DNA of 38,300 bases from an uncultured Candidatus Bathyarchaeia archaeon (GTDB lineage: Archaea > Thermoproteota > Bathyarchaeia > Bathyarchaeales > CAZOCN01). The position numbers and the translations under genes are program-made. Below, piece after piece: positions 1-38,300 of this stretch. Position 1 is the stretch's first letter. Every line of letters begins with the position of its first letter. A model generated the notes under the pieces. The model was not told where the DNA came from and did no database searches. It saw only the letters and a list, made by a program, of their open reading frames with translations. The DNA lies in assembly GCA_964578315.1 (NCBI GenBank), contig CAZOCN010000001.1, positions 1 through 38,300 on the forward strand, in the 5' to 3' direction.

Positions 1-501
1 TATGCGTCTATAAAAAGCTTTCAGAGTCCGTTTTATCTCTCTTCGGGTCTTTGGAATCTCTCGGATAGTAACAGTGAATCTATTCCCTGTAGAAGAGCCG
101 AGGGTTATGGGCTCTTCAGCGTATGTGAAGTCTTTCAATTTGAGGTCTTTGAGCCTAACCTTCCTCAATTCTGGAATCTTCTTTTTCCATACTGAGACCC
201 TCTGAGCTGTGAGCGCTCTTTTATCCTTCTGTCCGGCGAAGCCGAATCTTTTTAGTGAACATTTGAGTTGGAACCCCATGTAACGGAGGGCCTTCACCGT
301 GTCCCAGTTCCTCTTTATTAATGTGAAGTGCAGGAAGTCCTTTGGTTCATGGATTTTTGATTGAAGGAGGTCTTTCAACGCTTGGAATATAGAGTAATCT
401 ACTGTGACTACTCTGTCGTTCCAGAGTTCTTCAACGATGAAGTCTTCCGGCTGAACCTTGATGCGACCACCGAGGCCTTCCCACGCCAATACATACGCCA
501 A
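1..501 (-). CDS. truD: tRNA pseudouridine synthase D (TruD/Pus7 family), N-terminal ~165 aa; the gene runs off the left edge of the window
   Basis: This gene is not in the ORF track because it has no in-window stop. My minus-strand translation of 1..501 is open and reads ...LAWEGLGGRIKVQPEDFIVEELW...LKRFGFAGQKDKRALTAQRVSVW.... The GG-x-IK-x-x-PEDF-x-V-E-E block and the FGFAG-x-KDK-x-A-x-T-x-Q block (catalytic Asp) are TruD signatures. I assigned the start to TTG 501..499, the first canonical start after the in-frame TAA at 537..535; this start is uncertain. Confidence 0.75.
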   Translation of the reverse strand, partial: MAYVLAWEGLGGRIKVQPEDFIVEELWNDRVVTVDYSIFQALKDLLQSKIHEPKDFLHFTLIKRNWDTVKALRYMGFQLKCSLKRFGFAGQKDKRALTAQRVSVWKKKIPELRKVRLKDLKLKDFTYAEEPITLGSSTGNRFTVTIREIPKTRREIKRTLKAFYRRI

Positions 502-509
502 CCATTCAC

Positions 510-881
510 TTAATGTAAAAAGGCTTCTCGTGTATTACGAACTATCACTTTATAGCCCTCTTCCGGGTCCTCAACATTTGACACTGATTCTTCAAAGGGA
601 CAGACTCCTCTGCCGTCTTTGCTAAGTATATTCTTAACCGTTCTCTCCGCTTGATATCGAACTCCGTTCTTCCTTAATACGCGGATCGCCCCTTCGCTTA
701 TAGTCCCCGCGAAGGCTTCTTCTGCTTTAAAATAGCTGATTAGGAGAGCTGCAGCTTTACCTATTATTTTGTCAACGACGGTTGAGCCAGCCAACTCTTT
801 GAGGCCTAACTCTGAAATAGCCTCTAGGAGAGGGAGCATCCCCATCTTTCGACTGGAGTAGAGAATTTTTGATCCTTTCAT
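510..881 (-). CDS. DUF1893 / TM1506-family protein (deaminase-like fold, function unknown)
   Basis: ORF-track 123 aa. The blocks VVDKIIGKAAALL and GVCPFEE match my recollection of the DUF1893 family. The stop lies 8 nt before the putative truD start. The frame stays open and protein-like upstream to about 954 (see findings). Confidence 0.55.
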   Translation of the reverse strand: MKGSKILYSSRKMGMLPLLEAISELGLKELAGSTVVDKIIGKAAALLISYFKAEEAFAGTISEGAIRVLRKNGVRYQAERTVKNILSKDGRGVCPFEESVSNVEDPEEGYKVIVRNTREAFLH

Positions 882-1190
882 GATGTAGAGGTTCAGCTTC
901 TCCTCTTCCAGTTTGTTAAGGAAATCTTGTAACTCCGTAGTTTTTATCCCCCTCAGTTAAAGACTTTTTAGGAGAGGATAGCTCCTTTCAATATTGAGGC
1001 GATGTATAAACTATAAGAAAACTCTTTCTACTCTTATCATATGTCTACCTGGAGTTTAAGAGGAAGGTGCTTATTACAATTTTAACGGATGAGGAATGGT
1101 AACTATATTTATGTACCGTATTTCACAAATACTGAATAGGAGTCGCTAAAAATCGGTTAATTATTAGTTAGTCTTGGATGGAGAGAGTGG

Positions 1191-2543
1191 ATGCCGAGGT
1201 TTATTGATCTATTTATGGAAGTACTTAGAGCGAAGAAGACTTCTATGAGAGAGAAACTTGGAATGAAAGAGGACTCTATTATAAATGAAGCACTAAAAGC
1301 AGTCTTCGATAGGAATTGGCACCAGATTCCTCGAGAAGACCTCGAGGAAGTACACGTATTCGCCGTTGATGGTAGCAGGGCGATGAGAGAATATGTTGGA
1401 GGGGCTAGATTTTATGTTACAAGGGCTTTCGGTGTGACGAATAAGGGAGAGAAGGCGAGATTACTGGATAGCGACGTGTTCTATGCTAGAGGGAGAGAGG
1501 AGGAGGTGCAGGGTTACATCTCCCTGAAAACGGAGTTCGTTGAGATGAAACTCGCCTTACAGAACGTGAAGAAGCTCAAGGGAGACTTGAAGTTTATACT
1601 TATTGACGGGTCACTCTATGGAAGGATGTCGCACCTCTTTAGGGAGTTCCCAGTAGACGGAGACTCAGCCTTCTCACTAGATTATATAAAATTATACTCA
1701 GAACTCTTGGAGAAATGCAAAGAGAACAACATTCATCTAGTAGGGGTAAGTAAAGATTCTAGAGCTAATTTTACAAAAACCCTCCTACTCAAAGAACTCT
1801 TTTCTGAAGAACTGAAAGCACTAAAGGAAACATTAACTCCAGAGGAGAGATTAACCCTCTCAAGATGCTTCAAAACCATCAATACAAATCCAAATTTCAC
1901 TTTTGAGAAGTTAACCGAACTGAAGAAGAGGCATGGAAGAGCGTTAGAAAAAATGGAGGCTATACTATTGGAGGCTCGTATCGGTACAGACTTCCAGATG
2001 ATCTCTCATTTCGCTTCTTCTCCGGGATACACGACCCCGGTAGAGCTGGGAGCTCAAGAGCAGGCTATGACGATGCTGAAGAATATTTCACGAAACGCCG
2101 AGGGCTACGTGAGACATAATTTTAAGAACGCCATCGTCGAGAATTATAATCGAAGAGATGAGTTTTTAAGGGAGGCTGTAGAGACAATCCGTCTAATTCT
2201 GAATTTCCCTACTGTGGTATCCTTTCATGTTCTATTCGATCCAAGAGATACTCCAATCCGTGTAGATGTTCCATCTTGGGACGTCGGACTGGATAACACT
2301 ATGAGAGAACTCACCGGAAACCTCCTCCTGTATGAATTTAAGGAGAAGGTTGAAGAGGTTCTCCGACTTTTACTTTCGGGTTATGGGGGACTACGAAACT
2401 ACAATGTTTGGTTGAAATACGCTGATGATATGGTGAAGCTTCATTTACGAGACGTAGATGACATTTATGAGAGAGCCCTAGAAAGAGAGCTTGGCTTTTT
2501 ACTTATTCATACAAGGGGGTATAGGCGTGTACAATACCCGTGA
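1191..2543 (+). CDS. nurA: NurA 5'-3' nuclease
   Basis: The NurA-domain blocks are present: VFAVDGSR, FILIDGSLYGR and LVGVSKDSRA. It is the first gene of a tightly coupled nurA-herA-mre11-rad50 run. An SD-like GGAGAGAG precedes the ATG. Confidence 0.85.
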   Translation: MPRFIDLFMEVLRAKKTSMREKLGMKEDSIINEALKAVFDRNWHQIPREDLEEVHVFAVDGSRAMREYVGGARFYVTRAFGVTNKGEKARLLDSDVFYARGREEEVQGYISLKTEFVEMKLALQNVKKLKGDLKFILIDGSLYGRMSHLFREFPVDGDSAFSLDYIKLYSELLEKCKENNIHLVGVSKDSRANFTKTLLLKELFSEELKALKETLTPEERLTLSRCFKTINTNPNFTFEKLTELKKRHGRALEKMEAILLEARIGTDFQMISHFASSPGYTTPVELGAQEQAMTMLKNISRNAEGYVRHNFKNAIVENYNRRDEFLREAVETIRLILNFPTVVSFHVLFDPRDTPIRVDVPSWDVGLDNTMRELTGNLLLYEFKEKVEEVLRLLLSGYGGLRNYNVWLKYADDMVKLHLRDVDDIYERALERELGFLLIHTRGYRRVQYP

Positions 2544-4152
2544 ATTAAGGACTGTAGGTTTCATCGTTAGTGAGGCAACCTCATCAGAGTTCTTCTTCAT
2601 ATCCAGCCAAGAGGAGTACCCACCTAAATGGGAGTACTTGCTCGTAACCGGAACAGAATACGTAGATGATGCATTACGACCGGTAGAGGTTCTGGCGCAG
2701 GTGGAAAAGGTGATCTCTAAAAGTGATACGTTGACTGAGAGACTTGACGTGGAGCAATTGGAGAGGATGAAGAAGGCGGGAATAGAGGAAGCGCGGGCTG
2801 TAGGAGTGGCCCGTATACTCGGGTATATGGTTGAAGGAGATTCAGGGATGGAAGGGCGTGTCTTGATGCCTAGAAGGGCCATGATCCCTGGTAACCCCGT
2901 GTATATTGCTCCTCAAGAGCTCCTAGAGAGGTTCTTCTCCTTTCCGGAGGAAGAGGGGCTTTATGTAGGAAACCTCATATCTAGACCTGATGTGCCAGTG
3001 AAGCTCTCCGTGGCTGGTTTCCGTCGGCACCTCGCCATAATAGCTCAAACCGGAGCTGGGAAAAGCTACTGCGCAGGCGTTTTAATCGAAGAGCTCCTAG
3101 AGAAGGGGGCCTCCATCCTGGTGATAGACCCTCACGCTGACTATGTATTCCTCTCTTTAACAGATGAAGGTGGGAGATACGAGTATGCTGATAGAGTAAC
3201 CATCTTCAGGAACCCAGCTAGTACAGGTAGGTACGGAGAACAAGATGTGGGAAAACTTCAATCTTACGAGATCTCCTTCCAAAATTTGAGCGAGGACGAA
3301 GTCTGTGACATTGCGGGCATTCTAGAGAGATGGAAGAATCTGCGGGATGCTGTAAGAGAAGCCCTCGAGAGACTGCGTGAGGAGAAGAAGTATTACCAAC
3401 CTGGAGACCTATTGAGGGTTATGGAGGAGCTTTCGGAAGAAAGCGGACGGAAGAGTGAGAGAGGTTACTTCCTTTCAGCTATGAAGTACATACGGAAGTT
3501 GAATAAACTCAGAGTCTTTACGTACCAATCCACACCTATCGCCTCCCTCTTAAAACCGATGCACGTTTCCGTTATCGACTTGTCTGGCTTAGAGGATGTC
3601 AGCATGGACTACATCACTTCACGAATACTAGAAGAAGCCTTCACTACAATCATAAACGGTGAATTTGAATACCCAGTCTTCGTTTTCATAGAAGAAGCCC
3701 ACAGGTTTATACCATATTCGGGCCGCTCCACCTTCAGCACTCCAATCATTAAGAGGATAGCCTCTGAAGGCCGTAAGTTCGGACTCTTCCTTATACTCAT
3801 AACACAGCGTCCATCTAAAATCCATCCGGATAGCCTAAGCCAATGCAATAGTCAAATTATAATGAAATTAACTAACCCCAGCGACCAGAAGGCTGTCTCT
3901 GAAAGCTCGGAGAGGCTTAGCCAAGACTTACTCGATGATCTTCCGGGGTTAAATCCCGGTGAAGCCGTCATAGTAGGTGAAGTAACTAAGACTCCTGTTA
4001 TGGTGAGGGTGAGGAGGAGGAAGACTAGGGAGGGCGGGGCGGATATAGACATAGTTGAGAGATTGAAAGAAGCGAGGAGGACGGTTATACGGGAAGCTAG
4101 TTGGAATGTTGAACGTGAAGAGAAGTTTACAGGAGTCTTTTCGGAGGTCTAG
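2491..4152 (+). CDS. herA: HerA hexameric DNA translocase/helicase (FtsK-HerA superfamily ATPase)
   Basis: It has an N-terminal HAS-barrel-like segment (VGFIVSEATSSEFFFIS), Walker A (AIIAQTGAGKSY), Walker B (VFVFIEEAHRF) and the LILITQRPS block. It overlaps the nurA 3' end. GTG at 2527 sits 6 nt after AAGGGGGT and is a more likely start than TTG 2491. Confidence 0.9.
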   Translation: MAFYLFIQGGIGVYNTRELRTVGFIVSEATSSEFFFISSQEEYPPKWEYLLVTGTEYVDDALRPVEVLAQVEKVISKSDTLTERLDVEQLERMKKAGIEEARAVGVARILGYMVEGDSGMEGRVLMPRRAMIPGNPVYIAPQELLERFFSFPEEEGLYVGNLISRPDVPVKLSVAGFRRHLAIIAQTGAGKSYCAGVLIEELLEKGASILVIDPHADYVFLSLTDEGGRYEYADRVTIFRNPASTGRYGEQDVGKLQSYEISFQNLSEDEVCDIAGILERWKNLRDAVREALERLREEKKYYQPGDLLRVMEELSEESGRKSERGYFLSAMKYIRKLNKLRVFTYQSTPIASLLKPMHVSVIDLSGLEDVSMDYITSRILEEAFTTIINGEFEYPVFVFIEEAHRFIPYSGRSTFSTPIIKRIASEGRKFGLFLILITQRPSKIHPDSLSQCNSQIIMKLTNPSDQKAVSESSERLSQDLLDDLPGLNPGEAVIVGEVTKTPVMVRVRRRKTREGGADIDIVERLKEARRTVIREASWNVEREEKFTGVFSEV

Positions 4153-4155
4153 AAT

Positions 4156-5310
4156 TTGGGGTTACAGGTAGTCCTTACTGCAGATAACCACCTTGACCCT
4201 CCGGCAGTAATGTTCGGTTCTAAAAGGTATGAACGGAAAGGCGACTTCCTCCGTTGCTTTGGGGAGGTTGTAGATTTCGCATTAGAAAACAAGCCGGATA
4301 TCTTTCTGGTCTCCGGAGACTTCTTCGACCATATACAACCTAGGAATCCCACACGTACCAGAATCATGGGTTACTTCAAAAGTCTTTACGACTCTGGAAT
4401 CAAAGTTTTCCTTATCAGCGGACACCACGATACTCCGAAGAGTGCTGAGCAGGGAATGTCCCCTCTAGCTGTCTACGGGAGATCAGGCTACGCCAAATAT
4501 TTCCAAAACTCGACACGATTGGAGTCTGTTTCCTTGGAGATAGATGGGCTAAAAACTATCATCTCAGGGATGAGTTATAATCCGACTTTATCTTGGGATG
4601 AAGACCCCTTAAAGGACGTGAAGTTACCCAAAGTGGGCGACGTCAATATTATGCTACTTCACTATCCGATATCAGGGTTTAAGGGCTATTACGCTAATGA
4701 ACCTAAAGTGCAGCCGGGGTCCATCCCAGCCGACCTTCAACTAGTCGCTGCGGGACATCTCCATTCGTACCAGAGAGAGAAGATCGGCGATGTGGAAGTA
4801 GTATACCCTGGGAGTACGGAGAGGGTGGACTTCTCTGAGGAGGGGGAGGAGAAGGGCTTCGTATGGTTGGAGCTGGATAAGTCTGGCGTAGTCTCAGAAG
4901 AGTTCATCAAAACGCATGCTAGGGAAATGAAGACTCTTGAGTATAAAGTGGAGAAGCGGGGGAAGATAAGCGATTCCCTAAAGAGCGCCCTTTATAAAAT
5001 CAAAGATCCGGAATTGATCCTCCGTGTACGTCTATTAGGGGAAGTCAGCGTCAAGCGTCTGAGCACCTATAGAAGGGCGGACATCCTATCCTTCGCAGAA
5101 GAGCTCTTCTTCACTTTACTCATAGATGAAAGTAGGTTGGAGATCGAGGATTTAGGAGCCCTCGAACCTCTTCCTCAGACTACCCCCTTAAAACAGTTAT
5201 CCTTTTACTTCCAGAAACGGATGGAGAAAGCTGAAAGTATGGAGAAGGCGCTTCTCCGTGAGGCTCTTAGGATCTGTGAGAAGAAGTTGCAGGAGGCTGG
5301 AGGATGGTAA
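4156..5310 (+). CDS. mre11: Mre11 nuclease (calcineurin-like phosphoesterase)
   Basis: The phosphoesterase motifs are present: I LTADNHLD, II VSGDFFD, III ISGHHD (normally GNHD), IV MLLHYP and V AAGHLHS. The TTG start lies 7 nt after GGAGGT and 3 nt after the herA stop. Confidence 0.9.
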   Translation: MGLQVVLTADNHLDPPAVMFGSKRYERKGDFLRCFGEVVDFALENKPDIFLVSGDFFDHIQPRNPTRTRIMGYFKSLYDSGIKVFLISGHHDTPKSAEQGMSPLAVYGRSGYAKYFQNSTRLESVSLEIDGLKTIISGMSYNPTLSWDEDPLKDVKLPKVGDVNIMLLHYPISGFKGYYANEPKVQPGSIPADLQLVAAGHLHSYQREKIGDVEVVYPGSTERVDFSEEGEEKGFVWLELDKSGVVSEEFIKTHAREMKTLEYKVEKRGKISDSLKSALYKIKDPELILRVRLLGEVSVKRLSTYRRADILSFAEELFFTLLIDESRLEIEDLGALEPLPQTTPLKQLSFYFQKRMEKAESMEKALLREALRICEKKLQEAGGW

Positions 5311-7622
5311 AGCTCCTGGAGGTTTACGCTTCTAACTTCAAAAAACCGGTTTTTGATAAGGAACTCCGTATGCCTGAAGGCGTTACCTTGATTTGTGGAC
5401 CGAATGAGAGCGGGAAATCGACGATATTGGACATTATACTCTACGCATTTTATTCGAGGGTGATAAGACCAAGCGCTAGACCCTCCGATGAAGATCTAAT
5501 CACTTATAGAAAGAGACATGCTAAAGTGAGAGTTCGCTTCTTATCGGGAAATAGGGAGCTCCGTGTTGAGAGAGACCTATACTTGAATAAACCGAATAAG
5601 GCTCGGCTTTGGATTAAGAAGGCTGATGGGAAATGGGAAGTAGCAGCTACTGGTCAGAGGCAAGTCACGGAGCAAGTTAAGAGATACTTAGGAGGGGTCT
5701 CCTTTCACGAGATGGTCGCCAGTAACGTAGTCGCCCAGAAGGACCTAGAGCACCTCGTGGAGCAGGGTAGAGAGGATAGAATCAAAGTTGTAAACGCCTT
5801 CATGAACCTTGACTGCTTCAACACAGCCTTGAAGGACTTAAATGAGGAACGAAGAAACCTCGAGGGAACCCATAGTAGACCTGGAAAATTAACTCTGGAA
5901 AGGCAGAAACTCGAAGAGTTACAACGGAGACTCGAAGAGTACAGAGAGAAAGAGAGGGAATTCAAGAAGTTAGAGAAGAGTGTTCAATGGCTTGAAAATG
6001 AAGTTAAGCGAATCGGTGCAGAATTGGAGGAGACAACAAAACTCTACACTTCTCTAGAAGCCTATAAAAAAGCCCGTGATAGGAGAAGGCAGCTGAGCCA
6101 GAATATCGACGCTCAGAAGAAGCTTCTGAGAGAACTTGAGAGCCGCTTGAGGGAGCTTGAAACCGTTGAGAAACGCCTTGAAGAGACGCAGAGAGAACTT
6201 GCCGGGTTCTCTGATCTCGAGAGCGCAGAGAGAGTGTTAATGGAGGTCGAAGAGATGAAGGGGCAAGCCTCACGTTTAACCATCAGAAAGGAGGAGGTTG
6301 GGAAGAGAGTTGAGGAAGTCAGAGGGGCTATAGCTCAGCTGGAAAGAGAGCTTTCAGGTTTCGACAAGAAGAAGATTGAAGGAATCAAGCGGAGGAGGCT
6401 GTTAACGTGGCCGTTGCTTATAGGCGCTGTGATCTGCTTCTTAGCCGCCTTCGTAATGCTGAGTATGAACCTGCCCCAGTTTATGGCAGTCGGAGTGGTC
6501 CTTGTAGGGATTCTCCTCATCGTATCTATGGCATACCAGATCTCTATGGAAACGAAAGCTAGGCTTCTGATCTCCAAGGTTCAATCTTTGGAGGATCATC
6601 AGAAGACTCTTCAGTCGTTAACTGGTGAAATCGAAGCCTTGGAAAGCGATCTCTCCAAGTTAACAGCGGAAGCCCTTGAAAGATGCAGAAGCATACGTCG
6701 CTATGCAGAGTTGATGGAAGGGCGGCGATGGGAGAATCTGGAGGAGGCGGTGAGTCAACTATCACGTCTCCTTGGAAGCGACAAGGAGAAGGTTAACAAC
6801 TTAAAGGAGAGGATGAGAAACCTCAAGTCTCAACTGGAAGGGAAATCCTCTCTTGAAAAGAAAAGAGAGAGATACCTTAAAGAGTTGGAAGAACTCGAGA
6901 AGGAAGCTAAGGGAATAGTCTTTCCAGAGCTCCCTGAAGGAGTAGTCTTCTCAGATGAGGTTTATGAAAAAACTAAAGGGTATAAAAAGGATTTAGAGAG
7001 TAACTTCACTCATAATAAAGCGCTTCTTAATGAACGGAGAACCCGGTTAAAGGAGATCTCGGATTTTCTAGTGAATAATCAGGAGGTTCCTGATAAGGAA
7101 AGGACTCAGAGAGAAGTAGTTGAGAAATTGGAGCGACGTGTTCAAGTTGTTAAGATAGCCATCGAAGCCTTAGAGAAGACTGCAGAGTCCCTACGAGAAC
7201 GCGTAAGGCCGAATGTGGAGAGGTATATGAGCCGCATCCTACCGAGCATAACAAATGGACGCTACCGAGCTGTGCAACTGGATGAGGACTACAACCTTAA
7301 GGTTTGGGATCCAGACGCTGGAGAGTTCAGGGCGAAGGAGGTCTTCTCTGGAGGAACGGAGGATCAGTTCCTCCTTGCCATGAGGCTGGCTTTCGCTTTA
7401 GCGTTGATGCCAGAGTCTAAAGGAACAAGCCCGGAGTTCCTCTTTTTGGACGAGCCTCTGGCGAGCTCTGACGCCGATAGAAGGGAAGGGATTATACGCT
7501 TTATTAAAGAGGATCTCTCCGCCAAGTTCAAGCAGATATTCATCATCAGCCACATCTCGGATCTAGAGAGCGAAGTGGATCACGTCATTCGACTCGAAGA
7601 CGGAAGAATACTCCAATATTAA
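5304..7622 (+). CDS. rad50: Rad50-type SMC-like ATPase, atypical: no zinc hook, central hydrophobic hairpin
   Basis: It has Walker A (GPNESGKST), a Q-loop (VVAQKD), long heptad-rich E/K/R/L arms, the signature motif FSGGTEDQ, Walker B (FLFLDEP) and an H-loop (IISHISD). Its ATG overlaps the mre11 stop (ATGGTAA). None of the four Cys residues forms a CxxC. Confidence 0.85.
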   Translation: MVKLLEVYASNFKKPVFDKELRMPEGVTLICGPNESGKSTILDIILYAFYSRVIRPSARPSDEDLITYRKRHAKVRVRFLSGNRELRVERDLYLNKPNKARLWIKKADGKWEVAATGQRQVTEQVKRYLGGVSFHEMVASNVVAQKDLEHLVEQGREDRIKVVNAFMNLDCFNTALKDLNEERRNLEGTHSRPGKLTLERQKLEELQRRLEEYREKEREFKKLEKSVQWLENEVKRIGAELEETTKLYTSLEAYKKARDRRRQLSQNIDAQKKLLRELESRLRELETVEKRLEETQRELAGFSDLESAERVLMEVEEMKGQASRLTIRKEEVGKRVEEVRGAIAQLERELSGFDKKKIEGIKRRRLLTWPLLIGAVICFLAAFVMLSMNLPQFMAVGVVLVGILLIVSMAYQISMETKARLLISKVQSLEDHQKTLQSLTGEIEALESDLSKLTAEALERCRSIRRYAELMEGRRWENLEEAVSQLSRLLGSDKEKVNNLKERMRNLKSQLEGKSSLEKKRERYLKELEELEKEAKGIVFPELPEGVVFSDEVYEKTKGYKKDLESNFTHNKALLNERRTRLKEISDFLVNNQEVPDKERTQREVVEKLERRVQVVKIAIEALEKTAESLRERVRPNVERYMSRILPSITNGRYRAVQLDEDYNLKVWDPDAGEFRAKEVFSGGTEDQFLLAMRLAFALALMPESKGTSPEFLFLDEPLASSDADRREGIIRFIKEDLSAKFKQIFIISHISDLESEVDHVIRLEDGRILQY

Positions 7623-7702
7623 AGCATCAAATGCGTGACTTTAGGGAGAACACCCCCTAGCCTTATCTATTTGGCACCTCAATTAACGTAAACTCTTTCT
7701 TT

Positions 7703-8485
7703 GTGTTACGCCTACTTACTAGGGTGAGGAACGGGTTGAAATTGTCTGAGCATGTGAAGATAATAGAGAAGGCTCCCGTAACGCCTGGGACGACCATGCT
7801 GTACGGGTTACCTGACGTTGGGTTGGTAGGTCTCATAGCAACTACCCATGTTAAATCCCAGAAGAAACTTACAGAAGTAGCGCAGTTAGATTCAGATTAC
7901 ATGCCGCCCATAACAGTCCTGCATGATGGATTACCTCATACACCCCTCCGCATCTCCAGTAATGGTTCAATAACGACGGTGGTCTCTGAAATAGCTGTGC
8001 CAGCAACGGCGTTGAGACCGATTATGAATGCGCTTCTAGAATGGAGCGTAGAGAAGAAAGTTGGGACTATAATATCGATCAGTGGAATACCAGTCCCTAA
8101 TAGACAGGAGATTAAGGAGCCTAGAGTCTTCGGCGCCGCTTCCACACCCCTCATGCTTAAACATCTAGAGGATAATGGGGTCAAAGTTCTGAAGGAAGGG
8201 TACATCGTTGGTCCAAGCGCCCTTATCTTAAGATACTGCGCTGAAAATAACGTTCCCGCCATCGTGCTCTTAGCGGAATCCTTCTACGGATTTCCAGACC
8301 CAGACGCCGCCGCAGCCGCCCTTACAGAGCTCTCGAAGATAACGGATGTCAAAGTTGACGTTTCAAAGCTGTTGGAGAAGGGGGAGGAGATAAGGTTGAG
8401 GACGAGGGACATGATGAGGAGGACGCAGAGGGAATTAACTGAGATGAAGAAGTCTCAAGAATACGATTTGCCGTTATATGTTTAG
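7703..8485 (+). CDS. PAC2-family proteasome assembly chaperone (PbaA/PbaB-like)
   Basis: The LYGLPDVGLVGLIA block is typical of PAC2/DUF75 proteins. The C-terminus ends in LYV, a hydrophobic-Tyr-X (HbYX) proteasome-docking tripeptide. TTG at 7736, 6 nt after GGTGAGG, is the more likely start. Confidence 0.7.
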   Translation: MLRLLTRVRNGLKLSEHVKIIEKAPVTPGTTMLYGLPDVGLVGLIATTHVKSQKKLTEVAQLDSDYMPPITVLHDGLPHTPLRISSNGSITTVVSEIAVPATALRPIMNALLEWSVEKKVGTIISISGIPVPNRQEIKEPRVFGAASTPLMLKHLEDNGVKVLKEGYIVGPSALILRYCAENNVPAIVLLAESFYGFPDPDAAAAALTELSKITDVKVDVSKLLEKGEEIRLRTRDMMRRTQRELTEMKKSQEYDLPLYV

Positions 8486-8945
8486 GAGGGGGGAGGTGAA
8501 ACTGTCTACAAGACGTAGGAGAAGTATCTTCGATTTAATGAGGGAATACATGGAAGAGTTTGAGAGCTACATTGACGAATTATTTGAGGAGACCTTAGAG
8601 CGGCCCAGTTGGAATGTGACTTCAAGTTCTCTAGAGCCTCTTTGCACAGTATACGTCATGGACGAGGAAGTCGTAGTAAGAGCTGATCTCCCCTATGTTC
8701 GCCCAGAGACGCTGGAGATCGAATGGGTGAACGAGAATGTTATAGAGATAAAGGCGATGATGAAACGGAGATTAAGATTTGACGATTTCGGATTGAGACA
8801 TAGAACTGGAGAGTTCGTCTGTTACAGAAGGCGAGTTAGAATTCCAGTTCCAGTGGAGACAGAGAAGGCTAAAGCCTCCTTCAAAGGCGGGATTCTAGAG
8901 ATTCACCTCCCAAGAAAGAAGGGGTACAAAATAAAGATAGAATAA
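8478..8945 (+). CDS. hsp20: Small heat-shock protein (Hsp20/alpha-crystallin domain)
   Basis: The alpha-crystallin domain pattern is present: VYVMDEEVVVRADLPYVRPETLEIEW...NVIEIKA...ASFKGGILEIHLPRKKG. The ATG overlaps the PAC2 stop. The strong SD AGGAGGGGGGAGGTGA lies just inside the ORF, so the true start may be a few codons downstream. Confidence 0.85.
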   Translation: MFRRGEVKLSTRRRRSIFDLMREYMEEFESYIDELFEETLERPSWNVTSSSLEPLCTVYVMDEEVVVRADLPYVRPETLEIEWVNENVIEIKAMMKRRLRFDDFGLRHRTGEFVCYRRRVRIPVPVETEKAKASFKGGILEIHLPRKKGYKIKIE

Positions 8946-8957
8946 AAATCTGATCCC

Positions 8958-9890
8958 TCAACCTTCGTTGATAGCTTCCATGGCAGCCGCGATTATTATC
9001 GGGAAGGCTATTACAGCATCACAGATCAACGTTACAGCTTTACCTTCAGGTTTCAACTTCCCCCAGCTTATAGCCTCCTCCAAGGGGGCTCCACTGAGGC
9101 CACCGGGTTCTGGTCTGTCCATGGTTATCTGAACTGCTAGGTCTACTCCATCTCTGAAGGTATTTGCGAAAAGCCCAAAGTGTTTCGGATAGCCGCCTCC
9201 AAGTATTATTATTCCGCTTTTCTTCGCTTCGAAGACCTTGTCAGTGATCACCGTGAGGTCGAGGAAGGGATCTAACTGAACCTTCTTATCCTGCCATGCA
9301 ATCCACAACTGGAAACCAACTATAGAATCTAAGAAGCCTGGTGAGATTATGGGTACACCATTGTCCGCAGCCGCCTTCAATATTGAGTCCGGATCTTCGA
9401 TTCTTCGCCCTATCTCCTCAAGTAGTTTAGATATGGAGATAGGCCCCTTCTTCAATTCTGGAATGTCGTCTAGAATCTTATGAAGCCATCTCTCCAAGTC
9501 TTCGAAGGCTTTCTGCTCCACGTATATATCTCCGATTCTACCGACCTCGTCCCTTTTAAGGACCTCATCTTCCGCGTAGAAGCTCCCCTTGTAATGTTTG
9601 TGGCCTATGGCTTCAACCATGTCATGGACCATATTTGCACCGGTAGTAACTATAACGTCCACCCAACCTCGTTTGATTAGACCGCTGATTATAACGCGTA
9701 GGCCGGCTGGAACTAGAGGACCGGCCAAAGTTAGGAAAACGGTGCAGTCTGGATCTTTGAACATCTCGACTACAAGATCAACAGACTTCCCTAATCTTCC
9801 GGCGCCTAAGACGCCGGTCTCTCGCATCTCTGAAAGGAGTTCCCTAAGGGATATTCCTGGATAAAGCCTTATCTGCTTGACAGGGTCCAA
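8958..9890 (-). CDS. dys: Deoxyhypusine synthase
   Basis: Diagnostic DHS blocks are present: TLAGPLVPAGLR, VIVTTGANMVHD, GGGYPKH and EAISWGK (catalytic Lys). The TTG start lies 5 nt after GGAGAGGT. It is immediately downstream of its substrate gene, aIF5A. Confidence 0.9.
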   Translation of the reverse strand: MDPVKQIRLYPGISLRELLSEMRETGVLGAGRLGKSVDLVVEMFKDPDCTVFLTLAGPLVPAGLRVIISGLIKRGWVDVIVTTGANMVHDMVEAIGHKHYKGSFYAEDEVLKRDEVGRIGDIYVEQKAFEDLERWLHKILDDIPELKKGPISISKLLEEIGRRIEDPDSILKAAADNGVPIISPGFLDSIVGFQLWIAWQDKKVQLDPFLDLTVITDKVFEAKKSGIIILGGGYPKHFGLFANTFRDGVDLAVQITMDRPEPGGLSGAPLEEAISWGKLKPEGKAVTLICDAVIAFPIIIAAAMEAINEG

Positions 9891-9971
9891 CGGTTACCTC
9901 TCCATCCTAAAGAAAGTAGGAGATGAAAGTTTCTTTTTTGGATTTTGTGGGTGACGGTGGAACTATATGGA

Positions 9972-10364
9972 CTATTTCACGCGGACTATCTTAGTCCTGT
10001 CTAAGATGCTCCAGTACTCAACTTCCACGCCTGAAGTTAACTTTGAAGCGAGGTCCTCATCTTCAGGCATAGAAGCCTCGAATATTTGGTATGTCTCTAG
10101 ATCCATAATCTGGACGCTTTGCGGCATTACAGAGATTATCTGCCCGGTCCTCTTATTTATTATAGGAACTTCCACTTGGGCGTCAACAGGCTTAACGAAG
10201 CTCCTCTTGGTTCCGTCGAAGACACCAATAGCGACGATTCTGGCTTTAGCTGTGCCATGCTTCCCAGGTTTAGATTTCGTGTACTCCACTATACGGCAGG
10301 GTTCATTATCTATTATCACGTAGCTACCAACTTTCAGAGAGCCCACATCAGCAGGTCTACTCAC
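9972..10364 (-). CDS. eif5a: Translation initiation factor 5A (aIF5A)
   Basis: The hypusine loop [13 protein letters not shown] is present, with the modified Lys codon at 10260..10262. The SH3-like N-domain plus OB C-domain layout and the 130 aa length fit aIF5A. Confidence 0.95.
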
Positions 10365-10580
10365 AATACCACCTCACACCTATTAACAGATCAACATTCA
10401 CGGAATTTCCTCTTCCACAGACTCTTCTGAACGTATTAGAATTTGTATTATTTAAAGGATTAACATTTAAGTCTTTAAAGAGAGGAAAATGAAGAAGAGT
10501 CAAAGATTTTATTCGGAGAAACACGGAATATATCACATTAGATTAATCCGTTAATAGGGCGATAATTTGGTGTTTGACAG

Positions 10581-11432
10581 ATGACAGAATTTCAAGTTAT
10601 AGGAATCGTTGCACGGCATGATAGGAAGAAGGCGCTTAAGTACGCGGAGAGAGTAGTGGAATACCTAGAATCGAAAGGAGTAACCTTACGTGTGGAGGAG
10701 AACCTCGCCAGGTTACTTGGTAGAGAGAGGGAAGGCGTACCTCTTGAGAAGATGAAGACAGACCTCATTGTTACGATAGGTGGAGATGGCACGATACTCA
10801 ATACATGCCTTGGAATACCGAAACCTGAGCCTCCACTCCTCACCATAAACATGGGTGTAAGAGGTTTCTTAACGGAAGTGAAGCCTAGTAAAGGGTTAGA
10901 GGCTCTAGAGAGGTGCCTGAAGGGAGATTATAGGTTAGAGCGGTCTGTTAAGCTCGCATCCTTTATAGGCAAGAAAAGACTTCCGGACGCCTTGAATGAA
11001 GTTTACATAACTTCAAAGACCTTAGCGAAGCTATTGTACGTTAGAGTCTGGAGAGATGGAATACCTATTGCGAAAGGACGGGCAGACGGGTTTGTAATAG
11101 CTTCTCAAACGGGGTCGACGGGGTACTCTCTCTCTGCTGGAGGACCGATACTTGACCCATTGATAGACGGATTCGTCTTAACTCCAGTATGCCCCTTAAC
11201 GATCTTTCATCCTATCGTCTTCTCCTCCTCTTCAACAGTTAAATTAGAGATTCTTAAACCTAAAGAAGTCAGCATTGTAGTGGATGGTCACTACCAGTGC
11301 ACTACGAGTTCTGAAGAACGATTCGTTAAGATAGTGAAATCGGAGCACACAACTTCATTTATTAGATTCAACGGTGGATTTTATGATAGACTAAGAGCGC
11401 GATTACTATTCTCAAGAGGGGGGAGAATCTGA
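10581..11432 (+). CDS. nadK: NAD kinase
   Basis: The motifs GGDGTIL, NMGVRGFLTE and ASQTGSTGYSLSAGGPI are NAD kinase (PpnK) motifs. Confidence 0.9.
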   Translation: MTEFQVIGIVARHDRKKALKYAERVVEYLESKGVTLRVEENLARLLGREREGVPLEKMKTDLIVTIGGDGTILNTCLGIPKPEPPLLTINMGVRGFLTEVKPSKGLEALERCLKGDYRLERSVKLASFIGKKRLPDALNEVYITSKTLAKLLYVRVWRDGIPIAKGRADGFVIASQTGSTGYSLSAGGPILDPLIDGFVLTPVCPLTIFHPIVFSSSSTVKLEILKPKEVSIVVDGHYQCTTSSEERFVKIVKSEHTTSFIRFNGGFYDRLRARLLFSRGGRI

Positions 11433-11506
11433 AGGGTAAAGGGAGAGAAGTAATTGTTCTGGATACTTCATCCCTTATAGCAGGTTTAAACCCTTCATCC
11501 CTCGAG

Positions 11507-11956
11507 ATGACCTCCTATATTCCCCCAGCCGTTCTCGAGGAATTAACGCGTAACAGCCTAGCTAAAACGCGTTTGGAAGCCGCCATCAGAAGTGGGAAGG
11601 CTAAAGTTGTTATGCCGAGTTCAGAGGCGCTACTTGAGGTTAAGGATGCTTCGAGCCTTATGGGGGATTCCTACCTCCTTTCAGAGGCTGACATACAAGT
11701 CTTAGCGTTGGCCTTAGACCTCAAAAAAGAGGGAGACGACACCACTATAGTGACCGACGACTATTCTATCCAGAATGTAGCAGACAAGATCAGATTGAAC
11801 TACAAGCCATTGATCACCTTCGGAATACGGAAACGCATATTATGGAAGCGTTACTGCCCCGCCTGCTACAAGAGCTACCCTCAAGATTACCCGCATAGAA
11901 TTTGCCAAGTCTGCGGAACACCGCTGAAAAGGAAGCCGATAAGGAAAACCAGATAG
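11507..11956 (+). CDS. nob1: Nob1-type endonuclease (PIN domain + C-terminal zinc ribbon), 16S rRNA 3'-end maturation
   Basis: It has LSEADIQVLALA, IVTDDYSIQNVA and the zinc ribbon CPAC...CQVCG. Coordinates are from the first ATG. The conserved PIN first strand VIVLDTSS, with its catalytic Asp codon at 11462..11464, is encoded in-frame upstream, so the real start is probably near 11429..11453 (see finding). Confidence 0.85.
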   Translation: MTSYIPPAVLEELTRNSLAKTRLEAAIRSGKAKVVMPSSEALLEVKDASSLMGDSYLLSEADIQVLALALDLKKEGDDTTIVTDDYSIQNVADKIRLNYKPLITFGIRKRILWKRYCPACYKSYPQDYPHRICQVCGTPLKRKPIRKTR

Positions 11957-11996
11957 AACTCTTCGATAAGAGATTTTTCGGATATTTACAACTAGG

Positions 11997-12007
11997 TTTA
12001 TATATAT
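11997..12007 (+). promoter_or_regulatory. TATA-box candidate for the membrane-protein / NTase paralog 1 transcription unit
   Basis: TTTATATATAT lies about 42 nt upstream of the GTG at 12049. I saw no comparable element between 12813 and 12865. Confidence 0.45.
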
Positions 12008-12048
12008 GTAATGTATAAAACGACAAAACAATTTCCAAAAGTACAAGG

Positions 12049-12813
12049 GTGAATGATGTGACGGCTGGTAAAATATCAACGCGGAAGGTGGCTCTATTGG
12101 CTGTTTTTATAGCGCTATCGGCGGTAATAGCGGAGTTTGTTCCAGGCATTCCAATAATTGGGGTCTCAGGCGCCAGTATAAAATTTGATGCTGCCATCGC
12201 GCCTATTTGGGGTCTGATCTTGGGGCCGTATCTTGGGGCGCTGGCTGGTTTCGTGGGAGGCGTGATAGTAGCTAGTAGTCCATTCAGTGTACTAACTTCG
12301 TTAAGTACAGGAGCCTCAGCTTTCGTCGCAGGCGCTTTCACTCAGGAGTATTTTCATTTTGGAAAGCGTAAGGTTAGAGGGTGGATCGTTGCAGCGCTTG
12401 TTCTCGGCTTTCTTATAGCTGGATGGTATGGGACGTGGATCGGGCAGAGAGCTCCTTTCTATCCTTCGCTCCATTTCCTAGGCCTCCTACTTATCCTAGG
12501 CGGAAGAGGGTCGGTAGCTAGATGGTCTAGAGAGAACAGCAAAGGGAAACTTTTACTCGCCGTTCCTCTGGCCAGTTACGCAGGCATAATATCTGATCAT
12601 ATGGTAGGGAATTTAGCCTTCATAACTTCGGTCGGTCTCTTCATTCAAATACCGCCAGAATTGGACCTACCAGCCCTCTTTATGGCCGTTATTCCGATCT
12701 CCGCCGTTGAGAGAGCGGTTCTCACTGCAATAGCTACTCTCATAGGAGTCAGCTTAATTCTCGCTCTCCAAAAAGCGGGACTTTACGTGAGAGACAGAAA
12801 TGGAGAGAACTGA
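12049..12813 (+). CDS. Polytopic membrane protein, ECF-transporter S-component-like (tentative)
   Basis: It has about 6-7 hydrophobic helices. The N-terminal pattern RKVALLAVFIALSAVI...GLILGPYLGALAGFVGG resembles substrate-capture S components. The assignment is by pattern only. Confidence 0.45.
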   Translation: MNDVTAGKISTRKVALLAVFIALSAVIAEFVPGIPIIGVSGASIKFDAAIAPIWGLILGPYLGALAGFVGGVIVASSPFSVLTSLSTGASAFVAGAFTQEYFHFGKRKVRGWIVAALVLGFLIAGWYGTWIGQRAPFYPSLHFLGLLLILGGRGSVARWSRENSKGKLLLAVPLASYAGIISDHMVGNLAFITSVGLFIQIPPELDLPALFMAVIPISAVERAVLTAIATLIGVSLILALQKAGLYVRDRNGEN

Positions 12814-12864
12814 AGAGAACAGCCCTTACGGATTCAGTTGCATCTTTAGATTGGAGGGTAATTT

Positions 12865-13878
12865 TTGTTTGTTGAAGCGCGAGAAGGAGATCTCATAGAG
12901 GTCTCTGAGGGAGCTTTATTCGACGTAAAGGGACTCGTCCATCCACCTCGTAGGGTAGTTGCATTCATCCGTTACTACCCCAATTCAAGAGGGGAGAGAC
13001 TTAAAGGAGGAGTTAGATTCAGTAAAGTCTACAGCCTCTCTAAACGGTACAACCTCCTAAAGGAGAAGTTTCCGCAGTACCTCGTTTACGATTCTGTTTT
13101 TGATGAGTGGTTATGCGAGGTCCCCCACAAGGATGTTGTAAAGCATTATAGACCTACGGAGTATTTACGAGAGTTAAGAGGGTCTGATGAACTAGATCCC
13201 ATAGAGAGTCTAGCTGTGGATTTAGCGGAGACCCTAAAAGAAGAGGCGAGGATTCCTTGGAGTGCTTTGGGAGTCTCCGGTTCAATACTCTCGGGCATCC
13301 ACAACAGAAAATCCGATTTAGATCTAGTGGTCTACGGATCGGATAACTGTCGGAGGGTATACGCCGCTCTCCTCGATCTAACTGAAAGGGGAAGAATGTT
13401 GAAGAGGTATGATATAGATGGTTTAAGAAGGCTTTACGCCTTCAGAGCGAAGGACAGTAAGGCGAGTTTTGAGGAGTTTTTGAAGACTGAGACTAGGAAA
13501 GTAATGCAGGGAATTTACCAGAATAGAGACTACTTCTTGCGTTTCGTTAAAGACTGGGGGGAAGTGGACGAGGAGTATGGAAGTATTAGATATAGAAGGC
13601 GAGGGCGTGCAAGATTGAAGGCGAGGATTGCGGATGATTCTGAGTCCATCTTTACTCCATGCAGATACCGAATCGATGAAGTAGATTTCATTGAGGGAGT
13701 GAAGGTAGAGCCTCTAGTGGAAATAGCCTCCTTCAGGGGGAGGTTCTGCGAGCAAGCGAGGGTGGATGAGTGGGTTATTGCTGAGGGCAAGGTTGAGATG
13801 GTACAGAGACTTAACGGGGAAGTCTACTATAGATTGCTCCTCGGAAACAGCCCCTTGGACCAGATGATACGTGCTTAG
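12865..13878 (+). CDS. Uncharacterised Pol-beta-superfamily nucleotidyltransferase with C-terminal OB-like domain, paralog 1
   Basis: The NTase motif LGVSGSILSGIHNRKSDLDLVVYG lies at 13270..13338. It shares an N-terminal block (EGALFDVKGLVHPPRR...KFPQY) and a C-terminal block (GRARLKARIADDSESIFTPCRYRIDE...EGKVE...YYRLLLG) with the next two genes. The TTG start lies 6 nt after GGAGGG. Confidence 0.7.
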   Translation: MFVEAREGDLIEVSEGALFDVKGLVHPPRRVVAFIRYYPNSRGERLKGGVRFSKVYSLSKRYNLLKEKFPQYLVYDSVFDEWLCEVPHKDVVKHYRPTEYLRELRGSDELDPIESLAVDLAETLKEEARIPWSALGVSGSILSGIHNRKSDLDLVVYGSDNCRRVYAALLDLTERGRMLKRYDIDGLRRLYAFRAKDSKASFEEFLKTETRKVMQGIYQNRDYFLRFVKDWGEVDEEYGSIRYRRRGRARLKARIADDSESIFTPCRYRIDEVDFIEGVKVEPLVEIASFRGRFCEQARVDEWVIAEGKVEMVQRLNGEVYYRLLLGNSPLDQMIRA

Positions 13879-14942
13879 CTCTTTACCACCTTTAATGTTT
13901 GCTCGTAGTATCGAGGACCATAAGATAGGGTTACTTGATAATAATTCTCCTTCGGAGCTTCAACTTTCTCCAGATGCCCCTCGACGTATACTGTCTCGTC
14001 CCGCCGTGCCTGCATTCTGAACTCCTCAACATAGGAGATGATTCTCCGAAGTTCTCCTCTAAAACCTGGGAAGTCTAGGGGTTCTATTTTGTATATGGAT
14101 GGAATGAAAGGAGCCTCTTCATCATCTATTATCCGGGCTCTCCCCTTTATCCATCCAACTTCACGTATCCTCATATCAGAGGAGTACTCATTCCGGATCT
14201 CGCCCCACTCTTTAACGGGTTCAAACTCGGTCTTTACAGTTCGCCCAGTTGCCTTGTCCCTGTAAAGGCCGTAGATCAATTTCCTTCTCTGGTGCCAGAT
14301 GTATTCTTTAACAGTTAAATTCTTGAACCTCCAATGCTTTCCCTCCATAACTCTCTCCTCCTCGAATTCGTTGCGTAAAGGCGTACTCTCCGCGTAGAAG
14401 TCTCTAAGAGCCTCTAGTAGTTTATCTAACCTCTCCTTTCCGTAGACTATTAGATCAAGGTCTGAGAAGGCTGGATGGTGGAAGCCGTGTAAGATGGAGC
14501 CGAAAACGCCTAGAGAGGACCCCGGAATACCAGCGTTGGATGTTACTAGGCGGTACAGGCTCTGTAAAGCCGCTATGAGAGGATCTTCTGCCTCCTGTTG
14601 GATCAGGTGGTTTAATCTCTCCTCGGGTTTAAGGGTCTTCCATATCTGGGATTCGCGGATTCCTACGAGAGACCTCTGGAGAGGCTCGTAAAATATTGTG
14701 TATTGGGGATACTTCTCTTTAACGAATCGGAGGCCCTCATCGGCGTAGAACTTGTAGTAAAGGAGGCCTCTCCCCTTCCTAATCGCTCGGGGGTCCTCCG
14801 TTCTGTAAATCTTAGAGGAGGCGTATTCCACATCGCAAATATAGGCTCTAGGAGGATGAAAGTACCCATATACCCTGAAGATCAAGCCTTCCCTAGTTAA
14901 TACGGTGTCTCTGTCCCTCAACCTCATCTTTAGAACTCTCAA
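13875..14942 (-). CDS. Uncharacterised Pol-beta-superfamily nucleotidyltransferase with C-terminal OB-like domain, paralog 2
   Basis: The NTase motif LGVFGSILHGFHHPAFSDLDLIVYG lies at 14439..14510. It has the same N-terminal block (REGLIFRVYGYFHPPR...KYPQY) and C-terminal block (GRARIIDDEEAPFIPSIYKIE...EGHLE...YYQVTL). ATG at 14927 is the likely start. Its stop overlaps the stop of paralog 1 (cTTAg). Confidence 0.7.
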   Translation of the reverse strand: MRVLKMRLRDRDTVLTREGLIFRVYGYFHPPRAYICDVEYASSKIYRTEDPRAIRKGRGLLYYKFYADEGLRFVKEKYPQYTIFYEPLQRSLVGIRESQIWKTLKPEERLNHLIQQEAEDPLIAALQSLYRLVTSNAGIPGSSLGVFGSILHGFHHPAFSDLDLIVYGKERLDKLLEALRDFYAESTPLRNEFEEERVMEGKHWRFKNLTVKEYIWHQRRKLIYGLYRDKATGRTVKTEFEPVKEWGEIRNEYSSDMRIREVGWIKGRARIIDDEEAPFIPSIYKIEPLDFPGFRGELRRIISYVEEFRMQARRDETVYVEGHLEKVEAPKENYYQVTLSYGPRYYEQTLKVVKS

Positions 14943-14960
14943 GGTTTACGCTTTAAGAAC

Positions 14961-14990
14961 CTATTCCTTATTTTAATGTTTTTAACTTTC
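14961..14990. promoter_or_regulatory. AT-rich bidirectional promoter region between NTase paralogs 2 and 3
   Basis: The only AT-rich tract (CTTATTTTAATGTTTTTAAC) in the divergent spacer carries TATA-like octamers on both strands, about 30-45 nt from either coding start. Confidence 0.4.
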
Positions 14991-15101
14991 ATCTTAGGAG
15001 GGGATTAGGGGACGGAGAGAGGATTCAGAGACCGAGATTTCATAAGAACCAAGGAAGGCTTTTTCTTCTGTGTAGTCGGTTCTCTTCATCCGCCTGATCG
15101 G

Positions 15102-16061
15102 GTGATCTCTTACGTAAAGTACATCCCTGCCGTCAAGGGCCGTTGGTTTTACCGGGGTACTCCTTTGAAGAGAGTCCTAAAGAGCTATACTATACCAAGT
15201 CTCCTAGAGACTTTCACTCTTCTTAAGGAGGAGTCTCCGCATTATACGTTCCACTCGGAAGTTTACGGAATAGAGATGAGTGCTGTTCCGCGAGATTACA
15301 TCTCCAAACATTACTTGCCAGAGGAGAAGTTGAAGGCTATCTTCCGCCTACCCAAACCTGATAGGCTACAGAAGGTAATCATCGAATTAGTCTCCCTATT
15401 ATCTGTGAGGAGTGGAATACCGATCTCAGAGTTTGGGATAACCGGCTCCGTACTCCTAGAGATCCACAATCCCGAATTCTCAGATATCGACCTCACAGTC
15501 TATGGTAGAGAGAATAGTGCGCTTTTGAAGAAGACCCTTAGAGAGGAGAGCATAGGGCGTCTAGAGGGGAAGGAACTTAAGGATTGGTGTAAACGTAAAA
15601 CTGAAAGATACCCAATTACACTTAAGGAGGCACTGATTATTTACAGAAGGAAATGGAACATCGGAAAGTTTGAGGGCGTAAACTTTTCTCTTCATCCTGT
15701 AAAAACAGAAGAAGAGCTAGAAGAGAAATATGGCGATAAGATTTATAGAGCTTTAGGTGAAGTCACTATTGGCGCAACAGTCTCTGAAGATCTAGACAGT
15801 ATGTTCCTACCTGCGGTCTATAAGGTTGAAGACGTCGATATTACTCGAGGAGAAGCTATCGGCGACATCAAAGAAGTGGTTTCCTATGAGAGCCTTTACG
15901 CGGATATAGCCACAGAAGGGGAGAGGATCAAGGTGCGAGGGAAACTTGAGGAGGTAACGGAGAAGAAGAGCGGTAAGGTTTACTACAGGGTCCTCGTCGG
16001 CTCCCCTCAGGGGAAGGGAAGAGAATACATAAAACCTATATCAGACCGAGTTTTCAGTTGA
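15102..16061 (+). CDS. Uncharacterised Pol-beta-superfamily nucleotidyltransferase with C-terminal OB-like domain, paralog 3
   Basis: The NTase motif FGITGSVLLEIHNPEFSDIDLTVYG lies at 15435..15506. The C-terminal block is GEVTIGATVSEDLDSMFLPAVYKVED...RGKLE...YYRVLVG. Coordinates are from the first canonical start (GTG). Family-conserved sequence FRDRDFIRTKEGFFFCVVGSLHPPDR continues in-frame upstream to 15009 (see finding). Confidence 0.7.
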   Translation: MISYVKYIPAVKGRWFYRGTPLKRVLKSYTIPSLLETFTLLKEESPHYTFHSEVYGIEMSAVPRDYISKHYLPEEKLKAIFRLPKPDRLQKVIIELVSLLSVRSGIPISEFGITGSVLLEIHNPEFSDIDLTVYGRENSALLKKTLREESIGRLEGKELKDWCKRKTERYPITLKEALIIYRRKWNIGKFEGVNFSLHPVKTEEELEEKYGDKIYRALGEVTIGATVSEDLDSMFLPAVYKVEDVDITRGEAIGDIKEVVSYESLYADIATEGERIKVRGKLEEVTEKKSGKVYYRVLVGSPQGKGREYIKPISDRVFS

Positions 16062-16082
16062 ATCATAAAAAGGTAGAAAGTT

Positions 16083-18818
16083 ATGTATGAGCGGCCTAGA
16101 CCGTCCCTTTGGAGATTCCTCTGGATTCTTATCCTAATCATTGCACTTGCAGTCCTCTTCACTTCTTTATCGATATACATAAACTGGACGGTCACCGCTT
16201 CTATGTACGAAGATAAAGCCGGGATAGACTGGTTCGGAACAGTCTTTTATTACAATTGGACTTTCATCCTCGCCGCTATACTCGCCCTTCTCGTTATCAA
16301 CCCCTTACCGGGGAGAAGCGATCTCTATGGCATTATAGAGGCCTTCACAGAGTTCAGAGCACGGTATGTAGAGGAGGAAGGAATCCGGCCAGTTTTCTCT
16401 TTTAGGAAAAGAAGGCTAATTTGGGGGTTTTGGCAGTTCTTCAAATGGACTATAGCTTACGCGGTTATAGTCTCAACAAATGGAATCCCTACTGTAGGTC
16501 CTTTCACGCAGACATTCTACATGGCGTTGAAGGGAATTGGCGATTGGGGTCTACTCCCTAGAATTTTCTTGACGCCGTTACTCCCTCCATCCAGTGAGGA
16601 ACTGGTGAAGTTGATGCCCTCTATGGAAATTCAGTATTGGATAGTTTATTCTCTAGTACGCGTCGTCCTCACGATAATAGTAGTTAGATTTCTGCTTAAG
16701 CTGATAAAGTCATTCCTGTATGAAGAGAAGGGACTATGGATCAGAAACATCTTTGTCATGCTCACAGCCATAATGCTGACGGTAATATTTGGAGCCCCCT
16801 ACTGGAGAATGGACGTAACAACCCCTTACGTCTATAACATCTGCATCGCACTTTTCATAGCCTTCTTCATAATCTCGCTCAGCGCACATCTAGGGCACAT
16901 AGGAGTTAACTTATCTTTCGCAAAAAGGAAGAGACTACTATTCGCATCGGTCTCCCTCTTACTGATAGTCTTGATGATAAACACAGCCTTCATAGTGGGC
17001 TTCTGGGTAAACTGGAATAACAACTACATCCAATATGAGTGGGAGCCATTCTTAAGTAAACAGATTTATGTCACAAGATGGGCGGCAGGGATAAAGGATG
17101 TAAAGGAGGTTCCCATATCTGAGCTTCCAACTGGTAACGTAACTAAGATCGTCAATAAAGTTAGACAGTGGGATCAAACCGCTGCGTACACGAAGATGAA
17201 GAATCAGATAGGTGTGAACTGGATGACCCTCGCCGACTCTGATATTATCTATTTAAAGGGGAGGGAGTTCTGGGTTGCTCCCACAACCATCTCTTATCCA
17301 CGCACAGACTGGATAAGCACTCACCTAATCTATACACACGCTTCTAAGATCATAATCGTAGATAGCCATACTGGAGAGTTCGTAGGTATAAAAGAGGCTT
17401 TCGGGCTCCCAAAGGAGCCACTCATATACTACGGAGAAGGCTTCAGAAACAACGTCTACGTTAATGTAAAGGGCTTTGATGAGATAGGGAACGTCACGTA
17501 CCCCGACAAGCCGGATTACGTACTTTCAGGATGGCAAAGAATGTTATGGTTTTTGATGGATGGACAGTTAGGCTTCGCCTTCACTCCTCCTCAAGAGGAT
17601 ATAAACATGCTCTACAATAGGGATGTCATCAATAGAGTAAAAACGGTGCTCATAAGTGGTCTCAAACCAGACTCGGATACCTACATAGTAACCGATGGGA
17701 AAAGGGTTTACTACGCTGTCCAAGTTCTGATAGATTATCCCATGCATTCCGGTTTCGCCGCGAGTAATTACCTCCGCTATTTTGCAGTAGTTCTCGTAGA
17801 TATCGAGAACGGATCTATGCAGGGTTACGCTATCTCTGAACCCGACAACTTCCTTTCCTCCTTCTATAGAGAGTACTACCCAAGCTGGAATAACCCTCCA
17901 CCAGACTGGCTTATCCCTCAACTGAGATATCCGGAGGCCTTGCTGGGCAAAAGACAGGAGCCGGGGCAACTAGATGTAGATTTCAAGTATCATGTAAATG
18001 ACCCCTTCATCTGGAGGTCGGGCTCAGACTTTTATGAGAGGCCTGAATCCACTGAAGTTCACTACATTCTAATGACCGAAGATGACATAACGCGCTTCAT
18101 AGGTCTACAACTTGTGGAGTTTGAGGTCTCTCCGGGAAAGAATTTAGCTGGGATGTACATCGCTTATAGCGGAGAAAAACTTGGAGAGCTATATCTTTAC
18201 CACGTGGTGAACTCCACTTCGCAATACATAGGACCTAGAGCCGCTCTGCAAGCCCTTGAAACAGACGACGCTGTCAGAGAGCAGTTGACCTTCATAAAGA
18301 ATTACAGACACGGGAACATCCTTCTTTACTCAATAGGGGGGGAACTGTACTATTTCATACCGATCTACGTGATAACCGAGCAGGCTGGCGGAGTTATCAC
18401 TAAACTTGCCTTTATCGTCACCATAGATGCCGCCACTGGAACAAAAGTAGCTATGGGAGAAAACTCAGCCTCAGCTTACTACACCCTTGTCGGCGGGACA
18501 CCTGTAGTGCAACCCGGCGTAAAAGACAGGTTAAATAAAACCATGAACCTCTTCTTGCATTCTGGCTTAAAACTTATTAAACCATCCAAAATCAGCGGCA
18601 ACGTGGAGATATTGGTAGCCAACCTCACCTACACCAAGGAGGCTCAATGGGATGAGACGAAATCCGTGTTAACCTCTTTCATTGAAGATTACGTGAAAGC
18701 GGAGGGGAAAAGGGAGGTTTACTATTGGATTTCAGAAGGGAACAAAATAAACTTCGGCATTTTACTCTCGGAGGAAAATATAGTAAAACTTTACTATATC
18801 TCAGTAAGATACCTCTAA
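16083..18818 (+). CDS. UPF0182 (COG1615) family large membrane protein
   Basis: It has seven N-terminal hydrophobic helices followed by a soluble domain of about 600 aa. The C-terminal blocks LRYPEALL, YHVNDPFIW, NLAGMYIA, IGPRAALQALETDDAVREQLT and GNILLYSIGGELYYFIPIYV match my recollection of UPF0182 consensus blocks. Confidence 0.75.
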   Translation: MYERPRPSLWRFLWILILIIALAVLFTSLSIYINWTVTASMYEDKAGIDWFGTVFYYNWTFILAAILALLVINPLPGRSDLYGIIEAFTEFRARYVEEEGIRPVFSFRKRRLIWGFWQFFKWTIAYAVIVSTNGIPTVGPFTQTFYMALKGIGDWGLLPRIFLTPLLPPSSEELVKLMPSMEIQYWIVYSLVRVVLTIIVVRFLLKLIKSFLYEEKGLWIRNIFVMLTAIMLTVIFGAPYWRMDVTTPYVYNICIALFIAFFIISLSAHLGHIGVNLSFAKRKRLLFASVSLLLIVLMINTAFIVGFWVNWNNNYIQYEWEPFLSKQIYVTRWAAGIKDVKEVPISELPTGNVTKIVNKVRQWDQTAAYTKMKNQIGVNWMTLADSDIIYLKGREFWVAPTTISYPRTDWISTHLIYTHASKIIIVDSHTGEFVGIKEAFGLPKEPLIYYGEGFRNNVYVNVKGFDEIGNVTYPDKPDYVLSGWQRMLWFLMDGQLGFAFTPPQEDINMLYNRDVINRVKTVLISGLKPDSDTYIVTDGKRVYYAVQVLIDYPMHSGFAASNYLRYFAVVLVDIENGSMQGYAISEPDNFLSSFYREYYPSWNNPPPDWLIPQLRYPEALLGKRQEPGQLDVDFKYHVNDPFIWRSGSDFYERPESTEVHYILMTEDDITRFIGLQLVEFEVSPGKNLAGMYIAYSGEKLGELYLYHVVNSTSQYIGPRAALQALETDDAVREQLTFIKNYRHGNILLYSIGGELYYFIPIYVITEQAGGVITKLAFIVTIDAATGTKVAMGENSASAYYTLVGGTPVVQPGVKDRLNKTMNLFLHSGLKLIKPSKISGNVEILVANLTYTKEAQWDETKSVLTSFIEDYVKAEGKREVYYWISEGNKINFGILLSEENIVKLYYISVRYL

Positions 18819-18822
18819 TGCA

Positions 18823-19125
18823 ATGAGTAAAAGTAAAATGATGGAGGAAGAGTTCTCACTCTGGCTGAAAACAAAGTTCACAGATTACTTCTGGATAAGA
18901 GGGCATAAGTTTGGTAAAGCAGAAGGGAGCAAAGTGAAGATAGACAACGGTCTCTTCACTCAAGAGGAGGCGGCGGAAATTTTTTCCATGTTAACTTCGA
19001 AGAACCCAATTAATAGATGGAATGCTATGCTTCTAATTTGGGAGAGAAACGGCACTCTCCTTAAAGTTCTAGTGGTGGGCTCCTTCATTCTCCTTCTATT
19101 TATCTTTTTGATAACACGCAGATGA
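18823..19125 (+). CDS. Small tail-anchored membrane protein, unknown function
   Basis: It is 100 aa, with a soluble N-part and a single C-terminal helix (LLKVLVVGSFILLLFIFLI). It starts 4 nt after the UPF0182 stop, and its stop overlaps the next start (ATGA). I recognise no family. Confidence 0.55.
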   Translation: MSKSKMMEEEFSLWLKTKFTDYFWIRGHKFGKAEGSKVKIDNGLFTQEEAAEIFSMLTSKNPINRWNAMLLIWERNGTLLKVLVVGSFILLLFIFLITRR

Positions 19126-20138
19126 AGCCTCCTTCAAACGCCACGTTACTTCAGAAAGATATAACTGCGAGTTTTAGTAAAGAGAGCTTGGGGGTTTCTT
19201 ATTTGATCTACGAAGATGCAAAGAAGAAACTCAGAGGGTTAGCTGTCATAGTGCTGACTCCTTGGACTAGAGACTATGAAGTAGATTTTGAAGGGCTGAG
19301 AGAGAACATTGGATTCATTATTGACGAAGGAGTGAGAGAAGGGAAAGGGACGCTTTTTGTTGCCTGCGGGTGCGGAGAGGGACCTTTTATGGCCGCTGAA
19401 GAGATAAAGGCAGTTGTAGAGACATCTATAGACGCAGCAGATGGAAAAGTACCCGTCTTCTTCGGAACCTTCATGAGGGATATTAAAACCATTAAAGAAC
19501 TTTTGAAGTTCGGCGAAGAAGTGGGAGCCTACGGTGTTCAGATCGCTCCTCCATATTACACCACTCCCACGCTGGACGAGATCTTCGACTTTTACAAGGA
19601 ATTAGATGCTTCCACAGAACTAGGGATAGTAGTCTACAATAACTATTACAGTACCGGGAGGGATATGCCCGCGAGTTTTGTCGAGAGACTCTCGAAACTT
19701 GAGAAGGTAATCGGGTTCAAATGGGCCTCAACAAACGCAGCGAATGAAATCTACACCATAGCCAGATTCAAAGATAGATTCAGCTTCCTAAGCAACAACC
19801 TTGGAAGCTTCATATGGGGAGCTATGGCGGGAATGAAGGGAATAGTCTCGGTAATGGCAAACTTCGCACCACAATACGAATTAAAGCTCTGGGAGTTACT
19901 GGAGAAAGGAGAGTACAGAAAGGCTCATGAACACATGATGAAGCTCTCGATTCCCTTCTACAGATTCTCATACTACGAAGAGACCCGGGGCGTTGGGATA
20001 GCCAGTCACTGGAAGGCAGCTATGGAGATCTGTGGGAAACCTGCCGGAGGGGTGAGGCCTCCGCAACGTCCCTTAACAGAGGCTCAAAAGGAGAAACTAA
20101 GAGAGATACTCGTCAACGGAGGCGTCATAAAGAGATAA
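19122..20138 (+). CDS. DapA/DHDPS-family class I aldolase, divergent member
   Basis: The family layout is present: LTPWTRD...VDFEGL, APPYYT, VVYNNYYSTG and the Schiff-base Lys context VIGFKWAS. GCGEG replaces the usual GTTGE block. The substrate is not assignable. Confidence 0.65.
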   Translation: MKPPSNATLLQKDITASFSKESLGVSYLIYEDAKKKLRGLAVIVLTPWTRDYEVDFEGLRENIGFIIDEGVREGKGTLFVACGCGEGPFMAAEEIKAVVETSIDAADGKVPVFFGTFMRDIKTIKELLKFGEEVGAYGVQIAPPYYTTPTLDEIFDFYKELDASTELGIVVYNNYYSTGRDMPASFVERLSKLEKVIGFKWASTNAANEIYTIARFKDRFSFLSNNLGSFIWGAMAGMKGIVSVMANFAPQYELKLWELLEKGEYRKAHEHMMKLSIPFYRFSYYEETRGVGIASHWKAAMEICGKPAGGVRPPQRPLTEAQKEKLREILVNGGVIKR

Positions 20139-20156
20139 GGGCTCCTCTAGAACCCA

Positions 20157-20570
20157 TCATCTCCCCAAATTTTTCTGAGACTCCTCGGTTTTAAGGAGAA
20201 GAACGGATAGAGAGGAGACTAGATTTATGCATAGGAAGGGAATGAAGGCGTATAGGATTATCTGTGGAATGTAGCTCAGCCACTGTCCATGGATTATGTA
20301 GAGGGGGAGACTGATGAAGTAGAAGCGTAGGATGAAGATTGGCGGATAGATCGTTAGAGGTGATCGGGTTAGAGTGAAGTAGAAGGGGAAGGATAAGGGC
20401 AGAGCATACCACTCGGGCAGTAAATAAGAAGCGAACACTGGGAGAACTGGTATGGAGGAGACACCGGATATTAAGAGAGAAACTATTATGGAAACCAGCA
20501 ACTTATAGGAAGCCTTACTGACGTTCAGTTTTCTATTGATTACGTAGACGATAAGAGGCGTCAGTATCAT
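20157..20570 (-). CDS. Small 4-helix membrane protein, unknown function
   Basis: It is a 137 aa strongly hydrophobic ORF with SD GGGAGGAAGG before the ATG. It lies 71 nt downstream of the MoxR-VWA gene on the same strand. Confidence 0.5.
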   Translation of the reverse strand: MILTPLIVYVINRKLNVSKASYKLLVSIIVSLLISGVSSIPVLPVFASYLLPEWYALPLSFPFYFTLTRSPLTIYPPIFILRFYFISLPLYIIHGQWLSYIPQIILYAFIPFLCINLVSSLSVLLLKTEESQKNLGR

Positions 20571-20641
20571 ACAATCCTTCCTCCCTTTGAGAATTCCTTA
20601 GAAGAGAAATAAAATACTATAGATTAGAACAGTGCCTTTCT

Positions 20642-22513
20642 CTAATTGAGTGTACGCATTAAGGCTCTCGGCAATTCGTTGAAGTCTTTAACATAAGAGT
20701 ATTTGCCTCTGCTGGCTTTAGCTAAGCGTTTACAGGTGGTGAAGCTACCGCCTCCAATACCCATGGGAACTTGAACTACATGTAATCTGGGGTACTTCCC
20801 AGCTGTATTAATTGGGTCCGCTCCTTTCGTAACCCAACCATCTGTCACAAGTATGCCTACACGTTCATGAGCGTTGACCTTCCTCAACTCTTCGAGGCCT
20901 ACTCTGAGAGCTTCTTCTATATTTGTAGCTCCTTTAGGTTGGATATCCAGCATCTTCCCTATCAACGCCTCTATAGAAGACTCTTCCGTGGCAGTTTTCA
21001 AAATTTTAGGGTGGTCGTTGAAGGTGATAACGCAGTAATGATCATCACGGAGTTTGTGAGCTAACACGCCTACCGCTAGAGTTGCGATGACTATCTTCTC
21101 TAGTTGCATAGAGTTGCTCACATCTAACATGAGAGAGACTGCGCTCTTCTTTCTCTGACGTTCAATAGAGATCAAATCCGCCGAGTCTGGAAGGCTCTTT
21201 CCGAGCATGTTCTCTAAAGTTTGGTCAATATCAAATTCCTCTAATCCAGGTTTGAAGGGAACGCTCACTTGCCTTGTGGCGCTTAAACCTCTACCAGATA
21301 TCTGAGCTGCAAGGCGCATTATCATGCGAGTCAATATCCGTTTAGCTGTTCTTCTACGCTTCGGGTCCAAACCAGACCTGAGGAGGAATAGAAGCTGAGC
21401 GGCCATCCAGCTGGACGGAGACCGCTCTGCCATCATCAACATCTTCTCGAAGAGACCCTCCTCAGAGAGAAGGTCGCTAATCGATTTCGGATTTGAGCGG
21501 AGTTGCCCCATTAAAGTGGAGACGTCTCCTCGCTCTATAGATGTTTTGAGCCTTCTAATGGTCTCCGACTCTTCTTTTTCAACGGATGAGCCAGAGAATA
21601 GAGAGGCGACTCTCCTCTCTCCATTTTTATTCTTGTAATTCTCCAAGACGGAGGCGACTATTCCTCGCACTATCTCTTCCATGTTCTTCGCCGTTTGATC
21701 TTGAAGCTCTATCTTTGTTGCTAAGGCGGCCGTGGCTACTTTAGTCCAGAGGTCTAGGTCTGGCTTGAAAGTAGAAGTGAAGTTTCTGATGAGGTCTACC
21801 ATATCTATGGCTCCTCGGACTGATGAGCCTCTGCGAATATCTGGATGCTTCCTTGTTTCCCTCGCGATTCTGACTGCCACAGTTAATGTATCCCTATCTC
21901 TACAATTCGTCTCCTTCTCGACTATCAGTATCTCCTCATTTTCAGGTTGATAATCGAGGCGTATCCATACAAAACGGTCTCGAAGAGCTTCGCTTAGGCG
22001 ACTGGTTCCAACGAATTCCTCTGGATTCTGAGTTGCTATTATGAGGAAACCGGGTTTAGCCTTGATCGTCCCTATCTTTGGAATAATAATCTGTCTTTCA
22101 TCCATGGCTGGAAGGAGGACATTTTGAGTTCCTTCCGGCATCCTGTTAAGTTCATTTATGAATAGGAAGGCTCCTTCAAGCATGGCTTGAGTCAGCGGAC
22201 CCGGAATGAAGGACTCCCAACTGTAACCTTTCTCTATAACTAAGGGAGGATCAAACCATCCCGTGAGTTTATGCTCGGTATACCTCTCGTCGCCATCAAC
22301 CCTGAAGAAGCTCCTATTGAGGTGTCTGGCTATGGACAGAGCGATTATGGTTTTTCCGACTCCAACCACACCCTCAAAGAGGATGTGTTTCCCAGCCTTC
22401 GCCGCCGCCAGAGCCCGAAGAAGCTCTCCGTCCCTCCCGATAATCTTGAAACGTTCCTTTATAACTTTCACATCTTCTTCCATAAACGTCACTCTTTCAA
22501 TTCTCCAATTCAT
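20642..22513 (-). CDS. Fused MoxR-class AAA+ ATPase (AAA_5, CoxD/NorQ/CbbQ-like) and CoxE-like von Willebrand factor A domain
   Basis: The N-terminal part has Walker A (GVVGVGKT), Walker B region (AFLFINELNR), QNVLLPAMDE and IATQNPEE. The C-terminal part has the VWA MIDAS motif LMLDVSNSM and ILVTDG. A helical linker of about 200 aa joins the two. Confidence 0.8.
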   Translation of the reverse strand: MNWRIERVTFMEEDVKVIKERFKIIGRDGELLRALAAAKAGKHILFEGVVGVGKTIIALSIARHLNRSFFRVDGDERYTEHKLTGWFDPPLVIEKGYSWESFIPGPLTQAMLEGAFLFINELNRMPEGTQNVLLPAMDERQIIIPKIGTIKAKPGFLIIATQNPEEFVGTSRLSEALRDRFVWIRLDYQPENEEILIVEKETNCRDRDTLTVAVRIARETRKHPDIRRGSSVRGAIDMVDLIRNFTSTFKPDLDLWTKVATAALATKIELQDQTAKNMEEIVRGIVASVLENYKNKNGERRVASLFSGSSVEKEESETIRRLKTSIERGDVSTLMGQLRSNPKSISDLLSEEGLFEKMLMMAERSPSSWMAAQLLFLLRSGLDPKRRRTAKRILTRMIMRLAAQISGRGLSATRQVSVPFKPGLEEFDIDQTLENMLGKSLPDSADLISIERQRKKSAVSLMLDVSNSMQLEKIVIATLAVGVLAHKLRDDHYCVITFNDHPKILKTATEESSIEALIGKMLDIQPKGATNIEEALRVGLEELRKVNAHERVGILVTDGWVTKGADPINTAGKYPRLHVVQVPMGIGGGSFTTCKRLAKASRGKYSYVKDFNELPRALMRTLN

Positions 22514-22710
22514 TCACATTGAGAATTAATAAGTAGTACGGTTTTAAGAGAAAAACATAGGACGCGCTGTCCTTCTCAGCAAACATCAGCCTATAAGATT
22601 GAATAGGGCTCTTCAGTAAAGCCATGAACGACCAGTCGATCTTCTAAACGAGCAAGGGGCACCCTCTCCTAGAAGTACATAAGCAAGCGGAAGACTTTGG
22701 TTTTATTTGT

Positions 22711-22726
22711 GAAAAAATTTAAATAG
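22711..22726 (+). promoter_or_regulatory. Archaeal BRE/TATA candidate for the tupABC-modE operon
   Basis: GAAAAAA followed by TTTAAATA lies about 67 nt upstream of the tupA ATG. AAGGAG precedes the ATG. Confidence 0.5.
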
Positions 22727-22791
22727 TAACTTCAGCTCATTCACGGAGTAAACCGAAATGCATATTCATACATATCGAAGGAGCGTTTAGG

Positions 22792-23784
22792 ATGCGGAAA
22801 AAGGCTTTCCTGTGGATTCTTATAGCTGTATTAATAGCAGTTCTGCTTGTAGCTGGTGTGAATTACTATGTTACCACTGTAACATCCTCCTTTAAGAGGA
22901 GGCTTGTAATTTCAACGACTACAAGTCTATTCGATACTGGTCTCCTAGACCGTATAGAGGATCGCTTCGAAGCAGAGTATCCCATAGACTTGTATTTCAT
23001 ATCCGTCGGAACTGGACTGGCGATAAAATTCGCTCAGAGGGGAGATGCTGATATGATACTGGTGCATGCGCCTCCGTTAGAAGAGGAGTTTCTGGAAGGG
23101 GGTTATGGGGTTTGTAGAAAGATAATTGCCTATAACTTCTTCTTTATAGTTGGACCGGACTCGGACCCGGCGGGGATTGAGGGCTTATCGCCGGTGGAGG
23201 CATTAACTAGAATTGTGGAGGCGGGAAGGGCGGGAAAAGCTGTCTGGGTTTCTAGAGGGGACAATTCCGGGACGCATTCTAAGGAGAAGGCTTTATGGAG
23301 AACGGCGGGTTTCGAGTGGGAGGAGTTAAAGGAAGAGGAGTGGTATAGGGAGTCTGGTACGGGTATGGGAAAGACGTTGCAGATTACAAATGAGTTCTCG
23401 GCTTACACCCTCACCGATACGGGTACATATCTGAAGTACAAGAAAGAGGAACTGATCGACCTCGTCCCTCTCGTTGAGGAGGGAGAGGAGCTGATAAATG
23501 TTTACAGCGCAATAGCCGTTAATCCTGCTAAGCATTCTGAGGTTAACTTTGAGGACGCTATAACCTTCATAAAATATTTAATTTCTGATCAAGGACAGCA
23601 AGTAATAGCCAATTATGGGAAAGACCAGTACGGCACAGCGTTGTTTAACCCAGTGGTTCAACTACTGAAGAATAGAACAGATCCCAAGTTGGTGGAGTGG
23701 ATTGAGAATTACGCCTTCTTTAATGGTTCTGAGTGCCCACAAGAATACAGAGACGATCACTGGGAGATGTACAATCAAAAGTAA
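22792..23784 (+). CDS. tupA: Tungstate ABC transporter substrate-binding protein
   Basis: It has an N-terminal signal-anchor helix. The TupA signature ISTTTSLFDTGLLD is present, together with VSRGDNSGTHSKE and YTLTDTGTYL. Confidence 0.85.
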   Translation: MRKKAFLWILIAVLIAVLLVAGVNYYVTTVTSSFKRRLVISTTTSLFDTGLLDRIEDRFEAEYPIDLYFISVGTGLAIKFAQRGDADMILVHAPPLEEEFLEGGYGVCRKIIAYNFFFIVGPDSDPAGIEGLSPVEALTRIVEAGRAGKAVWVSRGDNSGTHSKEKALWRTAGFEWEELKEEEWYRESGTGMGKTLQITNEFSAYTLTDTGTYLKYKKEELIDLVPLVEEGEELINVYSAIAVNPAKHSEVNFEDAITFIKYLISDQGQQVIANYGKDQYGTALFNPVVQLLKNRTDPKLVEWIENYAFFNGSECPQEYRDDHWEMYNQK

Positions 23785-23802
23785 GTTGAAGAGGAAGAAT
23801 CG

Positions 23803-24510
23803 ATGAACGAGATAGTTGAGGGCTTGTGGAAGGCTTTGGAGTTAATCTTCACGGGAAACCCAGCGTTGGTGGCGATAACTTTTAGGGCGATTCTGGTTTC
23901 GGGCTCCGCGACGTTAATTTCGGCCCTTTGGAGCATCCCCCTCGGAGTCCTACTTGGACTCAGAAGGTTCAGAGGGAGATTCCTCATTAAAGGCTTCTTT
24001 AACGCTATGTTAGGTATACCAACAGTGACCTTAGGATTGATTCTCTACTTAATCTTTTCAAAGTCTGGTCCCTTAGGTGCACTCCACCTTCTTTATACAC
24101 CCACTGCGATAACAATCGGACAGGCGATACTGATAACGCCGGTTATAGTTAGTTTCACGATTAATTCCATAGAGATGGTGGACCCTGAGATAAGAGAGCT
24201 GACGAGGACTTTGGGAGCTTCTGAATTTCAGAGTTCTATAACTGTACTGAGAGAGTCTTTGAGTGGGACGTTTCTGGCTGTAACTGCAAGTTTCAATAGG
24301 GCGATTGCGGAGTTAGGCGTTGCCTTGATGGTGGGCGGCAACATAAGGGGCGTCACAAGAGTTCTAACTACTACGATAGCCCTAGAAACAGCCCGTGGGG
24401 AGATAGTGCTTAGCATAGCTTTAGCGCTAATCCTTCTATTCATCGTATTCGGGGTCAGCCTAACAGTGAACCTCCTCCAAAGACACTTGGGGTGGAGTGG
24501 AGGGAGATGA
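23803..24510 (+). CDS. tupB: Tungstate ABC transporter permease
   Basis: It is a multi-helix BPD-type permease with an EAA-like loop (ELTRTLGASEFQ). It sits between tupA and tupC. Confidence 0.8.
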   Translation: MNEIVEGLWKALELIFTGNPALVAITFRAILVSGSATLISALWSIPLGVLLGLRRFRGRFLIKGFFNAMLGIPTVTLGLILYLIFSKSGPLGALHLLYTPTAITIGQAILITPVIVSFTINSIEMVDPEIRELTRTLGASEFQSSITVLRESLSGTFLAVTASFNRAIAELGVALMVGGNIRGVTRVLTTTIALETARGEIVLSIALALILLFIVFGVSLTVNLLQRHLGWSGGR

Positions 24511-25556
24511 TAGAACTCCGCAATGTTACTGTAAAATACGGAGACCTAACGGCACTGGAAGATGTAACTCTCTCTGTACATGAGGGGGAATTCTTCACCA
24601 TCGTTGGGCCGAATGGCTCCGGTAAAACCACAATGCTAAGGGTTATGGCGGGGTTAGAGTATCCAACGAGGGGGGAAGTCCGTTTTAGGGGGAAGAAGAT
24701 AGATAAGAGTACTCTCGAGATGCTCAGAGCGAAGAGTACACTAGTGTTCCAGAAGACTGTCATGTTTAACACTTCAGTCTTCAAGAATGTGGCTTATGGT
24801 CTTAAAGCTAGGGGATTCTCAGAGGAGGAGATACGGAGACGAGTGAGAGAGGCGTTGAAGGTTGTTAAGTTAGAAGGGTTTGAAGATAGACACGCTAAAG
24901 CTTTATCCGGGGGAGAGCAACAGAGGGTCTCTCTCGCTAGGGCGATGGTTTTGGGGACTGAGCTTCTACTCCTCGACGAGCCTACTGCTAATCTAGACCC
25001 AAAGAACGCCTCTATAATCGAGGAGGCTATAGCTTATATTAGGGATAAGAAAGGGGTCACAGTTGTCATGTCTACGCATAATATGTTCCAGGCTAGGAGG
25101 CTGGCTGAACGGGTTGCAGTAATCATTGATGGAAAAATCCGGCATATTGGATACGCAGATGAAGTCTTTGGGGAGCCCTCTGATTATTTGGCGAGTTTCG
25201 CGAGGTTAGAGAACCTCTTCTCGGGGAGTGCTAGAAGTTTAGAGGACGGAACCTCCGTCGTCGATATAGGAGGCGTGGAAATAGTAACTGTCTTTCCACA
25301 TAAAGGAAAAGTTACCCTATTCATCCGTCCAGAAGACATAATACTCTCAAGGAAACCCATAATCTCAAGCGCCAGAAACTCTTTCAAGGGGAAGATAACT
25401 GAAATCTCTGATTTGGGGAATCTAGTCAGACTAAGAGTAGAGGCTGGAAGAAAATTCACTGTGCAGATAACTAAACGCTCCTTTATAGATATGAACTTGA
25501 ATTTGGGAGAGGAGGTATTCCTCGCTTTTAAAGCTTCTTCCGTAAGGGTGGTTTAG
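24492..25556 (+). CDS. tupC: Tungstate ABC transporter ATP-binding protein with C-terminal TOBE-like domain
   Basis: It has Walker A (GPNGSGKTT), signature LSGGEQQR, Walker B (LLLLDEP) and a C-terminal KGKITEISDLGNLVRLRV TOBE pattern. ATG 24507 overlaps the tupB stop (ATGA) and is the likelier start. Confidence 0.85.
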   Translation: MEWREMIELRNVTVKYGDLTALEDVTLSVHEGEFFTIVGPNGSGKTTMLRVMAGLEYPTRGEVRFRGKKIDKSTLEMLRAKSTLVFQKTVMFNTSVFKNVAYGLKARGFSEEEIRRRVREALKVVKLEGFEDRHAKALSGGEQQRVSLARAMVLGTELLLLDEPTANLDPKNASIIEEAIAYIRDKKGVTVVMSTHNMFQARRLAERVAVIIDGKIRHIGYADEVFGEPSDYLASFARLENLFSGSARSLEDGTSVVDIGGVEIVTVFPHKGKVTLFIRPEDIILSRKPIISSARNSFKGKITEISDLGNLVRLRVEAGRKFTVQITKRSFIDMNLNLGEEVFLAFKASSVRVV

Positions 25557-25560
25557 AGAA

Positions 25561-26136
25561 ATGCAAGAGACCTCGGAGAAGGATAAGATGCTCCGGCCCA
25601 GTTATAAGCTATGGTTTGAGACTAGAAAGGGCTATGCCTTCGGAAAAGGCACCTTCCGGCTCCTCCAGAAGATTCAGGAGGCAGGTACCTTAAGCGATGC
25701 CGCTAAGGAACTGGGAATGTCCTACCGTTACGCCTGGGGAATAATAAAGAGAACTGAGAAGCGCATAGGGAAAGCCATAGTTAAAACCCATAAGGGCGGT
25801 AAGAGAGGTGGAGGAGCGGAGTTAACTCAAGTGGGAAGAGAATTATTGAATGAATTTTTGAAGTATAAGAGAGTCTTTGACAATGTTTATCTAGACGAAT
25901 CTAGCTGGGAGGGATTACACTTGAAGATAAGTGCTAGAAACAGAATAAGAGGGAGAATAACCTCAATAGAGAAGGGAGACGTCGCGGCTGTGGTTAAGAT
26001 TGAGATAGAAACTCCCTGCACCATAACATCCTTCATCACAAGAGAAGCCGTAGAGGACCTTAATATTAAAGAAGGAGACATAGTAAAAGCTGTAATAAAA
26101 TCTACAGAGGTAATGATCTCCAAAGACAAAGAATAG
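25561..26136 (+). CDS. ModE-like regulator: winged-helix N-domain plus single Mop/TOBE molybdate/tungstate-binding domain
   Basis: The N-terminal sequence FRLLQKIQEAGTLSDAAKELGMSYRYAWGIIK...GGKRGGGAELT is ModE-like. The C-terminal sequence SARNRIRGRITSIEKGDVAAVVKIE is a Mop/TOBE signature. Confidence 0.75.
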   Translation: MQETSEKDKMLRPSYKLWFETRKGYAFGKGTFRLLQKIQEAGTLSDAAKELGMSYRYAWGIIKRTEKRIGKAIVKTHKGGKRGGGAELTQVGRELLNEFLKYKRVFDNVYLDESSWEGLHLKISARNRIRGRITSIEKGDVAAVVKIEIETPCTITSFITREAVEDLNIKEGDIVKAVIKSTEVMISKDKE

Positions 26137-26204
26137 CAAAAGCAGAGAACACTTCTTACGCCTTGGAGAAACATATTAGAGTACAAATAGAGGGGCTATA
26201 CAAG

Positions 26205-26780
26205 CTATCTAACATGAGTAGAAGCGTAATACTGACTCACCGCCTTCGCCAAGATATAGCCGAGAGGCACCGTGTATAATGCGATAGTAGCGTTGAAAAA
26301 ACCTATAATTGGGAGCATAGCGATCAAGGCTTCTGAGGGCAGACTATACCCAATTGGAGGAGGATACCTAAGGAAGACCCAGTTCACAAAGGACATGACA
26401 GCCACCCTCAACACGACACCAAGTAAGGTGGAGGCGGTGACAGCGATAGTTACCTTCCGCCTATTAGAACCTTCAGACAGGACCCTTTCTATGATGTAGA
26501 TACCGAGGAGCATACTTAAAATCGCCGCTAAATTATAGAAGGGACCTGTGGGCAGACCCCCAGGGAACATAACTAACAGAAAGAGAGTGTTTACTACCGC
26601 TACTGCAACTCCTACCGCAGAACCATATAACAAGAATGCAGTGACTATTGGTATCTCCCAAATTTGATAGATAAGAAAAGGCGCATAGGGAGCTGGAATC
26701 CTAATCGGTGACAAGTTAAGAGCGATTGTAAGGGCAGCGAAGACAACTATAGCAGCGATTCTTTTAGAGTCCACTTCCAC
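26205..26780 (-). CDS. ECF-transporter S-component-like membrane protein (tentative)
   Basis: It is 191 aa with about 6 helices. The pattern RIAAIVVFAALTIALN...IWEIPIVTAFLLYG is typical of S components. The substrate is unknown. Confidence 0.5.
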   Translation of the reverse strand: MEVDSKRIAAIVVFAALTIALNLSPIRIPAPYAPFLIYQIWEIPIVTAFLLYGSAVGVAVAVVNTLFLLVMFPGGLPTGPFYNLAAILSMLLGIYIIERVLSEGSNRRKVTIAVTASTLLGVVLRVAVMSFVNWVFLRYPPPIGYSLPSEALIAMLPIIGFFNATIALYTVPLGYILAKAVSQYYASTHVR

Positions 26781-26991
26781 TCCTCCATTGTCTACAGTAT
26801 TAGCGGCAACTTCATCACAATAACTATTTAAGAGTAGCTACTCAAAAAAGAGTGAAGTTTCCTGGAGAAGACCTTGCGAGGAGCTAGAGAACCCTTTTTC
26901 CACAGCTGATCCAAGATGAAAAGTTGTGTTATGCTAGTATAGTCTCCGATGATCTAAAACTTAAAGAGAAGGTCTCCTCTATTAGCGTTTA

Positions 26992-27438
26992 TTGGGGGGA
27001 ACTCTGATCTCCAAAGAAGAGTTTGAAAGCCTGGGAAGAAAGAAAGAGAACTTAGTGAGACTATATAAACTCGAGAGAATATCAGAAGAAGCCTTCAACT
27101 ACTTAATGAAAGTTATCGAAGAGAGACTAAAGGAGGTCTCAACGAAAAAATACGATGAAACACAGATTGAAGTTGAACCTAGCCGTGGATTCCATTTCTA
27201 CGAAGAGTACGGAAAACCCACAGAACTGATAGCTACAAGCCTAGAAGATTTCATCCAGAAACTCCAAAAGGCTTCTCTAACATCCATAGGATTCCATCAT
27301 AAACGCGGAGATTTTATAAAATGGATATCTCAGGTATTGAAAAGACCAGAGTTAGCCCGTTCTATAGCAGAATTGGAGGTTTCAGGTGAGAAGTTAAGGA
27401 TCGAGATCATAGAAACCTTAAGAAAAGCTCTGCAGTAG
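26992..27438 (+). CDS. Hypothetical cytosolic protein (C-terminal half possibly DUF5752-like)
   Basis: It is a 148 aa ORF with coding-like composition. The block GFHFYEEYGKPT...SLEDFIQKL...IGFHHKRGDFIKWI resembles a family I only vaguely recall. The product call is low-confidence. Confidence 0.45.
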   Translation: MGGTLISKEEFESLGRKKENLVRLYKLERISEEAFNYLMKVIEERLKEVSTKKYDETQIEVEPSRGFHFYEEYGKPTELIATSLEDFIQKLQKASLTSIGFHHKRGDFIKWISQVLKRPELARSIAELEVSGEKLRIEIIETLRKALQ

Positions 27439-27446
27439 GAGACTTT

Positions 27447-28826
27447 TTACAGGTAGATGTATTTTTTGAGCTCCCAAGGAGTTACTTGAAGCTTGTATTC
27501 ATCCCACTCCTTCGTCTTGGCTTCAATGAACTTCCTCGTGGTAAAGGAACCCAAAGTAGCCTTTAGAACTTCATTCTTCTTCAGTTCCTCAATAGCCTCC
27601 TCAAGAGATGACGGCAGAGTCTCAATGTAGAATTTAGCCAACTTGCTATCGTCAAACTCATAGACGTCCTCCTCCACCGGATCAGGAGGCTCCATCTTCC
27701 TATTTATCCCATCTAACCCAGCCATAGCCATGGCTGCAAAGGCCAGATAGGGATTACAAGAAGGGTCTGGACACCTCAACTCCGCTCTCATGGCACCGGA
27801 TTTCCCAGGGAAGTACTCTGGAACCCTGATAAGTGCGGATCTATTTCTCCTTCCCCAGCAGATATACACTGGTGCCTCATAACCGGGAACTAGACGTTTA
27901 TAAGAGTTTACTGTTGGAGCTACGATTGCAGATAAGGCGCGAGAATGCTTCAGTTGACCGGCGATGAAGTAGTAGGCTTTGTCAGAGAGGTTATATTTGT
28001 CCTTCGGATCAAAGAAGGCGTTAGTACCGGATTTTATGTCGTAGAGACTTTGGTGAACGTGCATCCCTGACCCATTCATCCCATAGAAGGGTTTAGGCAT
28101 GAAAGTAGCAAATAAACCGTACCTGAGAGCCACCGCTTTAACAGCATTCTTGTAGGTTATCACATTATCCGCCGTTGTAAGGGCATCAGCGAACTCAAAG
28201 TCTATCTCATGTTGACCTGGAGCCACTTCATGATGGCTCATCTCTATCTTAAGACCCATCTCCTGCAGAGTCAATGTGACATCTCTCCTGAAACTAGAGG
28301 CTCTATCTAAGGGAGAGAAATCGAAGTAACCACCCACATCATGAGGCGTATGCTTTATTAGAGGTTCCTCATCCGTTTTTAAGAGGAAGAACTCCAGTTC
28401 AGGCCCAGTATTAAAGACAAGACCTATCTTCTCAAACTCTTTCAGGGCTCTTTTGAGTATGTACCTAGGGTCTCCTTCGAAGGGGCTACCCCCAGGCTTA
28501 AGTATATCGCATATTATCCTAGCTTCCTTCTTATCCTCTTGACTCCAGGGCACTACACTGAAAGTTGAGGGGTCAGGCATAGCCAGTAAGTCACTTTCAT
28601 ATATTCTAACGAATCCTTCTATGGAGGAACCATCGAAGCCTACCCCGTTATCTAGAGCTTCTTCCAATCTCTCTGGAGGAATACTCAGACTCTTCGCAAC
28701 GCCGAGAATGTCCACAAACTGTAAGATAATGGATTTCACACCTAACTTTTTACATTTCTCAATAACTTTACACTTCAATTCTTCTATAGACCTTGAACCG
28801 GAAGAGGCCATAAACAAATTCTCCAA
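27447..28826 (-). CDS. glnA: Glutamine synthetase, type I
   Basis: The diagnostic glutamine synthetase blocks are present: MSHHEVAPGQHEIDF, KPFYGMNGSGMHVHQSL and NRSALIRVP. Confidence 0.95.
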   Translation of the reverse strand: MENLFMASSGSRSIEELKCKVIEKCKKLGVKSIILQFVDILGVAKSLSIPPERLEEALDNGVGFDGSSIEGFVRIYESDLLAMPDPSTFSVVPWSQEDKKEARIICDILKPGGSPFEGDPRYILKRALKEFEKIGLVFNTGPELEFFLLKTDEEPLIKHTPHDVGGYFDFSPLDRASSFRRDVTLTLQEMGLKIEMSHHEVAPGQHEIDFEFADALTTADNVITYKNAVKAVALRYGLFATFMPKPFYGMNGSGMHVHQSLYDIKSGTNAFFDPKDKYNLSDKAYYFIAGQLKHSRALSAIVAPTVNSYKRLVPGYEAPVYICWGRRNRSALIRVPEYFPGKSGAMRAELRCPDPSCNPYLAFAAMAMAGLDGINRKMEPPDPVEEDVYEFDDSKLAKFYIETLPSSLEEAIEELKKNEVLKATLGSFTTRKFIEAKTKEWDEYKLQVTPWELKKYIYL

Positions 28827-28925
28827 TCCAGTTTTCAGAGATATGGATTTAGTTAACTAATATAAAAGTTATGGATTAAAAAACAAACGTTTGACGATTT
28901 ATAATAACTTACATTAGACGAATGT

Positions 28926-30116
28926 TTAGAGAAGTTCTTCCACGTTCTCTTTTATCTTAAGAATGGCATCAGCAACGTCATCCATATCCTCTCTAGTTCC
29001 AAGGAGAATATTCTGTTTAAGCCAGACAGCTTCCTCTTCACAGGCCTTCTCAGTGACAGGCAAAGACGTCTCAGTTCGCAAGTATTCTTGAATGAAGGAC
29101 ATCTTGTTTAAGGGTCGGTAGCCTTGACTACAAGGGATACCTTCGGCCCTCAGGGCTTCGATAAAGCGTTCTCTTGTAAGACCCTTGAAACTTTCTGAGT
29201 TAAAACGGAAGATGTAAAGGTGATAAGAATGTACTGTGACACGGGGGTCCCTCTTTAAAGGCTGAATACCCTCTATTTCAGACAGCCTCTTAGTTAGGTA
29301 TTCAGCATTTGCATTTCTAATCGCTGTCTGCTCTTCTAGGCGCCCCATCTGAGCTAGAAGTACAGCTGCTTGGAACTCAGTCATCCTGTAATTACTACCA
29401 AGTAAGCGATGTTCATACCATTCTCCATCCTTCACGCGCCCAGAATTATGAATAGACCAGCACCTATAGTAAAGCTCCTTATCATTAGTAAGAATAATTC
29501 CTCCCTCACCACAAGTGATGTTTTTACTAGACTGAAAGCTGAAGGCTCCTAAGTCGCCTATTGCGCCTACTCCCCGTCCTTTCCATCGTGTACCATGAGC
29601 CTGGCAGGCATCTTCAATCACCATTAACCCATACTCCTCAGCTATCTCAGTTATGCGATCCATATCAGCTGGATGCCCAGCTACATGAACCGGCAGAATA
29701 ACACGGGTCCTCCCGGTAATCTTCTTCTCTATCTCTTCTGGATCGATACAGTAGGTTTCTGGGTCTATATCAACGAAAACTGGAGTGGCGTTCAAGTAGA
29801 TAATCGAAGAAGCCGTGGCTACGAAAGTATAGGCGGGTAGGATAACTTCGTCACCAGCGCCTACGCCGGTTGCACGGAGCGCGGTCTCCAGAGCCACTGT
29901 TCCATTCATGGTGGCAACGCCATACTTCGCGTCTTGATAGGCAGAGAAACGCTTCTCAAAGACCTCCTTATTTTTCCCGCCTACACCCCATACACCACTG
30001 TAGAGTACCTCTTTGAGAGCTTCGATCTCTTCCTCCCCATAAACGGGCCAAGAAGGGAAAGGTTTCTTTCTTAGGGGACTACCCCCCTTCAACGCAAGTT
30101 CCTTCAAAGTCCTCAC
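28926..30116 (-). CDS. DegT/DnrJ/EryC1/StrS-family PLP-dependent sugar aminotransferase
   Basis: The blocks MNGTVALETAL, DEVILPAYTFVAT, EDACQAHG and the PLP-Lys context FSFQSSKNITCGEGG are present. Confidence 0.85.
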   Translation of the reverse strand: MRTLKELALKGGSPLRKKPFPSWPVYGEEEIEALKEVLYSGVWGVGGKNKEVFEKRFSAYQDAKYGVATMNGTVALETALRATGVGAGDEVILPAYTFVATASSIIYLNATPVFVDIDPETYCIDPEEIEKKITGRTRVILPVHVAGHPADMDRITEIAEEYGLMVIEDACQAHGTRWKGRGVGAIGDLGAFSFQSSKNITCGEGGIILTNDKELYYRCWSIHNSGRVKDGEWYEHRLLGSNYRMTEFQAAVLLAQMGRLEEQTAIRNANAEYLTKRLSEIEGIQPLKRDPRVTVHSYHLYIFRFNSESFKGLTRERFIEALRAEGIPCSQGYRPLNKMSFIQEYLRTETSLPVTEKACEEEAVWLKQNILLGTREDMDDVADAILKIKENVEELL

Positions 30117-30219
30117 TACATAAACAATTTAACGCTTAAAGTAATAAAAGATGATGGGACTCTAAAAGGGATTAGGTTTAAACTCTTTAAGTATAAGTTT
30201 CAGGGCTAAGGTCTTTGAT

Positions 30220-32223
30220 TTGAGGTTGGATAGGCAAAAACTAGAGCTTATAAAACGAGTATTCCCTTACCCAGATTTTAGACCGCACCAAGAAGAGGCG
30301 ATAGACTTCACGTATAATGTTATAGTAAACCGGAAGGTTGGGTTATTGTCTTCGCCTTGTGGAACGGGGAAGTCTATCTCCGTTTTAACGGCCTACTTTA
30401 TGGCTAGGGAAGAGGTAGGAGGTAAACTTCTAGCCCTTACAAGGACGCGTAGTCAGCTGGAGATCTACGCGAGAGAGCTCAGAGCCATCCGCGAGAACTC
30501 TGATATCAACTTCGTCGCTTCCATATTCAGAAGTAAAAGGGATATGTGTCCTCTAGTGAAAAAAAGACGTGAAATACAAAGTTTAAGCTACCGAGACTTC
30601 CTTCATTACTGTAACAACTTAAAAGAGGGAAAATCGGGAGAGATCTGTGAGTTCTTCGGTCAGACCTACCATAAATGGATGCCTACTCAACGGACGCAGA
30701 AGGTAATATGGGAAGTAAAGAGAGTAGGCCCCTTAATGCCGGAGGAGGTCTTTCAGCTGTGCGAAGAGAGAGGTCTCTGCCCCTATGAAGTTACTAAAAT
30801 ACTGGCTGGAGGCTCTGACGTAATAGTTGGAAATTATAATTATATGCTCGTTGACCCCGTTAGGGAAGCCCTTCTAAGGAAGACGAAAACACAACTCAAT
30901 AAGTTAAACTGTGTCTTTGATGAGGCTCATTCTCTTCCAGATTATGCCGTGAATCTACTATCCAATGAACTATCCACCATCTCGATAACGCGGGCTATGA
31001 AGGAGGCGGAGGAATACGGAATAGATGACGGAGGAGTACTCGAAGCAGCGTACGGTTTCATACAATCTGAGGGGGAGAGGACCTACAGAAGGCTTGGTCT
31101 AGACAGTGAAGGCATAATCGAAAAAGAGAGGTTATCGGAGGCCTTTAGAGAGAGCACCGGGTTAAGTTTAGGAGAAATCGCTGAGCTAGTCTCAGAACTT
31201 TATGAAGAAGGGGAACTTATACGTCGGAGGAGAATAGAAAGAGGAGAGAGCCCCCTCTCCTACGTTGCTAGGAGCGCCGAATTCTTCTCTACGTGGATGG
31301 AAGCCTCAAGTCCAAGGTATACTTTCTACGCGAAGGCTCTTCCAGGAAGAGGCGGAAGCGTTTACTTCAGGATAGGCATCAAATGTCTTGACCCAGCTAT
31401 GGCTGCAGGAGTCATCAACGAGTTAAGGTCCGTAATTCTTATGTCCGGAACCTTAGGGAACCCTGATTATTACGTGGATATTCTCCGAATACCGCGGAGC
31501 CGTGCCGTATACATAGAGCTGCCTAGTCCGATCCCAAAAGAAAATAGATTGATTCTCGTCGACACGGCGGTTACGACGAGGTTTGAAAGCCGCAATGAAG
31601 AGATGTGGAGAAAGATAGCGGAGCGCATTGACAAATTAGTAGGGACAGTGAAAGGGAGGACAGCCGTTTATTTTCCATCTTATGAAATTATGGAGAAAGT
31701 CATAAGCCAAATGGAGCCGCCCTGTCCACTTATGGTTGAGGATAGGAATACGAAGGTAACTGATCTATTTGATTTCCTACGGAAAAATGAATACTCTGTC
31801 TTCTTTGGCGTAGCTAGGGGGAAGGCTAGTGAGGGCGTAGATATGTCCATGAATGGATCCACGATGCTCTCCATGGTGATAATCGTCGGATTGCCATATC
31901 CGAAGAAGACAGAGCTCCAACAGGCCCTACTTGAGTATTACAAGGAAAGGTTCGGGAGGAAGGCTCATGAGTACGCTAATGAAGTTCCATGCTTGAACGC
32001 CGTAACCCAAGCGGCTGGAAGATTACTGAGGAGCCCCGAGGATAGAGGAGTGATAGTGCTTATGGATAAGAGAGTTACAGGCAGATTTAAGTATAGACTC
32101 CCTAGAGATTGGAGGAAGGGAATAGAAGCTTACAGAGATATTGACAGAATAATCGAAAGGATCGAAAGTTTCTTTAAGACTGCTTCGCTTGACCGCTCCA
32201 ACGTTGCACCGCATTCAATTTGA
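30220..32223 (+). CDS. xpd: XPD/Rad3-family 5'-3' DNA helicase with FeS domain
   Basis: It has Walker A (SPCGTGKS) and the DEAH box (VFDEAHSL). Four Cys lie in the Arch/FeS insert (DMCP, HYCN, EICEF, GLCPYE). The C-terminal helicase motifs are VARGKASEGVD and QAAGRLLR. Confidence 0.9.
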   Translation: MRLDRQKLELIKRVFPYPDFRPHQEEAIDFTYNVIVNRKVGLLSSPCGTGKSISVLTAYFMAREEVGGKLLALTRTRSQLEIYARELRAIRENSDINFVASIFRSKRDMCPLVKKRREIQSLSYRDFLHYCNNLKEGKSGEICEFFGQTYHKWMPTQRTQKVIWEVKRVGPLMPEEVFQLCEERGLCPYEVTKILAGGSDVIVGNYNYMLVDPVREALLRKTKTQLNKLNCVFDEAHSLPDYAVNLLSNELSTISITRAMKEAEEYGIDDGGVLEAAYGFIQSEGERTYRRLGLDSEGIIEKERLSEAFRESTGLSLGEIAELVSELYEEGELIRRRRIERGESPLSYVARSAEFFSTWMEASSPRYTFYAKALPGRGGSVYFRIGIKCLDPAMAAGVINELRSVILMSGTLGNPDYYVDILRIPRSRAVYIELPSPIPKENRLILVDTAVTTRFESRNEEMWRKIAERIDKLVGTVKGRTAVYFPSYEIMEKVISQMEPPCPLMVEDRNTKVTDLFDFLRKNEYSVFFGVARGKASEGVDMSMNGSTMLSMVIIVGLPYPKKTELQQALLEYYKERFGRKAHEYANEVPCLNAVTQAAGRLLRSPEDRGVIVLMDKRVTGRFKYRLPRDWRKGIEAYRDIDRIIERIESFFKTASLDRSNVAPHSI

Positions 32224-32228
32224 GCGCG

Positions 32229-32238
32229 TTTATTTTTT
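32229..32238 (+). terminator. Oligo-T archaeal terminator candidate after xpd
   Basis: TTTATTTTTT begins 6 nt after the xpd stop. Confidence 0.45.
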
Positions 32239-32321
32239 AATCTACTTCTTGAAATAATCGAGGCTTCATCCTTACACAATTCTTAATAGCTCAGCCTTTA
32301 GATTCATTGGAAAGGAGATGA

Positions 32322-32849
32322 ATGAAAGTGACGGAGCAGATTTGGATCGCTAGAGATTATCTACGTTGTAGCGGCTGTCGATTATGCGAAATCGTTTGCT
32401 CCTTAAGCCACGAAGGAGCCATCTGGCCTGAAGCTTCTAGAATAAGAGTTTTCATGCTGGTTCCTGGTGCCGAAGTACCCCATTTATGTGCACAGTGTGA
32501 CGATTATCCATGTGTGGCTTCCTGCCCCTCCGAAGCACTTTCAGTCGATAAGAAGACCGGAGCCGTAATCGTTGACGACGAGAAATGCACAGGCTGTGAG
32601 GCTTGTATAACCGCTTGTCCAGGGGAGATTCCACATATGCATCCAACTGAAGAGAGGATCTTGATCTGTGACCTTTGTGGAGGTGACCCTCAGTGTACAA
32701 AAGCCTGCGCTTCAGTGAGGTGTTACGCGATCTGGCTCTCCAAGGAAGAGAAGGATGTAAACCATAAGTTATTCGCTAAAACGCCTGAAGAGATAACCGG
32801 GAGTCTAGTTCTCAATCTTTTTGGTGAAGAGGGGGAGAAGATGCTATGA
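32322..32849 (+). CDS. Poly-[4Fe-4S] ferredoxin-domain protein (DmsB-like electron-transfer subunit)
   Basis: It has four Cys clusters: CSGCRLCEIVC, CAQCDDYPCVASCP, CTGCEACITACP and CDLCGGDPQCTKAC. Its stop overlaps the AOR start (ATGA). Confidence 0.85.
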   Translation: MKVTEQIWIARDYLRCSGCRLCEIVCSLSHEGAIWPEASRIRVFMLVPGAEVPHLCAQCDDYPCVASCPSEALSVDKKTGAVIVDDEKCTGCEACITACPGEIPHMHPTEERILICDLCGGDPQCTKACASVRCYAIWLSKEEKDVNHKLFAKTPEEITGSLVLNLFGEEGEKML

Positions 32850-34705
32850 AGAAGCCTGGAGGATACGCGGGGAAGTTTCTCGAAGTAGACTTGGATAGAG
32901 AGAAGATACGTGATGTAAACTTTGACGAAGAAACTTTGAGGAACTATGTTGGTGGACGAGGGCTCTCCGCCAAGATTCTCTGGGATCGATTAGGGAGTAA
33001 ATGGGAATCCGTTGATCCGCTGGGTCCAGAGAATATTTTCTTGGCGATGGTAGGACCTCTGACTGGGTTCTACCCCGGGGCTAGAGTATGCGTATCGGGT
33101 AAGAGCCCTCAAAGTAACGGGATAATCGGTTCTACGACCAGTGGAGAGTTCCCCTCCGAACTGAAGTGCTCAGGATACGATGGGGTTATAGTTACTGGTA
33201 GAGCGAAAAGCCCCGTCTATATACTAGTCACAGACGATACAGGTGAAATAAGAGAGGCTTCCCATATATGGGGCAAAAATGGAAGAGAGACCCTTCTTAC
33301 TATAAACAGAGAAGTTAGATCGGAACTGAGTAAGAGGAAACCTAGCTTTGGGAAGATAAGGGAGCCAGGGAGTATTTACATTGGGCCGGCTGGAGAAAAT
33401 ATGGTTCGTATGGCTTGTGTGATGCAGAAGGGGTCTCACGCGGGAGGATACGGCGGTTACGGCGCAGTCATGGGCTCTAAAAACTTGAAAGCTATAGTCG
33501 CCAAGGGCTTCAAACCTCTACCCGAAGTCGCCGATATGAAGAAGATGCTGGAGCTTAGGAGACAAGTGATAGATAAACTACTCACTTATGATTCGATGCG
33601 TCGTTGGGGAACGGGAGAAGGAGGCTATTCTGTTGGAGCAAAGTATAGTTCAGAGCCTATTAGGAACTGGCAGGAAGAGTGGCATGACGAGAGGTCTATA
33701 GGAGTACCAGATTTTGACGTTAGGTACTGGGTTAAACGTTACTGGAGCGATTTTGGATGCCCACTCACATGTATGAAACTCGCAGTAATCAAAACGGGAC
33801 CCTACAAGGGGGACATAACAGATATGCCCGACTATGAAATGCAGGCATATCTCGGACCGAACCTCGGAATCTTCAAGGCCGAAGGAGTCACCCATCTCTC
33901 TGCCTTATGTGACTCTTTAGGCGTTTGCGGAATACAAGGAGGAAACATCTTAGGCTTTACAGCTGAACTATATCAACGGGGAATCTTGACAAAAAAGGAT
34001 CTAGGATTGGAGTTGAACTGGGGAGATTCAGAAGCATTCACTGAATTACTGTATAAGATTGTAAGACGTGAAGGGATAGGCGACGTCCTAGCGGAGGGAA
34101 CCTATAGAGCTGCTCGAAGGATCACTGAGATTAAGGGAGTGAATGTTATGCCTTACGCTGTTCAAGTGAAGGGAGTTGCCTTGGGAGCTCACGGAACTAG
34201 AAGCGGCTTGGACTTCCAGCCCATAGCTTATGCTTGTAACGTGCAGTCAGGAGACCACACCTCTGAAACGAAGGATGCCTACGATGACATGAACATGGTA
34301 TTCGCCGATTCTGCAGTCTTCTGTAGCATGAACGGGTGGCGTGTCGGTTATGATCTAGTATGGGAATTCACAAGGGCTGTGACAGGCTGGTCTACAACCC
34401 GGCATGAATGGAATACGATCCACGCAAGAAGAATCATGCATATCCAAAGAGCAGCTTTACTCCTCGGCGGCCCCGACGCTTACTGGAACCCAGAAGTCGA
34501 CGATGATAATCCGCCGAGATTCTATGAGCCGCTCCCATCTGGACCCTATGCTGGAAGAACTACGGATAGAGAAGAAGTTGAACGTATGAAGAAGAAGTTC
34601 TATGAAGTCATAGGATGGGATGAGAAGGGAATCCCAAAGAGCGAGGTCCTTAAGGAGTTAGGGCTTGAGAGCGTAGATAGGGCACTTGAAAAGTTGAGGA
34701 AATAA
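32846..34705 (+). CDS. aor: Aldehyde:ferredoxin oxidoreductase family tungstopterin enzyme
   Basis: The AOR family blocks are present: YVGGRGLSAKILWD, SGKSPQS, PDYEMQAYLGPNLG, the CPLTC cluster region, QVKGVALGAHG and DSAVFCSM. Confidence 0.9.
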   Translation: MKKPGGYAGKFLEVDLDREKIRDVNFDEETLRNYVGGRGLSAKILWDRLGSKWESVDPLGPENIFLAMVGPLTGFYPGARVCVSGKSPQSNGIIGSTTSGEFPSELKCSGYDGVIVTGRAKSPVYILVTDDTGEIREASHIWGKNGRETLLTINREVRSELSKRKPSFGKIREPGSIYIGPAGENMVRMACVMQKGSHAGGYGGYGAVMGSKNLKAIVAKGFKPLPEVADMKKMLELRRQVIDKLLTYDSMRRWGTGEGGYSVGAKYSSEPIRNWQEEWHDERSIGVPDFDVRYWVKRYWSDFGCPLTCMKLAVIKTGPYKGDITDMPDYEMQAYLGPNLGIFKAEGVTHLSALCDSLGVCGIQGGNILGFTAELYQRGILTKKDLGLELNWGDSEAFTELLYKIVRREGIGDVLAEGTYRAARRITEIKGVNVMPYAVQVKGVALGAHGTRSGLDFQPIAYACNVQSGDHTSETKDAYDDMNMVFADSAVFCSMNGWRVGYDLVWEFTRAVTGWSTTRHEWNTIHARRIMHIQRAALLLGGPDAYWNPEVDDDNPPRFYEPLPSGPYAGRTTDREEVERMKKKFYEVIGWDEKGIPKSEVLKELGLESVDRALEKLRK

Positions 34706-34716
34706 TCATCCCTATC

Positions 34717-34723
34717 TTTTTTT
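34717..34723 (+). terminator. Oligo-T terminator candidate after the ferredoxin-AOR operon
   Basis: A T7 run begins 12 nt after the AOR stop. Confidence 0.45.
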
Positions 34724-34741
34724 GGGTATTAACGAGGCTTC

Positions 34742-35383
34742 TTAGAGAACATCATACAGTTTAGTCTGTCTCTCTAGAGAGCTGGACGGGACCTCTTTTA
34801 TCGCTTTCACTTCTCCCCTCATTAAGGACCTCAGTCTCTCCATATCTTCAAATAACATCGGTTTTAGATTGAAGTTATAGAGAGCCGCTGCTGGATGATA
34901 GAGTGGCATATAAAGTCTATTTCCCTTCCTATAAGCTTCCCCATGAGCTTCACCTACGGATATCTCCTTGGAAAGTAAAGTTTTGATAGCTGAGTTCCCC
35001 AAGAGACAGATCACTTTTGGATCGATAAGGTCTATCTGCCTGTTAAGATAAGGACGACAAGCGGCGATCTCACTTACTCTCGGAGGCCTATTTCTTGGTG
35101 GGCGACACTTTACAACATTTGTAATGAACACCTTAGTCCTGTTCAGCCCAATAGATTCTAAAAGGCTATTCAAGAGTTTACCTGCAGCGCCAACGAAGGG
35201 TCTACCTTGTCTATCCTCCTCAACCCCAGGCGCTTCACCTACGAACATAACCTCCGCCTTGAGCGATCCTTCCCCAGGAACAGGGTTCCTTCTATTTCCA
35301 GCTAATCCACACTTAGTACAGTTCAGAATCTCCCGGCGTAAAGTTTCCATCTCTTCCTCTACGTTAACCCTCAATTCCTTCAC
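34742..35383 (-). CDS. udg: Family 4 uracil-DNA glycosylase (FeS type)
   Basis: The motifs [39 protein letters not shown] and LYHPAAALY are present. Confidence 0.9.
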
Positions 35384-35489
35384 AACAGTTTTAATCTCAG
35401 CTCTAACATTAACACTTATTCACATACCCCTAAACAGAAAAAATACTTTACCATGGAACCTACAAAGGAAGATAAAGGAGGCGTACACC

Positions 35490-36137
35490 TTGAAAATCCT
35501 CGCCCTTTCAGATTTTCACGGCAATCTAGGATTCGTTAAGAAAGCCGCTCTACGAGCAAAAGAGAAGGAAGTAGACCTCATTGTCGTCTCCGGAGACTTA
35601 ACTCACTTCGGCACCTTGGATACTGCTATACGAATCCTTAAACTCTTACAGGTCAAGCCTGTTTTCTTCGTTCCTGGTAACTGCGATCCGCTGGAGTTGG
35701 CTGAAAAATCTTTTGGGAGAGCTGAGAATCTCCATGGAAAGATACGAGTCTTCGGAGATTTAACCTTTGTAGGCGTCGGTGGAGCCTTAACCAGCTACTT
35801 CAACACGCCCTTTGAGATGAGTGAGGAAGATTTGCATGGAGTAGTTGAGGAAGCTTTTAAGGTGGACTTTAAGAAGCTTGTTATAGTTTCTCATACTCCA
35901 CCGAAGAACACAAGATTAGATTTAGCCTTCAACCGTACCCACGTGGGCAGCGAAACTCTCAGGCGTCTTATAGAAGAGAAGAAGCCTATCTTAGCCCTCT
36001 GTGGACACATACACGAAGCAAAAGGAATAGACACTATAGGAGAGACAGTCATCGTTAATCCTGGACCAGCCCGAGATGGATTCTGCGCCTATATTGAAGT
36101 AGGAGACGAGGTCAAGGTAAAACTGGGTACTCTTTAA
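35490..36137 (+). CDS. Calcineurin-like metallophosphoesterase (YfcE/MJ0936-like)
   Basis: The motifs [30 protein letters not shown] and CGHIHE are present. The TTG start lies 8 nt after AAAGGAGG. The 5' part of track ORF 35124..36137 is antisense to udg and is not coding. Confidence 0.8.
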
Positions 36138-36206
36138 GGATTTTACTGAATTATTGAAAAAACTTAAAATGAACGCTGAATGAAGTTTCCGTGAGGGACT
36201 TCAGTT

Positions 36207-37739
36207 TTGGGTTTCGACATAGCTGTGAAGAATGGTTTGGTTATAGACGGCACTGGAAATCCAGGTTTTAAGGCAAATTTGTACATTAATAACGGAAAGA
36301 TAGTAGAGATCAGCCGAACCTCCTTACCTATCTCGGCGGATACAGTTATAGACGCGAACGGTCTTATTGTAGCTCCAGGTTTTATAGATATCCATCAACA
36401 CTCAGACTTCACAATATTTGCATGCCCTAGATGTGAGAGTTACATTCATCAAGGAGTGACTACCGTCGCGGGAGGCAACTGCGGACTCTCCTTCGCACCC
36501 CTCAGCGACAAGTATAGAGAGGAGATGAAGCGTTACTATGAACCCTTCACTCTTGGGTTAGAGATACCCTACAACTGGCGCACCTTCGGAGAGTACCTCG
36601 ACAGAATAGAAGAGCTGAAGCCCGGCGTAAACTTCTGGCCCCAAATAGGTCATTGTACCATAAGAGCGAGTGTGATGGGATACGAGGCTAGAAGGGCAGA
36701 AGAGAAGGAGATAGAAGAGATGAAGGCTCTTCTAGAGGAATCCCTCAAAGAGGGAGCTCAAGCCCTATCGAGCGGTGATTACGCTCCGGCTTACTGGGCA
36801 GATACTTCAGAACTGATTGAACTCGCGAAAGTTGTAGCTGAATATGGCGGTATATACACAACTCACCTCAGGAGGGAAGGCTTCGAGGAGGCTGTGGAGA
36901 TAGGTGAGAAGGCTGGGATACCCGTTGAGGTAGCTCATTACGACGGGAAAGGAGTAGCTGAGGCTAGAAGGAGAGGGATAGACGTAACCTACGATGCATA
37001 CCCCTACCATGCAGGGTCGAGTTTTCTGGGGCAGATTCTCCCCTTCTGGCTCTATGAGGGGGGAAAAGACGGGATGCTGGAGAAAATAAAGGAAGAAAAA
37101 GTGCGGAGGAGAGTGAAGAGAGAACTGAGGAACTTCGACTGGAAAACCGCGGTAGTATCCTTCGTCCCAGAGAGAAATAGCAAGAAGTATGAGGGCAGAT
37201 CCATCGAGAATATTGTTAAATCTGAGAACGTGGATCCTGTGGATTTCCTATGCGATCTACTTTTAGATAATGATGGTAACGGGTTATGGATTTGTATGAA
37301 TGGACGCACAGAAGCCTACGTATTCAAAACCCTCAGAGACCCCTACCACTACGTCATATCCGATGGATGGGGCTTAGCAACTTACGAGCCATTACGTAGA
37401 GGGAAAATTCATCCAAGATGTTACGGGACCTTCCCAAGGGTCCTAGGGTGGTACGTTAGGGAATGCGAGGCTATATCGCTTCAAGAAGCTATCCGTAAAA
37501 TGACCTCAGGACCAGCATTAAAAATGGGCATAAGGGATAGGGGGCTCCTAAGGGAAGGTTTCTGGGCAGATATAACAATCTTCGATCCAAAAACGATCAT
37601 AGACAAAGCCACCTTCGAAGACCCACATCAGTATCCAGTGGGAATAGAGTATGTGATAGTTAATGGAAAAGTAGTGATTGAAGAGGGGGAACATACAGGG
37701 GTTCAGGCGGGAAAAGTATTACGGAGAACCGTCTCATAA
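36207..37739 (+). CDS. N-acyl-D-amino-acid deacylase (D-aminoacylase) family amidohydrolase
   Basis: The N-terminal sequence is VIDGTGNP...VAPGFIDIHQHSD and the C-terminal sequence is RGLLREGFWADITIFDP...VIVNGKVV. The length and layout fit the D-aminoacylase subgroup. Confidence 0.8.
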   Translation: MGFDIAVKNGLVIDGTGNPGFKANLYINNGKIVEISRTSLPISADTVIDANGLIVAPGFIDIHQHSDFTIFACPRCESYIHQGVTTVAGGNCGLSFAPLSDKYREEMKRYYEPFTLGLEIPYNWRTFGEYLDRIEELKPGVNFWPQIGHCTIRASVMGYEARRAEEKEIEEMKALLEESLKEGAQALSSGDYAPAYWADTSELIELAKVVAEYGGIYTTHLRREGFEEAVEIGEKAGIPVEVAHYDGKGVAEARRRGIDVTYDAYPYHAGSSFLGQILPFWLYEGGKDGMLEKIKEEKVRRRVKRELRNFDWKTAVVSFVPERNSKKYEGRSIENIVKSENVDPVDFLCDLLLDNDGNGLWICMNGRTEAYVFKTLRDPYHYVISDGWGLATYEPLRRGKIHPRCYGTFPRVLGWYVRECEAISLQEAIRKMTSGPALKMGIRDRGLLREGFWADITIFDPKTIIDKATFEDPHQYPVGIEYVIVNGKVVIEEGEHTGVQAGKVLRRTVS

Positions 37740-37748
37740 AATCCCAAT

Positions 37749-38288
37749 TTAAGCACTCGAACTCTTCGTCCTAAATCTCTCAAAGGCCTTCAGAGCAACA
37801 TAGAAGCCAGGGGCGAACTTCTTCTTCCCTGTTTCAATATCTCTTTTAAGCTCTTCAAATTTCATAAAAAAGCCTTCACTTATCTCCTTATTGTTGAATC
37901 TGATTTTTCCGTCCCATAGACCTATAAATAAAGCCGAGAGCTCCTTCTCTGTTTCAGAGAAACATTTGAACTTCGAGACGAACTTAATCGGGGGAGATAT
38001 GCCTAGTTCTTCTTTGAGCTCCCTGAGGGCTGCTTGAGTGTAGTCTTCTCCGTACTCCACATGCCCTGTAGCTGAGCCCGTATAGTATCCGGGGTATAAA
38101 TCCTTTAAGGGAGACCTCTTCTGAATGAAGAGTTCACCTTTAGAGTTAAGAATGAAGACGTAAACTGACCGATGAATAAGCCCTTTTTCATGACATTCCT
38201 CTCGGGTCGCCTTTCCGATCACCCTGTCATCTTCATCTACAACATAGAAATACTCAACCAACGGTCTATCGATTCTCCTAAAGAACAC
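37749..38288 (-). CDS. Nudix hydrolase (IDI-like subgroup)
   Basis: The Nudix box GHVEYGEDYTQAALRELKEELGI is preceded by HRSVYVFILNSKGELFIQKRS. Confidence 0.85.
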   Translation of the reverse strand: MFFRRIDRPLVEYFYVVDEDDRVIGKATREECHEKGLIHRSVYVFILNSKGELFIQKRSPLKDLYPGYYTGSATGHVEYGEDYTQAALRELKEELGISPPIKFVSKFKCFSETEKELSALFIGLWDGKIRFNNKEISEGFFMKFEELKRDIETGKKKFAPGFYVALKAFERFRTKSSSA

Positions 38289-38300
38289 CTATCAGAAGGG

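Follow-up and report, generated by a model that had tools for sequence, protein, structure and literature searches.

A Rad50-family ATPase with a predicted membrane hairpin in place of the zinc hook, encoded in a NurA-HerA-Mre11-Rad50 operon of a Bathyarchaeia archaeon

Introduction

The CxxC zinc hook is regarded as a hallmark of Rad50/SbcC proteins, and the joining of their coiled-coil apices is held to be essential for the sensing and processing of DNA ends. In bacterial SbcCD and in eukaryotic Mre11-Rad50, an Mre11 dimer is combined with two Rad50 subunits, whose arms need to be joined at the apex through zinc held by the CxxC motifs of the two protomers. In archaea, hyperthermophiles are reported to carry NurA-HerA-Mre11-Rad50 as an essential end-resection system. 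Two hook-less relatives have also been described. Bacillus subtilis SbcE (YhaN), which works with SbcF (YhaO), has an SbcC/Rad50-like head, long heptad arms and an Mre11/SbcD-like nuclease partner, and lacks a CxxC motif; its central domain is rich in hydrophobic residues, includes a conserved proline and is insoluble when expressed alone, and it was not called transmembrane (Krishnamurthy et al., 2010; PMC2811018). LmuB of short Lamassu systems is an ATPase derived from Rad50/SbcC that has lost the CxxC motif, and another mode of dimerisation is assumed for it.

Here we describe a Rad50-like protein encoded in the window, i.e. the whole stretch of 38,300 nucleotides of an uncultured Candidatus Bathyarchaeia archaeon that was analysed. 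Like the canonical archaeal Rad50s of Pyrococcus furiosus, Methanocaldococcus jannaschii and Sulfolobus, to which it is closest by both sequence and fold, it has a split ABC-ATPase head with all motifs, a long antiparallel coiled coil and an adjoining, translationally coupled Mre11 gene within the same four-gene operon. It differs from them in carrying a two-helix hydrophobic hairpin where the CxxC hook would be, in its shorter arms (the apex lies ~220 residues beyond the Q-loop), in its SGGT signature and in a head sequence that belongs to a separate clan. The arm of P. furiosus Rad50 measures ~300 residues. The locus is also distinct from the hook-less systems: SbcE is bacterial and is not accompanied by HerA-NurA, and LmuB serves in defence together with LmuA/LmuC and has short arms and no reported membrane segment, whereas the protein studied here retains Mre11, HerA and NurA.

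Results

A Rad50-family ATPase is encoded next to Mre11 in a four-gene operon

The nurA, herA, mre11 and rad50-like genes follow one another on the forward strand as a contiguous series of overlapping or abutting reading frames (positions 1191-7622; Table 1). The position of nurA upstream of herA is kept in 18 related loci, and the full NurA-HerA-Mre11-Rad50 order was likewise found in 18. The true start of herA probably lies downstream of the listed TTG, since its overlap with nurA is only ~17 nt in the related loci. By motif scan, all nuclease motifs of Mre11 were found (DNH10, GDFFD54, GHHD89, LLH167 and GHLH200). The rad50 ATG overlaps the mre11 stop by 7 nt and the two genes are translationally coupled; mre11 lies directly upstream of the hairpin-type Rad50 in essentially every archaeal locus with a long enough contig, and an Mre11 gene adjoins it also in a bacterial locus (L058).

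The genes around the operon in the window are housekeeping genes, with no pilus, secretion or defence genes among them, and a defence-island or mobile-element setting was therefore ruled out. Neither a conserved fifth gene nor a membrane-protein partner of the operon was found in the flanks of the related loci, where flanking genes are conserved only among closely related soil Bathyarchaeota. All four operon proteins score far under the NCBI equivalog cutoffs, so a function that has diverged from canonical double-strand break repair cannot be excluded.

Table 1. Coordinates of the operon genes and of the parts of the Rad50-like protein within the window.
Feature	Position	Strand	Length or residues	Evidence and remarks
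nurA	1191..2543	+	450 aa	First gene of the operon; Pfam NurA PF09376, 1.8e-13
herA	2491..4152	+	<=553 aa	Pfam DUF87/HerA central domain, 2.1e-40; NCBIfam helicase_HerA, 2e-68, under equivalog cutoff
mre11	4156..5310	+	384 aa	Pfam Metallophos, 1.3e-12; NCBIfam Mre11_Sulfo, 7.6e-23
rad50-like ABC ATPase	5304..7622	+	772 aa	Hydrophobic hairpin at coiled-coil apex; closest PDB entries, whether by sequence or fold, are Rad50
N-terminal ATPase lobe	5304..5873	+	~1-190	Walker A GPNESGKS at 32, Q-loop Q145; alignment, motif scan, secondary structure
Ascending coiled-coil arm	5886..6398	+	~195-365	AlphaFold helices 195-300 and 305-349; ends in basic GIKRRR
Hydrophobic helix 1	6399..6467	+	366-388	LLTWPLLIGAVICFLAAFVMLSM; Kyte-Doolittle 2.48, dGapp -1.13 kcal/mol
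Turn NLPQ	6468..6479	+	389-392	4 residues; predicted to face outside
Hydrophobic helix 2	6480..6536	+	393-411	FMAVGVVLVGILLIVSMAY; Kyte-Doolittle 2.56, dGapp -1.70 kcal/mol; runs on into descending arm
Descending coiled-coil arm	6537..7250	+	~412-649	AlphaFold helices 393-462, 479-511, 514-536, 551-591 and 595-649
Non-helical break F-P-E-L-P-E-G-V-V-F-S	6921..6953	+	540-550	In descending arm; conserved
C-terminal ATPase lobe	7251..7619	+	~650-772	SGGT at 682, Walker B FLFLDE at 712, D-loop DEPLASSD at 716, H750; Pfam SbcC_Walker_B

The last reading frame of the operon encodes a Rad50/SbcC-family ATPase, as shown by its head, its arms, the adjacent Mre11 and its structure matches; the CxxC hook is the one family feature that it does not meet. 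The head motifs (GPNESGKS, Q145, SGGT, FLFLDE, DEPLASSD and H750) are complete and invariant in 27 homologs. The protein matches SMC_N, AAA_23 and SbcC_Walker_B in Pfam, and its best NCBIfam match is archaeal Rad50 (PRK03918, 3e-42). P. furiosus Rad50 is the best sequence match in the PDB (phmmer, 1e-17), and the best fold matches by Foldseek (7zr1, 3auy and 3qku) are Rad50 as well. The archaeal Rad50 equivalogs (PRK03918, PRK02224, Rad50_Halo and Rad50_Sulf) are not met, the best score being 144.5 bits vs a cutoff of 700; 37 diverse members of the clan described below likewise remain under this cutoff.

In the AlphaFold2 model of the 772-aa protein (mean pLDDT 81) a long coiled coil, comprising helices 195-349 and 393-649, connects the two head lobes; no dedicated coiled-coil predictor was used. 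The helix of the descending arm is interrupted at residues 537-550, and within the break P541 and L543 are invariant and P544 and S550 at least 90% conserved (27 sequences). This break could be a joint or elbow.

A hydrophobic hairpin occupies the coiled-coil apex

Positions 6399-6539 encode residues 366-412, which read LLTWPLLIGAVICFLAAFVMLSM-NLPQ-FMAVGVVLVGILLIVSMAYQ. The hairpin itself (residues 366-411) lies exactly at mid-protein (relative position 0.50), and no CxxC zinc hook is present anywhere in the 772 residues. The protein contains four cysteines, C31 (LICGP), C171 (LDCF), C378 (VICF) and C461 (ERCR). Fifty consecutive residues (366-415) are free of D, E, K and R, while the remainder of the protein is 38% charged; the chance of such a run is ~2e-8 over all start positions, and the next longest run is 9. 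The two Kyte-Doolittle peaks (19-residue window; Table 1) compare with values that never exceed 1.1 outside residues 355-420, and the Hessa dGapp sums are negative for both helices vs +8.6 for the best 19-mer elsewhere. The flanks are basic on both sides, with +7/-2 in 15 residues on the GIKRRR side and +3/-2 on the ETKAR side. AlphaFold2 placed a helix at 368-387, a turn at 388-392 and a helix at 393-462 that continues into the descending arm, at low confidence over the hairpin (pLDDT 53-65).

The lengths from Walker A to the hairpin and from the hairpin to Walker B covary (r=0.94 in 176 proteins of 600-1700 aa), which places the hairpin at the apex of the coiled coil; for comparison, the lengths on either side of the CxxC motif gave r=0.91 in 88 hook-type proteins. 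In 85 sequences the turn is likewise short and uncharged and the flanks at either end carry a net positive charge, a pattern that fits an in-in topology. By sequence, the hairpin meets what is expected of an integral-membrane helical hairpin, namely two apolar helices of ~20 residues, a short turn and positive-inside flanks. We consider it likely that the two helices insert in the membrane, a prediction that rests on two hydrophobicity scales and on neither a dedicated transmembrane predictor nor an experiment. The uncharged core is only 35-38 residues long in some family members, and such cores might enter the bilayer only partway without crossing it, particularly where the membrane is made of tetraether lipids.

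Alternatively, the helices could stay out of the membrane and form a four-helix bundle with a second protomer, which would make the apex a metal-free dimerisation domain. In favor of this possibility, AlphaFold gives a simple helix-turn-helix, and helix 1 has a conserved small-residue face (G374-x3-C378-x3-A382; consensus WPxxxGxxxCxxxAF in the closest clade) that suits helix packing. Short Lamassu LmuB offers a documented case of a lost hook with another mode of dimerisation, and the central domain of SbcE was reported only as insoluble, not as membrane-bound (PMC2811018). However, soluble bundles use amphipathic helices, whereas here 35-50 consecutive uncharged residues are found in ~85 archaeal members, and charge-free cores extend across the wider clan (median 42 residues in 176 proteins). 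The negative dGapp values and the basic, positive-inside residues at both ends also argue against a soluble apex, as does the free drift of the hairpin sequence within the family at constant hydrophobicity and length, a pattern seen in lipid-facing helices. Altogether, we regard a soluble apex as highly improbable.

The original prediction, made by a model without database searches, had described a Rad50-like reading frame with a hydrophobic hairpin at mid-protein and no CxxC, and this central observation held by sequence, hydrophobicity and conservation. Its further claims of normal head motifs and long coiled-coil arms, of a start overlapping the mre11 stop, of four cysteines none of which forms a CxxC, of basic flanks on either side and of an apical position were also borne out, the last by the AlphaFold model and the length covariation. 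The turn had been given as three residues (NLP), which was incorrect, as it comprises the four residues NLPQ. The proposed membrane insertion with cytoplasmic arms gained support from both hydrophobicity scales and remains a prediction.

The hairpin defines a large clan that is separate from hook-type Rad50

The hairpin sets off a large clade, apart from hook-type Rad50/SbcC, whose members come from several archaeal phyla as well as from bacteria; its sequence anatomy, conservation, separation as a clan and operon context are established. Each of the 40 full-length close homologs carries the hairpin and lacks the hook. Among the nearest matches, 44/44 carry the hairpin without a CxxC, and none of 102 matches combines both at mid-protein. 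The same holds for nearly all Rad50-like reading frames that reach mid-protein at 59 species-genome loci, which span Bathyarchaeia, Thermofilaceae/Infirmifilum, Thor- and Baldr-archaeota and a few bacteria: they have the hairpin and no mid-protein CxxC. Clustering at 50% identity left 313 representatives with E<=1e-30, and in the best 150, which the census covered, the hairpin was present in 140 and the hook in none. Of the remaining ten, nine are fragments; the tenth, P0241, has a shorter uncharged core, which a later test detected. No cysteine is conserved family-wide, and several members contain none at all; only the closest clade has the conserved Cys and the GxxxCxxxA face in helix 1, so a common dimerisation motif is not established.

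It could be argued that misassembly, a frameshift or a chimeric join had swapped a hook apex for unrelated hydrophobic sequence. The reading frame is uninterrupted, however, and an identical hairpin is encoded in a 95%-identical protein of an independent ENA assembly. Moreover, independent projects have yielded the same architecture in 59 species genomes and in no fewer than 140 protein clusters. As the hairpin is conserved in independent assemblies from several phyla, an artefact is all but excluded, even without read-level data.

In a tree built from the head domains only, a single split separates 172 of 175 hairpin proteins from all 51 hook types, and the other three (P0081, P0096 and P0097) fall beyond it, on the hook side. 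The exact split of this first tree was recovered in 0/100 bootstrap replicates, because the three YhaN-like sequences shift position between replicates. We therefore redefined bootstrap support as the presence of all main-clan hairpin proteins in one hook-free clan, which was obtained in 89/100 replicates. Current annotations call the hairpin proteins no more than 'AAA family ATPase' or 'SMC family ATPase', and no curated model covers them.

Relation to YhaN/SbcE

By analogy, the closest studied counterpart of the hairpin Rad50 is B. subtilis SbcE/YhaN, and the protein meets the YhaN/SbcE description of a central hydrophobic domain without CxxC. The YhaN-type head model of Pfam, AAA_27, matches 31/37 diverse clan members (E<0.001), and the window protein itself scores under its gathering threshold (18.2 vs 22 bits). 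On head sequence the protein does not group with YhaN-type proteins: P0081, P0096 and P0097 lie across the main split, with the hook types, and the YhaN-annotated P0092, P0096 and P0097 are farther from the window protein than hook-type Rad50s are, P0092 matching it at 2e-8, more weakly than they do. Homologs of P0096, an AAA_27/YhaN-type protein, have a mid-protein hairpin in 114/114 full-length cases; they belong to Dormibacterota where named, and a few are JGI-labelled YhaN. No Bacillus protein was among the matches of the search with this Dormibacterota protein. Mycobacterial Rv1277/Rv1278, considered as a possible studied clan member, was dropped, the literature found being uninformative.

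The parallel with YhaN/SbcE that the original prediction had drawn held, as the SbcE paper reports a hydrophobic, insoluble central domain without CxxC. The hook is missing and the hairpin present in all close orthologs, across several phyla. The idea of an otherwise ordinary archaeal Rad50 whose hook was replaced by anchoring needs refining: the protein belongs to a large clan, shared with bacteria, that is separate on head sequence alone. Intramembrane dimerisation and the biological role, also proposed there, remain predictions. The prediction knew of no archaeal precedent, and we found no description of a membrane-anchored archaeal Rad50 in the literature searched; a prior mention in the ABC-ATPase classification of Krishnan et al. 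(2020) is not excluded.

Discussion

The reading that we favor, by a modest margin, is that the hairpin anchors Mre11-Rad50 to the cytoplasmic membrane and takes over the ring-closing or tethering role of the hook; insertion, topology, ring closure and cellular role are all inferred. In this model, a functional Rad50-family ATPase would pair with the Mre11 encoded just upstream, and its antiparallel coiled coil would end not in a CxxC zinc hook but in two hydrophobic helices that form a hairpin of ~45 residues. This hairpin would enter the cytoplasmic membrane from inside, leaving the arms and head cytoplasmic and the 4-residue turn alone outside. The Mre11-Rad50 head would thereby be held within about one arm length of the inner membrane face, a few tens of nanometres, and, as the operon couples the genes, HerA-NurA would probably be tethered there too. 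A zinc hook normally either closes a pair of Rad50 arms into a ring or links two complexes. A pair of arms held in the same membrane would be topologically closed without one, because DNA cannot cross the bilayer, and the GxxxCxxxA face of helix 1 could pack two hairpins as a four-helix membrane bundle. The cell periphery would then be where such a complex recognises DNA ends and resects them.

A different cellular role is conceivable for the same architecture. The hairpin version may be a specialised paralogue that handles DNA crossing or touching the membrane, while a hook-type Mre11-Rad50 encoded elsewhere carries out general break repair. Its substrates would be DNA incoming by uptake or conjugation, or the ends of injected viral or plasmid DNA, and its function import-coupled recombination or defence. 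Several observations are compatible with this: on head sequence the hairpin clan is separate from hook-type Rad50 and shared with bacteria, which an old paralogue would be expected to show; other Thermoproteota MAGs contain NurA-HerA-Mre11-Rad50 operons of the hook type; and none of the four operon proteins reaches the threshold of the canonical equivalog models. Bacillus possesses both SbcC and SbcE, the latter acting in transformation and located at the competence poles (PMC2811018), and in Thermoproteales, according to the literature, herA and rad50 genes are found together with the Ced/Ted DNA-import loci. Against it stand the housekeeping neighbourhood, the absence of a conserved extra gene travelling with the operon and the situation in Thermofilaceae, where the hairpin-type gene fills the standard four-gene operon. 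Furthermore, no genome was found with both types, though this test is weak. A search for hook-type proteins seeded with a Desulfurococcaceae Rad50 yielded 48 matches, few of them named and none from Thermofilum, Bathyarchaeia or Caldarchaeum; since well-known Rad50s were missing from it too, it is uninformative on co-occurrence. Equally uninformative was the comparison of WGS prefixes, in which the contigs of five hook-type proteins matched none of the 59 hairpin-type loci. On balance, we lean against the specialised paralogue.

A bolder form of the membrane-anchor reading holds that the hairpin protein is the only Rad50 in Bathyarchaeia, Thermofilaceae, Caldarchaeales and some Asgard archaea, so that essential end resection would be permanently membrane-tethered, with the bilayer replacing the hook. 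We hold this form to be less likely than not. Were the hairpin protein the sole Rad50, the zinc hook would not be universally required for Mre11-Rad50 function, and break repair, or its coupling to entering DNA, would be organised at the membrane.

A large conserved clade with a predicted membrane hairpin in the standard archaeal recombination operon amounts to a natural experiment on the role of the apex. If two arms anchored in one bilayer suffice, the essential property would be ring closure and not zinc chemistry. The hairpin also suggests, in structural terms, what the still unexplained 'unique central domain' of SbcE may be, in an organism, B. subtilis, that is genetically tractable. If the membrane-anchor reading is true, the cell envelope would be the site of end resection in archaea that are abundant and for the most part uncultured, as well as in some Asgard lineages.

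A hydrophobic hairpin in place of the zinc hook

The 772-aa Rad50-like protein is encoded by the last of four genes that share one orientation and overlap or abut one another, its ATG overlapping the stop codon of mre11. The ATPase motifs of this protein and the nuclease motifs of its Mre11 neighbor are present as complete sets. All four proteins score far below their NCBI equivalog cutoffs (for the Rad50-like protein, at best 144.5 bits against 700 bits for Rad50). Its best PDB matches by sequence are the Rad50 proteins of P. furiosus and M. jannaschii, and the best structural matches of its model are also Rad50 (7zr1, 3auy, 3qku). The listed TTG start of herA implies a 53-nt overlap with nurA (2491-2543), compared with about 17 nt in related loci, and so the true start probably lies downstream.

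Features of the Bathyarchaeia window
Feature	Position	Strand	Description
nurA	1191-2543	+	NurA (Pfam/NCBIfam)
herA	2491-4152	+	HerA/DUF87 (Pfam/NCBIfam)
mre11	4156-5310	+	Metallophos/Mre11 (Pfam/NCBIfam); all nuclease motifs
Rad50-like gene	5304-7622	+	SMC_N/AAA_23/SbcC_Walker_B (Pfam/NCBIfam); 772 aa
Ascending-arm L251/Y254	6054-6065		Rad50 residues 251-254
Hairpin	6399-6539		Rad50 residues 366-412
Descending-arm break	6921-6953		Rad50 residues 540-550
Convergent ORF	12865-13878	+	337 aa; no Pfam hit
Convergent ORF	13875-14942	-	355 aa; no Pfam hit
ORF	15102-16061	+	319 aa; no Pfam match at E<=1e-5
ORF	16083-18818	+	911 aa; no Pfam match at E<=1e-5
ATPase-VWA fusion	20642-22513	-	623 aa; AAA_5/MoxR-like ATPase, C-terminal VWA domain

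The hairpin consists of LLTWPLLIGAVICFLAAFVMLSM, an NLPQ turn and FMAVGVVLVGILLIVSMAYQ. The original prediction, a membrane-type hairpin where the Rad50 zinc hook should be, held as written, except that the turn has four residues and not three. We tested for the CxxC hook that defines Rad50/SbcC and found it absent, the only cysteines being at positions 31, 171, 378 and 461. Both helices satisfied two hydrophobicity tests: Kyte-Doolittle 19-residue means were 2.48 (helix 1) and 2.56 (helix 2) and never exceeded 1.1 outside residues 355-420, and summed Hessa dGapp values were -1.13 and -1.70 kcal/mol, with +8.6 for the best other 19-mer. Residues 366-415 carry no charge, whereas D/E/K/R make up 38% of the rest of the protein (chance probability ~2e-8), and the second-longest uncharged run is 9 residues. 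An AlphaFold2 model (27-sequence alignment, mean pLDDT 81) predicts a helix at 368-387, a turn at 388-392 and a helix at 393-462 continuous with the descending arm, with modest local confidence across the hairpin (53-65).

The descending arm also contains a strongly conserved non-helical break, F/L-P-x-L-P-x-G-x-x-F-S, in which P541 and L543 are invariant (27 sequences) and which matches a break in the AlphaFold helix at 537-550. L251 and Y254 of the ascending arm are likewise invariant and lie about as far from the hairpin as the break does; these sites may form a joint, elbow or docking site peculiar to the family.

Conservation of the hairpin and separation of its clan

Each of the 40 nearest full-length homologs (746-808 aa, 31-95% identity; Bathyarchaeia, Caldarchaeum and Njordarchaeia where named) carries the hydrophobic hairpin mid-protein, and CxxC is absent from all of them. 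No protein among the full 102 hits combines a mid-protein hairpin with a CPxC hook; each has one or the other. Alignment shows that the position, length and apolar character of the hairpin are kept while the sequence drifts. Members of the closest clade share two motifs, WPxxxGxxxCxxxAF within helix 1 and RQxSxES just beyond helix 2. No cysteine is conserved in the family, and several members have none. In 85 sequences the uncharged core spans 35-50 residues at relative position 0.50, with a short turn and net positive flanks on both sides. A soluble four-helix hydrophobic dimerizer is unlikely, given the length of these charge-free cores, the negative dGapp and the lipid-like drift of the sequence.

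Scanning one genome per GTDB species yielded 59 loci, from Bathyarchaeia, Thermofilaceae/Infirmifilum/Thermofilum, Thorarchaeota, Baldrarchaeota, one 'Promethearchaeati' MAG, several 'Nitrososphaer-' labelled MAGs and a few bacteria. Nearly all Rad50-like ORFs reaching mid-protein have the hairpin and lack a mid-protein CxxC. This conservation across homologs and species rules out misassembly or a private indel, and an artefact is excluded.

When 1.84 billion 50%-identity representatives were searched exhaustively with phmmer, 7867 matched at E<=1e-3, of which 313 reached E<=1e-30. Among the 150 top-ranking matches, which extend to 4e-39, 140 have the hairpin mid-protein and none has CxxC; the other ten are nine fragments and a 987-aa protein, P0241, with a 22-residue uncharged core by a looser test. 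Lengths range from ~600 to 1700 aa, so many members are bacterial-sized. To remove the influence of hairpin and coiled-coil composition, we built a neighbor-joining tree of 228 proteins on the heads only (first 170 and last 165 residues). One split places 172 of 175 hairpin proteins on the same side. All 51 hook-type proteins are on the other, together with one unclassified protein and three hairpin proteins that are divergent and YhaN-like. After thinning of the set, 89 of 100 bootstraps kept all 58 hairpin proteins of the main clan together in a single clan without hook types. Being unrooted and distance-based, the tree shows separation, not the ancestral state. The distances from Walker A to the hairpin and from the hairpin to Walker B covary (r=0.94, 176 proteins, N side 244-708 residues), as do those on either side of CxxC (r=0.91, 88 hook-type proteins); the hairpin is located at the coiled-coil apex. 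It is real and strongly conserved and defines a large clan. Among 37 diverse members, NCBIfam yielded nothing beyond Rad50 and SbcC hits that fell below threshold, and Pfam AAA_27 (YhaN-type head) matched 31; no curated model in either covers the clan.

Genomic context

Mre11 lies directly upstream of the Rad50-like ORF wherever the contig of these 59 loci extends far enough, and 18 loci have the complete NurA-HerA-Mre11-Rad50 order. In a soil Bathyarchaeota group only Mre11 and Rad50 are adjacent. An Mre11/SbcD-like gene also precedes and overlaps the gene of at least one member from bacteria (Binatia, L058). Among the loci compared, we found neither a flanking gene conserved across lineages nor a membrane partner accompanying the operon. 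The window neighbors encode PAC2, Hsp20, deoxyhypusine synthase, aIF5A, NAD kinase, an ECF S-component, glutamine synthetase, XPD and aldehyde:ferredoxin oxidoreductase, an ordinary housekeeping chromosomal neighborhood.

Several further observations were made. In soil Bathyarchaeota loci L006-L015, L021, L026, L030, L035 and L045, Mre11 lies next to the hairpin-type Rad50 but NurA-HerA is not within 10 kb upstream, and five have a divergent 160-aa four-TM ORF upstream. The two convergent window ORFs are paralogous, overlap at their tails and share the motif G-S-I-L-x-G...SDLDL-V/I-VYG, which resembles a polymerase-beta-type nucleotidyltransferase, an inference from the motif. A hairpin-type operon in Thorarchaeota (L047) has, a few kb downstream, a ~1650-aa ORF (12747-17699, minus strand) with weak similarity to HerA (1e-12). 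Loci L060-L069 (P0074, P0053, P0059, P0080) encode CPTC-hook Rad50s of roughly 810-830 aa after an Mre11 gene; three genes without Pfam hits (~345, 685 and 325 aa) lie upstream in place of recognizable NurA/HerA, and a GNAT acetyltransferase is always next downstream.

Proposed role and relation to known systems

The protein combines a Rad50-type head, coupled to Mre11, with a coiled coil that ends at its apex in a conserved apolar hairpin of two helices flanked by basic residues. We infer that the hairpin would enter the membrane from the cytoplasmic side with both arms remaining inside. This is the only geometry possible when both arms return to a single head, and the positive-inside flanks agree with it. 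The head and Mre11, and probably HerA-NurA, would stay no farther from the membrane than roughly one arm length. In hook-type complexes, as established from Rad50 structures, the apex links a pair of arms as a ring or rod, or connects one complex to another. A pair of arms with their anchors in the same bilayer would already be topologically closed, since DNA cannot cross the membrane; in the closest clade, the GxxxCxxxA face of helix 1 could add direct packing between hairpins. Some members, with 35-38-residue cores, may dip into the bilayer instead of spanning it. The hairpin-apex architecture taken alone is likely, without support from experiment or a dedicated TM predictor. The fuller picture, a membrane-anchored Rad50 with the bilayer in the role of the hook, is the one we cautiously favor; insertion, topology and function are all inferred, with no experiment. 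A bolder reading, in which its hosts have no other Rad50 and the membrane stands in for the hook, is not excluded, but we lean against it.

The nearest studied analog is SbcE (YhaN) of B. subtilis with SbcF. SbcE lacks CxxC, has a hydrophobic, insoluble 'unique central domain', not termed transmembrane, and acts with a nuclease partner in break repair and transformation (Krishnamurthy et al., 2010; PMC2811018). Hook-type Rad50s are closer to the window protein than proteins annotated as YhaN are, and the YhaN-like P0081, P0096 and P0097 fall outside the main hairpin clan in the head-only tree. The hairpin is present in all 114 full-length P0096 homologs (Dormibacterota where named). The SbcE and clan hairpins may be either homologous or convergent.

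An alternative shares the structural part of our explanation and makes the protein a specialized paralog whose substrate would be DNA at the envelope, in uptake or defense, beside a canonical hook-type Rad50. The age and separateness of the clan, the Bacillus precedent (SbcC plus SbcE, the latter at competence poles) and the canonical hook-type operons of other Thermoproteota MAGs support it; the housekeeping context and the placement of the hairpin gene in a standard operon speak against it, and we consider it the less likely of the two.

Compared with Rad50/SbcC, the window protein is alike in build and working in every tested respect except the hook. Because the hook is absent and equivalog thresholds are not met, we place it among the Rad50-family ATPases, in a separate clan marked by the hairpin apex, and do not treat it as an ortholog of characterized archaeal Rad50. 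In the literature searched, which left out the likeliest classification paper, neither this clan nor an archaeal Rad50 with a membrane hairpin was described. Hook loss as such is already known, from the short Lamassu LmuB.

Follow-up and report, generated by a model that had tools for sequence, protein, structure and literature searches.

CitG and CitX, like MdcB and MdcG, pair a CitG-family gene with a nucleotidyltransferase-type gene; CitG chemistry yields α-ribosyl triphosphates, and CitX/MdcG chemistry yields phosphodiesters and pyrophosphate (PPi). In methanopterin, an α-linked ribose 5-phosphate is in phosphodiester linkage to hydroxyglutarate. The methylotroph H4MPT island consists of mch-orf5-orf7 (PMC3615186), and in Methylomonas the second gene past mch, after an α-L-glutamate ligase gene, is annotated as triphosphoribosyl-dephospho-CoA synthase (PMC11533326). 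The three paralogous nucleotidyltransferase (NTase) genes described here, P1 to P3, belong to a family that likewise has a CitG-family partner and is predicted to convert an ATP-derived α-ribosyl 5-triphosphate into a phosphodiester on a hydroxyl with PPi release. However, its members are ~340 aa in length, with an extra N-terminal barrel and OB-like domains, have no Pfam match to, and are not sequence members of, either the CitX or the MdcG transferase family, and have no acyl-carrier or lyase genes nearby; the predicted acceptor also differs in being a small hydroxy acid, and the predicted donor in being a pterin conjugate.

The genes are located in the window, which is the whole stretch of 38,300 nucleotides analyzed (Table 1). 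Their family includes M. jannaschii MJ1086, and P0379, the representative of the 90%-identity cluster of MJ1086, was 33-34% identical to P1 and P3, with all motif residues in common. The three-domain layout is also common to the MJ1086 group; the Bathyarchaeia differ in having an expanded family, with clusters of three or four paralogs and a partner gene of the S-component-like type. Although members are labeled "predicted nucleotidyltransferase" by JGI, no specific Pfam or NCBIfam model and no PDB relative by sequence was found, and a literature search found no paper characterizing MJ1086 or COG1665, the putative group named in the sequence-only reading. This is an experimentally uncharacterized archaeal enzyme family, as had been presumed from the sequence. 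The named homologs were all from methanopterin-using archaea (Methanococcales, Methanobacteriales, Methanomicrobiales, Hydrothermarchaeota, and Bathyarchaeia).

Table 1. Features of the paralog cluster and its upstream neighbor, numbered from the first letter of the window.
Feature	Position	Strand	Details
ECF S-component-like membrane protein	12049..12813	+	254 aa; ~5 hydrophobic segments; 51 nt upstream of P1, same strand
Paralog 1 (P1)	12865..13878	+	337 aa; TTG start; GGAGGG at 12853-12858 upstream of start
P1 catalytic motif	13270..13338	+	G136-x-x-G139-S140 ... S150-D151-x-D153 ... Y157-G158; 13270 = G136
Paralog 2 (P2)	13875..14942	-	355 aa from TTG 14942 or 350 aa from ATG 14927; convergent with P1
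P2 catalytic GS ... SDLD motif	14439..14510	-	Alignment and ortholog conservation
P2-P3 AT-rich divergent spacer	14943..15011		GGAGG at 14997-15001, upstream of presumed P3 start
Paralog 3 (P3)	15012..16061	+	~349 aa if ACG 15012 is the start
P3 catalytic GS ... SDID motif	15435..15506	+	Alignment and ortholog conservation

Pairwise BLASTP over the full length gave identities of 32% for P1/P2 (E 4e-41), 31% for P1/P3 (E 2e-49), and 30% for P2/P3 (E 3e-33). The sequence-only reading, which had described the three as old paralogs only roughly a quarter identical, was thus right as to their age and homology, the identity being somewhat higher at 30-32%. Each represents a separate ortholog group with 50-60% identity across Bathyarchaeia, and by these comparisons they are old paralogs retained together and not a recent duplication. 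The alignment also made visible the three-block layout proposed earlier, and the NTase motif was located correctly in that reading, with GS and SDxD kept in all three. Conservation of the motif was evaluated in five ortholog groups (120 P1 orthologs, 120 P2 orthologs, 35 P3-type, 58 P4-type, and 120 methanogen homologs), in which G-x-x-G-S ... S-D-x-D-x-x-x-Y-G was 98-100% conserved, the exceptions being Y157 among P3-type proteins and G158 among P2 orthologs. P2 matched Pfam NTP_transf_2 with 24.5 bits (gathering score, 21), and P3 did so with 21.6 bits. P2, P3, and P4, the last being found elsewhere in Bathyarchaeia, look catalytically intact as judged from their motifs.

The neighborhood of the family was surveyed in 80 Bathyarchaeia species, only loci with enough flank being counted as informative. 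Of the 70 informative loci for P1, 57 had a CitG-like gene beside it in divergent orientation, the gap between the two being just 86-282 nt in 8 loci. The CitG-like gene belongs to the Pfam CitG family (E 1e-69), scoring ~50 bits versus the ~280-bit equivalog cut-offs of bona fide CitG/MdcB, and mch and fwdCABD were present just past it in 32-34 of 48 loci. When the CitG-like gene was upstream (61 loci), an ORF of 230-350 aa was found between it and P1 in 53 loci, and 52 of these 53 ORFs had 4-9 hydrophobic segments, the usual occupant being a multi-TM S-component-like gene; in some loci, Mer-like genes were located between the S-component-like gene and P1. For the S-component-like protein in the window, its earlier designation was supported by matches to Pfam ECF-ribofla_trS (37.1 bits, E 4e-9) and ECF_trnsprt (33.3 bits, E 6e-8), both above gathering, and there was a weak match below the cut-off to a folate-family S-component (TIGR04518, E 1e-7). 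P2 adjoined P1 in 54 of 67 informative loci, and of 72 metagenome loci with the P3 type, 56 had another paralog of the family no more than 1.2 kb away. In the Bathyarchaeia surveyed, paralogs 2 and 4 were both convergent with paralog 1, and the orientation of paralog 3 relative to paralog 4 was divergent. The cluster of three that had been noted holds for the window, but relatives usually carry four clustered paralogs, P4 being additional. In related genomes, the adjacency of the paralogs and the S-component-like gene is conserved, and the paralogs are neither dispersed nor single-copy; part of this synteny is inherited because most of the counted loci are of one class, Bathyarchaeia.

In other archaea, members of the family were found inside methanopterin biosynthesis clusters (β-RFAP synthase, DHPS-like MptH, GTP cyclohydrolase, AfpA, DUF447, and CitG-like genes), and the P1-like proteins of these independent lineages (loci L087, L093, and L094) were only 33-34% identical. 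The gene order in L087 was CitG-like / NTase-DUF447-FMN_red-AfpA-β-RFAP synthase family-DHPS-like-Mer-like, with AfpA (TIGR02699, 235 bits), the β-RFAP synthase family protein (TIGR00144, 178 versus 113.5), and the DHPS-like protein (TIGR00284, 376 versus 257) all above the cut-off. That in L093 was CitG-MCH-PTPS-GTP cyclohydrolase (PF02649)-DUF447-DHPS-like-NTase-RFAP-synthase-like-...-Mer-like, and in L094 a P3-type gene adjoined GCHY-1 and a DHPS-like gene. In P0274, furthermore, a FolK-type HPPK (TIGR01498, 149 bits versus a cut-off of 54) was fused with an NTase of the P1 clade, and genes for an AfpA/DmrX-like flavoprotein and a DHPS-like protein came next; the P1 type is the paralog type found both beside the CitG-like gene and in the HPPK fusion. 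In Hydrothermarchaeota, a chorismate-lyase-like gene was located downstream of the NTase gene; 4-hydroxybenzoate is the arylamine precursor. The neighbors of MJ1086 were uninformative (MJ1085, unknown; MJ1087, a GHMP kinase), and in Methanobacteriales they were PTPS and a small radical-SAM gene, for which a 7-deazaguanine role is equally possible. The methanogen loci examined had a single family member each, which is a count by locus and not genome-wide. These neighborhoods suggest a role of the family in making part of methanopterin, the C1 cofactor of methanogens, instead of in RNA modification. The 38 kb of the window contained no gene of the CitG-like, mch, fwd, or pterin kind; the pterin link for the window rests on the gene context of its relatives.

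Taken together, we consider that there is about an even chance that P1 to P3 are small-molecule transferases that act, not on nucleic acids, but at a CitX/MdcG-like step of side-chain assembly in the biosynthesis or in the salvage and rebuilding of a methanopterin-type cofactor. The CitG-like partner ("Orf7" of H4MPT islands) would transfer a 5-triphospho-α-ribosyl group from ATP to the ribitol hydroxyl of a pterin-arylamine intermediate with the release of adenine. The NTase could then handle the triphosphate of this product as an NTP analogue, moving the phosphoribosyl-pterin to a hydroxyl acceptor, which would be (S)-2-hydroxyglutarate in methanopterin, with the formation of a phosphodiester and pyrophosphate. 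A pterin or an acceptor precursor may come from the co-transcribed S-component-like membrane protein, and the extra Bathyarchaeia paralogs might form hetero-oligomers or use distinct acceptors or donors to generate a modified side chain. In support of this proposal, when 18,950 NCBIfam models were compared with 67 family members, MdcG holo-ACP synthase was the only model to recur as a weak match (8 of 67 members, best E 0.0046). Some observations count against it. The MdcG matches, at ~14 bits versus a cut-off of 126, are far below threshold, and hhalign detected no relation between the family profile and E. coli CitX (probability 0.5%). The M. jannaschii context is uninformative, the nearest solved folds are of RNA-specific enzymes and of OB domains that bind ssDNA or tRNA, and the need for three or four active paralogs in Bathyarchaeia is left without explanation.

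The same gene context would also suit a different step in pterin cofactor metabolism, such as adenylylation or guanylylation of a phosphate or carboxylate, following CofC/CofD-like logic, or nucleotidylation of an imported pterin to trap it. The classical NTase motifs would allow ordinary use of NTPs, and the closely spaced, co-directional S-component-like gene, conserved in 53 of 61 loci, is in line with such trapping. However, this reading draws nothing from the close, divergent placement of the CitG-like gene, whose product would already bear a triphosphate, and no second transferase recurs in the neighborhoods; we regard this possibility as unlikely.

The NTase plus OB-like architecture read from the sequence was borne out by AlphaFold, which predicted a small N-terminal β-barrel, a PAP/TUTase-like Pol-β palm with helices, and a C-terminal OB-like barrel (pLDDT 95); the P1 model had a pLDDT of 95.5 and a pTM of 0.92 and is therefore one rigid body. 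For the catalytic half, the nearest structures solved were those of yeast and mammalian poly(A) polymerases, Cid1, GLD-2, and Tut1 (Foldseek probability up to 0.9, E 0.03); the C-terminal domain matched SSB, PriB, RPA, and the anticodon-binding N-domain of LysRS (probability 0.85-0.99, target-normalized TM 0.46-0.60, E only ~0.03 or worse). These likenesses, together with a gene for a PIN and Zn-ribbon protein two genes upstream in the window, favor the earlier idea that the proteins are terminal nucleotidyltransferases, in which the OB-like domain would grip an RNA, tRNA, or ssDNA end for nucleotide addition in tailing, repair, or modification. The family shares with canonical poly(A) polymerases, Cid1/TUTases, GLD-2, and class I CCA-adding enzymes a GS ... 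DxD palm with a helical region after it, but the matches were weak, none reaching an E of 0.001, with TM(query) at most 0.29 and an RMSD of ~9-10 Å over the palm; moreover, the flanking domains are different, and PAP-associated/RNA-binding, CCA, and TiaS domains are absent. TiaS (tRNA-Ile2 agmatidine synthetase), with which the OB-like domain had been compared, is also a multi-domain archaeal enzyme with an OB-type domain, but its Pfam domains (TCKD, FLD, tRNA_anti-codon, and Zn ribbon) were all found in the real TiaS gene of locus L084 and none in P1 to P3, and TiaS was not among the top 50 Foldseek matches listed. OB folds can also bind small ligands or mediate oligomerization. In the OB-like domain, P265, Y268, G308, and E311 were 99-100% conserved in all five ortholog groups and S289 88-100%; in the rigid model, these conserved residues would be more in keeping with a ligand pocket common to the family than with a general-purpose appendage for binding nucleic acids. 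An RNA role is hard to square with the HPPK fusion, and no RNA-processing neighbor recurred in 160 Bathyarchaeia loci or other lineages, whereas CitG-like, mch/fwd, and methanopterin genes did, which makes action on nucleic-acid ends quite improbable. Finally, a true CitX/MdcG-type holo-protein synthase, attaching triphosphoribosyl-dephospho-CoA made by the CitG-like protein to carrier-protein serines, would be consistent with the adjacent CitG-family gene, the recurring sub-threshold MdcG matches, and several paralogs for several acceptor proteins, but is very improbable given that no CitD/MdcC-type acyl carrier, citrate lyase, or malonate decarboxylase gene was present in any annotated neighborhood, that the CitG-like protein scores far below real CitG/MdcB, that the same CitG subfamily is located in methylotroph H4MPT islands, and that CitX is unrelated by hhalign.

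The gene downstream of P3 had been labeled UPF0182; it had no Pfam match and only a distant partial match to NCBIfam PRK00068 (54.9 bits versus a cut-off of 995). Its status as a conserved partner was not supported, as it recurred only in the closest relative, L096. The three ORFs were present where the sequence-only reading had placed them, P3 being extended upstream and the public gene call for P2 taking the ATG start (14927; 350 aa). The convergent P1 and P2 were confirmed to have overlapping stop codons (cTTAg), with TAG of P1 at 13876-78 and TAA of P2 at 13875-77 on the minus strand. As for P3, the GTG at 15102 that had been listed, the first canonical start, is located downstream of the conserved N-terminal block and would drop it if used; the frame is open from 15009, with no in-frame ATG, GTG, or TTG between that position and GTG 15102. 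P3 orthologs begin with M-R-G-F-R-D-R-D; where ATG would be expected, at 15012, the window instead has ACG, 10 nt past GGAGG. A protein identical to P1 (P0121) is present in public data.

The three nucleotidyltransferase (NTase)-like proteins of the window, P1, P2, and P3, were found to be homologous end to end, with 30-32% identity and E-values of 3e-33 to 2e-49, and the overlap of the P1 and P2 stop codons described in the sequence-only reading was borne out. P2 has two candidate starts, TTG at 14942 for a form of 355 aa and ATG at 14927 for one of 350 aa; looked up as an exact sequence, the 355-aa form returned no match, the public form being the 350-aa gene call P0001. The N-terminal block of P3 (FRDRDF...G..HPP) lies in frame after a TAG at 15006-8 and 5' of the listed GTG at 15102, with no ATG, GTG, or TTG between the two, and the window has ACG at 15012, 10 nt past GGAGG, at the place where P3 orthologs begin with ATG (N-terminus M-R-G-F-R-D-R-D). 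Because of this arrangement, P3 could have a non-canonical start codon, a start-codon lesion, or an assembly or sequencing error. The membrane-protein gene in front of P1 scored above the Pfam cut-offs for ECF-ribofla_trS (37.1 bits, cut-off 26.7) and ECF_trnsprt (33.3 bits, cut-off 30.7) and encodes about five hydrophobic segments, so that both Pfam match and multi-transmembrane (multi-TM) character identify it as S-component-like. The annotated ORFs of the window include no EcfA/EcfT energising module. The S-component-like protein, which is weakly folate-family-like in sequence, may serve in the uptake of a precursor. Close homologs of the window proteins were all labelled Bathyarchaeia.

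Genes of the paralog cluster in the window
Feature	Position	Strand	Remarks
ECF S-component-like membrane protein	12049-12813	+	Pfam ECF-ribofla_trS and ECF_trnsprt above gathering
P1, 337 aa	12865-13878	+	start 51 nt past membrane-protein gene, GGAGGG in front
P2, 355 aa	13875-14942	-	alternative: 350 aa from ATG 14927 (public call P0001)
P3 as listed	15102-16061	+	GTG start

The sole Pfam match of the three proteins was NTP_transf_2 (PF01909; gathering score 21), which P2 (24.5 bits) and P3 (21.6 bits) passed and P1 (19.0 bits) narrowly missed, and NCBIfam contained no model for the family. All three carry the motif of the Pol-beta superfamily (hG[GS], then [DE]x[DE] one strand on) as G139-S140 and D151-x-D153 (P1 numbering), which are 99-100% conserved in 453 homologs of five groups, namely P1, P2, P3-type, P4-type (a fourth Bathyarchaeia paralog), and methanogen proteins. 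Across these groups, G136, G139, S140, S150, D151, D153, P265, Y268, G308, and E311 are conserved at about 100%, and none of the paralogs looks like a dead copy. E233, conserved at 88% in the P3 type and at 97-100% in the other four groups, is a candidate for the third catalytic carboxylate, as judged from the alignment. R45, K54, and Q297 are kept in P1, P2, and the methanogen proteins and lost in both P3 and P4 as derived changes.

An AlphaFold2 model of P1 built with 88 homologs reached a pLDDT of 95.5 and a pTM of 0.92, and a model of residues 1-240 a pLDDT of 95.1. In the predicted full-length structure, the C-terminal 100 residues resemble the five-stranded OB barrels of SSB, PriB, RPA, and LysRS-N in a Foldseek search against the PDB (probability 0.85-0.99, TM(target) 0.46-0.60, with weak E-values of about 0.03 or worse). 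For the catalytic half, the similar structures were poly(A) polymerase from yeast and mammals, Cid1, GLD-2, and ANT(2'') (probability ≤0.9, E ≥0.03), the best palm match being yeast poly(A) polymerase (E 0.03, probability 0.90, RMSD of about 9 Å), and the N-terminal barrel (residues 1-55) gave SH3/Sm-like matches of low probability. Foldseek returned no PDB match at E 0.001 or better for either model, the similarity being of the generic NTase and OB kind, and sequence profile searches of the PDB, run with 3 and with 67 sequences in the profile, gave nothing meaningful. From these resemblances, the description as NTase plus OB-like proteins is therefore right at the level of fold. Its further comparison with the OB domain of TiaS had to be abandoned: the TCKD, FLD, tRNA_anti-codon OB, and Zn-ribbon domains were all undetected by Pfam in P1-P3, whereas a real TiaS gene in the M. 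jannaschii locus L084 carries all four. The near-invariant residues of the OB-like domain, together with a model that behaves as a single rigid body, would fit a shared pocket for a small molecule. Among Pol-beta superfamily NTases, the family has a distinct architecture that is so far uncharacterised.

When 1.84 billion representative proteins were searched with a profile, 1,614 clusters matched at E ≤0.001, 535 of them at ≤1e-30. One matching cluster includes MJ1086 of M. jannaschii (UniProt Q58486, "uncharacterized protein"), whose orthologs in Methanococcales, Methanobacteriales, Methanomicrobiales, and Hydrothermarchaeota are 45-89% identical to it; the named sources of the family are all methanogens, Hydrothermarchaeota, or Bathyarchaeia. 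Bathyarchaeia hold four ortholog groups, P1 to P4, of which the window is without P4, and a neighbor-joining tree resolved the P2 and methanogen clades (99-100%) and left the deep order unresolved. No function for the family was found in database models, in solved structures, or in the literature searched, and that literature, which excludes most subscription journals, contained nothing on COG1665 or MJ1086, and nothing on a part played by CitG or by an NTase in the biosynthesis of methanopterin. It is conceivable that the same function has already been proposed in subscription journals.

Gene context outside the Bathyarchaeia genome-scan set points to pterin metabolism. Established methanopterin (H4MPT) biosynthesis genes were clustered with or fused to family members in four of the eight distinct contexts, and one more was suggestive; the repeats L085 and L086 were counted once with the M. 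jannaschii locus. In L087, a P1-like gene (33% identity) stands in the order CitG-like / NTase-DUF447-FMN_red-AfpA-beta-RFAP synthase family-DHPS-like (TIGR00284)-...-Mer-like, where AfpA, the RFAP-synthase family member, and the DHPS-like protein scored above their NCBIfam cut-offs. The NTase of L093 (34% identity) has CitG-like, MCH, PTPS, GTP cyclohydrolase (PF02649), DUF447, and DHPS-like genes on one side and RFAP-synthase-like, DUF1464, and Mer-like genes on the other. That of L094, of the P3 type, adjoins genes for GCHY-1 and a DHPS-like protein, and a further paralog of the family lies upstream of it. In L089, a 505-aa protein joins a FolK-type HPPK (149 bits, cut-off 54) to a P1-clade NTase and is followed by an AfpA/DmrX-like flavoprotein gene and a DHPS-like gene. 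The NTase of L092 (Hydrothermarchaeota) has a chorismate-lyase-like gene 20 nt downstream. Those of L090 and L091 (Methanobacteriales) are divergent from DUF366-PTPS-radical SAM genes, which are ambiguous between pterin and 7-deazaguanine metabolism, and nothing obvious was seen in the neighbourhood of L088. In M. jannaschii, the order MJ1085 (4-nt overlap)-MJ1086-MJ1087 (GHMP kinase) is uninformative; MJ1085 (L084 8475-10004) is a 509-aa protein with no Pfam match and many K-x-A-x-x-x-G-F-x-D-A-x-E-Y-like repeats.

To survey the neighbourhood in Bathyarchaeia, the genes were mapped by tblastn in 80 species-representative genomes. The recurrent order was mch-fwdCABD ... CitG-like(-) / S-component-like(+) P1(+) / P2(-) P4(-), with a CitG-like gene near P1 in 57 of the 70 loci whose left flank is 2.5 kb or longer, and mch and fwd nearby in 32-34 of the 48 loci with at least 9 kb of flank; of the methanopterin-linked genes, Bathyarchaeia have only the CitG-like gene and mch/fwd close by. 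P2 lies near P1 in 54, P4 in 53, and P3 in 4 of 67 loci. Where the CitG-like gene is upstream of P1, an ORF of 230-350 aa intervenes in 53/61 loci and, with 4-9 hydrophobic segments, is multi-TM in 52 of the 53; in 8 loci, nothing separates the divergent CitG-like and P1 genes but a spacer of 86-282 nt. A metagenome scan of P3-type loci showed another paralog no more than 1.2 kb upstream in 56/72, P4 in 50, often with fwd and mch downstream, and where the flank reached 6 kb or more (23 loci), at least one other paralog type was present in every case and all three in 11. Many of the counted loci share ancestry, and the functional argument is based on orthologs, not on the window genes themselves.

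P2(-) / P3(+) UPF0182-like(+) is the order of both the window and its closest relative (L096, 68% identity), and L111, L130, L150, and L167 have CitG-like ... P1, P2, and P3 without P4. By tblastn, the window has no CitG-like gene, and it has no pterin gene either; an NAD kinase gene and a PIN protein gene occupy the position that the CitG-like gene takes in relatives. Given the recurrent four-paralog order in relatives and the lack of P4 here, the window therefore carries a conserved module of four paralogs in a version without P4. The UPF0182-like gene proved not to be a conserved partner, its adjacency to P3 recurring solely in L096.

P4 itself (for example, L003 10083-11123, L001 12409-13428, and many of L004-L175) usually lies between P2 and P3 and is often translationally coupled to P2 by an overlap of 0-4 nt. 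A second S-component-like gene (ECF_trnsprt) adjoins P4 in L001 and lies beyond mch in many loci, and an ORF of 161 aa and no known family is found with MobB directly past P4 in L003 (11221-12249, +). A 305-aa ORF between fwdD and the CitG-like gene (L052 6858-7775, -) has no Pfam or NCBIfam match, and its sequence was detectable in only 2/48 loci. Bathyarchaeia-type P1-P2 synteny also occurs in L036, L057, and L070, labelled as bacterial MAGs of Acidiferrales, Krumholzibacteriaceae, and Acidoferrum, with P1 proteins 52-54% identical to that of the window and, in L036 and L070, a CitG-like gene and P4; these are probably mis-binned archaeal contigs.

The CitG-like protein matched Pfam CitG from end to end (E 1e-69), whereas its scores on the CitG/MdcB equivalog models were about 44-50 bits against cut-offs of about 270-280, and its identity to E. 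coli CitG was 27% over the last 106 residues. The protein represents a separate subfamily. In methylotrophic bacteria, an H4MPT-linked island has the order mch-orf5-orf7 (PMC3615186), and in Methylomonas, annotations of alpha-L-glutamate ligase and triphosphoribosyl-dephospho-CoA synthase follow mch (PMC11533326). This identifies the CitG-like subfamily with the "Orf7" of C1 islands linked to methanopterin. Taken together, these contexts make it probable that the MJ1086 family belongs to methanopterin-type pterin metabolism.

Methanogenesis, anaerobic methane oxidation, and the archaeal Wood-Ljungdahl pathway have methanopterin as their C1 carrier, which ends in ribitol-O-alpha-ribofuranosyl-5-phosphate linked by a phosphodiester to (S)-2-hydroxyglutarate. 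In the CitG reaction, a hydroxyl receives the ribosyl 5-triphosphate of ATP with inversion, producing an alpha-glycoside and free adenine. CitX or MdcG then uses the triphosphate to make a phosphodiester bond to the hydroxyl of a serine, and PPi is released. By analogy, the CitG-like enzyme would place a 5-triphospho-alpha-ribosyl group on the pterin-arylamine-ribitol intermediate, and the MJ1086-type NTase would join the resulting triphosphoribosyl-pterin to (S)-2-hydroxyglutarate as acceptor. Applied to pterin-arylamine-ribitol, this two-step logic would give exactly the methanopterin tail, and it would also account for Orf7 in bacteria that make dephospho-H4MPT. That the family performs the phosphodiester-forming step with hydroxyglutarate has at best an even chance of being correct. 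Its sequence support is indirect: MdcG was the single named NCBIfam model that recurred weakly (8/67 members, best E 0.0046), and E. coli CitX showed no relation. As CitX and MdcG are encoded beside members of the CitG/MdcB family, so are the NTases in the 57/70 Bathyarchaeia loci, L087, and L093, in contrast to the window with its lack of a CitG-like gene. P2, P3, and P4 may serve in a hetero-oligomer, with alternative acceptors, or for a more elaborate side chain. It is a more tentative proposal that the family is the missing methanopterin-tail enzyme, a CitX-like transferase, and that Bathyarchaeia, with three or four active, clustered paralogs and a dedicated S-component-like membrane protein, make or recover a pterin C1 carrier that differs in structure from the one in methanogens and may be more elaborate.

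As an alternative to this methanopterin role, the proteins could act as terminal transferases on RNA or tRNA ends, as the sequence-only reading had suggested. Such an activity is conceivable from the modelled structure, since the fold neighbours are poly(A) polymerase, Cid1, GLD-2, and nucleic-acid-binding OB domains. However, it has no backing from gene context, the HPPK fusion is difficult to reconcile with it, and neither the PAP-associated or central domain nor the head, neck, and body domains of CCA-adding enzymes were found, the match of P1 to MTPAP-like_central being sub-threshold (E 0.04, 14.4 vs 27 bits). A genuine holo-ACP synthase role was also considered; the NCBIfam MdcG scores, 13-14 bits vs a cut-off of 126, do not place the family among such enzymes. 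This role lacks its carrier and lyase genes: CitX/MdcG systems have a CitD/MdcC acceptor and a lyase or decarboxylase, whereas none is among the annotated neighbours in L001, L003, L052, L087, and L093. Homology to CitX (PF03802) was rejected, with no Pfam match and a probability of 0.5%, that is, no relation, when the family profile was compared with E. coli CitX by hhalign. A molybdopterin-nucleotide role, raised by the nearby fwd genes, MobB in L003, and the Mo/W transporter of the window, was rejected because methanopterin is favoured by the HPPK fusion and by neighbours of the beta-RFAP synthase, DHPS-like, and CitG-like kinds, and a defence role as CBASS-like NTases was discarded after PADLOC gave no match for P1-P3.

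No genes are known to have been assigned to the late methanopterin steps, the addition of alpha-ribosyl 5-phosphate and the hydroxyglutarate linkage, since the pathway was outlined biochemically in the 1990s. The pairing of a CitG-like protein with the MJ1086 family provides a defined chemical prediction for this gap that can be tested with two recombinant proteins, and the gene pair would serve as a marker of full versus dephospho methanopterin. The paralog expansion marks Bathyarchaeia as likely to carry a cofactor variant that is so far undescribed. Should RNA tailing prove to be the function instead, the family would represent a new, widespread archaeal terminal transferase; under either reading, a conserved protein of model methanogens that is now called "hypothetical" would gain a function.

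Rfam gave no match at 10-20 kb of the window, and a sigma-70 promoter and terminator scan, a model not applicable to archaea, gave counts not above those of shuffles. Among the other window genes, a protein with a PIN_6 domain and a C-terminal double zinc ribbon (11507-11956, +) also matches the PADLOC model "poss. crRNA proc." (E 8e-12). The stretch at 16083-19125 (+) begins with a 911-aa multi-TM protein that has no Pfam match and a partial, far sub-threshold match to UPF0182 (PRK00068); genes for a 100-aa protein and a DHDPS-family member come next. A molybdate/tungstate-type ABC transporter (PBP, permease, and ATPase with TOBE), a ModE-like regulator, and an aldehyde:ferredoxin oxidoreductase gene are located at 22792-26136 and 32846-34705, and 1191-7622 (+) holds a NurA-HerA-Mre11-Rad50 operon, which is complete, with genes for PAC2, Hsp20, deoxyhypusine synthase, and aIF5A behind it.
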